Assembly (NCBI RefSeq): GCF_026571515.1
Contig: NW_026859993.1
Coordinates: forward strand, 62,001 to 126,000
From: Ruditapes philippinarum
Taxonomy: Eukaryota
DNA: 64,000 bases
Reading direction: 5' to 3'
Part shown: positions 1-64,000 of the stretch, piece by piece
How positions within the stretch are numbered: position 1 is the first letter of the stretch
How the letters are laid out: each line of letters begins with the position of its first letter
Notes under the pieces: model-generated
What the model saw: only the letters and a program-made list of their open reading frames with translations
The model's database searches: none
Told to the model about the DNA's origin: nothing
Translations under genes and position numbers: made by a program

Positions 1-894
1 GTCTTATGATGTTTTAATTATGCTGCTTAAGCAAGCTTTAAATCTAATCATTGTACTATTCTATTCCTTTAAGTTTTGAATAGGTATATTTGCTTTCCTT
101 TTTGTCCGGTGCTGGGAATGGCGGTAGGGACGTTTCAAACGCAGATGTACTAGTTTCAAGATACTAATAAAAATACTTTTTCATGTGTTTCATACTTGTG
201 CAGCAGACATTTTTTGTAATCTAAATATTAACCTAGATTTATAAGGAAAGAATGTGTTACTTTGTCGTTGAATTAAATCCGATAATTTCGTTTCAATAAT
301 TTTCCAAATTTGTTGAGTTTTGAAAATAAAAAATGCCATATGTGACCAATATAGTGACCTATGTTTTCTGGTAAAAACAGGAAATAATTTCCCTTTCATA
401 TGTGGTAGAACAGTAATCTTTTCCGCCTTTAAATAACAGAATATTTATATTCCACCTTTCTGAAAAAAAGATAAAAACCAGGCAATGCCCCAAAGTCTGC
501 AATTTATCAGTATATAATGGGTGTCCACTACCCTAAGGGAGTATGAAAATGTTTCCAGATGTGGATTGATCGCCTAAAAAGTGTATCCAGACCAAAGGTA
601 AGTAGGCACGAATAAAAGGATCAAAGATTGTGAATGTTATTAATTCATTAAAATTTTTAAGAAAGGGAAAATTCTTTAACAACCAAGTGTCGCTATTTTT
701 GGAACATCTCTCGTATAAATGTTTCAAAAAAGCATTCACCAAGAATATATAACACTAATGATTTGCTTTTTTGAAGTTGAGAAACGCATCAAGTCTACAT
801 AAAAACCCCATGCACAATAAAACCTCAGTGATCGATTAGATATCGATTTCGCATTCTAACTAAGGATATAGGAAATAGTTTTCTTCTATTACAT

Positions 895-1160
895 CAGGTA
901 CATGACATTATACATTAGGTCATATCGTATACTGATTTATGTCTAATCCAGGTACATGACATTATACATTAGGTCATATCGTATACTGATTTATGTCTAA
1001 TCCAGGTACATGACATTATACATTAGGTCATATCGTATACTGATTTATGTCTAATCCAGGTACATGACATTATACATTAGGTCATATCGTATACTGATTT
1101 ATGTCTAATCCAGGTACATGACATTATACATTAGGTCATATCGTATACTGATTTATGTCT
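895..1160. repeat. 54-bp tandem repeat, about 4.9 identical copies
   Basis: caggtacatgacattatacattaggtcatatcgtatactgatttatgtctaatc at 895, 949, 1003, 1057, 1111. Confidence 0.97.
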
Positions 1161-1439
1161 CATACTGACTATTATGTTCTAAGTTCTTCTGCAGTAAATC
1201 ATGCCATAATGTCAAATAGGGTGTCAACACAGTGCTTTATGCCTCAGTGTAAATGTTCCACAATGATGGCAAATAGGTTGCCAACACAACGACAGGGAAT
1301 TTCTTGCTCTTTCGATGTGCCCCAGCGTTGATTATTGCCATGTATATATATATTTTTGTATATGTTTATATGCTGTATATGTTTATAAGACTAAATAAAC
1401 CTTCTGTTCTGTTCTATTCTGTTGATACGCCATAATAAC

Positions 1440-1562
1440 AAATAGTGTGTCAACACGACGAAGAGTATATTTGTCCTGTATGCGGTGTGCCGCCGCGAAA
1501 ATAGTGTGTCAACACGACAAAGAGTATACTTGTCCTGTATGCGGTGTGCCGCCGCGAAAATA
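1440..1562. repeat. About 59-bp direct tandem duplication
   Basis: aatagtgtgtcaacacgac..gtatgcggtgtgccgccgcgaaaa twice. Confidence 0.9.
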
Positions 1563-2271
1563 TTTTTTAACATCAAAAAGGATGTAAACATATAACGCGA
1601 CATGCGATCGCGTTAACACATCACAATGACAACACAAGCTATTTGTCGCTTTTTGTGTGCCATTTTGAATTTTGTCGTGTTCACACGTCGGCGGCGATCT
1701 TGAATTAAAAGATGAAATTTGTATTTCTGCTGAAACACAAGATACGGAAAATTTGCGTCGAGGTAATATACTTTTGTAATTAGTTATCCTCATATATTTT
1801 TTTCTCAATTATATTACATTCTCTTTAAAAACTTCCTACTTAAGCACCTGTGACCTCTTGTTAAAGACTTAATTAATTAATTATAATTTTGAGGAAGTGA
1901 AAAACACGCTTGTTCCTGTTCGCCCATATAACTGAACCCTTAAAGGTGCTTCATATTGACCATATTATTGATGTCACTCCAGCTGAACCAGTTTAGAAAG
2001 TTTTTTATTTTAATAACACAATCATTTTTACAGTGCAGGTTATTCACATCACGTCAAATTTGTGCAAGAACGAGGAAAAGTTTTGTTTTAAAATATTCCA
2101 TATTTCAAGGAGACCAGTACTATAATTTCCTTGTCGTTATAAACATGTAAATGTTATTAATATTCTATAATATAAAATCATAAAACATGTTGTTATAATA
2201 AGGGATGGACCTCTAAGTGTGGGAAAATGAAACGCATGAAATGATATGCATGAATCGTTTATATGTATATA

Positions 2272-2436
2272 TGAGCAGCGCGTCACGACAAAACCAACAT
2301 AGTGCGTTTGCGACCAGCATGGTCCGCGCAGTCTGATCAGGATCCATGCTGTTCGCTTACAAACTCTATCACAAGTAGAGAAACTGATGCGCAGGCTGGT
2401 CTGGATCCATGCTGGTCGCAAACCCATTATGTTTTT
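2272..2436. mobile_element. Deleted copy of the TGAGCCG MITE family
   Basis: Matches 40108-40344 (gacaaaaccaacat, gcagtctgatcaggatccatgctg). Confidence 0.75.
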
Positions 2437-3383
2437 TGTTATAGTGACATTATTACAATAGCGATGATAAAATTTAATCATTTTAACACTACATCTGGGT
2501 CAATGGACCTAAATAAGTAATCTTAAGCATAATACATGTAAACAATATACCTATGTGCTCGCAAATTACGAAATAAACTCTGATTTGTTCTTTTCTGTTC
2601 TTTAAATATTATTTCCACGAACTGATGATTGAACAGTGCACCTCATAAATGATGTAATATATCAATAGTCTAGAGATTAATAGAAACACCATATGCACAT
2701 ATATATCATTAATTGAAATATTCAAACCAAAAATAGAATTAAAATGGCCATAATTCAATAAAAAAAAATTCCAGATGTGACGAGAATGGCGCATTTCTCA
2801 ATTAATTGCGTTGATGAAAATTGCATCGCACCAATAATTCTGTAAAATAAATGGTCTTAATTTACTTATTTAGAAAATTACTGCTTAAATAACTTCCATT
2901 TATTACATCATATATGTGCATAAATATCGCCTAGATTAATTAATGCCGTAACTGAACGATGTATTATGCATTCTTAATTCATAAGTAAACATTGTGAGTG
3001 AGTATTAATGGGTGGGTTTACTACACGTGGTTACGTCACGAGACGGATATATGCGGGAAAATACCTGTCAAACTGAGGCTAACAAAGTATGTCCAGTTCC
3101 GGTTTAACATACCGTTCCTAAATTTTGCCGACCACTTATTAAAGGCGTATGCTTAATAATTAGATATTCATTTTTTTATAAAGGTAGTAAAACGTAAACA
3201 AAGCGGTATGTTGAGTTACATACAAAAATACTAAATCAAGCAAATGTGTTACTGAGTATACTTTTTTCAGGACATTGGGCACCAAAAGTGCCTTATTGTA
3301 CTTTTGGTGCCCAATAAGTGCCTTATTTGTTGGGCTCATCTGGAGGCATACGTCTTTAACATGCTACTATTTGTAGCATATAA

Positions 3384-3435
3384 CACAGGCGTTCGGCACA
3401 TTTGCCAAAAATGGCAAATGTGCCGAACGCCTGTG
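3384..3435. mobile_element. 52-bp TIR-only element with 8-bp TSD (P/hAT type)
   Basis: Perfect 24-bp IR with 4-nt loop; GCATATAA at 3376-3383 and 3436-3443. Confidence 0.8.
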
Positions 3436-3481
3436 GCATATAAGTACCTCATTGTACTAAAATGCTACTAATTGTAGCTAA

Positions 3482-4164
3482 TTAAAGCTGTATGCCTCCA
3501 GATGAGCCCAACAAATTGTGCACCAGGCCTTTTTATTATACAAACGATGGTCTTTACCGACATACATGTATTAATATCAGTTTGTAATTCGGTCGACCTT
3601 GCAGTTGAAATATTGAGAATAACCTCCAGAAGCGCCAAACTTTTTTCAAGAAAAGCAAAATTTCAAATGTTTTACTAGGACTTTCAGAAAAGTAAAAATA
3701 TTCAAGTAAAATCTACAAAGTGTGTGCCATTTATTACTAATTTTGAAGTATTTTTCACCATGATTATTTCTACCGCGTGACTAACGCAGTAAAGGCTGTT
3801 TTTGGATATTTGAACATCTTTTTATCAATTTACGTGGATTGTAGAATCAGTGGTCCAGCTTCGGGACAGGATCTGTTTCGACTAATTCAATATCGTTTTC
3901 CCAGAAAATCGGCATTTTATAAGAAAATAAGCTGCCAACATGTGATTAGATACACATTGCTTGATATTATACACAAAACATTCAAATGCCAGAAATATTT
4001 CAAAGAAAACGGCATCAAAGAAACCGGAACTGGTCCTGTATCTGAACTGGTTACTTGACTGTATGTATAAATTACTTTGTTTGTTCACTTCACTATATTA
4101 ACTTTTTAAAACATTTTTTAAAGTTTTATGAAATAAGCATGAATCTGGAGGCATGCTGCCTTAA
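3482..4164. mobile_element. Kolobok-like non-autonomous element (TTAA-flanked); related ends at about 3138-3359
   Basis: ttaa-agctgtatgcctccagat ... atctggaggcatgctgcc-ttaa. Confidence 0.6.
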
Positions 4165-4326
4165 AACTAAAAATAATAGTACTTTGTAAGTATACATTAA
4201 TGTTAGTCTATTGGTCTGTTATGCAAAAAGAAAATCTGTCGTATATAGTGTAACCCTTACAAACGCTACTAGTTTAGACTGAAAAATTACAGTGATTTTT
4301 TGTCATAATCTTGATCTAATGTTACT

Positions 4327-4329
4327 CAT

Positions 4330-4370
<41 letters not shown>

Positions 4371-4390
4371 TCATCGCCATCATCATCATT
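4327..4390. repeat. (CAT)n(CAG)n microsatellite
   Basis: Direct reading. Confidence 0.9.
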
Positions 4391-4568
4391 ATAATTATTG
4401 AAGATTATATCATTATTTTTAAGTTCTTTTTATAATTTGATATAATTTAGTTTTCATATAGGAATCTTCGGACACTTTTACGAGCTCCCTAGTCAAAGTG
4501 AGGTAACTTTACAGTGAGGATCGGCGTGATAATAAGTTTATCACCGATCTTAACCCCCTATTAACATT

Positions 4569-4681
4569 TGCGCCGCGCCATGACAAAACCTACATAATGG
4601 GTTTGTAAGCGAACAGCATGGATCCTGATCAGACTGCGCGGATGCAAACCCATTATGTTGGTTTTGTCATGGCGCGGCTCA
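4569..4681. mobile_element. Internally deleted copy of the TGAGCCG MITE family
   Basis: gccgcgccatgacaaaacc ... ggttttgtcatggcgcggctca. Confidence 0.75.
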
Positions 4682-7600
4682 TTTATTAGTTATATTAGTT
4701 AAGAATAATAGAAATCGGAGTCTGCAGCAAATTTGACAAATTTACAAAACAAATAAATTATCTCGCCAGTATGAAAACATTGAAAATAAATTGATACAAA
4801 TTTTGTAATGTAAGTTTAACATATATAATTATTTATATTACTTCAATAAACTCTTGAAAAACTTTCGATAAATTAGAAAAATAAAAACTTCATAACATTA
4901 CCTTTTTTACAGAATTGTGCTGTTTTGTATTATCCTTTTAATTATCCTAAAGTTAATTATGCGTCACTCTTTTAGTGGTCAAAAATAGTCATACTTTACA
5001 CATTGTCCTAATAACGAAAATCACACACCGTTTTAAAGCACGATCACATTTTTTACAGTGCACAAATTTCTAAAACGTCAACATAATTCCACAACTCCTA
5101 ACTATCAACGACACCAAATATACGCAAACTTAATATGAGAAATATCCGTGAGTTATGAAACAATTCGCATTTCTTGTAACCGCAGTTTATGTAAAAGAAA
5201 AAGATCGATGCGTCATAATTAATGTTGTTTGTGTGTATAATATAGTTAATATACCGTATGATTGAGTTCAAATATTGAGTAACACTGTAAAATTAAGAAA
5301 CTTTTAATTAATTAAGAACATGCTTAGTTTTAACAATACAAATCTTTTTTTCAGCGTCATTTCCCGTTTGTCTCTATGTTGGTTTTAGTCATTCATTTTC
5401 TTCCTTAATAGTTTTTCCTTTTACATAAAAAAAAATCTTACGTATTTTTCTCAAGTTGATATATACAAGTATTTATGAACTCTTGTATAAGACTAATACT
5501 TAAAATACTCCACATAATTAGACTGCATACTTAATTAAGGCGGCTTCAACAGGAAGTCGCCATGGTGCCAGAATTACAAAAGTCATAAACCACTCAATTA
5601 AAACGATTTTGTAAGGAACACATATATATCTGCACAGCAAAATTTCAATGACACCGTCAATGAACTATGGGCAGCAAGAAATATACTGGACACTTTCCGA
5701 CATGAAGCAAATTTATGTAAAAACATGGTCACGTATTTCATTAACCTAACAATACACCTGATAAGACCCTTATGTAGTTATCTTTACCGCTAGGTGGGGC
5801 TTCAAGTAATGGATTGATAACAGAATATGGTTGATAACGAAGCTCTATTTATGTGAAACAGCGAATTAGCCATGACAAAGAAGACATTTGTCGAATTGTT
5901 TAAACAAATCTTAAATAATCTTGTATATATAGTTTCCGTTATTTTTTTTTAAAGTTTCATTATTCTAAGGTTTTCTAATACTTAGGGTGTTGTGTTTTTT
6001 TCTTGTTCAGTTGAAATCCATCTGATTTGTGATATTGTATCGCTGTACATATATTATATACAAGAATACTGGTTCTAAACCAATCAATTATAACCTCTCA
6101 ATCCCACATAGTCTAATTTAGGAAATTACAAGGATATATTTAATACAGATTTTCTGTATAAGTGAACTAGACATTTTGTAATTATGTTAGATTTTCTGTA
6201 CAATCAAAAAAATGCAGATGTTTTATGAACTTTGGAAAAAAAACAACCTGTAAGTTATTTAATATGTCAGGTCTGGCGTTCATAAACTATCAAATACCCC
6301 CAAAAAAGTTCTTTAAAACGCAGCTTATTTTACTCGTACATATACGAGTATAAAATTTGCATTTTCTCCCTAAGAATTACATTTACATGTACTTCTGATT
6401 AATTGTGGTCCATCCTCTAAAAATAATACTATGAATGTTTTCTCAAAACATATTGTCCATTCAGTGTGACATACTATTTTAATATCTATTTTTTTTTTAT
6501 TATTATTATTCTAATGTACTGATTGTGCATATCCCTATGTTGATATATACACTAATCTGACACTAAATAATCATATAATTATCGCGTTAATCACGTGTTT
6601 AACGCATTAAATAAATAGTAAATAACTACACATTTACCTATGGAAAGCCAGAAGTGCCTTTCGTTTAGACAAACTGATACGTTTGGTGGTAGGATGTGGA
6701 GTCAAGTTAAGTCAAGTTTTAGGGTTAAACCTTCAATTAGTTCAGTCAAGTATTCAATGTTAAGTCAATACGACATCTGGTTCAGTCAAGTTGGCACTAC
6801 ATGTTTGAGTCATATGGTCAAAATGACATTAGACTGAGTCTATTTTGCAAGCAAATGAGGCTACTTACCTGTGAACAAAAGACTGTTTTGGCGTTCCATA
6901 TATTCTCTGTAAGGCTTTAAATTGTTATTACTATTAGCAGAGTAACGGTTTAAAACCTTGGAAAATATGGACTGTAAATCAGTGAAGTCCCACAGCCTCA
7001 TTTTTCAAGTTGACACCTTTTCATTTTAATAACGATACGGTTTTGGGATCCTGTGATAAGCAGCTAGCTAGAACTCTACTGGCCATGCATTAAAATATAT
7101 AGAAATACTTTTTCCCGAAATTTTCTTTCACAAATTAAGTAAAAATCTTACATTCGGTACAGACGTGTGCACGTCAATAACATTAGTCTGAACGGGTCGT
7201 GTCATAATTTTCCTGACATAATTCTTCCTAAGACAGGAGTAAATTGATCTAATCAACATAAAACATAAATATTCGATATTGATACATGACCTTACAACAA
7301 AATTACATCAATTTACTAAATCTAGTTTGCCATATTACCATAATATTCTCATTTAGAGCTCAAAAGTGGGCCATATTCGGAAAGCCTAGCCGATTACTAA
7401 TAATCAATAGGTCACATCCGAAGTTTGACGGAAAATGCCGAAAAGTTGCGACTGAAATAAACGATGGGACAGGATAAAAAGAGTGAAATTTATAGAATTT
7501 ATTTATTTATTTATTAGAAGGGCAAACTACCCGTAAATTTCGGAATGCTATAAAACCCTTCATATCGTCGCTTAATTACTTGATTGTGTCTTCAAGTGAA

Positions 7601-8846
7601 GGGGTATACCGAATGTCCACGGTAACAAGATAAATGTATATGTATTGGCAAACATTTATTCCGATAACTTTAAAAAAAAAGATGTTAATACATTACTGGC
7701 ACATTATGCACGCGTTCGTTTATTAAATTTACACACGTACATACGCAAGCAAACAAATATCCAATAATGCTATGATTTATACATGTATCGTGAATTTTCT
7801 TTTCTTTGCAAGTATACCAGTAGTGTAAGAATTTAATCAAGAATACCTTCAGTTAGTTTCCTTGAAATGCCTGCACTGCCTACGTATAACATTATGCAAG
7901 TGTTCGGCGATAGATAAGATTTCTTAGAGAAAACTGTGAGGTCTGGAAAATAGCAGAAAACTAGTAGTCGAAACGAAGGAAACAGACAGTGTGTAATTTG
8001 GTGTGTTTAAATGCGTGCATATGTTATGTAGGTAAAACACAATAAACTGTATAAAAGATGCGATTATCAAAGCGTATATTGTTTAATATGGTGAAACCCT
8101 GATCGTCCCAGCTTTAAGTTCAGTGATTATTTATTGTATTTCAAAAAGGAATTGTCGATACAAATTCGAAATTTTCTGAAATATTTTCAAATTTTATAGG
8201 TAGAATGTTTATATTAGCAATAATTTTATCAAAAATTATAAATTATTTACACTACGTTACATATGAAAAAAAAGCGTAAAACAAACCTCAGTCGCCCAAC
8301 ATCGTCTTAACATAGTCTTAAACAGTCCAAAACAGTCATATATCAGCCTCCGAATTATTCCCATGCAGATAAATGTCAGACCAGTTGTTCCGTGAATTGC
8401 AAACTTTTATCGACTGCATGTCAGTTACTTTTATTACTCTCATATCCATCTATATATAAGCACAGAGCGTGCGCTTTAATATATTCAAGTTTGAAAGAAA
8501 ACACTTGTATAAATGTAAACAAAAAACATCAAAGATTCATTTAAACTTATTCTATGAGTGTTTACAACACTTCTCTATAGCATGTATTTCGGCTAACTGT
8601 CAGACACAGGAAAATCCGTTGGCATGGTAACCATTTCCAATAACAGCGTTGAGCGTTAACATTCTGAATACGGAAAACAGTCTTCTTGCTTTCTCTATTT
8701 TATGACTGTTACAAGAATCGATTCAACGATAATAAATTTTCTGTCGCAGACGACATGCTCCCAAGAGCAGTTGTGCCGATATTTTTAAGTAATGCATATT
8801 TGCCAGCGTTGTTGTTGTTTTTCTTTTTCACAATCAACACGCAAAT

Positions 8847-9325
8847 GAACGAATATGTTCAAATTGTAATATGAATGTTATAGAAAACGAGTACCACTTT
8901 CTTTTAGTATGCCCAAAATATACTAACTTAAGAAAAACCTACTTCAATCCATATTTTTGCGATTGGCCTACTAAGAAAAAAATTATCTCACTTATGAATT
9001 TAGACTCTGTTAAAAGTAGTATGAATGTCAGCAAATTTATATGCAAAGCTTTCCATATGCAATACTACTTCTTTATTCCAAAACAAATTTCATTATCATA
9101 ACCTGAAATAACACAACAGATAAATGATAAAAATGATGAGAAATATTGTTAAGGAAAGACTTTAAAAAATCGATTATGTGCACTCTGTTAAAAATAATAA
9201 TTTAAGATTAATTTGTATAAATCATTTGTATAATTCTCTGTTAACCATGTACTTGCCCTTATATGTTTGTAATATATTTAGAAATGGCTATGAATTAATG
9301 CTGAATAAATATTATGTTATGTTAT
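8847..9325 (+). mobile_element. 5'-truncated LINE 3' end with about 30-bp TSD
   Basis: C-terminal CxxC..ENEYHFLLVCP motif, aataaa plus (ttatg)n tail; 8817-8846 and 9326-9355 match 29/30. Confidence 0.8.
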
Positions 9326-9550
9326 GTTTTTCTTTTTCATAATCAACACGCAAATCTTGCTGTTATTAAGATATATCATAAGATAACGTACGGTAATAGA
9401 GAATAGAATGAAATGAAAAACAACACAACGACGGACATTTTTCTGTCTCCTAGCTCTAGTGTGTGTGTTTTTTTTAAATCATGCGCGCATTACTTTAGAA
9501 TGATGCCTTCAGGGTGGCTTAAAAATGATTAACCAATGTAATCTCCTCTA

Positions 9551-9698
9551 GACTTTTGTAAATTGTTATAACTGGGAGAGGACACTCATAAGCTTTAAAG
9601 CTTTCTTCTCAATCCCAAAATGTACCTTGTAAATATTGTTCACTTGTTAAATGTTTGTTGATTAAATATGTAATAAATGTAATAAATAAACTAAAACC
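9551..9698 (+). mobile_element. Short LINE-tail-like insertion with 11-bp TSD
   Basis: aatctcctcta at 9540-9550 and 9699-9709; ends aataaataaactaaa. Confidence 0.55.
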
Positions 9699-9959
9699 AA
9701 TCTCCTCTATAGATTTCTTTTTGGAATTATGTTATATTAGTAGATGATTCCCCAATGGTGGGTAATCAAAGCACGGAAAATACTGGTATTGAAATTGTCA
9801 TTGTCGGGCAAGATTATTTCTAAGCTGAGATATTATTACTGAGGCATGATTACGATGTACATGTATTGTTACAAGTGATGACGTCGCAGTGGAAAAAGAC
9901 AAAGATGCACAAAAAGGGGAGAACAGGAAAAAAGGGAGAGGTTACTTGACATCCGTCAG

Positions 9960-11940
9960 GTTTTACTTATTCATCAGAGATTTTGATAAACCTTTAGACT
10001 ATTGATGGCAAGAATTTCTACTAATGCGACCTGTGCAAAGCAAGATCAGCCGACACAGCATTAAATGTATTTCCAGGTACATGCTGATCAGCTAAGATGT
10101 GCCGCTTGCATCTTAATGAAATACTGTCTGAAGACTTAACCCCAGAGTCGAACATTTAGTGGTTTCCAGCCCATCTCCCCACTAATTGCTTCCAACACCC
10201 AAACATATCGCATGACTGTATTTTGAATTGTATTTATACATGGAAAATTCCTATCTCCCCAAAAAGGTGCACTGTAGTTTATAATGGGTCACATCAATGA
10301 ATCACACAATTTTGTAAATGTTAAGTACTTATAACCACCTGACATAGCAACATTCTTTGCAATTTCTTGAACATCTAAAAATTCAATTAAACAATACCAA
10401 GATATTTATAACTATGGACATATTCTAATACATTTGAGTTTGTTCCAAATACATGATCAGATCGTTGCATACTATTTATTCGAAAGCGTATTATATTTGA
10501 CTTTTCATAATTCACAATCATCAAATTATTGGAGCACCAATCTGACAAATGATCTAACGTATACTTCAAATCATCAGCATTCTCAGCTAAGAGAACAACA
10601 TCGTGTGCATACAAAAGAATACTTATTTTGTCATTATCAACTTTGATACCTTTATCCAAGCTTTTCATCAAATATGCTAAATCAGTTATATACAAGTTGA
10701 AAAGCATTGGAGATAGAGGACAGCCTTGTTTCAATCCACACTTTATATCAAACCAGTGGGAATCAAAACCATTTACACGTACACAACATTTAACATCCTT
10801 ATACAATGATATAATGGCTTGAACAAGTTTACGCTCAAGTCGCAAATGCCGCAACTTTCCTATAAACAATTTCTATCTCACATATCGTATACCTTTTTAA
10901 AATCAATAAATGAGGCAAAAGTAGGAAACCTGTTTAATTTGCGAGTTTCAACAATAGTGGTGAGTAATTGTATCTGATCTACTGTACATTTACCCTTACA
11001 AAAACCGTTCTGTTTATCACAAATAGAGTTATTATCTTCACACCACTTGGTCAAACGGTTATTTAAAATACTACAGTAGATTTTATACATGCAGGGTGCC
11101 AGTATGATTCCCCTATAGGATAAGGGATCACGGGCATCTACTGTAGAAGACTTGGGAATTGGTGTAATGATATCCTTTGATCAAGCGGAGGGAACACTTC
11201 CACTCATGTAACTAAGAAGCATAACCAAGTCTGAATCATTTTTCAACAATTCACTCGGTATTTCATCATGACCAGGAGCCTTTCAAGACATGGCATGCAA
11301 TATACATTTACGCACCTCATCAATAGTGAATAAATTGTTTACCCCTGAATCATCTTCAGTCTGGCTGACATCCCCATTTAATTCATGTACAACCGTAGTA
11401 TTCGTAGGGTAAAGAAGTGTCTCAATCCCATTTTTGAAAGACAACCATAGTATAAGAACTTATGGAACCGTCATAAAGTCTGACTTCAAATGGAATCTTT
11501 TTGTGACGTTTATTTCCAATAGCAGTTTTACCAATTTTTCTCCAAAATGACCTAGAATCTTTATCTAGAGCTACTTCAAGCTCACCCTGAGCTTTATAAA
11601 CAAACTGACTCTTGACCTTCTGCACGATCGAATTATTTTCATTTGTTTGAGATGTTGCCTTTTACTATCTTTACATTTCAACCAATCCCTTTCTGCTTTA
11701 TTTTTCTGCATATTTTTCGACAAGCCTGTAAGTTTTAAAGACCGTCAAGGTTTCTTTACCTTATGTTTCATATTGGTATGATTACTGGAAAAAAGGTGAC
11801 TGTTTTATATTGAAGTTTACTTGACATTTCATTATGTATAATACCAACAAAATGACTGTTTGCATCATCAAGACCCATCTGTGACACAGCTGCACTCTTC
11901 AGCTGATCAATAGTTTGACAAAAAATTAAAGTAACTTGCT
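9960..11940 (-). mobile_element. Decayed non-LTR retrotransposon (CR1/L2-like) reverse transcriptase
   Basis: QNGF..GK, FIDFKKVYD, GLKQGCPLSPMLFNLYI, LLYAHD (YADD mutated), YKYLG in several broken frames. Confidence 0.9.
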
Positions 11941-14349
11941 ATATATTCTAACTTCGCAAAGCTATTTTGATGGTAGGTAGTGTTATTACGAGCCACGTGT
12001 TACCAGCGTGGCATTTGTTCTTCGTAAACGTTTATCAACATTTTACACATAAAAAATGTTTGCATGCAAAGACGATAATATATACTTACTCAATATCAAT
12101 ATCATTTGACAGAGAATTAGTAAAGGGCTTTGATTTTTCTATAGATTGAAGTAATATTACATTAAAGCATCATTGAATATGATGATAGCACACCATTCAT
12201 AATCTTTTTTCTCTCATTTTTTCAAAAGAGACATTTGTCAAACCATAAAAGATAAATACTGCGCTGTACAATGTATTATGCCATTTCCAATATTCGTAAT
12301 TACCAGCTGCCGGTTTATCTATAGTTTCTTTACCAGGTAGTGTTATTTAGAATGTCATAACTCACCCTACAGGTGGGCGTAATTAAGATATTTAAAGGAA
12401 ATGAAATCTAAAGCAAGATATAGAACGACATAATTATGACAACAAACAAGATGCCCATCAATGTAATATATACGAAATATGGTAATTAAAGAAAATCGAC
12501 AGCAATCTATTTACAAAATGCACAAGTCCCATAATAGCTGGCAACATCAGCAGTATACATACATAAATATATATGGATACATAATGGAAAACGGCGATAT
12601 TACATTCTTCAAATCGAATGTGTACACCTTTCATAATAACCTGAACAAAACAAAACGAAATCATATCAAGAAAAATTATTATCCAGGTCATATACAAGTT
12701 TTATCTCTACATCAGTGTTGTTTGTGCCGTATGGAGGCTGTTAAAAGTACATTCAAAAGATATTATATTTTCCGATCTATAAAGTTCGTTCAGCACGACA
12801 TTATTGTTGTTTGTGGTATTTTTAGTTTTAACTAATTGGCATTTTCTAGTTGGGTGGTTCCAATATTCCTTCTTGAATAATGTTGAATCACCATTAGGAT
12901 ACCTGGATATGATGTCTGCTTTTTAATTTTGTCTTTTGAGGTCTTATCAGTGATATCAAAACTTCATAACCTCTGATTCCCTTTCTCGTTTAGGGCACAC
13001 GTACGCTTTCTATTACCTGGGGATCATACGCCACTTTTCATGGAATGGCACGGAAGTGTCACATTGAAGGTTTCATTATAACCGCCGTATGAACACATCT
13101 GCGAATGTTTCTTACTTCAAAATACAATAGCTGGACACAAATAGCAAAATAAGTGAAAATATGTGATTAAATTGTGGTCAAACAATTCGAGACGTTTAAA
13201 TACGTTTCTTTTGTCTACTTTTGTGTCTGTTGGGAATATCCAACATCTAGAGCAATATTTATTTAACTTACATATAACTTTAAGGAAGTAGGTCAAAAAA
13301 TCTTTTTCATGCCACGAATTCGCTAAAGTTGGTATAGCACCATGGTACAATTTGTCTGACAATACAAATGTTCTTTCCGTTTTCTAAAATAAAATAACTA
13401 ACTTCACAATAGTTTTACTAACATGAAGTTTTTTTATATAAGCTTATTCATAATGAAAGCCCTCAATCTCGCCGTTTTGGGCTTTCTTTAGGGATTCTAT
13501 TTTTTTCCCTATTGAATGTCAAGAGTAATTAACACCAAAGTATTTTTCTATACATGTAGTTGATATAAAAATGATGAAAGATGAAAAAGGGAATAGAAAA
13601 GGTTCATATTTGAATTTTGGATTTGCATGTAAGTAAAAGAAAATGTGGGCAATGTACTTATAAGATAAAGATCTCATTTCATTAAATACTTAGTGTAATA
13701 GTGTGAAATTATATAATTTTTTATATTTTATAGATAGCCGAAAAGACATATTATTTCATATGTTGTAAATATCTTAAGATCTTAGACTACTTTTCATAGT
13801 TCAACAGAAGTGATTACATGTGGCATAATTTCAACATTTTCCTGAAAGAGAAAGAGCTTTTGTGTACATATAAAATAGACACAGAATGCCTGAAATAATT
13901 CAAAGGCCAAAAAGTATTGTAAATATGCTTCAATCAATATATAATGATTTCTTTAAATGTTTCATTATTTACCTCTTTCGTGAAAAACAGGAAAAGGAAA
14001 ATAATGTAATATACATGCAGCATAGAGAGCATATTTTTTAGTAATCTCAAATAAGAAGAATAGTAAATATTCTAAAATATCTAGAAATGAAGTATCTTCA
14101 TGTTTCACAATTTGACGTGCAAGTTTCACTGACTCTTTCTTAATTAAACATCCTATGTGAAATATGTTAATATAGATGTTAGAATATACTGTTTTTCAAC
14201 AGGAATCATTAATATCCTAAGATTTGTGTTTAATATGTATACATGGTGAATTAGTGTGTTGACATGTTTCATCTTTCAGTACATTAATTTACAATTTACA
14301 AAGCATAGCTAATATATGTAACATAGAGAAAAATCAAGAAAAAACAAAA

Positions 14350-15490
14350 TATTGCATTATTTTATTACAACATACACTTAAATTTTCTATTTTGTTTTCA
14401 TATTTCTAAATGTAAATAATTCTATAAATTTAAACATACTTGCTGTGTGCAGGTAAAAATCATGTATATGTTTTCTTCTTTCGTTTTCAAATATTGGACA
14501 TTTAAAAACATAATGGAATTCATCTCCTATATCTATACAAAGCCTGCATAATGATTTACGATCGTTTACGGGGTATGTTTTGCCAACGTCCCGTTTCAGT
14601 TCCTTGTTAAAACACAAAAATTTCTTTGCAAAGTACAGAGGTTACTTTTTCTATGTACACACTTCTAAAAAAGTTATCCTTTATATATTTATACAAATTC
14701 GAGTCTGATTTATTGTTGATTTCAGCTCTCCAGTTTTGATCATCTTTTAAATAACTTTTGAAAATTTTGCTTTAATAGGCCATTTACTTCTGCTAAAACA
14801 TTGATCATACCATACTCCAGAAAAATCTGTCTCACATCAATATTGTTAATATTTTCTATCCAGAGTGGCTTAACTAAATTCTTATTTTGTAGTTCCCTTA
14901 AAACAATATACGACTTCGACGAGGGTCTTGTTGGTTCGTTACTATTTATATAATCGATAAGTCTTGTCCAATATGATACAACCCTACTTTTTATATGAAT
15001 TTTAAAGGAAAAATTCATGTCTTCCGTACACCATATAAGACGACGAAGACTTTTTTTATATTAAAAAATTATTTGTAAAACTTCCATACAATAAAATTGG
15101 TTTAATTGTCTTCTCAAATAGTTCAATTTGTATATCAAATGGTAAAGCTATCAATTTAATTTTCCTTAAAAGTGCAAACATAGCTTTATTTGCTTGTTCT
15201 GCAAAAGCAATCTTTGATTTATAAAAGAGCCGCTTTTATTAAAGTATATTTGTATACGCGTATTTGTACTCACTTACAACTTCAAGAACGTTTTCTCGTA
15301 TTGTAAACACTTTCTGACATTTAGGACGGTCTGTACTGAAAACCATAAATTTAGTTTTGTTTACATTAATGTTTATATTCCAATGATCGCAGTTATCTTT
15401 GAATATATTGAAGGCAATTTCAAGACATCTCCACTTTCATTGAATATGTCAGTGGCGTCAACGTAAAGTAAAATAAAATCAATATTGAAA
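14350..15490 (-). mobile_element. Decayed LINE, RT C-terminal half
   Basis: LYVDAT (YADD remnant), IKSRVVSYWTRL, CRLC..IGDEFHYVFKCP. Confidence 0.8.
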
Positions 15491-17066
15491 TATTGCATTG
15501 GACCAAGACATTAATTAACAAGTTGCTAGTGTTATCATATTATGTAACGTGTAGCCATTTATCATGACATACAACATATCTCTTTTTGTGTGTTGATTTG
15601 TTTTTGTTCTTTTTTCTTTTGTTGTTGTCCTTTTTCCCGAAGAGATAAAAAAAAATACGTTTAGAGGCACATATATATGTAAAAATGAACGTTTTATACT
15701 GAAAATTTATGCAACACTGTTATTTGTAAGAATATATATTCTTATATTATACAGCAAATACCGAATATTGTAAACTAGCCACAGCTGGTGGACTTTAAGG
15801 ATAGTGATCAATCCAAGAAGAATACCTTCCAGACTGGCAGACGTGCTTAATGGAAGTATACACCAATCAAAGACAACAACGAGGTAACATTTTCTTAACT
15901 GGCTATTTTATTAAAATGACAGTTGAGGGAAAATGAATATTTGATTTGAAACTTGTGAACATACTTCGAGACTAGCTCGACTTGCATTATTCTGCAAAAT
16001 AATCTAGCTTTGCAATATGGAAGCATTCTCATCTATTGTTCACAACTTACTGAAATGCATAAAGACACCATAGTAATTAAAATGGTGTTTTCATTTCCTT
16101 TTAATCAATATTATATACTCGCATCAATGTTCAAAATGACATTTTCTTTTTACTTTAAATCAAAACTTTTCAGTTATTTTCGGTACCCTTCAATTCATTA
16201 TTTTTAATATATTTTTATTTCACGAGCAATAAGATTTCATTATCAGATGACTTACAAACTTGAGGGAAGAGACATAATGCTGGAATTATTACGCAATGAC
16301 ATATAACTTATCAGAAATATTTATTACGAAATTATAATACAGCAAGTATCTTTTTGAAGAGAAAAAATAGTGAGATTTCTTCATAGAATTATATAATTGC
16401 ACGTTTGTAACGTCACTTTTGATTGGATAATGAATGTTATGAATGACGTTTATATACATGTTTAGTTTTATATATACGGCTGCTGTCAATTTTATAAGAA
16501 TCAAAGAAAGGAAGCTTGCTGTATTAAAAAATTCGTTATAAATATTCCTGACAGGTTATATGACCGTATATAAACGGTTGTTTGCAATATATAGAAGTAG
16601 TTAGGCATTGAGCCACTTATGATGTTATAAACTGTAGATTTTTACCAATGCGTTTTTTCTTCTTCTGAATTTTACTAGGCAATGTGATACAAATATTTTA
16701 CTCGTAAGTAATTCACTGTAAACATTGAATTATGTGCATTTATATATATTCTTAAAAAAAAATTTAAAAAAATGAATCGGGATTTCATAAAGTTCACTCA
16801 AACAACTTAATTTTGAGAAGAAATTGAAAAATGTTGAAACATGAACAATATAAAAAGCAAAATCTCAAAATCTCATACATGGTTATACTTTAGTTCCTTA
16901 GTTAAAATATAAAAAGCATTATAATACTGCACGTTTGTAACGTCGCTTTTCATTGGATAATTGTGACGTTTCTATAGTTTTATAAACTCGTACACGGCTG
17001 TTGTCGATTCATAAAGAAATCTTACTTTTTTCTCTAATAGATGATGCTTGCTGTATTATAAATTCG

Positions 17067-17203
17067 TTATAAAGATTGCTGACAGGTTATATATGGCCGT
17101 ATATAAACGGCTGTTTGCAATATAACCCTCGCCTAGCGGCCCGGGTTATATTTACAAATAGCCGTTTATATAGGGCCATATAACCTGTCAACAATCTTTA
17201 TAA
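17067..17203. mobile_element. Palindromic foldback element; partial duplicate of its left side at about 16400-16590
   Basis: gttataaagattgctgacaggttatat ... atataacctgtcaacaatctttataac. Confidence 0.7.
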
Positions 17204-17353
17204 CTAATAATATATCAGGAATATGACATATCATTTTACATACATGATGCCAAAAACTAATAATTTGACAAGTCCATTAAAAAAATTCGTAATGTTACGG
17301 GTTAAAACTAATGTCTGAACTATAATTACATAATATATCAGGCAACATTTGTT

Positions 17354-17890
17354 ATGATGATGTAATGGAGTTAATGATGATAATGATGATGATTTTGATG
17401 ATCATGATGATGTTAATGAGATGATGGTTAGGTTTATAATAATGAGGGTGATTAAGTTGTTGATTGTGCTAATTATGATGAAGATGATGATNNNNNNNNN
17501 NNNNNNNNNNNNNNNNNNNNNNNNNNNNNNNNNNNNNNNNNNNNNNNNNNNNNNNNNNNNNNNNNNNNNNNNNNNNNNNNNNNNNNNNNNNNNNNNNNNN
17601 NNNNNNNNNNNNNNNNNNNNNNNNNNNNNNNATAGTGGCCGATATGATGATGATGATGACGACGATGATGATGATGATGGTGGTGACGACAATGACAATG
17701 ATGATAGTGGTCGGTATCAGGATGATAATGATGATGATAGTGGTCGATATGATGATTCTGAAGATGATTATAGAGGTTGACACGATGATAATGATGATGA
17801 TATTGGTCGATATGATGATGATGATGATGATAATGTTTGTTATGATATTGTAAATGATGATTTTAATGATGATTTTGATGATGATGATTT
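17354..17890. repeat. Degenerate (GAT)n low-complexity tract spanning a 140-N assembly gap (17492-17631)
   Basis: Direct reading. Confidence 0.95.
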
Positions 17891-17964
17891 TCAGTGCGGT
17901 ATACTAATTTTTCCGGAAACACTATACAATTCTGCCAAGGGAGGTAATCACTGTGAGGAGTTTG

Positions 17965-18011
17965 CCATGTGATATGATAGTGTATCATGTGACACAACAA
18001 TCAAAATGGCG
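17965..18011 (+). promoter_or_regulatory. Candidate GALNS proximal elements: two CATGTG E-boxes (MITF/TFEB M-box/CLEAR-like) and a YY1-like AAAATGGCG over the ATG
   Basis: CCATGTGA 17965-17972, TCATGTGAC 17985-17993, caaaATGGCG at the start codon. Confidence 0.4.
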
Positions 18012-18116
18012 ACCGTACAGGATTTGATTTCGGCAATAAGTTTAGTTTATTTGATATATTTCGTTAAATCTGGAATGGCAGCTCATCCAAACTTTATAAT
18101 AATGTTAATGGATGAT
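18006..18116 (+). CDS. GALNS: GALNS exon 1
   Basis: MATVQ...[11 protein letters not shown] followed by gtaagt donor. Confidence 0.9.
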
Positions 18117-21100
18117 GTAAGTACTTTTCTACAGTATGTATGTAGTTTGTTGTTTTTCTGTTCTGTATCTGTTACCCGTATCTATTTTTCGATAATTTAC
18201 AGTGATGAGTCATTTTACAGCTGATACATCATTCGTTGTATGCTATATATATGAATAAACTAACTGCTTTGTTTTTTAATTAAATTGCAGTTAAATATGT
18301 CACAGAAAATTTCCCATGCACTTGATTGAACTAGCAAAATACGAGTGCACAATTTGTTAACGTTTGATGCACAATATCAGACGCCTATTCGGTTTGCAAT
18401 TAGCTATTCATAATTAAAGATACTTCAGCGAACAGGTTTTATAGTACTGCTAGACCTGTGGCACAATGTTAAAATAAAACCGACATATTAAGTTATGAAA
18501 GCCAGAACTAGATTTGCATGAACACATTGCAGTGCACACTTTTTTTAATGTAAACAGTGCACAAATTTTTATGAGTGTATTTGTAACCTTCATATATAGT
18601 ATCATATTTATCATGATATTGTGTAATAGAAAAACCTTCAACAGCTCCAGCACTAGCTGACTGGCAATTGAACCCAAGACCTGCTGATTACTAGGCAAAC
18701 ACTCAACCTAGTCTCTGTTATAAAATTATTGGTTAACATACACATGTAACAGCAAGGCAGAGTGTTGAAGTGGGCCTAAGGCTAAAACATGGAGCTTTTA
18801 GTTATCAAAAAAATTAATTTCTGTTAAAGTTAGTTAAAATACATTGCATGTAGTTTTTGGTTGTTTAATTTCCAGCTGTCCTCACTCTATGGGTGAATGC
18901 AGTTGTTTTAGCTAAGCTAGCCAGATCACAGTACATTTCATAAATTTTGTTGAATTACATTTCAGGCATTAAATGAACAACTGAGAAGACCTGAAAATCT
19001 ATCTTTATATTTCAGATGGGATGGGGAGATCTTGGTGTTTATGGTGAACCAAATAAAGAGACACCAAATCTTGACAGAATGGCAGAAGAGGGAATGCTTT
19101 TTCCTGATTTTTATTCAGCAAATCCTCTATGTTCACCTTGTAAGTCAGTATTTTGTGGAGTCTTTTCTTGTCACATTAATTACAGTATAATGTATGATTG
19201 AATATAGAAATCAACTCAGAGTTTCAATTAAAAAGTATATTGTTTTATTTAAAAAAACAAAAAAACACAACAATTCCACTCAAAAGTATTCATCAGGTAT
19301 ACTTGTTTACAGGAAATACAGGAATTGTTTATTTTGACAACAGCAAAGGTTACATGTATTTAAATGAAATGTATAAAATGAGAATAATTCCGCTTTCAAA
19401 TTATTGAATAAAATTAATTAATGCTATTATGAAGACTTGTTAAAAGACATCTCTTGATCTTATATGCCAGTTGATCAAAGGTTTAATATTGTAGGGGTAG
19501 TTGGAGTAAATGTTGTTTGAAAGAGATGTATTGTATATACATGTTACCTTAATTTTAGCTAGAGCAGCTTTAATGTCGGGGAGGTTACCTATCAGAAATG
19601 GATTCTACAGTGATAATGCTCATGCAAGAAATGGTAAGCTTATTTCATTAAATTTTGTTCTCTCTTTTCATGCAATGTAGTCCAGAACATGTCTTTTATA
19701 AAGAGCTGGGCTTTCATGGATAGGTACTTCACTTTTAATCATTTACAGCTTATAACTGCTGTTGTTTACTGTCCTTCCAAGGATTTTGGCTTTTTAGCCT
19801 GACTTTTTGACGAATAGAAAGGCTACCCTACTCACCTGGGCATCAGTGTCTTTTTTGGTGTAACACTGATTAAAGTTTTACATCTCCTCAACCTCCAATG
19901 ATATTGACTTGTAACTTCACACACTTATTTGAAACCATAATAGAAGTCACTATTTAAGGCCCATAACTTTAGCTTGGATTTTGAGAGAATGATGGCCCGT
20001 TTTGAACTTAGAAATTTCTTGTTTAATGTTTTTTGTGCAGCATCAACCTTCATAACTATTGAGGCTATTCAGATGAAACTTAATAATATATGTCTTTAAA
20101 ACCATAATCGGAGGCCCATAACACATAGACTTGATTGAATTTTGGCCCTTTGTGAAATTTAGAAAATGTTTGTTTAACTTTTCCTCGAAATATTAATCTT
20201 TCAAAAATCAGCTGATTGTATTCATCTAAAATTTATTTCATGCTTTTACAATTGAAGGTCAGTTTACAAGACCTTTAACTCTGGCATGGGTTTTGAATGA
20301 AATAAGACACTTTGTAAACATAACAAATGTCTTTTCTCAATATTCATCACTTTGTTAATTCTTATTACATTATCCAGGCTTTTGTTTTACTATCAAGCAC
20401 TGAAGATAATCAAGTGTGCTGTCATTCTGACAGCTCTTGTTTTTTGTTTGCTTATTGAACTGTTGGTTTAACTCTGGGTATTTGCTTGCATATGTGTCCA
20501 GACTAACCAGACTTTATTTTTCACTGCTTAGTTTTATTGTGCTTATAGATTAATGGTGGACTGTTTCAAAGCAGGGTGTGTCCATTATAACAATTAAGTG
20601 TCATAAAGGCTTTAATATTTATATTTCAGCCTACACACCTCAAGATATTGTTGGAGGAATTCCTGATGATGAAATTCTTTTGCCAGAGATTCTGAAAAAA
20701 GCTGGTTATAGAAATAAAATCATAGGAAAATGGTATGTTATGATTTGGTTTATATAAACATGCATTTGTTCCGTATCTGCCATAAAAAAGGTCAATGAAC
20801 TTAAAACTGTAATCAAAGCTCACAATTGTGTTTTACATGTGTTTGATTATATAATACCTGTGGGTTAGGAGAGAATGCAGAAATGTTTCTGTTAAGTCAG
20901 TAATGCTTTGCCTTACCCATGCCAAAAAACTTTTGAAACAAGTGTGTTTTTATCATTCTTAAAAGTTAAAACACACATTGCACTTATTCACCAAAACAAT
21001 ACTCAGCACTGAATATTTATGACTTGTGAAAACATTAAAAATGAATGTGTTGTTGAGTTTGTTTTTTTACAGTTATTTATGTAATGATATTTTTTACAGG

Positions 21101-24100
21101 CATTTAGGTCAACAGCCTCAGTATCATCCCCTCAAACATGGTTTTGATGAATGGTTTGGTGCACCAAATTGTCATTTTGGACCGTACGATAACAAGAAGA
21201 CACCAAACATTCCAGTATATAAAGATAAACAAATGATTGGCAGGTAGGTATGCTATAAATGTCCATGAATGTATACAGTGTGAAATTTAAACCGTACGAT
21301 GACATATTTTACTGCATTTATAAATTTCTGTGTACAAGTTTTTGACAAGAAAATATCTTGGAATAACAAACATGAATTTGATAATTAATAAAGGAAATAT
21401 GTGCAGTTTTTACTGAACGAAAACTCCTTTTTATGGAAAAATCATACAATTTCAAAATTGAGGGAAACATGTATACTCATTTTCATTAAAATCAGATCAT
21501 TTCGCTCCGTTACTTCTCTTGGCTACCTAGTGAAGGGTGGTGGAGTGATAATTAGTATATGATTTAATGAGATTGCATGTATACTGTGAATTCACTTAAC
21601 TCCTTGACATTAAATTTAGTGATTTTGTCAAAAAGGACTATTTTGAGGGATTTTAAATTTATGGGTTTTCTGTTCTTGCAAAACCTCAAAAAACAGATAA
21701 TGTAATATGAACATAATCTTACAGCCAACAAAATAAGATTTCATTGGATCTTGAATATGTGGATTGGCATATCCACAAAAACCATGGAAATTAGTGACCC
21801 ATGAATATTTATGATTTTGAAGTAGCTTTTATTGTAGGCAACAAAAGACGTAGTTATCTCATTCATAATTCAGGAGAAATTTTAGTGATCTGGTCCCGTG
21901 AAAGCGGGAAACTTTGTGTAGTTGTTGAACATAGGGCATGGAAAATAAAACTTTATTTTGATGGAATTTCAGGTATTATCAAGATTTTCTGATAGACAGA
22001 GAGACAGGGGAATCCAATCTTACACAGATCTATATTCAGGTAGGGTTAGATTCTTCCATTATCTTCTATAGATATACTTTGCTCAAATTTGGTATTTGAA
22101 TATACAAATGTATTGATAATTGGTACACAGTCTCTTTGTGAATATTTCATTAACATGTTTTGACTTCACACAAAGTAGATATGTTTTGTTTAAAATTCTA
22201 CACACCATACATGGTCACACAATGAATGTATAGTGCCTTTAAAAAACTGGCAGTTATTTAAAGAAAAGGCAAATTTTACTTGACCTGTAATAAGGAACGC
22301 AGCTTCCCATACATAGTCCATTCATTCTTTTAGTCAAATTAGACATATTCAGTAAGAATTTCATAGATTTCAATAAATTTCTTTGATAAAAATATTTTAC
22401 CCAAGGATGAGCATAGTATATCTTAAAGTTTTAGTGTCATTCTTAAAACTGCATGCTTCAGATTAGCCCACTGCTTAGCTCAATAGTAAGAATATCAGAT
22501 TTGTGTTCCATGGGCCACATGTCCGATCCTTCTGCAAGCAATAATTTCTCTGAGATTAGTTCTGAGACTAGTTTTATGATCATTTGTTTCTCACTGCTGA
22601 TTTAAAAACTGTGGGATTAGCAGTTTGTCACTTGCAGAGATATTGGTAATTACTAGTTAGTTAACCCATTACACACCTTTTAACACCTTTTTCACCCCCT
22701 CACTTATTGTTGTCTCAAATTGTGAAAAAATGCCTAATTTAGGCCCCCAACACTTGTTTTTGTTTGAGAAATATTGTTTAAAAAAGTGACCACTTTTTTG
22801 GCGCAGCCCCCAACCAAAAGATACATAATGGGGGTTGCCAGAAGGGGGATGTGCCCCCTTCTGTTTGGGGGGTTTGCAGGGGGCAGCAGTTCCCCTCATC
22901 ACCAAGAAAATTTTGGACTTGTGAGAGGCTAAAATGACCCCAGATCGATCATAAGGTAACGTGTAACTAACGCTGAAAAGCATTTGACTCTATCTCAATC
23001 CTTTGAGAAGTTGTAGCACTTTGATGGAAAAAATCAACGCAAAATAGTGATTTTAGGCAAATTTGAGATGTCCCCTCGTTGCCATGGAAACAGGAAATTT
23101 AAGCCTGGGCATGTTGTTACAAAGGCAATGGTCAAGTCAACATTTGTGCCATGTTTGATTAGTATTGAAGCCTTTTTTTTAGTTTTAAAGCAATTTGAAC
23201 TTGTTACAGATGACTTTTCAATGAAAACAGCCATTTTTCACAAAATGCTCATGAAGTAATGGGTTAACTAGAAATGCTGGCTTGGTGATTTGACCACCAA
23301 AATATGAGTAAAAAATGTGTTCAAAGTGGCATAAAAAAGAAAATTAAACAAGAGTGAGGGTTTCAAAACATTTAGTGTTGGAAAAATATATTAACTGTTT
23401 ACAAAATGTATACAATATGTATTCTAATTGTATTTATAACATTTGCTAAATTGTCAAAGAATTAACCATTAAAGCACAATACATGTACAGTTTTTCTGGA
23501 CTTTGTACCAGTACATGACTTTAATGGTATGAAGTTGTCAAAGTTTATGTATAGATCATTGAAACTATGCATGAAAAGTAAGAATAAGGCACATTGGCAT
23601 TTAAAGGAAAAATCAAAGAAAATAAGGGTTTTTAATGTTTCTACATGTTATTACATATTGAAGGTTTATAGAGTAACCATCTTATAAAGGCTTGAATATT
23701 TATTTTCATTTTTTGCACATCTCAATTGCAATATAAAGAAGTCAATTTGTTTTGTGAATTAACATTGCTGACAGTTCACTTGGCTTAATACATGTAATGG
23801 TATCTGAAATATATCAAAGTATTATCAAATTTATCAATATTATTGTAACATCATTTTACATGCTGTTAGTTCAGTACAATAAAAACCAGTAAACAGTACA
23901 ATGGAAAAACTTTTTTTTCTAGATACGTTGAAAAAAATGATTTATTTAAGAAAGTTTGTAGTTTATTTTAGCTCCTCTCAAGTCCACTTTCTGAAACTAA
24001 CCATTGCTGTTGTTGTATAAGGAAGCATGGGGTTGTGACCCCAATAGGACTTGAAACCACAATCCTTGACTACTAGGTCATTGCTCTTGTTAAAAGTCCC

Positions 24101-27100
24101 CTACTGGTTTACCGGAGGGGACTTTAGGTTTACCCTCCGCCCGTCTGTCCGTCCGCACTCACAGGAGAGTAATTATGTGGCTAGAGGGACAATAGGTAAC
24201 TGTTCTTTCTCTTTGATGTCATTCATTCCGTAATGCTTTTTATGTGGCTATTTTCTTTTGTGTGGCTAAAAAGAACAATAGAGAGAACAATAGAGTAGCC
24301 ACATAATTACTGTCATGTGAGAACGGACGTCCGTCCGTCTGTCAGTCCGTCCGTCCACAAAACTGGATCCCGCGATAACTTGAAAAGTACTGAAAATATT
24401 TTAATGAAACTTAGTATATGGATAGATGGCAGTATGGAGATTATGCACGTCATTTTCTTTTCTTCCTATGTTGAAAATTCTGGTTGCTATGGCAACCAAT
24501 AGGCTGAAAATATGGCAAATTTTACACATAAACTGGATCCAGTGATAACGCAAAAAGTACTGGAAATATTTTTATGAAACTTGACATATGGGTAGATGGC
24601 AGTCTTGAGATTATGCACGTCTTTTTCTTTCCTTCCTATGTTGAAAATTCTGGTTGCTATGGCAACACATAGACTGAAAATTTGGCAAATTTTACACATA
24701 AACTGAATCCAGTGATAACTCAAAAAGTACTGGAAATATTTTTATGAAACTTGACATATTGGTAGATAGCAGTTTTGAGATTATGCATGTCTTATCTGTT
24801 CTTCCGATTTTGATAAAATATCAGTTGCCTTGGCAAAAAATAGGCTTAAAACATGGCAAATATAACAATATTTGTGATTAGTCAAAAAGAGCTGAAATTT
24901 TTTATGAAATTGCATCTTTAATTCAAGAGTTATCTCCTCTTTAAGAATTTTGCTTTTAAAATGTTATATTTTGGTAACAGGGATGTTTCAATATTAATTT
25001 TAGAGTGTCCTCAGTCCGTCTGTCTGTCTGTCTGTTCATAAAAACTGTTTCCTGTGATCACTTTTAAAGAACTTTTCCAACAAATTTACTTAAAATAGAG
25101 AAAAATTGAAACATTACTGAATGGCCAATGGCCCTTCAGAATGTTGATGGGGTTCTAACCGGTAGAGGACTTATGGATTGCTTGCAATACTATGATAATT
25201 GCTTGTTTCTTATGTCATTAATATGGCCTTTATAAACAAGTTTTTCTGCACTGTTTGACCTTATGAAAACATTTTGATACACACATCATTTAAAATGAAA
25301 TATATTTTCATATTTTCTTTTTTCTTAAGGAAGCACTGACGTTCATAGAATCACAGGTGTCAAGCCAGGAACCATTCTTCCTATATTGGGCTGTTGATGC
25401 CACACATGAACCATTGTATGCTTCTAAACCATTCCTGGGTACCAGCAGAAGAGGGTTGTATGTATAATTTACATTATTATGTGATGTTTTCATGGAATGT
25501 ACCACAGCTTGTTCTGTAAATGGTTATATGATACATTTTTAAACAAAAACACTTTATGGTTTTTCAACAGGCAAGTGAAATATCTAAAATATTGTCATTA
25601 TGTTGGATTGCTCATTTGGATATATTATTTCGCTTCTAACACGACATCAACAAATAAATGCTGCCGTACCTGATATTTAGCTAAATCGCGCCTATTTGTT
25701 CCGTACTAATTGTCAGCGTGTCATATTTTTAGTGGTTACGTCACGTGTAAAATGATTAAGTCACATGTCTAAATATAGAACGTCAAACAGTGATTTTATA
25801 GCATAATAACACACACTTTCGGTTCTTCTATGTTCAATAGGGAAAAATGCGAGTCGTGTTAGAATTCAAGTTATTATTCATCTATATTAATAATCACAGG
25901 TATGGTGATGTAGTCAGGGAGTTGGATTATGGTGTAGGTAAAATTCTCAACAAGCTGAGACAACTGGGAGTCCAAGAAAACACCTTCGTTTTCTTCTCGT
26001 CGGATAATGGTGCTGCCACCTATGCCAAAATTCACGGTAATTATACATTGAAGTTTAAAGTTTGAGTGCATATACATGCATTTATTTTAGGAACACATAT
26101 CGTCACCTTAGTGCAAGAACTCAATATCTGCTTCTTTATCTATATGCAGTTATTGAGTTTTTGCACTAAGGTGACGATATACATGCCTTTCCCAAAAGAG
26201 ACTTGGTTATTTTATCATTTGAAAGTTGGTGTGTGATACAATTATTGTCTATAACAATAGTTTTAACTGGTTCTTTACATATAAAAGTGTAAATCACCTC
26301 TCTGCTCATTACAACCAAGGTGATAAAGGTCGCTAGTTTAAACAACTTGCTTCTCATCACTGTGGGTTGGAATCCCAATAGGGACATTGGATTCTTCCAT
26401 ATGAGGAAACTTTCCAGTTAGCTTACAGAATGTCAGTGGTTTTACTCATGTACCCACTTGTGCCTGAAATAATGCACAGAAATGCACCTGGGGTCTTCCT
26501 CCACCACAAAAGTTGGAAAAAAAATGGCTCTATGACCTTAATTGTGTTGAAAATGTAATTAAGGCCCAACCAAAAATATAAAAACCCAAGGTTTGAAATT
26601 TAACTTTTTAACCTGGTACAGTTGAGTCTGAAATACCCTAAAAAAAATTTAGACTGAAAACTGTAACAATGTTTACAAAAGTCTACAGTATGGGTTAATT
26701 TAATATTTTTATTACATGCTTTTTGGTGGTTTATAGAAATATACCAGTGATATAAAATTGGTAATTTTACTGTTAAATTCACTGTTTTGAATTTAAGCCC
26801 CTTACGTTGTTTCAGTGAAATACCAGCGTGCACAGTACTGAGTACCAACTTAATAATGTGATGTCATAAATGACATCACATTATATTATTATTTGGCGCG
26901 CTTTTCATTAAGTATTAGGTTTAATGTCTTTTTAAAACGTTTCTTTGCATGTAATAAAAAGAAAATTTGTTTAGTTTAGTGTAAGATCGAAATATATTTC
27001 ACCTTGTGAACACCAAAAGTTCATATTTCACTCGTGGCTGCGCCACTCGTTTAATATACCTTTTGGTGCTCACTCGGTGAAATATTTTCCAATCTTACAT

Positions 27101-30100
27101 TAAACTAAACAAATATCCTCTATATCTATAGATGTCTATTATGCTAGAAAATTAGACTGAAATCACAATCAGTTATAGAGTTGAATCAGAAGGATACTAT
27201 CAATTGATTGATTGAAACAATCATTTATTATTTTTATGCAACATGTTCTTATCAACTTAAAAAAACAAACTCATTAACCATAGTTTTAATGTAAAAACAT
27301 CAAATATTCATATACATATGTACCATTCTCAAATTTTATATAGTTTATTAAAGTGCATTGACAAAAATGGACCCATTTGTGACATGATATTATCAATTAA
27401 ATACCAATTTTAGAGAATTTTTTGTTTCATCATATTATTAAAAATCTACTATAATTGATTGTCTTGTCAATGTAAATATGTAGCAAGGATTTATAAATTT
27501 TCGCCCACTTTTAATTCAACTCTACTTCTGTGGTAACTGGGGCATTATTTTTTCCTGAATTATGAATGTACTTGTATTGTATGTTCTTGTGTAAAGTTTG
27601 AAAATTTCTATGAAAGGCGGTAGTAATGGTCCATTTTTATGTGGAAAGGAGACAACATTTGAAGGTGGAATGAGGGAGCCATCTATAGCATGGTGGCCAT
27701 CACGGATAATACCTGGACAGGTAAACACTGTTTTATCTTTGTTTGTCTATATCATACATGTACAGTTTAGTTCACACTAAAGATTACACAAAATGCACTT
27801 GGTGTGCACTACATGTGCACTTCTAGTGTGCTTCAATATGCACCTCAAGACATGTGCACTTTGAAGTGCTCTTCTAGTGCACTAGACCATTTATCATTGT
27901 GCACTGGACAGTGTTTCAGTTAATTTGTATAGCAGTTACCTTTAATTTCAGCAAATATCTTTAGTTTATGACTTTCAAAAACTAGATTTTGCTCAGATTT
28001 TTACTTTAATGTCTGAATTCATAGCATCTTGTTTGAAAATAAATCAAATAGAATCCAAATTCTGTAATAAACTACATGTATGTGGAATGAGATATTTTCA
28101 TGACTTTGTAATTTGAAAATTGATGATAAAGTTTCAGTATATTTTATCATCTTTTGAACATAATGCACGATAGAAAATATTTACACAATGATTAGGCTAT
28201 CTACTGATGTACCTTTTTATTATTATGAGACTTAACAATAAATTAAAAGATAGGGAGGGGAGAACAACACATAAAAAAACCAGGTCGGTTTCTATATTTA
28301 CTTAAACTACCGGTTTCGGGTACTATATACCCTTCTTCAGGTTATCCTGAGACTTGGCCAATATGTTTCGTCACTGGCACATATAGTTTCAAAGTAAAGC
28401 AAACTTTAAGGCAAATCAACACTTTCAATTTCACATTATCATTTTTACAAATGTAAACAAGAAAGTGAAATATAACACCACACACCAAGAGCATCAGTGT
28501 GGTATTAAAGGTACTTTAGTTTATATACCAGTTTGCTTCATCAGGATACGACTGCTATCTTTTAATTTAAGGTTTCCAACCAGCTTGGATCTCTCATGGA
28601 TCTGTACTCTACCCTAGCTAGTCTGGCTGGCCAGGATATACCTACAGATAGAGTAGTGGATGGCCTTGACCTGACAAAAGTTCTGTTTGGAAATTATGAG
28701 ATTAAAAGGTAGGACTGGATATTTGTGAAAATTTTGTCCATCATTCATTGGCTATTCTAGCATATAAGACAGGATTATCTACTGTTTACACCGCTGCTCG
28801 AAAAACCTGTCTTACACCTACCATGTAAGACAAGTCATGCGTTTTGCAAATGATGTCATTCCCACGCACCTTTTATGAATGAGTTGCATTCTTAGGATGA
28901 TGTCAATGTGCCATTATGAATGAAGTTGTAAATTCATACGCTACTATTAGAAAAAAGTGCTGAATGAAAATATCAGTTTTGTAAATTCTATCTGTGATAT
29001 CATTAATTTGTAATATGCAAGAAAAGGAATCAAACACTGGCTGTCATCACAGACAGAATATCTAGCTCTCACATAACTGTTTAATGGAAACTGAGCAGAG
29101 CCTTGTTACCACCATAAACAGTTATTCTTGAGCTAGGTACTCAGGTCTATACCGGCAGATAGTGTAAGATTCTTACAATCTGAACACAGTTTATAAACGC
29201 TTAAACTGCTGGAAAATGAAATGACTAGCCTTTGTCACCAGTATAGACCCAGGCCAGCCAGCACATCTTTGCAGTGTGACTGGGCTCTGTATAGTTGGTA
29301 TCTCCAGCCATGCAGTCTGCTTGAGCTCTGTATAGTTGGTATCTCCAGCAGCAGTCTGCTTGAGCTCTGTATTAGTTGGTATCTCCAGCCATGCAGTCTG
29401 CTTGAGCTCTGTATAGTTGGTATCTCCAGCCATGCAGTCTGCTTGAGCTCTGTATAGTTGGTATCTCCAGCAGCAGTCTGACTGGGCTCTGTATAGTTGG
29501 TATCTCCAGCAGCAGTCTGCTTGAGCTCTGTATAGTTGGTATCTCCAGCCATGCAGTCTGCTTGAGCTCTGTATAGTTGGTATCTCCAGCCATGCAGTCT
29601 GCTTGAGCTCTGTATAGTTGGTATCTCCAGCAGCAGTCTGACTGGGCTCTGTATAGTTGGTATCTCCAGCAGCAGTCTGCTTGAGCTCTGTATAGTTGGT
29701 ATCTCCAGCCATGCAGTCTGACTGGGCTCTGTATAGTTGGTATCTCCAGCCATGCAGTCTGCTTGAGCTCTGTATAGTTGGTATCTCCAGCCATGCAGTC
29801 TGCTTGAGCTCTGTATAGTTGGTATCTCCAGCAGCAGTCTGACTGGGGCTCTGTATAGTTGGTATCTCCAGCAGCAGTCTGACTGGGCTCTGTATAGTTG
29901 GTATCTCCAGCAGCAGTCTGCTTGAGCTCTGTATAGTTGGTATCTCCAGCAGCAGTCTGCTTGAGCTCTGTATAGTTGGTATCTCCAGCCATGCAGTCTG
30001 CTTGAGCTCTGTATAGTTGGTATCTCCAGCAGCAGTCTGCTTGAGCTCTGTATAGTTTGGTATCCAGCCATGCAGTCTGCTTGAGCTCTGTATAGTTGGT

Positions 30101-33100
30101 ATCTCCAGCCATGCAGTCTGCTTGAGCTCTGTATAGTTGGTATCTCCAGCAGCAGTCTGCTTGAGCTCTATGTATAGTTGGTATCTCCAGCCATGCAGTC
30201 TGCTTGAGCTCTGTATAGTTGGTATCTCCAGCCATGCAGTCTGCTTGAGCTCTGTATAGTTGGTATCTCCAGCCATGCAGTCTGCTTGAGCTCTGTATAG
30301 TTGGTATCTCCAGCCATGCAGTCTGCTTGAGCTCTGTATAGTTGGTATCTCCAGCAGCAGTCTGACTAGGCTCTGTATAGTTGGTATCTCCAGCAGCAGT
30401 CTGACTGGGCTCTGTATAGTTGGTATCTCCAGCAGCAGTCTGCTTGAGCTCTGTATAGTTGGTATCTCCAGCAGCAGTCTGCTTGAGCTCTGTATAGTTG
30501 GTATCTCCAGCCATGCAGTCTGCTTGAGCTCTGTATAGTTGGTATCTCCAGCCATGCAGTCTGACTGGGCTCTGTATAGTTGGTATCTCCAGCCATGCAG
30601 TCTGCTTGAGCTCTGTATAGTTGGTAATCTCCAGCAGCAGTCTGACTGGGCTCTGTATAGTTGGTATCTCCAGCCATGCAGTCTGACTGGGCTCTGTATA
30701 GTTGGTATCTCCAGCAGCAGTCTGGCTTGAGCTCTGTATAGTTGGTATCTCCAGCAGCAGTCTGACTGGGCTCTGTATAGTTGGTATCTCCAGCCATGCA
30801 GTCTGCTTGAGCTCTGTATAGTTGGTATCTCCAGCCATGCAGTCTGACTGGGCTCTGTATAGTTGGTATCTCCAGCCATGCAGTCTGACTGGGCTCTGTA
30901 TATAGTTGGTATCTCCAGCAGCAGTCTGCTTGAGCTCTGTATAGTTGTTGGTATCTCCAGCAGCAGTCTGACTGGGCTCTGTATAGTTGGTATCTCCAGC
31001 AGCAGTCTGCTTGAGCTCTGTATAGTTGGTATCTCCAGCCATGCAGTTCTTGCTTGAGCTCTGTATAGTTGGTATCTCCAGCCATGCAGTCTGACTGGGG
31101 CTCTGTATAGTTGGTATCTCCAGCCATGCAGTCTGCTTGAGCTCTGTATAGTTGTATCTCCAGCCATGCAGTCTGACTGGGGCTCTGTATAGTTGGTATC
31201 TCCAGCCATGCAGTCTGACTTGGGCTCTGTATAGTTGGTATCTCCAGCAGAAGTCTGCTTGAGCTCTGTATAGTTGGTATCTCCAGCAGCAGTCTGACTG
31301 GGCTCTGTATAGTTTGGTATCTCCAGCAGCAGTCTGCCCTTGAGCTCTGTATAGTTGGGTATCTCCAGCCATGCAGTCTGCTTGAGCTCTGTATAGTTGG
31401 TATCTCCAGCCATTGCAGTCTGCTTGAGCTCTGTATAGTTGGTATCTCCACCATGCAGTCTGACTTGGGCTCTGTATAGTTGGTATCTCCAGCAGCAAGT
31501 CTGACTGGGCTCTGTATAGTTGGTATCTCCAGCCATGCAGTCTGACTGGGCTCTGTATAGTTGGTATCTCCAGCAGCAGTCTGACTGGGCTCTGTATAGT
31601 TGGTATCTCCAGCCATGCAGTCTGGACTGGGCTCTGTATAGTTGGTATCTCCAGCCATGCAGTCTGACTGGGCTCTGTATAGTTGGTATCTCCAGCAGCA
31701 GTCTGACTGGGCTCTGTATAGTTGGTATCTCCAGCAGCAGTCTGACTGGGCTCTGTATAGTTGGTATCTCCAGCAGCAGTCTGACTGGGCTCTGTATAGT
31801 TGGTAATCTCCAGCAGCAGTCTGACTGGGCTCTGTATAGTTGGTATCCTCCAGCCATGCAGTCTGACTGGGCTCTGTATAGTTGGTATCTCCAGCCATGC
31901 AGTCTGACTGGGCTCTGTATAGTTGGTATCTCCAGCCATGCAGTCCTGACTGGGCTCTGTATAGTTGGATCTCCAGCAGCAGTCTGACTGGCTCTGTATA
32001 GTTGGTATCTCCAGCCATGCAGTCTGACTGGGCTCTGTATAGTTGGTATCTCCAGCCATGCAGTCTGACTGGGCTCTGTATAGTTGGTATCTCCAGCCAT
32101 GCAGTCTGACTGGGCTCTGTATAGTTGGTATCTCCCAGCCATGCAGTCTGACTGGGCTCTGTATAGTTGGTATCTCCAGCCATGCAGTCTGCTTGAGCTC
32201 TGTATAGTTGGTATCTCCAGCCATGCAGTCTGACTGGGGCTCTGTATAGTTTGGTATCTCCAGCAGCAGTCTGACTGGGCTTCTGTATAGTTGGTATCTC
32301 CAGCAGCAGTCTGACTAGGCTCTGTATAGTTGGTATCTCCAGCCATGCAGTCTGACTGGGCTCTGTATAGTTGGTAAGCTCAGTTTTTAGCTCACCTGTC
32401 ACAAAGTGAACAGGGTGAGCTTTTTGTGATCGCTTTTCGCTTCCGGCGTCCGTCCGTCGTCCCGTATCCGTAAACTTTTTACTTTAAATGACATCTCCTC
32501 ATAACCACAAAGCCAATTTCATCCAAACTTCACAGGAATGTTCCTTTGGTGGTCACCTTTAAAAATTGTTCAAAGAATTTAATTCCATGCAGAAACTTGG
32601 TTGCCATGGCAACCGAAAGAAAAAACTTTAAATATCTTCTTTTAAAAAACCGTAAGAAGCTAGAGCTTTTAGATATTTTGGCATAAAACATCTTCTAGTG
32701 AGTTGTCTACCAAGTTTTGTTCAAATAAAAGCCCTGGGGTCAAATTGGCCCGCCCGGGGGGTCATGAATTTTCCCTATTCATTATAGTAAAAAACTTAAG
32801 AAATCTACTTTTAAAAGAACCAAAAGAGCTAGAGCTAAGATATTTTAGCATGAAACATGTTCTAATGGGTGTCTACCAAGTTTGTTCAAATAAAAGCCCT
32901 GGGGTCAAAATTAGCCCCGCCCCGGGGGGTCATTGATTTTCCCTATATGCATATAGTAAAAACTTAAAAAATCTTCTTTTAAAGAACTCAAAGAGCTATG
33001 GCTAAGATATTGAGCATCAAACATGTTCTAATAGGTGTATACCAAGTTTGTTCAAATTAAAGCCCTGTGGTCAAAATTGGCCCCACCCCAGGGGGTCATT

Positions 33101-36100
33101 GATTTTCCCTATATGCATACAGTAAAAACCCGCTTTACGACCACCCCGTTTTCGAGACCAACCCGCTAATACGAACGATTTTTTAAAGACCCGAATTTTT
33201 TATTCTTTATTTTAATGGTCGCTAAACCCCGATTTTGAGACCACCCCGTTATTCCGTAATGCGACCAGTAAATTCAGTCCCATTTCGTAAATTCTGTACA
33301 TTTGGAAACCCATAAATACGACCGCCGGGCACTTTCTCACCTTGATATTGACATGCGTGTATATTGCTGAAATCTTTTTGACACGTGATGTAAACAACAG
33401 TTGTCCTAGTTTTACGACTTTAAAACGACATCCAGTTTAATGGCAGAGGTCAAGGTTACTTTGTATTATACCCGGAAATGATCAATAATATTGTCGATAA
33501 TTTCTTAATTTTCACACCTTTAAATGTCATAACTGGGGGATTAAAACAACAAAGTATTGAACAGAAACTTTCAATAAGTTTTTTAGAGGTGTTGCTGCTA
33601 TCATTATCTCGTTTCGTTCCATAATTTTAAACAAATACGATTAGGTTTTGAAGTTTGTTATTCGGCGATGAAAACTTTTGTGAAAATAATTAAAGGTTAA
33701 TTGTTTTTTCCGGTCGTGCTTTGTAGTAAAATTGGTGATTTAATAGAGTAAGTCGTGTCATTCTTTTAACAAGAATTGTAAAAAATATGTTTGTGTTTAA
33801 AGAACATTCATAATACATTTTTGTCTCCTCTAAAGAAGTTTAAAATTTTAATAATGTTAAAAAGTAAAAGAAAATAAATGAAAATAAAAAAAAAATAGTG
33901 TACAGTATGCTTTATATCTTCTCATTTGAAATAGGGTTAGCCCAGAATTAAACATGTGTACAGTACATGGTATCCCTTAATATATTGCCTAGTTTTCTGT
34001 TTGGCCAAACTCATTAATGAGACCAACCCGCTATTAAGACCAGATTTGTAAAGTCCCTTCATTGGTCTCATTAGCGAGTTTTTACTGTATAGTAAAAACT
34101 TAAAAAATCTTCTTTTAAAGTACCAAAAGAGTTAAAGCTAAGATATTTAGCATGAAACATGTTCTAATATGTGTCTACCAAGTTTGTTCAAATAAAAGCC
34201 CTGGGGTCAAAATTAGCACCGCCCCCGGGGATCATTGATTTTCCCTATATGCATATAGTAAAAACTTAAAAAATCTTCTTTTAAAGAACTCAAAGAGCTA
34301 TGGCTAAGATATTGAGCATCAAACATGTTCTAATAGGTGTCTACCAAGTTTGTTCAAATAAAAGCCCTGGGGTCAAAATTAGCACCGCCCCGGGGGTCAT
34401 TGATTTTCCTTATATGTGTATAGCAAAAACTTAAAAAATCTTCTTTGGAAAAACCCAAATAGCTAGAGTTAAGATATTAAGCATGAAACATCTTTTAGTA
34501 AGTGTCTACAAAGTTTGTTCAAATAAAAGCCCTGGGGTCAAAACTGGCCCGGCCCCAGGGTGTCATTGTTTTTTAACTATATGCGTATAGTAAAAACTTA
34601 AAAAAAATCTTCTTTCAAAAAGCCCAATGAGCTAGAGCTTAGATGTTTAGCATGAAACATCTTCTTATGGGTGTCTAGCGAGTTTGTGCAAATAAAAGCC
34701 CTTGGGTTAAATTGGCCCTGCAACGTTGGGGGGGGGGGGGTTGGGGGCCTATATACAGGTGAGCGACCTCAGGGCCATCATGGCCCTCTTGTTTTGTGTT
34801 TTGATACTGAAATCCCTGAAACATTGAATGGACTGTTCCAAATTCAAAGAGGGCGAATCCATTACACAATTTCACACATCAACACAGTAAGGCTATATGA
34901 TAATTTCCCATTTTTACTGAAAGAGTGATACCTGGGGTGCCCCTACATGTTCTTACATGAAAGAATGTTCCTGGCCAGATTTGAACTCAAAGTTTTAAGG
35001 GGCAAGTGATTGGAAGTCAGCAACCTTACCTACTCGGCCATTGTGGCAGCTGTGACTATAAGTCTCTATATATGATTTACCTTCAGGCCATTGTGGCATC
35101 TGTGACTTTAAGTCTCTATATATGATTTATCTTCAGACCATTGTTTTACTATCGGGGTAATGAACTTATGGCAGTAAGGCTAGGGGAGTATAAAGCACAT
35201 CTGTGGACATGGACAAACTCTGTACAGGAATTTCAAAGGGTAAACTTTAGTCTTTTGTAATTTTCTAGAATATTATATATTACTCCTTTGCATTTTAAAA
35301 ATTCATTATATTTAGGTTAGGGTTTCAGTGAATATTTTATAGAAGCTTTAATTGGAAGAATGTACATGTGTTTAGTTTTTATTATTCACCATAAAATTAT
35401 CTTTGTTAAACTTACCATTGATGGTATCCATATAAAAACACAATTCAGTAACCCGAGGTGATCTCAAACCCATAACACGACCTGCATTTTCCCCTATTGA
35501 ACATAAAAGGACAGAAAGTGTGTGTTATTTAAGAAATAATATATCCCAAACTGTGATTTTATTGCTCAATAACATCACTGTTTGGAGTTCGGATGCGAGA
35601 AATTATATCACGAGGGCGTAGCCCGAGTGATATAATGATGCGCATCCGAACTCCAAACAGTGATGTTATCAAGCAATAAAATCACCGATTTGGATATATT
35701 ATTTCGATTCTAACAGGACATCAACAAATAAATGCTGCCGTACCTGATATTTAGGTAAATTGTGCCTTTTTTGTTTCCGTATTTATTGTCAGCGCGTCAC
35801 ATTTTTAGTGGTTACGTCATGTGTATAATGATTATGTCACATGTCTAAATATAGAACGTCAAACAGTGATTTTATAGCATAATAACACACACTTTTGGTT
35901 CTTCTATGTTCAATAGGGAAAAATGCGAGTCGTGTTAGAATATGCAATAAAATCACTGTTGACGTTCTATATTTAGACATATGACGTAATCATTATACAT
36001 GTGACGTAACCACTAAAAATATAACACGCTGAAAATAAGTACGGAAACAAATCGGGCACAAATTTAGCTTAATATCAGGTACGGCAACATTTATTTATTG

Positions 36101-37865
36101 ATGTCGTGTTAGAATCGGAATAATATATCCAAATCGGTGATTTTATCACTTCATAACATCACTGTTTGTCGTCTGGCTGCGCATCATTATATCACTCGGG
36201 CTACGCCCTCCTGATATAATTCCTCGCATCCAAACTCCAAACAGTGATGTTATTGAGCAGTAAAATCACTGTTTGGGATATATTATTTCTTAATTCTCAT
36301 GGTTATAAGAAGAAGGCATCTTACCCACTATGTAATCTCCATCAACTATTGTTTTAAATTGTTTTCCTTACATCTTTTTCTTCTTAACTAACAACATGAT
36401 TCTGTTAAGAGTTTCATGCTAAATTTTCATTGTTTAAGCATGACTCTTGGTGAACATTTTTGTGTTTTAGGGAGTCAATTTTTGCCCTGGCCAGTCAATA
36501 GAGAATGTGACAACACATGACCAAGTTAATCATACTACAGAACCATTGTTGTTTCACATAGGACGAGACCCTGGGGAAAAATATATCATCAAGTAAGTAT
36601 CGTAGGAGATTTAGATAACTGACTTTGATTTTATTGCCACTCAAGGCTGCTTTCTCTTCACTTGGACTCTCAACCATATTTGGACATTCTTTTGTGGATT
36701 CGAATCCTACCAGAGACCACAGATTTATATTACATTTGTAATATAAATCCGTGCAGAGACTCTGAATTTTTTCATGAGGATTCTGTTGTCTTTACAAATG
36801 GAAGGAAGGTGGTTATTCTCAGGTGTCATTTTGTTCTTGAAATACAAATATAATACAAAATGCTTGAAAAATTTCAAGAAGGTTAAAATGAGTGTTTAAA
36901 AGAGTATAAATAAAGAAAAGACCAAAATGTTAAAATCAGCGGGGCTGGAAAACTAGGTTGATATAGTTAATATGTTCAATGTTAGATAAAAAGCTTCACA
37001 TTAGTCATTGGTAATCCATCCAACCAGGAACAAAAGAAAAAAAAGATGATTATAGTTGGGGCTAGGACTCTGTTAAGATTGTCAACTTCTGGTGAAAACA
37101 GGAATTTATATTTATAAATAACTTCACCCCTACATAAAGACCGGAAGCATAACTGTACAGAGTAGAGGGAAGGTGAAATAGTAACAAAGATAGAAATATA
37201 AAAGAAATGAAAAAAAAGGTGTTTTTTTATTTACAGGCCAAATTCACAAGAATATAAAGATAACATAGGATCTATAAAACAAGCTGTGAAGCAACATAGG
37301 GCAAACCTTGTACCTGGTAAACCTCAGCTTAATTGGTGTGATAAATCTGTCATGGTGAGTAAAGATTGGCAAATATGATTTTATAATTAAATGCAATGTT
37401 TTATATTATTAGTTAAAAAGATTTTTGGCAGGTTATATGGTCAAGTATAAATATTTCTAGTAGGGGATTATATTGCAAAATACTGTTTTAGTCGGGGGGG
37501 GGGGGGGTTAAATTGCAAAATACTGTTTTAGTATCATGTAACCTGTCAAAAATCTTTAAAATAGATTTATAGTACAGTATGATAGTTATACATGTATATA
37601 TGATGTTTATAAATTATAAAATTGTAAATGTTATCCAATGGAAAGCACCTTACAAAATTGCAGTATTAGAATTTACTATGTTTGGTCTTAAAACATAGTG
37701 TTCTTGTGACTTAAAACTTAAAATGAAATTTAAAAAATGTTTTTATTTCATTGTTTATTGAAATTTCTTTTTTTTCAGAACTGGTCTCCTCCTGGATGCG
37801 AGAAGTTAGGGCAGTGTTACAATGGACCATCATCTAACCCAAAGAAATGTGTTTGGCCACATTAA
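18006..37865 (+). CDS. GALNS: N-acetylgalactosamine-6-sulfatase (lysosomal sulfatase), 14 coding exons, 519 aa
   Basis: join(18006-18116,19016-19139,19559-19633,20630-20732,21100-21243,21973-22039,25330-25457,25900-26036,27617-27720,28572-28708,35137-35239,36471-36592,37237-37354,37779-37865) = 1560 nt in one frame, GT..AG introns. Signal-peptide-like N-terminus, [15 protein letters not shown], formylglycine motif [29 protein letters not shown]-terminal [16 protein letters not shown] typical of GALNS. Confidence 0.95.
19016..19139 (+). CDS. GALNS: GALNS exon 2
   Basis: tttcag acceptor; MGWGDLG...ANPLCSP; gtaagt donor. Confidence 0.95.
19559..19633 (+). CDS. GALNS: GALNS exon 3
   Basis: ttttag; [25 protein letters not shown]; gtaag. 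Confidence 0.95.
19791..20440 (+). mobile_element. Degenerate Helentron-like element in intron 3
   Basis: tttttagc start; 3' hairpin gctgtca-ttc-tgacagc followed by tcttgtt. Confidence 0.55.
20630..20732 (+). CDS. GALNS: GALNS exon 4
   Basis: tttcag; [12 protein letters not shown]...KIIGKW; gtatg. Confidence 0.95.
21100..21243 (+). CDS. GALNS: GALNS exon 5
   Basis: ttacag; [29 protein letters not shown]...MIGR; gtagg. Confidence 0.95.
21973..22039 (+). CDS. GALNS: GALNS exon 6
   Basis: tttcag; [22 protein letters not shown]; gtagg. Confidence 0.93.
22665..23263. mobile_element. piggyBac-type MITE inserted in a decayed tRNA-SINE
   Basis: TTAA-CCCATTAC ... GTAATGGG-TTAA. Confidence 0.7.
24090..25209 (+). 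mobile_element. Helentron-like non-autonomous element in intron 6 with about 170-bp internal repeats
   Basis: Subterminal IR agtcccctactggttt / aaccggtagaggactt, (gtcc/gtct)n, repeats at about 24361, 24531, 24701, ends gcttgtt. Confidence 0.7.
24151..24328. mobile_element. Small foldback MITE inserted in the (gtcc)n tract
   Basis: IR ctcacaggagagtaattatgtggcta vs ctcacatgacagtaattatgtggcta (24/26). Confidence 0.65.
25330..25457 (+). CDS. GALNS: GALNS exon 7
   Basis: cttaag; EALTFI...[28 protein letters not shown]; gtatg. Confidence 0.93.
25614..25865 (+). mobile_element. Truncated copy of the same palindromic element in intron 7
   Basis: Near-identical to about 35688-35940 (caacaaataaatgctgccgtacctgatatttag...gcgagtcgtgttagaa). 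Confidence 0.8.
25900..26036 (+). CDS. GALNS: GALNS exon 8
   Basis: tcacag; YGDVVRELD...[17 protein letters not shown]; gtaat. Confidence 0.93.
26305..26575 (+). mobile_element. Degenerate V-SINE-like copy in GALNS intron 8
   Basis: gaggaaactttccagttagcttacagaatgtcagtggtt...gcctgaaataatgcac...gcacctggggtcttcctccacca matches the 48.8-kb copy. Confidence 0.75.
26965..27115. mobile_element. Foldback palindromic element in intron 8
   Basis: tttgtttagtttagtgtaagat ... cgtggctgcgccac ... atcttacattaaactaaacaaa. Confidence 0.6.
27617..27720 (+). CDS. GALNS: GALNS exon 9
   Basis: weak tgaaag acceptor; [31 protein letters not shown]; gtaaa. Confidence 0.9.
28305..28343 (-). ncRNA. Candidate minimal type I hammerhead ribozyme (Penelope/retrozyme-like)
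   Basis: Minus strand AAC CUGAAGA A GGGUA-uauag-UACCC GAAA CCGG UA GUU, within a 114-bp segment flanked by TGAGACTT direct repeats. Confidence 0.6.
28572..28708 (+). CDS. GALNS: GALNS exon 10
   Basis: tttaag; [15 protein letters not shown]...DRVVDGLDL...; gtagg. Confidence 0.93.
29271..32376. repeat. Minisatellite, roughly 75-80 units of 39/41 bp, in GALNS intron 10
   Basis: gctctgtatagttggtatctccagc[ag|catg]cagtctg[cttga|actgg] repeated in tandem. Confidence 0.97.
32385..34793 (+). mobile_element. Non-autonomous Helentron-like element (HINE/DINE type) with about 166-bp internal tandem repeats
   Basis: 5' tttttagctcacctg, (gtcc)n microsatellite, internal repeats (ccaagtttgttcaaataaaagccctgggg...), 3' caggtgagc subterminal IR plus hairpin agggcca-tca-tggccct and cttgtt. 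Confidence 0.8.
33120..34087. mobile_element. Tc1/mariner(pogo)-type MITE with TA TSD nested in the Helentron-like repeat
   Basis: TIR cagtaaaaacccgct.. / ..agcgagtttttactg; TA at 33118-33119 and 34088-34089; removal restores atgcatatagtaaaaac seen in sister repeat units. Confidence 0.85.
34925..35047 (-). mobile_element. Truncated V-SINE-like head in intron 10
   Basis: Reverse strand tggccgagtagg..aggttgctgact..cacttgcccct..gttcaaatc..tctttcatgt. Confidence 0.55.
35137..35239 (+). CDS. GALNS: GALNS exon 11
   Basis: cttcag; [29 protein letters not shown]; gtaaa. Confidence 0.93.
35474..36293. mobile_element. Two copies of a palindromic non-autonomous element, one inserted in reverse inside the other (intron 11)
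   Basis: 35530-35940 forward copy with gagggcgtagcccgag centre; reverse copy split into 35474-35529 and 35942-36293. Confidence 0.75.
36471..36592 (+). CDS. GALNS: GALNS exon 12
   Basis: ttttag; GVNFCPGQ...[14 protein letters not shown]; gtaagt. Confidence 0.95.
37237..37354 (+). CDS. GALNS: GALNS exon 13
   Basis: ttacag; PNSQEY...[14 protein letters not shown]; gtgagt. Confidence 0.93.
37779..37865 (+). CDS. GALNS: GALNS exon 14 (stop)
   Basis: tttcag; [31 protein letters not shown]. Confidence 0.95.
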
Positions 37866-39373
37866 GCCTTGAAATAGGAGTAATACATGTATCTTGCATT
37901 CCAAAGGAAAAAAATCATATCCAAAGCTTTTATAAGATATCATTTAAGTGCAATTTTGCATAAACTGTTATCTTTTTAGTTGTTTTAAAGTATAACTTTC
38001 TACATCATGTGCACTGTGTATATCCAGTAGGTAACACAAGAATTTAAAAGTAATTTGGGACTTTTTTGCAATAGCAAAAACCCCCCTCATATCATATATG
38101 ATAAAAGAGCACCACAAATTTTTTTTTTAGCAAAAAACCAATTTATTTTTTATAGTAAAAACAAATTTTATAGAAAAAAAATTTAAACAAAATTAAAGGG
38201 TGCTAAAACATTTTTATTTGGAAACCCAAAATTACAAAATTTTCAAAAAGTGTTTCCTTTTTTTTGGTCCCAAAAGTGATTTTTTTTTAAAATTTTCTTT
38301 TTGTCCCTGAAAAAAAACCCGTTTTTTTTATGGTTTTATAATACTCCATGAACAAAAATGGTAAAAAAATTGCTAATACCAACAAAATTCACGAGGGATT
38401 TGACTGTCCATTATAATTAATTGGAATATCGAGATGAAATTTAAAGTTGATCAGTCTACAGTTTAAAGCTTGTTCAGATTACACGAATGTGTAGGCTAGC
38501 CAGGTTATATACTCATGACAAAGGTTAATCACTTTTGGTTCCAGCAGGGTCAAAGTTAAGACTGAAGTTATTTTTTCATTGTTTATTTTTCTAGTCATAA
38601 AATTCATTCAATATTTTTCTGTGTTTATGTTGACTTTTATATACTTATACATTTTTTGCTCACATGAGCAGAAAGTTTTCAAATGTGAGTTTTTGTGATG
38701 ATCAAATGTTTGCTGATGTGTATTGTCACAATTTCTTTCAACGATGTTTCCTTCCAAACCACCGGGTAGAATTTGGCTAAAATGCAGAAGAATTATCCTC
38801 AAATAGTTCTAACTGTTTTTAGTCTAATGCATAAAAAGGCCAAAGAAGTTAAAAAGTTTAGTTTGAAATACTTTAAAATCTATTTGTCAGAATCTAAAAG
38901 ACCCTAAACTTTGGTATTTAGTATTTGCAAAAGTGTTCTGCAAAAATTGTAGAACTCATGCCTATATGGTCAAAATTGTCCATGTCTGGTAATCTTTTGG
39001 ATGATAATAAAACTTTTAAAAATAATATATAATGGAATTTCATGCTCATAGTTTAGATATTTTGTATGTAGAGCTGTCTAGCGATCCTTTACAATTTACT
39101 GAAAGCTTTATAATTACTTTTGGGTCAAATATTGCACAGCTCTGACAATAAGATATATAATTCATAGGCTTGAGTATGACAGAAATATGTAAAAAATCTT
39201 CTTGACTGAAACCAGATCTACAGCAGGTGTATACATGTAAGTCATTGCAATGGGGTCAAAATAAAAACTGATGCCCTGAGAATATTTTGATTATCATTTA
39301 CTAAGGTTAGCAATATATGCCCATTTTGGTGTCATGTTGTGTTGTTATAGAAGTGTTTTGAACAAAGAATCTT

Positions 39374-39473
39374 AGCTTATAGAATCTCACATAGTTATTT
39401 ATCTTATAGAATCTCACATAGTTAATGTTTAGCTTATAGAATCTCACATAGTTAATGCATTTATCTTATAGAA
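39374..39473. repeat. About 27-32-bp tandem repeat, 3+ copies
   Basis: cttatagaatctcacatagtta repeated. Confidence 0.85.
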
Positions 39474-40107
39474 TAGAGATTATTTATGAAATTGAGTGCA
39501 AGAATGTCAAAGGGACATATATGTACATGTCCAGTTGGTTCAAAACCAAAGCACATAAATTAATTTGTGTATTTACAGGTAAATTGGTAGATTTTTTTAA
39601 CCATTGTTAAACTAATGATGTTATTCAGAAGATCCTGCATTGGTTTGGGAACTGCTTATTTTTGCTTTAAGGGTATCAGGATTTAACTGTTTATTTTCTA
39701 TGAATAAAAAAATAGTTGAGCATTTAACAGTAAATATAGTTTGTTAAAATTGTTGATTCAGAAGTGAAACCCTCCTACTTAATGTTAATTTTATGCATAT
39801 ATATGTACATGTATAAACGATATTATGATAATCAAGTAGAATATAGAAAGTGTAAATTTTGCGGGATTAATTTGGGAAACGGATATTACTGGTATCATGT
39901 CTTTTGTTAAGTAATTGTATCAAGATAACAATATACATATAGTAATTGCTTTACTTATTGTGTTATCAAATGTAAAATGTATATAAAGGTAAAAATATTT
40001 TATGATCTAACTGTTAAGTAAGAATGTAAAAGCTATTTGTTACCTTGAAGTGTATTCATATATAATAACAAAAGAAGTAAGGGATTTTTTTGTAGATAGG
40101 AAATATG

Positions 40108-40344
40108 TGAGCCGTGTCATGACAAAACCAATGTAATGTGTTTGCGACCAGCATGGATACAGACCAGCCTGCGCATCCGCGCAGTCTGATCAGGATCCAT
40201 GCTGTTCGCTTCCAAACCCTATAACAAGTAGAGAAACTGATAGCGAACAGCATGGATCCTGATCAGACTGTGCGGATGCGCAGGCTGGTCTGGATCCATG
40301 CTGGTCGCAAACCCATTATGTTGGTTTTGTCGTGACGCGGCTCA
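40108..40344. mobile_element. Foldback MITE (TGAGCCG..CGGCTCA family), full copy
   Basis: About 100-bp near-perfect inverted arms. Confidence 0.85.
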
Positions 40345-43300
40345 ATTATGTTTATGGGGTCTTAGTAACGGATAAGTTACGTATTATGACGACATGGCTG
40401 GGGGAAAGCTGATGCCATTACTGGGAACGTACCTTTCAACTATTGCTCAAACTGTTGTCTGTTGTTCTATATGTTATATATGTTAAATTACAAATCTTAT
40501 GTCATGGTATTATCTCCAATAGACTCATTTACTACAGTAATATCTATAGTTCCGCCTTGACCAATTTGATATCTCCCATATTGTAAATTTCATTGTAAAG
40601 TATGAGTATAAAGAATGTGCAATGCATATTCAAATTATGTTATAACATGACCATAAATACAATGTGTGTGTGTGTGTAAGTAAAGTTTATTATTGTCAAA
40701 TGAATATATAAGTTGGTCTCACTTTGATAATTAAGTACATAGAGTTACGCTAGCAGTACTTGTTTTTGAAAAAATACTCCCACCTAAAAAACTTTTTATC
40801 TTTCATTTTGCAACAATAAATATATTTATACAGCAGTTCATTATGATTGGTTGTATTACTTGCCTGATTTTTAAATGCCCTTTATTTTTCTTCTATTCTC
40901 TGTCAACTGCTTTTGAATAGTTAAACTTTATTTGATGTTTTTCGTGTCAATTTTAAAACTATACTGAGGTCAAGGGCTAATTACGTTCAACTCCTGCAGT
41001 ATAAACGTTAACTACTTTCATTAAATTGGGTATATTAAGGTTGCTGTTTTGATTGTGATTTATCTTTGACCAATATCTTGTGGACAAAAATATCATTTGC
41101 TCATTTGGATTTTACGGAATTGTCATTTTTATTGTGTAAAATTACCCATAAATGAAAAGCAATTACACTTAAGCTGGGCCAATAATTGCACTAAAAATAT
41201 TGTTTAATGTAATTGCAATTGTATTTCTTGATCATCTTTACAAATTTATCGTTTTTATTACCGCAGATAATCTATGTATGCCTAAGAATTTAAATGTTAT
41301 GTCTACAGGGTTTTGGTCTGCTTTAACAGTTTTCCGTTATATGACTTTATTGTTTATTCTTTAAGATTTGTCTATTTGTTTCTGGTTTGACATTTCTTTA
41401 TGTTTTATAGCATAAAAAACCATCAGAAGCATTTATTTTTTGAGCACAGAGTAACTAAACGTTTTTAGTGTATTGGATTAGGATTTTTTGGTGGGTGGGG
41501 TGTTGGATGGCGGTGGATGGGGCCAAATGTACGATTATCAATTACCATATATTTTCTGAGAAAGAGAAAAATTTCACAATGTCTTTTTGAAAGATTCTGG
41601 TGTTTTATTATATAAATTTGCAGTAAATTGACTTTATACACCAGTCTTTCACCATTAAACACTTTGATATTTTGACAATATATAAGTCGTGTGAATCTCA
41701 TTGAAATGTAGGCTTATAGATATATATTTTCATATGTCAACGTTTATATATATATACACATGTATAAATATACATATAAACTGAGGGAAATACTGTTTAG
41801 TTTTGTAATAAATAAAACTTGAAACTTCATAAGTGCTTTATTGTTATTTTGTTTTCATCTATGTTTATGTATTTTTATTTTTAAGGCGCACACTTCATCA
41901 TAAAGTACCTGTCTAACTCGTTTGATTTGGAAGGGAGCACACCCTCCTATTAATCACTATCATCTATTATCTAATTGTCTAATTTATCTAATCTGATTTT
42001 AACCATCTGTACAATTTTTCCCTTTGCATGTTTTACTGTTATGAATTAGGTATAAAAATAATTGGCATATCCAAAAATGGTCAAAAGCAATATACCCTGG
42101 CTTGCCCAATATTTGTGTAAAATAATCATGATTGCATTGATACAATTTTTAATGCCCGACTTTAGACAGCTGTTAGTTAATTATCATTGAAGCTCCAGTA
42201 GCTTTAATGCCACGTTTGCTATTTACTTCAAAAGTTGACTAGGCATAATCATAGGCACTTGGTTTCGGGATAAAATAACCCTTTAAGAGGTTTGTAGAAC
42301 TCAAATATAATTGAATGTTCCATTTTTTTTAACGTAGATGTCTTTTCTAAAACCGTAATTTTTCCGATATTACTAAAAAAAAACAACTTTGTCTATGTCT
42401 GATTTAGAAAGGAAATCGACTGTTATCAATTTCACAATATCACTGTTATTCTTTCTTCCTCTGTATAAAAGAAACATATCTCTGTCACTTCTGCACATGG
42501 AACCTGCCATTGTACTATATGTCAGTAAAAGAAGTTGAAATATATCGCCTTATTACGATAAAGGTCTATTGCGAAGCATAATAGGTTGAGACATCAATGA
42601 TAATTGTTTTGTTAAAAGTAAATATACAATTAAGGATTTTTAATACCTAAATAATGAAAACGAATTGTACTAATACTATCCGTACTGAGGTGCAGTACCA
42701 TTTAGGTAAGGTATAATATAATTATAATATAAAGATAAACAGAACTTTCCTTAATTTTCTCTAAAAATACAAGCACATTCCATAAAAAGATTAACTCGGG
42801 TAAACATAACTGCGGGTGATTAACTTAATTCTGACCATTAAAATTATACACATTATATTTGAAGAAGTCCCAAACACCACCTTAAACCAAAACAAACAGT
42901 TTTGCGTTGACGAGGCGCATTTATTTGGTTAACGGGAACAATGTATGTAAATATACAATAGCTTTTACTTTTGTTTACCAAAATGCAAAGATAGTGTAAT
43001 ATATTAATACTAAATTCATTCATAATGATAATAAATTATCTTATCCGCTACTTATAATCTGGGACAGAAGCCAATCTTACAGTATAAACAATCTGGAAGT
43101 GAAACATTTCATTTACTTTTATAACTTAAAAACGGACTCTCCCATACTATTATTAGAAACTTCTGTTTATCAAAACATAATGCATGTATCCCTGACATTT
43201 CTTATTATTCCATCTAGTCAAAATCAAATTTATAAAAGTTCAGTAACGCTATCTATTGTTTTGGTTGGCTTTTGAATAGCATCAGTAATATAGTGTAATA

Positions 43301-44504
43301 ATTTATCAGATTAGTGGATACAATAAGAATCTCATCACAAAATGTTCGTTAACAAAAAAGCACAATGTCAATGTTTGTGGTTAAATATATTGATAGTCAA
43401 ATAAAAGGGTAGGGATCTTTCAATTATGATCGTAAAACGTTTATTGACATTACGAAACGCATCACATGATGAGATTAAATACGTGCGTTTTTTCTTCTTT
43501 TTTTTTGGCAAATCCTTCTTTAGAAATTAAAGTTATTAAAATGATACCTACGTCAAACATTAATCCGTTAGATATACTTGCTAATCCACACTCAAAATAA
43601 AAATCGTATGACAATGTAAGTCAATAGTGGAATGAACAGATTTGTAATGTGACAAAGTAGGGCGAATGAAATAAATTGAATGAATAAGTAAAATACATTA
43701 AGACAACCAGTTTACAACTTACAAGAGGATTTCTCGATTTCTTTTTCTTTCCCACTCTATATAATTCCTTGTGTCCATTATCTAACATTGTATTGTATAG
43801 GAAAGAAAGAAGAGTAAAAGATTGATAAACGTGTATGTAAAAATCATGTAGAATGATTCTTGTAATTAAACAGTACCAATCGTTGCGGTGTTCCGAATGA
43901 ATGCAAGCGTATAGAAAGCTATTTATATTTCCTCTATTCTTGGGGAAAATATTATTTTTTTTTTGTCCCAGCTCTTTTAAGAAATATTCAATGAAATTAG
44001 CAATCTAACGTTCATAATCGTTGCAATTGATCATGAAATCATTTGTACGGTCATACTGCTCTGGCATGTACAGACGTGTAAGTGCAGGAAATTAGTACTA
44101 GTTGACAGCCTGTCCGGAAATGATGCGATGGTTGAACTGCGCTCGGGTGAATTCAAATTCAAAGAGTCTTACTACCGTGATGGTAAAATGCCAACACCAT
44201 TAACAACAACGCGTTGCCATGCTTACGAGACAGCACATAATTTAAACACTTCCATCTATAATAACACATGTCCATGCTTACAAAAAATTAAATTTAAACA
44301 CTTTTAGTTAGATCATGAATATGTTAAAAATATCCGCTTGAGGAAGAATTTAAAAAAAAAAATATGTTTGAGATACAAATAAAATTTCTTTCTCGTTTAG
44401 CAAAAATGCTTGAGAACTGGACTTTACAGTTGTCTACACAGGCCTTTGCACAGATGTTCGGTTTTGTTGTTGTTGTTGTTTTTTCTTTTTCTTTTTTTCT
44501 TTAA

Positions 44505-45794
44505 TTACGACTTTGCAAGACCCACAAATATGATCACATTCAAAAGTGACATAAATATACTCGTAAAAAGGACAATCCAGTCAACCATATAGCTTATTTT
44601 CTTCCAAGTAATTAGATCGCCTTCGTCTTCTGACTTTTCCAGCTCGTGAATCGTTTCCTTTTCACTGTATCCAGATTTACTCTGCGGTCTAATTTGTTTA
44701 CTTTTCTCTGAACTGATCACAATAACTGGCTCCACCTCAACATTTCCGATTCGGCTTATTTTGCTTATTTTTCTTCGGGTACACGTAAAAAATCTGTACA
44801 TAGACTTGAGCCACGCAGGTACAATAAAGCTGTCGTCCCTACTATACAGGCGCATGTTAAGGATGGTGACACATACTATAAGTGCGCTTATAAACAAGTC
44901 TATAAATAACTTGTAAGATATAAGCGGTACTGGCTTCGAAGTTTGGGGCAACAAGTCATTGACAATGGTCATGTACACAGCAATAGCGAGCAGTGTTGTG
45001 ATACAGTATCCAATACGTTCTCCCGATTCTGGCACCAAGAGAAACACAAGAACATTTAACATGCTTAGAATTGATATTGGCATTATAATGTTTATCACAG
45101 CAAAAGTTGAGTCCCTTTTCAACTTTATAGTGAACGTTATTTCAGACTCATTTCCAGGCGCTACCGTCTTAACGTTAACTTTTGATCCAGTAACATCCCA
45201 TACAGAGTGAGGAGTATATACATCTAAAGAGACGTTGGGCATTCCAGCTAGAAGATTCACTTCATGGCTTTTGTAACCAAGGGAAGTAAAACTCGTGTCG
45301 CAACTCTGAGTGTCAAATGGAAATTTCCTAGCGTTAACACTACACGTGCTTTCAATGAGATCCGCTGGTATCCATTCCATTTGACCATATTGGTCAACAC
45401 GTATTCTGTCTGTTGATTTCCCTATAGTTGACCCTTTTGAAGAAGGACTGGATAACGTCATTTCCGGAACCCATACATCACCGAACGCCACTGTAAGCTG
45501 TTCGATGCCACCATTAACACTTGGGTCCCATTGTAATTTTTCATCTGTCCATACTAGTACCAACGCTGCGACAAAAGAAAACCTTTCATCAACTTCATCA
45601 AATTCTCTAATTGACTTAATTGACATGTATATGTTAACGTTTATTGCCGTGTTTTGGTTCGTTATCGGACGCACATTTTTGTTATAACCAGTGAATAATG
45701 ACGTATGCAGAGTCTCCATTTCCGTTATTGTAGCAGCGTTGATAAGAGCTATTACAAAATGTAATATTATCAAGAACAATAGTGTCCGGAACAT
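44505..45794 (-). CDS. Single-exon-CDS Cys-loop (nAChR-like, non-alpha) pentameric ligand-gated ion channel subunit, copy 1, 429 aa
   Basis: Signal peptide, YNKNVRP, WVPE, Cys-loop CSVNARKFPFDTQSC, M1-M3, M2 GERIGYCITTLLAIAV, M4 after WKKISYMVD. Confidence 0.95.
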   Translation of the reverse strand: MFRTLLFLIILHFVIALINAATITEMETLHTSLFTGYNKNVRPITNQNTAINVNIYMSIKSIREFDEVDERFSFVAALVLVWTDEKLQWDPSVNGGIEQLTVAFGDVWVPEMTLSSPSSKGSTIGKSTDRIRVDQYGQMEWIPADLIESTCSVNARKFPFDTQSCDTSFTSLGYKSHEVNLLAGMPNVSLDVYTPHSVWDVTGSKVNVKTVAPGNESEITFTIKLKRDSTFAVINIIMPISILSMLNVLVFLLVPESGERIGYCITTLLAIAVYMTIVNDLLPQTSKPVPLISYKLFIDLFISALIVCVTILNMRLYSRDDSFIVPAWLKSMYRFFTCTRRKISKISRIGNVEVEPVIVISSEKSKQIRPQSKSGYSEKETIHELEKSEDEGDLITWKKISYMVDWIVLFTSIFMSLLNVIIFVGLAKS

Positions 45795-48205
45795 AATAGT
45801 GTTTTCTTTGACCTCTATTTTTGCATATATTTAATTCAATAACTAATTTTAAGTTTTAATTTTATCAAGAAACTTTGTGTCCGAAACACAATATATTTCC
45901 CTTTGACCGTCTTTTTGTATCTTTTAAATTCAATAACTAATTTTATGTTTTAATTTCCACTGCCTTTTCAATAAAGAGCTTCGCCTAAACTGAAAAGATT
46001 ATATTAGATCTAGCATTAGTTAAATGGCTAACGGTCGTTTATCTCTGCTATGGTATTGTTTAGAGTTCATTCATCGTTTAATTCTTTGCGTGATTTAAAA
46101 ACGCAATTACTTGTTTCATTTTACTTGGTTAAGGTTCAAACAAGGCTTAAATAATATTTTTGATTTAAATCAAAAGATTTTACTGATCTTTAGCCGCTTA
46201 AAATGTTTAGAAGATTACAAAAGCAGTTGCAAAATCATAATAAAGGAATAAAATATTTCTGATAAGCAATGAAAATATGAGTATATCACAGATTAATTGA
46301 AAGCATTATAACAAATTATTATGCTAGGCATTTTAGCCAAAAGTTAGACCTATCCAAAACAAATACCTCCAGAAAAGATATTTGCATATTTGCTATCTAC
46401 TACATATATGTTGCTACCGAACAAAAGTCCTAAAACAATCGAAGAATAAAGTGTTAAAATGCCATGCACCGATTTCATATGATTTTTTATTTAGGAAAAT
46501 TATATGAAAATAAAAACAAGTAATATTTATTTATTATTTAGATATAATTCTGCTCTATATAATCGATAAATGTTTGTCAACGTGTGGTCTTTATTTTAAG
46601 GTGAAGCTTGATGACATAAATGAATATCAATATTTGTCTACACAATATCTTCTTCTCAGCCTTTTCCGTCAAACTTTGGATGATGAATTATAGTTGATGT
46701 GTACGGATTGTTTTGTTTTGTTGTTGTTTTTTTAATTTTCAGCAACATAGGTTGCCCATTTATTTCCCCCGTAATTGGTGCAGTGGGGTCGGAGAGCCAT
46801 CCCCTACTGTACCTTACATTAATATTTCATAGGCTTAGAAATATATTTTCATATTTCAACCTTTTTATATATACACGTATATTTTTACATATAAACTGAG
46901 GGAAATACTGTTTAGTTTTGTAATAAATAAAACTTGAAACTTCATTAGTGTTCAACAGTTGATTTTTTCATATATGCTTATGTATTTTCATTTTTAAGGC
47001 ACACACTTCATCATAAAGTAGATTTCTAAATCTTTGGATTAGAAAGGGAGCACACCTTCTTGTCAATCACTGTCGTCCATTATACAATTAGATTTTAAAT
47101 GTCTGTACAATTTTTTCCCTTGGCGTCTTTTACTGTAATGAATGAGGTATAAAAATAATAAGCATATCCAAAAATGGAAAAAAGGTCAAAACAAACAAAA
47201 GCTTGTCCATTTTGCATAAAATAATCATAATTGCATTAATACAATTTTTTCTGCCCGACTTTAGAAAGTCGTTAGTTAATTACCATTGAAGCTCCAGTCC
47301 CTTTAATGACACCTTTGCTATTAACTTGAAAAAAATGACTGGGCTAAATCATGATTTTAAAACAATAACACTATAATCTCTGCATGCTATTAAGGAGAAA
47401 ACATCAGCTCCTCTCATAGAACATGAATACACCTAGGCAATACACCTACGTTATAAGGCAATGTTCGTTCGCAAGAAATAACAAACTTTGTCTATTTGGA
47501 TGATTTAGAAAGGAAATCGACTGTTATCAACTTCAAAATATCACTGTTATTCTTTCTTCCTCTGTATAAAAGAAACATATATCTGTGTCACTTCTGCCGT
47601 AAATGTAGCACATTGTACTATGTCAGTAAAAGAAGTTGAAATATATCGCCTTATTACGATAGAGGTCTATTGCGAAGCATAATAGTTTGAGACATCAATG
47701 ATAATTGTTATGTTAAAACTTAAAAGTAAAAAATAATTAATGGGTTTTAATACATAAATAATGAAAACGAATTGTACTAAAACTGTCCATACTGAAGTGC
47801 AGTACCATTTATGTAAGGTATAATATAATTACATGTATGCTATAAAAGTTAAACAGAACTTTCCTTAGATTAGTTCTAAAAATACAAGCACAGTCACTAA
47901 AAAGATTAACGCGGGTTAACATAACTGCGAGTTATTAACTAAATTCTGACGATTAAACTTAATACACATTATATTTTAAGAAGTCCCAAACACCACCTTA
48001 ATTCAAAACCATTACAAACAGTTTTGCGTTGACGAGGCGCATTTATTTGGTTGATGGGAACAGTGTATGCAATAATACAATAGCTTTTACTTTTGTTTAC
48101 CAAAATGCATTGATAGTGTAATAAAATAATACTGAATTCATTCATAATGATTATAAATTATGTTTTCCGCTACTTATAATCTGGGACAAGCCAATCTTAC
48201 AGTAT

Positions 48206-49364
48206 TGTGGTGCCCAGACCACTGCTTTATGTTTCCAGGACAGTCTGCAGCCCCACATAAAACTCAGGGTTCGTTTTACACGGCCCAAGTACAAATTATA
48301 AAGATGACACAAAAGACATTTTGTAACTTAAAACTCTTTTAATTAAAATATAATAAAGATCTATTTATTTAAATATACATTAAGTCATGGATGCCTAAAT
48401 CTATAATTATTATAAATAAAGCTGACCAGATTCAGTAAACAAGTACCAAGTTTGGTACGACATAATCGATGAGATACCAGATCTGATAGTAACCAGATTG
48501 GGTACTATACCAGATTGGGTATTATACCAGATTTGGTATGAATAATGAACAAAATATGGAACAACAGTTCTCTACACTGGCAATGTAAATTATAACTGTT
48601 TAACAATAACAACAATTGAAATTCACCTGTATCATATCCGTTTCTGGTCACATACTCGTCTACAATTGTCAACTCAAACGAAGAGTAGGCCTACTTATCT
48701 GCTAATATTTTTTGATGCGTTTATTTAAGGTCGCCGCCGGAAAGCCCATATGGGCGACCGTACACTCAAGTCGGGTCATCCTAGAGCGACCCGCCGAGAT
48801 TTTTCGTCGATTTTTACCAGCTTTATTGGTGGAGGAAGACACCAGGTGCCCCTCCGTCATTATTTCAGGCACGAGCGGGCACCTGGGTAGAACCACCGAC
48901 CTTCCGTAAGCCAGCTGGATGGCTTCCTCACATGAAAGATTTCGACCCGAGTGAGGATCGAACCTACAGTGGTGAGGGACCTGTGATCTCAAGTCAACGA
49001 CTTTAACCACTCGGCCACGGAGGCCCCAAACTCTGCTTATATGAGATGACAGCGCAGTATTTATAGTACCCTGTGACGTCATCACATTAATATTCAAAAT
49101 GGCCGACCAGTGGCAAATTCAGAAATGTGACCAAATATTAAGCAAGATTACATGAAAAAAAATGTATGTCAGCATTTATGAATGGATAATAAACATTTAT
49201 ATATACAAATGGCATCTGAAAATCATAATAATATAAGATAAAAGCAGTTACATAGATAGAAATCATCAAAACAATGCGATGGTTCGTACTCAGAAATATT
49301 CGTACCCAAAGTCGGAAAATGAATAAATGTTAAAGAACATTGATCATATAGCCTGAGCATCACA
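48206..49364. mobile_element. 1159-bp TG...CA insertion with 4-bp TSD (solo LTR or Ginger-like element)
   Basis: Absent from the paralogous site at about 43080 (cttacaGTATaaacaatc); GTAT at 48202-48205 and 49365-49368; terminal inverted repeat tgtggtgcccagac / tgtgatgctcaggc (11/14). Confidence 0.85.
48709..49027 (-). mobile_element. tRNA-derived SINE with V-domain-like core inside the TG..CA element
   Basis: Head GGGGCCTCCGTGGCCGAGTGG (A box), GGTTCGATCC (B box), core GAGGAAGCCATCCAGCTGGCTTACGGAAGGTCGGTGGTTCTACCCAGGTGCCC, AATAAA and A-run tail. Confidence 0.85.
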
Positions 49365-50776
49365 GTATAACCAATCTGGAAGTGAAACATTTCATTTACT
49401 TTTATAACTGTAAAACGGACTCTCCCATACTATTATTAGAAACTTCTGTTTATCAAAACATAATGCATGTATCCCTGACATTTCTTATTATTCCATCTAG
49501 TCAAAATCAAATTTATAAAAGTTCAGTAACGCTATCTATTGTTTTGGTTGGCTTTTGAATAGCATCAGTAATATAGTGTATTAATTTATCAGATTAGTGG
49601 AAACAATAAGAATCTCATCACAACATATTTGTTTACAAAAGAGCATATGTCCATGTTTGTGGTTAAATATATTGATAGTCAAATAAAAGGTTAGAGTAGG
49701 TATGTATCAATTATGATCGTTTATTGACATTACGACACGCATCACATGATGAGATTAAATACGTGCGTAATCTTTTTCACAAATCCTTTTTAAGAAATTA
49801 TAGTTATAAAATGATACCTACGTCAGACATTAATCCGTTAGAAAAACTTGCTAATCCACACTGAAAATAAAAAATCTTATTACAATGTAAGTCAATAGTG
49901 GAATGAACAGATTTTTAATGTGACAAAGTAGGGCGAATGAAATAAATTGAATGAATAAGTAAACACATTAAGACAACCAAATAACAACTTACAGGAGGTT
50001 CTCACGATTCCTTTTCATTTCCCACTTTATATGATTTATAACCATTCAGACTTGTGTCCATTATTTAACATGTCATTGTATAGGAAAAGAAGAAAAAAAA
50101 ACAACGTATTGTAAAAGATTGATGAATGTGTATGTAAAAGAGCATGTAGAATGATAGTTCTTTAAAATTCTTGTTATAAAACAGTACTAATCGTTTCGGT
50201 GTTCCGAATGAATGTAAGCGTATATAGGAAGCTTCATACTTTTCCTCTATTCTTGGGGAAAATATTATTTTTTGTCCCAGCTCTTTTAAGAAATATTCAA
50301 TGAAATTGGCAACCTAACGTTCAAAATTGTGCTATCTTTTCTACAGTCATACTACTCTGGCATGTACAGACGTATACAAGTGCAGGAAATTAGTACTACT
50401 TGACAGCCTGTTCAGAAACGATGCGATGGTTGAATTGCGCTCAGGTGAATTCAAATTCAAAGAGTCTTACTACCGTGATGGTAAACTGCCAACACCACCA
50501 ATTACAACGCATTCCCATGCTTACAAAACAGCACATAATTTTAACACTTCCATCTATAATAACACATTTACATGCTTACAAATTGAAACACTTCTAGTTA
50601 GATTATGAATATGTCAAAATTATCCGCTTGAGGAAGGATAAAAAAAATATTGTTGAGATACAAATAAAATTCCTTTCTCGTTTAGCAAACATGCTTGAGA
50701 ACTGCAATTTACAGTTAGTTATATACACATGCCTTTGCAAAGATGTTTGTTTTTTGTCTTTTTTATTTTTCTTTAA

Positions 50777-52081
50777 TTATGATTTTGCAAGACCCACAAA
50801 TATGATTACATTCAAAAGTGACATAAATATACTCGTAAATAGGACAATCCAGTCAACCATATAGCTTATTTTCTTCCAAGTAATTAGATTGCCTTCGCCT
50901 TCTGACTTTTCCAGCTCGTGAATCTTTTCCTTTTCACTGTATCCAGATTTACTGTCCGGTATAATTTGTTTACTGTTCTTTGAACTGATCACAATTACAG
51001 GCTCCACCTCACCATTTCCAATTCGGCTAATTTTGCTTCGGGTACAGGTTAAAAATCTGTACACAGACTTGAGCCACGCAGGTACAATATAGCTGTCGTC
51101 CCTACTATACAGACGCATGTTAAGGATGGTGACACATACTATAAGTGCGCTTATAAACAAGTCTATAAATAACTTGTAAGTTATAAGCGGTACTGGCTTC
51201 GAAGTTTGGGGCAACAAGTCATTGACAATGGTCATGTATACAGCAATAGCGAGCAGTGTTGTGATACAGTATCCAATGCGTTCCCCCGATTCTGGCACCA
51301 AGAGAAACACAAGAACATTTAACATGCTTAGAATTGATATTGGCATTATAATGTTTATCACAGCAAAAGTTGAGTCCCTTTTCAACTTTATAGTGAACGT
51401 TATTTCAGACTCATTTCCAGTCGCTACCGTAATAACGTTAACTTTTGATCCAGTAACATCCCATAAAGTGTGAGGAGCATATGCATCAAAAGAGATGTCG
51501 GGCATTCCAGCTAGAAGATTCACTTCATGGCTTTTGTAACCAAGGGAAGTAAAACTCGTGTCGCAACTCTGAGTGTCAAACGGAAATTTCTTAGCGTTAA
51601 CACTACACGTGCTTTCAATGAGACCCGCTGGTATCCATTCCATTTGACCAAATTGGTCAACACGTATTCTGTCAGTTGATTTCCCTATAGTTGACCCTTT
51701 TGAAGAAGGACTGGATAACGTCATTTCCGGAACCCATACATCGCCGAACGAAACTGTAAGCTGTTCGATGCCACCATTAACACTTGGGTCCCATTGTAAC
51801 TTTTCGTCTGTCCATACTAGTAACAACGCTGCGACAAAAGAAAACCTTTCATCAACTTCATCAAATTCTCTAATTGACTTAATTGTCATATATATATTAA
51901 CGTTTATTGCTGAGTTTTGGTTCGTTATTGGACGCACATTTTTGTTATAACCAGTAAATAATGACGTATGCAGAGTCTCCATTTCCGTTATTGTAGCAGC
52001 GTTGATTAGTGCTATTACAAAATGTAATATTATCAAGAAACATAGTGTCCGGAACACAACAGTGTTTCCTTTGACCGCCAT
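50777..52081 (-). CDS. nAChR-like Cys-loop subunit, copy 2, 434 aa (ATG at 52081, MAVKGN...)
   Basis: Intact ORF, near-identical to copy 1; the ORF-track start at 52102 is a TTG, the first ATG is at 52081. Confidence 0.93.
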   Translation of the reverse strand: MAVKGNTVVFRTLCFLIILHFVIALINAATITEMETLHTSLFTGYNKNVRPITNQNSAINVNIYMTIKSIREFDEVDERFSFVAALLLVWTDEKLQWDPSVNGGIEQLTVSFGDVWVPEMTLSSPSSKGSTIGKSTDRIRVDQFGQMEWIPAGLIESTCSVNAKKFPFDTQSCDTSFTSLGYKSHEVNLLAGMPDISFDAYAPHTLWDVTGSKVNVITVATGNESEITFTIKLKRDSTFAVINIIMPISILSMLNVLVFLLVPESGERIGYCITTLLAIAVYMTIVNDLLPQTSKPVPLITYKLFIDLFISALIVCVTILNMRLYSRDDSYIVPAWLKSVYRFLTCTRSKISRIGNGEVEPVIVISSKNSKQIIPDSKSGYSEKEKIHELEKSEGEGNLITWKKISYMVDWIVLFTSIFMSLLNVIIFVGLAKS

Positions 52082-53479
52082 TTTTGTATCTTTATAATTC
52101 AATAACTAATTTTAAGTTTTAGTTTTATCAAGAAACTTGTGTCCGAAACACAATATATTTCCCTTTGACCGTCTTTTTGTATCTTTTTAATTTAATTTAA
52201 TAACTAATTTCAAGTTTTAATTTTATCAAGAAATTTTGTGTCCGAAACACAATAATTTCCCTTTGGCCGTCTTTTTGTATCTTTTAAATTCATTAAATTA
52301 AAACTAATTTTTAGTTTTAATTTCCACCGCCTTTTCATTAAAGAGCTTCGCCTAAACTGAAAAGATTATATTAGATCTAGCATTAGTTAAATAGCTAACG
52401 GTCGTTTATCTCTGCTATGGTATTCTTCTTCATTCATGGATTAATTCTTTGCGTGATTGAAAGAACACAATTACTTGTTTTATTTTACATGGTTCAGGTT
52501 CAAACAAGACTTTAATAATATTTTTGATTTAAATCGAAATATTTTACTGATCTTTAGCCGTTTAAAATGTTTAGAAGATTACAAAAGCAGTTGCATAATC
52601 ATAATTAAGGAATCAAAAATATTTCTGATAAGCAATGGAAATATGAATATATCACATATTAATTGAAAGTATTATAACATATTATTTTGCTAGGCATTTT
52701 AGCCAAAAGTTAGACCTTAACAAAACAAATACCTTTAGAATAGATATTTGCACATTTGCTATAGATCTACTGTTCATATGTGTTGCTACAGAACAAAAGT
52801 CATAAAAACAATCGAAGAATAAAGTGCTTAAATGCCATGCACCGATTTAATATGATTTTTCATTTAGAAAAATTCTATAAAAAATAAAAACAAGTAATAT
52901 TTATTTATTATTTAGATATAATTCTGCTCTATTTAACCGATAAATGTTTGTCAACGTGTGGTCTTTATTTCCAGCCTAATCTTTAATGTGACGCTTGATG
53001 ACATAAATGAATATCGATATTTCTCTACAGTGTAAAATGTACACAATCTCTTCTTCTCGGCCTTTTCCGTCAAACTTTTGATGATGAATTATAGTTGTTG
53101 TGTACGGATTGTTTGTTTTTTTGTTATTGTTGTTTTTAATTTTCAGCAATATAGGTTGCCCATTTATTTCCCCCGTTATTGGTTCTTTATTCATGAAAGC
53201 CAAACTTGAAGGAATGTGGATATTGAATGATTTCTTAGGCACGTGTAAAATTCACCTTCTTTATTGATAAGGTCCCCAAAAATATTACTCCCCTAGATAC
53301 CCATCTGTAGAAACAAACACTAGATCCCGCTACTTTAATGCCGGTGTTGTACGTGCCATAATTGACAAGAATTAACTTCTACATTTGAAGAAATTAAATA
53401 AAAACTGTAAAGCACATATTTCCAAAAAGGATTAAAATCTTGATGTAATTGTATTCTTGTATAATCTGTACCATACTTA

Positions 53480-54290
53480 TATATATTATTTAAAACAGGG
53501 CATGAACTTTTAACACAATGTAAAAAAATACAATTAAATGTCAACAATCTTCTTAGCTATGTTGCTTTTCAACTACATGTATACATAAAACACTTTAGGT
53601 TAAGCATCTTAAGCCCTCCAAACTTGTTTTCTTGAGATATAATATTTCTTTTTACCTTATCTCTTGAATCACTCCATAGAAAATTGAAAAAACATTTGCT
53701 GGATAATATTTATTTTTGCTAGTGCTGGATTAGGAATACTCAAATTTAAATGATTTTATTTTGAAAAAGCAAGGGTTTTCATAACCACCAATTTGCCAAG
53801 TGGCGTTAATACTCTTTTTGACCAGCAATCAATCAACAAATCAGCAAACAAATGTTTACATAAAATTTTAAAGTTTACATTGTGTTTTAATGATTCTGAA
53901 GTGCCATTTAGGAATAAACTAGTATTATAGGCATATTATGAGAGTTGATACCCTAAGCTATTAACACTAATTCCTTTTATATTATGATTACCTATTAACA
54001 ATATTGAAAGGATTTCTGCGCAAAGAATGATGAAAAGGTAGGTAGACAGAGCATCACCTTGACGGCAGCCTCTTTATCGCAAGAAACAGTATGACATGGT
54101 ACCATTAACAATAAAACCATTCTCCTTCTTGTATCCATTTAGCTCTTGATCTGATAAATACACCATACATTTTCTTCTTCCGTAAGTCTAAAATTTCCTC
54201 TCTTTTTTTGTTTTCTAAAAGTTCATAATTAGTGTTCGGCTGGGATTCAATACCCTTTATTTCTTTTAAAAGTTTATCTTCATTATTGAT
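53480..54290 (-). mobile_element. Decayed L1/Tx1-like LINE fragments
   Basis: RSRAKWIQEGE, GCRQGDALSTYLF. Confidence 0.7.
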
Positions 54291-56565
54291 TTTGTGTACG
54301 GATTGTTGTCGTATGTAATGCAACATAAATTGTAATTGTGCAATGTGCGTAAAAGCTGAGGCAAACAACCAAATGATTTTTATTTATTTAGCCAAATACC
54401 ATTTAAAATCATTTTGACTTGCTGTATAATTTACATAAAAAAACTGAATTTAAGATCAATTTTCATTGGTCATTTAAAAAAACAAACTGAAATATGGGAA
54501 TCTTATTGGACAATCTGTAGTTCTAAAATAATATGTACAGGATAGATTTATTTTAACTTTCAACTTTTTTACAGTGTTGGTGCAACGCTGTACCCACGGA
54601 TTAACTGGGAAAAAGCACCAAAATATTCACAATTCCGGAGTAAGACTATTGTACTCAGCTTGACACACTGCGAGTTTGCAGTTACATCGAGGTCCTAAGC
54701 AAAAAAAAGTAACACATCAATGTAAGGTATAATTTGTTATTTATTCCTATCATAAAGCCTTTTTTGACATGATGATCGCAATTGATTGAGACACATCACA
54801 TGATTAAGGTATGACCATCCTAATGTTCATTACATGTATAAGAACTGAAAAAGCTTAAAGGACACCTACATGCAAAATTTAACAAACTTTGTCTTGCGGT
54901 TATGGCCATTTTCTGATCTTAAGCTTAGATGTTCGAAGGGCCCTTTTTTCAAAAATATCAATATCATCCTTATGGAAAAAAATCCCAATAAGTATTCTTA
55001 AGAATTAACAACAACAACAAAATGATAACAATCAGCATCCACAAACGCATAATTATTGTTTCTTCTCAACATCTATGAAATATGTATAAAATATTTCCTA
55101 CCACACCCATTTTTAACACGTTTTTGACAATTTTCCTACTTAGCCTAATTAAGAAAGTCCCTAAATACCAACATGAGGGTTTGTTTACAAAGTTTCCTTA
55201 CTTTTCTCAAATTTGTATTGCTAATATTAAATACTTTTACCGTGTAGTTCTTATATCATACATGTACTTTGAAAATATCAGATTAATTTGTTATCATATT
55301 TAGCATTATTTAGCCTAAATTTATTATGAAATTAAAATTGAACAATTGTTTCTTTCCAAAAGGGCTATGTTAGATAGATAAATAATGTTAAAGGGAAAAA
55401 AGAAAGAAGAAAAAGTTCACTCTTCTTGGTTTTGTCCCACGGCCCCAAGTTTCAATGCAGCTAAAGTAGTTTCGCCTATTTAAATGGGTAATGCATAAAG
55501 ATGGTCATTTTCACTAATCCTTCTTTAGAAATGATAATTATAAAATGATACCTACGTCAAACATTAATCCGTTAGAAAAACTTATCAACGCTCTAAAAGT
55601 AAAAATCAAATACAATCATTGTGAAAAGGTAGAGGGAATGAAATTATTTGAATAAATAATTTAAAAACATTTAGAGATTTAGATACAATTGCAACTTACA
55701 GGGGGTTCTTTCACTTTCTTTTCCTTTCACAATTTCAATAACGCTTTTTACTAGTGTCAATTGTTATACATGTCATAGAATAGGAAAAGAAAAAAAATGC
55801 TTTGCTGAAGAAATAAAGTAATGATCTGAACACGATTTTTAAAATCACAGACCTGACATATTTCACAATTACGCACTGTCACTGCCATGCACTTACCAGT
55901 GGTAAGGAAACAAACAACTGTGTGGAAAGTATTTTTACTCGCCTTGTATTAATATATTTAAAAGCAAGCTAACGTTTGTATCAACAGATTTTTGATCCAT
56001 GCTTACTAGATAGCACATCATTTAATCACTGACAGAATATCCGTTTAAGGAAGAATTAAGGAAAACGAAATTCATATCTCTTTTATCTAACATGCTAAAA
56101 TTACTTTTACAGCTAAATAACACAGGCCCTTGCAGATATGCTAATGCATTGTTTTCTTTGCTTTAAAGATCCTGTAAACACATTTATTTATGGTTTTATA
56201 TAAAATATGATGCTCAAATTAAGATTTATCAATATTGTAAGTTAAAAAAACAACATTATTTATAAAACTATTACCGAATTTACTATTTCATGTAAATAAA
56301 GGATATAGGTAATTAGAAATTTGTTTTCTATAAATTCGAAGTCTAATTTTCCAATAGCAAATGAATGCATATAATTTTTAATTGATTCAAAATATGTGAA
56401 AATATTTGCTGTACAAATTTAAAAAATTTAAAAAAACCCCCTTTTTTTAATTATCTTTCGATTGGCTTAAACCTTTGTATTAGCATGATTAATTATACAT
56501 ATATAAAATTTCACACAAGTGTGGGATACCAACAACAATCTTTCAAAAACATACAGGATTTTTAA

Positions 56566-57878
56566 TTACGACGTTGCCATTCCCAAACAATTGATCACAC
56601 TCAAGAAAGTGACATAAATATACTTGTGCAAAGGCAAATCCAGTTCAACCATATTAGGCTTTAATTTTTTTTTTTCTTCCCCAAGTAAATTTTAGATTGC
56701 CCTTCATCCTCTGACTTTTCCGGACTCCGTGCATATTTTCCTTTTTCAGGTGTATCCCAGATTCATTTTTTCCAGTTATTTCCTTACTTTTTTTGTTTGA
56801 ATTGGGTCTGAATTACTGGCTCAATTTCACCGTTTTCGACTCGTTGATTTTTTGCGGCAGATACAGGTTAAAACTCGATACACAGCCTTGAGCCACGCAG
56901 GGACAAGATAACTGTTGTCCCTGCTATACAAACGCATGTTAAGGATGGTGACAAAATACTATCAGTGCGCTTATAAACAAGTCTATCATTAACTTGTAAG
57001 ATATAAGCGGTACTGGCTTCGAAGTTTGGGGCAACAAGTCATTGACAATGGTCATGTACACAGCAATAGCGAGAAGTGTTGTGATACAGTATCCAATGCG
57101 TTCTCCCGATTCTGGCACGAGAAGAAACACGAGAACATTTAACATGCTCAGAATTAATATTGGCATTATAATGTTTATCACAGCAAAGGTTGCATCTCTT
57201 TTCAAATTTATAGTGAACGTTATTTCAGATTCATTACCAGATGGTAATAGCATCGCGTTAACTTTTGATCCGGTGACAGCCCATAAGGTGTGAGGAGTAT
57301 AAACATCAAAAAAGACGTACGGCGATTCAGATTGAAAGATTCACTTCATGGCTCTTGTAACCTAAGGAAGTAAAACTGGTTTCGCAACTCTGAGTGTCGA
57401 ACGGAAAGTTTTTAGCGTTAACACTACACGTGCTTTCAATGAGACCCCCAGGCATCCATTCCATTTGACCAAATTGATCACCGCGAATTATGTCAGATGA
57501 TTTTCCTAATGTTGATCCTTTTGAAGAAGGACTCGACAATGTCAGTTCAGGAACCCATACATCATTGAACGACACTGTAATCTGTTCGATGCCACCATTG
57601 ACACTTGGGTCCCATTGTAACTTTTCATCTGTCCATGAAAGTACCATCGCTGCGACAAAGGAAAACTTTTCATTCACTTCATCAAAATCCCTAATTGACT
57701 TAACTGACATGTCAATTTTAACTTCAATTGCCGTGTTTTGGTTCGTTATTGGTCGCACATTTTTGTTATAACCAGTGAATAATGACGTATGTAGAGTTTC
57801 CATTTCCGTAATTGTTGCAGCGTTGATTAGTACTATTACAAAATGTAATATTATCAAAAAATTTAGTGTCCGGAACAT
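56566..57878 (-). pseudogene. nAChR-like Cys-loop subunit, copy 3, frameshifted (pseudogene or assembly error)
   Basis: ORFs 57327-57878 (ECD) and 56939-57253 (M1-M3) are collinear with copy 1; frameshifts near 57325 and 56953 and many homopolymer indels in 56570-56850. Confidence 0.8.
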
Positions 57879-58861
57879 AATAGTGTTTCCTTTGACCGCA
57901 ATTTTTTATTAAACTTTTTTATTATTATTCAAGAACTTAAAAAAAATATAATCTAATTTCAACTTTTAATTTGTGCTGATTTTCATCTAAGAGCTCCGCC
58001 GTGACAGAAATGATTGACGTAGTATAATTTTCATGGCTAATGGTCATTTATTTGAATAACGGTATAGTTGAGAGTTCAAATAGGTTTAATTAAAGAGACG
58101 CAATTACCCGTTTATTTTAATAGATTCCCCGGGTTTTAAAAAGATCAGGGTTTAAATAAAGGGTTTTAAAAAAAAAATTTTTGATTTTAATCGAAAAATT
58201 TTATTTATTTTAGCAGCTTTTTTAAAAATGAGTCCATTTTTCATAAAAGGGAAACAATTTTTTTTATAGGCCAAAAAAAAAATTTATTAATCAAACGGGT
58301 AAGAATTTTAAAAAACCAGGGGATTTTTTCTGAATTTAAACCTTTTATAGTCAAACATCAATAAAGTTTCCAAAAAAGGGAAAACAAAAAATTCTTACTT
58401 TTAAAAGATGAATTTTTGTCAAAGGGATCTTATTTTCAGTTTTATTCGGGAAATCTTTTAATTTTTTCCCTTTCAAAAAAACATTTTGGCCCAAATACGA
58501 TTGTATCGTAGAAAAGGGGAAACAATTTGCAAAAGAATTTTCATTTTTTGTTTTATTTATAAAATATACAATTTGCATTTTTTTCCCCCCTTTCCTTTGA
58601 ATATCGGATAATGACCTCGGACACCAATCTTTCCGGCAAACTTCGCATTATGAAGGATTGTCGATGTGAAAAAAACTAACATGATTTGTTTTTGTGTTAT
58701 TTGCGGATAAAATGTAGAAAATAACCAGATGTGTTTTTATTTAGTTTTCTTACAATGATATGGAATATAAAATCAGGGGTATTTATATCTGCAATAAAAT
58801 GCATAGCTGTCATGGCTCGTTGGCGCGGTTTGGAACTGTTATTTTAAAGTGTAAAAAATAT

Positions 58862-59231
58862 ATAAATACTATCAGTGCTCTTATAAACAAAAAACTGGAA
58901 ACAACGTGATCCCTCGGAAGCATTAGTCAAAACAAAAATTACATGGAAAATGCAGACTCGGTTTGATTGAGTCTTTACTTGGGGATAATGAATAGGTGCA
59001 ACAATGAATAAGTGAATAAGTTTATCATTAACTTGTAAGACATAAGCGGTACTGGGCAACAATTCATTGACAATAGTTATGTACAAGGCAATGGCAAGAA
59101 GCGTTATGATCCAAAACCCAATACGTTCTCCAAATTCTAGTACCAGAAGGGACACATGAACATTTCACATAATGACATTACAATATCACATCACAAATTG
59201 CATGCCTTTTCAACTTTATTGTGAACGTTAT
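58862..59231 (-). pseudogene. Decayed M1-M3 fragment of the same receptor family (copy 4)
   Basis: LEFGERIGFWIITLLAIALYITIVNELLP; an M3 piece at 58862-58890 is separated from the rest by about 125 bp of unrelated sequence; no ECD found. Confidence 0.75.
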
Positions 59232-61117
59232 GTTACAGGAACTTAAATCGCTATAGATCAGATAAATAAAATCCTGAAACAGTATGTTGACTTGTATTTA
59301 ATTATTTTTCCCTTAAATATTCTACCACTTGCCCCTCACCGCTGTAGGCTCGAATCCCGATGCAAGTTTGTCGGTAATTTTAGTTAATCGTTTATTAAAT
59401 ATATGTGGTCAGGAACGAGAAAAATATCACATGAAAAAATAAAACTTGAGGAAACAAGTTTGCTTCTTTGAAAAGAATAATGCGAGAGGTCTTTTTTGCT
59501 GCCGTAGCAGATTTGTTTAATTTGAAAATATTTGGGGATGAATGGTTATAAATTACAATTATTTAGCAAAATAGAATTTATTATATATATTTATTATAGT
59601 ATCATACTAAAAGTTTGTTTTACACTTCATTTTTTTAAAAATGTTTTGAATGATTATATGCGGAAGAAATGCGGAATAAACAGTATATAAAGCTGCATGC
59701 CTCCAACCACATTATTTGAGCAAAATCTTGAGTAAATTTTGTGCCAATTGCGCCAAAAAATTTCCGTTGCGTTATTTAGTAATACCGATTCAAAGGAGCA
59801 TCACTATTTTGGTTCACGGTTCACTCGGTCATATAATAGTGCATGGTGATATTGTACCTGTAATGTTCACTGTTACTATTCATCGGAACATGAAATAGTA
59901 AAACGCTTTTCAGAAAACAATATGGTAATCGATTTATACAATATAAAAGATTAAAACGGAATTAAACATCCACGAAACGTAAATGATATTTTCCGATTTT
60001 TCTATGTACCGATTCGTTCATTTCGATGTTAATCTTTCGTTTAAGTTAAGTCGCAATTTGAAACGGAACATGCGCGAATCAATTTTTGTAGACTGCTCCT
60101 AATGATTTTACGCTTTAAATGAGATTCGTTCACTACAAAATACTGTGGAGAGGTCTGATGACCTCTCCAATTTTTGAATATCGATATTTGTCTATTGTAA
60201 TATTATGCAACAAAGGGCAACTAAGGTTGTATTTATACAATTTGCGCTTTCTAGAAAATAACCAGATGGTTTTTTCTTTATAACGATATCGGATATAAAA
60301 TGAGAGATATCTATGTCTTCGATAAAATGTGTCTTTACCATCAAAAATGGTGCTTAATGATAATAAAACAAGTGTAGAACACATTCAAATGTTTCTTTTG
60401 TTAAAAAAACATCACTGTAGATCTTGTAAGAGGACTTCTGCTAGAGTTTATACATTTGTATATGTGGTTATTCGCAATGTGGTTGACATGCTAAAGATGA
60501 AACCGTAGATAACTGCATTCTGGGTGTCACATTGTCAACTTTTGCCGTTTAATGCATTTCTTAAGGGATTCCGTTTCCTCTTTTTATAGCCAGGCTAGAA
60601 CGCATAGCTGGAAGCATGAATTTGAAATAAAAAAAGACTGAATGAGCCATCAAGAATTCCACATCTAATTGATTGAAAAAAGGCATTGCTACAAAAAGAA
60701 TGAACTGTACTTAACTACTTAAAAGAATATGACAACCATGAACATGTACAAATTATTATTTGCTTTACTATTCGATTTAAACGAAAAAATTGCCCGAATC
60801 TTTCTGCGATTGAAAATGTTTTCATATACATCGATACTGTTGAAATCTGTCCAATGCCCTCGGTAACCGAAGCTATTTACCTTATGTCAGAATCAGTTTG
60901 TTCCGACGATGCTGGCCGAAGGACTAGAATAAGAAAAAATCGCTTAATAATTTGATAATCACAAGCTCTCTGTAAAATATTCATCAACGTGAATTTGCTA
61001 ATGTATATTTCATCACAATACCCGCTGTGCAACATAATATTAGCACGTTGCTAAGTATGCTGCGATATTTGGTAAAACTTTAAAACTTAAGGATGATCGT
61101 AAAAGATCTGTTTACAT

Positions 61118-62412
61118 CTACGAGGTTGTCATTCCAATAAATATGATCATATTGATCACTGAGAAAAGCAAACAAGTGAAAAGAGCAATCCAGTCGATCA
61201 TATAACTTATTCTTTTCCATGTTATATGACCATCTTCCTTCTCTGAATTTTCAAGGTCGTTGGAACTTTTATTTCCTTTATGTTTAGATTGATTTTCCTG
61301 CATTGCACTTCTTTCATTTAAATTGTTTTCACTTTCTGCTTTGATTCCCGCGGTGTCGTCTGGATAAATTTTTCTGCCGGTACAAAATAAAAATCTGTAT
61401 ACGACTTTTAGCAGTTTTGGTACACTATTGTTATCGTCTTTACTATATAGTCGCATGTTAACGATGGTAACAAAAACTATCAGCGCGCTTGTGAGCAAAT
61501 CAATCATCAACTTGTAGGAAATAAGCGGTACTGGCTGTGAAGTTTGGGGCAGTGAAGTCATTGACAATGGTCATGTAGACAGCAATTGCGAGAAGTGTCG
61601 TAATGCAGTACCCTATACGTTCGCCCGATTTTGGCTTCAAAATAAATACAAGAACATTTAATTAGCTAAGTACAGATATGGGCATTAAAATGTTTATCAC
61701 AGCAAAAGTTGCATCCCTTTTCAACTATATAGTGAACGTTATTTCAACCTCATGATCAGATCCTAAAAGCGTCGTTTTTACTGCTGATCCAGTGACATCC
61801 CATAATGCATGAGGAGAATATACAATGTATTGAACTCCAGCTACAAGATTCACTTCATTGCTCTTGTACCCTAGGGACATAAATTTGATATCGCAACTCT
61901 GAGTATCAAAGGGAAATTTATTAGCGTTAACGTTGCACGTGCTTTCAATGAGCCCCGCTGGCATCCACTCAGTTTCACCCCAATCATTAACACGGATTCT
62001 GTCTGAAGATTTACCTATTGTTGTTCCTTTTGAAGAAGGACTTGACAAAGTCAGTTCTGGTACCCATACGTCATCGTAAGATACTGTTATTTGCTCGATT
62101 CCACCATTTAGCTTTTTGTCCCAACGTAACTTTTCATCCATCCAGTGAAGTTGCAAGGCTGCAACAAAAGCAAATTTTTCATCCACTTCGTCGAATTCTT
62201 TTATTGACTTTATAAACATAAATACTTTTACGTCAATGGTCAAGCTTTGATCCGTTATTGGACGCACATTTTTGTTATAGCCAGTGAATAACGACATATG
62301 AAGATTCTCCATTTCCGTGATATTAGCTGCGTTTATAAGCGATAATAACAAAATATAATACTTTCAAGTATCTGAAGGCTTGGAAAACACCAGTATATCC
62401 TTCAAAAGCCAT
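61118..62412 (-). pseudogene. nAChR-like Cys-loop subunit, copy 5, more divergent, disrupted
   Basis: ATG 62412 (MAFEGYT.., matches MAVKGNT), +1 shift near 62345, TAG for AAG at 61725-61727, TAA in M1 near 61662, +1 shift near 61552; Cys-loop CNVNANKFPFDTQSC; intact M3-M4 ORF 61118-61567. Confidence 0.8.
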
Positions 62413-64000
62413 TCTGGTAATATTTGTAAATAATGTATCTAAACAAAATAAGTTCGTGTTTAAAATCTCTTTTTTCTCACAATAGCGCTACTGTAAGTTG
62501 CTGAAGATGGATCTCTATTTAAACGTAAAGGAATTTCATTGTATTTTTATTGATATCTTCAAGTGAGGCTTAATGTATTTATCTATTTAATGATTTATTT
62601 TCCCGATGGTGTCGAATGATGAATTGTTTTTAAAAATCTAACTTAACAAATGTCATTCATCCGTATTAATACGTCAATAGCATAAAAAAGTCATTATTGA
62701 TTTTAGCTGTTAGAGTAAATGATGAGGTCAAACCCCTTTGTATAGAAACCAACATTTTTATCTTTGAATTGATTTCTCTTTTTGATCTGTATTATGTTTA
62801 CTAATTATACCGTTCATAATATATTAATGGCAAATCTATTTTTTTGGTCACGTTTTGGCTTTCATTATGCTCAAAACAAAGCCTTTCATAGCGACTTTAA
62901 ACATTAAACAACTAAACATTTGCTTATTCCCCCTTTAAAACCATTAAATTTAAACAAAAATTTTTTATCTTAGAATTTTAACAGCAACAGTAAAACATGT
63001 TAATAGGACTAATTTTAGTTTGGTAAAAAAGGTGTTATAGACTTTTTTGGGGAAAATTTAGAAAGGCTTGTATGCATGGAACCGTCATCGATTTAACATG
63101 AAGGAATATATTCAATACTATACATTAGCCACATCTTCCATGAATCATAGTCTTGTTAATAACATTTAAATTATGTTGTAATTAAATAAACGATTTTGTA
63201 ACTCATTCTGTTGCAACATTTTCAAAGAAAGGTAAATATAGTCATGCTGTTCATAACATTATTCTGTCTTGTCAATTAGTTATGAAAATAATAAAGACTT
63301 CATTAATTAACTCTGTATTTCATGTTTATATAAATAGAGTGTTTTATAAACATAGTTCTCAATTATCCATTGCTGATCGGAAAATATAGCTTAAATGGAT
63401 TTTGGGTATTCTTTAGAAATTCTGTTTTTTCCTCTATCTCTATGTTAAAATAATAATGACAAAAGTGTGATTTGTTTTGTAGTTTAATATTTATCTCTTA
63501 TAAATATTACATTCACATAAAAAAATGATTTTAAAAAAGTTAAACGACATAGGTTTTACTTTATAGCTTATATGTATCATAAACGTCCCATACAAAATGA
63601 GATTATTGATTATAATACAAGATCCAAACAGTGTTCAATGAGTGCATGAAACCCGACTCAAAATGCATTTTTTTTTAATTTCCATCATTTTTTATTTAGT
63701 AGTGAGCCATTGGTTATGATGTGATATTCACCGGAAGAATTGTCAACTGACTGAGGCGATAGCTACCCGCAGTGATTATGCTGAGCAAGCGTTCGCTTAA
63801 CAACCGTTTGGACCATTTACATCATATAATAATGGTCAATTTGTATCAACACTTGACTATAAATGAAACCATATTCTGTTAAATACATGTTTAAAATTGA
63901 TAGTTTTACGAGATAGATGGAATCAAAAACCTTATTATGAGAAAATCAAAATTAGCCAGTTGAACATCTTTGAAAATATGCTAGAATATGCATTCATTGA

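Follow-up and report, generated by a model that had tools for sequence, protein, structure and literature searches.

Does a tandem array of intronless Cys-loop channel genes in the Manila clam, Ruditapes philippinarum, encode receptors for acetylcholine (ACh), receptors for some other ligand, or no receptors at all? The question is raised by a 64,000-nucleotide stretch of genomic DNA (here called the window), in which the original prediction described five same-strand paralogues with uninterrupted coding regions that have lost the ACh site, and proposed that they encode sensory channels resembling the chemotactile receptors (CRs) of cephalopods.

Five homologous copies were located by tblastn, all on the minus strand between 44505 and ~62390 of the window (Table 1). 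The predicted number and common orientation were borne out; uninterrupted coding was not, as only two of the five copies (C1 and C2) are intact and the other three (C3, C5 and C4) are broken pseudogenes. In both C1 and C2 one open reading frame (ORF) covers the whole protein, and the description of intronless, tandem subunits derived from nicotinic acetylcholine receptors (nAChRs) holds for these single-exon ORFs in a same-strand array. C2 is 92% identical to C1 in amino acids and 95% in nucleotides; it reads GTG where C1 has ATG, hence its length is counted from its own start. The duplicated units around the two genes are 87 to 89% identical in a blastn self-comparison.

Table 1. Features of the nAChR-derived array in the window (positions are those of the window)
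Feature	Position	Strand	Description
Duplicated unit around C1	43079..46779	-	3' UTR, CDS and ~1 kb upstream; blastn self-comparison
C1 transcribed span	44001..45870	-	CDS, ~75 nt of 5' UTR and at least 500 nt of 3' UTR
C1	44505..45794	-	Intact single-exon gene, 429 aa, Cys-loop cation-channel subunit (predicted); ORF and Pfam
Duplicated unit around C2	49362..53183	-	Blastn self-comparison
C2	50777..52081	-	Intact single-exon paralogue, 434 aa from its own ATG
C3	56561..57878 (about)	-	Full-length pseudogene, 11 indels relative to C1, most of them frame-breaking
C4	58850..59237	-	Relic, M1-M3 only; C1 residues 217-337, ~46% identity, frame change
C5	61118..62389 (about)	-	Pseudogene without ATG; frameshifts and in-frame stops

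The lesions of C3 include +1 changes at codons 183 and 308 and a -8 change at codon 345. In C5 the frame is shifted by +1 at codon 14 and again at codon 281, and in-frame stops stand where C1 has codons 224 and 245; stops in this copy are also flagged at genome locus G000:C8480:123551-124348. Assembly error was rejected as an explanation for the damage to C3 and C5: the lesions are multiple, and among them are indels of 8 and 13 nt, stop codons of the substitution type and the loss of a start codon. With three of the five window copies dead, loss is evidently tolerated. The array runs past the window on the same strand: at least 11 minus-strand copies lie on the contig, five of them inside the window, and further broken copies are found along the contig outside it. 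Besides C1 and C2, four further array members have full open frames. The five window copies form the beginning of a single-exon, nAChR-derived tandem array that evolves by birth and death. Neither Rfam nor tRNA scans, run over 40-64 kb and 48-49.6 kb, gave any match.

C1 is transcribed in some runs. Contigs from run X1, the supporting run and presumed to be RNA, covered 44001-45867 at a word depth of 20 to 150 and fell to 0 at 46001-46400; no splice joints within C1 were reported in RNA-read coverage. In raw RNA run X21 the depth over C1 was ~1 and in raw RNA run X23 there was no coverage, so that two of the four runs examined showed little or no expression.

The protein encoded by C1 consists of a signal peptide, ligand-binding domain, Cys-loop, M1-M4 and a short intracellular loop, and matches PF02931 (Neur_chan_LBD, 5e-42) and PF02932 (Neur_chan_memb, 1e-15) in Pfam. 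The Cys-loop (C151-x13-C165, with FPFD inside) and the pore (ESGER, 9' Leu at L269 and 20' Asp at D280, with -1' Glu and no Pro-Ala insertion) are intact, as had been predicted. Judged from their sequences, C1 and C2 are likely to form cation-selective channels, and their subunits would be expected to assemble as pentamers. An AF2 model of C1 (pLDDT 87.9) has the complete pLGIC fold, with M1-M4 helices, and its top structural match is the alpha7 nAChR (Z 31). The top Foldseek matches in the PDB were canonical nAChRs only, a result that does not discriminate, and the ESM Atlas returned only generic molluscan Neur_chan clusters.

The ACh site is a different matter. All the motifs quoted in the original prediction (WVPEMTLS, FTSLGY, AALVLVW and VKTVAPGNESEITF) are found in the C1 translation, and HMMER alignment with human alpha6 and Torpedo beta confirmed every residue loss that it had called. 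In the aromatic box, Trp of loop D is replaced by Ala77, Tyr of loop A by Ser115 and Trp of loop B by Leu172; in loop C, the Cys pair is replaced by Val-Ala, Tyr188 by Thr210 and Tyr195 by Glu216. None of the five aromatic-box positions (one each in loops A, B and D and two in loop C) is kept, and no vicinal Cys-Cys occurs anywhere in loop C of C1. As the loop C disulfide and all five box residues, among them the cation-pi Trp of loop B, have been replaced, C1 and C2 should be unable to bind ACh in the canonical manner, and they are unlikely to be gated by it. With each canonical ACh-contacting aromatic gone, it is reasonable to regard them as putative non-cholinergic receptors. Venerid and mactrid clams, Mercenaria and Mactra among them, have the replacements Ala77, Ser115, Leu172 and Glu216 in common, and Dreissena agrees in part (Ala or Gly, Ser or Thr, Leu or Met). 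No description of conserved replacement residues in venerids, Mactra and, in part, Dreissena was found in the literature.

Loss of the ACh site had been taken as a mark of this array, and in that respect the original prediction did not hold up. The clam genome contains at least 727 candidates with a ligand-binding domain (PF02931), and the 150 that were scored are nearly all whole domains in one open frame, in many clusters. Among 66 sampled single-exon paralogues in the Ruditapes genome, none has the Cys pair and none has a full ACh site, and 63 have the pore motif GE[RK]; the same loss was reported in oysters in 2019 (PMC6896357). When C1 was used in a protein search, the best 120 matches listed were all bivalve, and the Cys pair was absent from all 120 when these relatives were checked. 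Elsewhere in the genome (loci L080-L083) there are canonical alpha-type genes, split into exons, that have GSWTYD and Y-x-CC, so cholinergic receptors are supplied by other genes.

In the tree, the array forms a Ruditapes-specific clade (support 99), which is sister to two Mercenaria proteins and sits in a bivalve-only family with orthologous clades retained in Mercenaria, Mactra and Dreissena. It is clear that the array is under purifying selection overall: dN/dS among array members was 0.19 to 0.35, and 0.07 to 0.25 in M1-M3, at dS of up to ~1 (0.34 and 0.07, respectively, for C1 against C2). Selection in the loops was gauged by window dN/dS and a contingency test. Residues 181-220 (loops F and C) gave values of 0.83 to 0.92, which are below 1; the loop E window gave 0.41 and most of the ectodomain 0.04 to 0.24. 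Codon differences within residues 181-220 were 46 nonsynonymous to 7 synonymous, and 86 to 78 in the remaining ectodomain (Fisher p = 4e-6). Such rapid change in loops C and F is explained equally well by relaxed constraint on a disused site and by diversification of ligands.

Taken together, the genes probably encode an orphan ligand-gated cation channel with a non-cholinergic ligand. C1 and C2 subunits would assemble as pentameric cation-selective channels, either as homomers or mixed with sister paralogues, and would read this ligand at the classical subunit interface, presumably binding it at the old ACh site; the loops that would close the pocket between subunits, F and C, evolve rapidly from one paralogue to the next. 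It is very improbable that the copies are instead functionless, decaying duplicates derived from retrocopies, with incidental transcription. The pseudogenes in the window and the broken copies further along the contig would suit such decay, as would the more frequent absence or low level of expression among intron-poor nAChRs of oysters (PMC6896357). However, C1, C2 and four other members have kept open frames under constraint at dS of up to ~1, orthologous clades persist in three other clam genera and C1 is transcribed, making decay unlikely for C1 and C2. A role as accessory or structural subunits has more to recommend it. Vertebrate beta1, alpha5 and beta3 act in this way, and subunits without a ligand of their own might co-assemble with ligand-binding paralogues or a canonical alpha and tune trafficking, conductance or desensitization. 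Both the principal and the complementary face lack key residues, muscle beta subunits are among the best PDB sequence matches, adjacent copies carry the NCBI name 'beta-like', and drift in loops C and F contrasts with strong conservation of M1-M3 and the Cys-loop. We nevertheless consider this role distinctly unlikely, as no sampled single-exon paralogue has a full site and a few exon-split alphas would have to partner hundreds of genes; moreover, a functionless face would not be expected to keep the replacements Ala, Ser, Leu and Glu from one clam family to the next.

The sensory role originally proposed is speculative. It supposes that the array encodes peripheral, chemotactile-like channels, convergent with CRs, through which the siphon, mantle edge, foot or palps would detect surface cues or chemicals in the environment, and by analogy this may be so. 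The gross features of CRs are present (intronless, tandem, nAChR-derived, ACh residues lost and a predicted cation pore), the pocket-closing loops C and F are accelerated, as is reported for CR pockets (PMC11526382), chemoreceptor families typically evolve by birth and death, and a like hypothesis, of independent non-cholinergic transitions in divergent molluscan clades, is raised in a 2026 preprint (PMC13174522). These points are offset by others. C1 is nearly missing from two RNA runs, and published data link expanded bivalve nAChRs mostly to the gill, to early development and to immune or stress responses rather than to sensory organs. The core pocket residues are conserved across clam families, not diversified, Ser, Ala, Thr, Glu and Leu do not form an exceptionally hydrophobic pocket of the CR type, and the sequence of C1 shows no particular closeness to either CRT1 or CRB1. 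On balance such a role appears unlikely, though slightly less so than that of accessory subunits. The original prediction is partly confirmed as an observation and partly supported as an interpretation. In the clade of venerid, mactrid and dreissenid clams that includes the array, the aromatic box was lost at all five positions before these lineages diverged. A broader proposal, to which we would give about as little weight as to accessory subunits, is that this whole clade comprises ionotropic receptors for non-cholinergic, possibly environmental, ligands, so that nicotinic receptors would have been turned into chemoreceptors twice, here and, independently, in the CRs. If members of the expansion proved to be chemoreceptors, environmental sensing would have recruited neurotransmitter receptors a second time, and bivalves, about whose sensory receptors little is known, would gain a candidate ionotropic chemosensory family. 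A literature search found no deorphanized bivalve nAChR-like channels; C1 and C2, a young intact pair differing mainly in loops C and F, are a compact test set convenient for this purpose.

Comparison with known systems places these proteins more precisely. Canonical subunits (human alpha7, alpha6 and alpha3, and muscle and Torpedo beta) are the best sequence matches of C1 (E 1e-45 to 1e-42), and canonical nAChRs are also its best structural matches (Z 30 to 31), with the Cys-loop, the M2 rings (-1' Glu and 9' Leu) and the topology in common. Unlike them, C1 has its ACh contacts replaced on both faces, a short loop C with no disulfide, a short intracellular loop of ~75 residues and an intronless gene.

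The CRs CRT1 and CRB1 (van Giesen 2020, Allard 2023, Kang 2023; summarized in PMC11526382 and PMC13174522) are nAChR-derived, intronless and clustered and have lost the ACh residues; they are cation channels with rapid evolution around the binding pocket (PMC11526382), and this pocket is described as exceptionally hydrophobic (PMC13174522). The CR clade is predominantly cephalopod (PMC13174522). CRs and the clam array share their intronless, clustered organization and the absence of ACh residues; these gross features do not discriminate, as they are common to every sampled single-exon bivalve paralogue. The pocket replacements of the clam proteins (Ser, Leu, Thr, Glu and Ala) are small, polar or acidic and, unlike those of CRs, not notably hydrophobic. 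Structure-based identity of C1 was 21% to CRT1, 25% to CRB1 and 26% to human alpha7, none of the best 60 PDB sequence matches listed for C1 was a CR chain, and the named close homologues among the matches listed were all bivalve. An origin independent of the CRs, raised as possible in the original prediction, agrees with these data, if the resemblance means anything: the array is a Ruditapes-specific clade in a bivalve-only family, and CRT1 and CRB1 are no nearer to C1 than human alpha7 is.

Alpo4 of the annelid Alvinella pompejana (PDB 8bx5) is another lophotrochozoan nAChR-like orphan from an expanded family, without the loop C vicinal disulfide and with no response to ACh or serotonin (C1 model against Alpo4: Z 26.2, 21% identity). 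It retains an aromatic cage (F103, W159, Y199, Y205 and W65), whereas the clam proteins retain none. Exhaustive screening of Alpo4 gave no currents (PMC10338036), so channel function in the clam clade is not to be assumed.

The closest parallel is the bivalve expansion described by Jiao et al. in 2019 (BMC Genomics, PMC6896357), in which nAChRs are expanded, intronless and tandem with degraded ACh sites; in C. gigas the principal ACh-binding site is fully conserved in only 13 of 132 nAChRs (PMC6896357). The same expansion has been recorded for R. philippinarum and M. mercenaria (PMC11592408). The array in the window shares its single-exon genes, same-strand tandem order, lineage-specific duplication, pseudogenized members, lost ACh residues and retained cation-type pore. 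There is no difference in kind; what sets it apart is that it is a venerid array whose clade has lost all five box positions, including the loop B Trp. It is one of many such arrays in the Manila clam, and contributes one annotated venerid example to a pattern published in 2019.

Homology searches with tblastn, in which the 429-aa product of C1 (the first of the nAChR-like copies, numbered by position) was compared with the window, showed that the tandem array is real. Five homologous segments were found, all on one strand, and none lay in positions 1-44000. The original prediction of five uninterrupted paralogues on the same strand was thus right in number and orientation but wrong in three of five cases, since C3 and C5 carry lesions and C4 is a remnant; C1 and C2 are the only living copies of the five. 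Assembly slips were ruled out as the source of the lesions, which are too numerous and too varied. The length of C2 was taken from its own ATG because it has GTG at the start position of C1.

Features of the window, in order of position
Feature	Position	Strand	Description
ORF	10387-10869	-	160 aa
N stretch	17492-17631		140 N, assembly gap or masked stretch
Minisatellite	29270-32376		41-bp unit, about 77 copies, 92% match
Segment downstream of C1	41709-43085		copy (79-87% identity) of segment upstream of C1 (46830-48205); no receptor gene attached
Duplicated unit with C1	43079-46779
C1	44505-45794	-	intact, 429 aa
Repeat between C1 and C2	48708-49027		interspersed, about 320 bp
Duplicated unit with C2	49362-53183
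C2	50777-52081	-	intact, 434 aa
C3	about 56561-57878	-	11 indels versus C1, mostly frame-breaking
C4	58850-59237	-	diverged M1-M3 remnant
C5	61118 to about 62389	-	start codon absent; two +1 frameshifts; two in-frame stops

The duplicated units containing C1 and C2 share 87-89% identity outside the coding sequence and 95% within it. The array extends past the window on the same strand, with four further intact genes and several broken ones, and at least 11 copies, including those in the window, are present on this contig (C8480, 314,427 bp, of which the window is 62001-126000; assembly of 1.41 Gb in 15,874 contigs). Array members neighbouring the window's copies are already annotated by NCBI, the R. 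philippinarum proteins encoded on C8480 being named 'acetylcholine receptor subunit beta-like' and 'acr-3-like'. The segment downstream of C1 is probably the remnant of another array unit whose gene was deleted.

The repeat between C1 and C2 had at least 4660 genome copies at first look (97-98% identity), was very abundant in four of four sequencing runs (raw RNA read depth up to about 450) and had no match to tRNA or Rfam, features that suggest a SINE-like element which is young, abundant and transcribed. The minisatellite (GC about 50% versus 32% background) is open in several reading frames and therefore yields spurious ORFs, the longest of 1051 aa. From the appearance of its sequence, the 160-aa ORF looks like part of the reverse transcriptase of a non-LTR retrotransposon.

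C1 has the Pfam domains Neur_chan_LBD and Neur_chan_memb, and its top PDB sequence matches were human alpha6, alpha3 and alpha7 and Torpedo/muscle beta subunits (E 1e-45 to 1e-42). HMMER alignments upheld every predicted residue change in loops A to D of the acetylcholine (ACh) site: Trp to Ala77 in loop D, Tyr to Ser115 in loop A and Trp to Leu172 in loop B; in loop C, Thr210 and Glu216 replace the first and second Tyr, and Val-Ala replaces the CC. The ACh site is absent from the array proteins. The Cys-loop (C151-x13-C165, with FPFD) and pore are intact, as had been proposed, and the M2 rings are present (-1' Glu259, 9' Leu269, 20' Asp280); such rings are marks of cation channels. An AlphaFold2 model built with 99 homologues as input was confident (pLDDT 87.9) and showed a complete pLGIC fold, in which the loop C hairpin is short and the intracellular loop, about 60-75 residues long, is disordered.

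Contigs from run X1, taken by guess to be RNA, covered 44001-45867 at a depth of 20-150, falling to zero immediately upstream, which looks like a single-exon C1 transcript whose 5' UTR is about 75 nt long. C1 depth was about 1 in raw RNA run X21 and zero in run X23. No splice joints inside the gene were seen in the runs mapped over C1.

Genome-wide, at least 727 ligand-binding-domain candidates were found at first look. Nearly all of 150 that were scored have the entire domain within one open frame, and they are spread over many tandem clusters. In a sample of 66 paralogues whose single open frame is 370 aa or longer, no member has the vicinal Cys pair or the full set of five aromatic residues, 26 keep none of the five, and 63 have the GE[RK] pore motif. 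The Cys pair was likewise absent from all 120 relatives among the matches listed, of which every named one is a bivalve protein. Canonical alpha-type sequences (GSWTYD, Y-x-CC) are present in the genome (loci L080-L083) as separate exons of intron-containing genes. At L080, L082 and L083 (G000:C5389, C12391, C7674), alpha-type exons with GSWTxD and Y-x-CC, M2 starts with PPESPAK or PPESPTK, the Pro-Ala type motif that is known, in Lymnaea, from molluscan nAChRs selective for anions; in L081 the form is the cationic one, SGEK. Near-identical receptor loci occur on separate contigs (L009/L010, L023/L026/L028, L013/L015) and are probably uncollapsed haplotigs, so that genome-wide receptor copy counts would be inflated.

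Loss of the ACh site is therefore not particular to this array; it is the norm in a bivalve gene expansion that has already been published. Bivalves have 99-217 nAChR genes each, the majority intronless, in tandem arrays and derived by retroposition and tandem duplication; only 13 of 132 in C. gigas keep the principal ACh site, diverse ligands have been proposed, and expression is gill-biased, developmental and responsive to stress and infection (Jiao et al. 2019, PMC6896357). The 2024 genome paper on R. philippinarum counts Neur_chan_LBD/neuronal acetylcholine receptor as one of the families expanded in Ruditapes and Mercenaria (PMC11592408).

Maximum-likelihood analysis placed the six intact genes of C8480 in a Ruditapes-only clade (support 99) with two Mercenaria proteins as sister, followed outward by another Ruditapes locus, then Mactra and then Dreissena. 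The sub-family in which the Trp of loop B has been lost as well (26 rows, support 96) takes in Ruditapes, Mercenaria, Mactra and Dreissena lineages. Mercenaria and Mactra keep the replacement pattern Ala/Ser/Leu...Glu, and Dreissena keeps part of it, which argues that the predicted non-cholinergic state is old and maintained. Pairwise dN/dS of intact array members was 0.19-0.35 overall, 0.07-0.25 in M1-M3 and 0.04-0.13 in ectodomain loops A, B and D, with peak windows in loop F (181-200, 0.92) and loop C (201-220, 0.83). Across three independent pairs, these 40 codons had 46 nonsynonymous versus 7 synonymous differences, compared with 86 versus 78 in the remaining ectodomain (Fisher p = 4e-6); C1 and C2 alone differ there by 9 versus 0. 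This pattern fits either diversification of a ligand pocket or a site that has fallen out of use and is under relaxed constraint.

C1 and C2 are best read as putative orphan non-cholinergic cation-channel subunits of a birth-and-death array; a chemosensory role is possible but speculative. A literature search found no deorphanised bivalve nAChR-like channel, and the annelid orphan Alpo4, which belongs to the same superfamily, was silent despite exhaustive screening (PMC10338036). The 2026 MolluscaGenes preprint describes molluscan clades that are divergent and carry substitutions at the binding residues, as well as a 'CR-like' clade with bivalve members; it expressly suggests that transitions to new ligands may have been independent, and it urges functional tests (PMC13174522). 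The best structural match of the C1 model was alpha7 nAChR (Z 31); in structure-based alignments identity was 26% to human alpha7, 21% to the octopus chemotactile receptor CRT1 (Z 23.5), 25% to squid CRB1 (Z 24.1) and 22-25% to muscle and alpha4beta2 subunits; chemotactile receptor chains were absent from the best 60 of 349 PDB sequence matches. The array shares with cephalopod chemotactile receptors the intronless, clustered arrangement and the loss of ACh residues, but all the single-exon bivalve paralogues sampled have these traits too, which therefore carry no specific chemotactile receptor signal; any functional likeness to the cephalopod receptors would probably be convergent.
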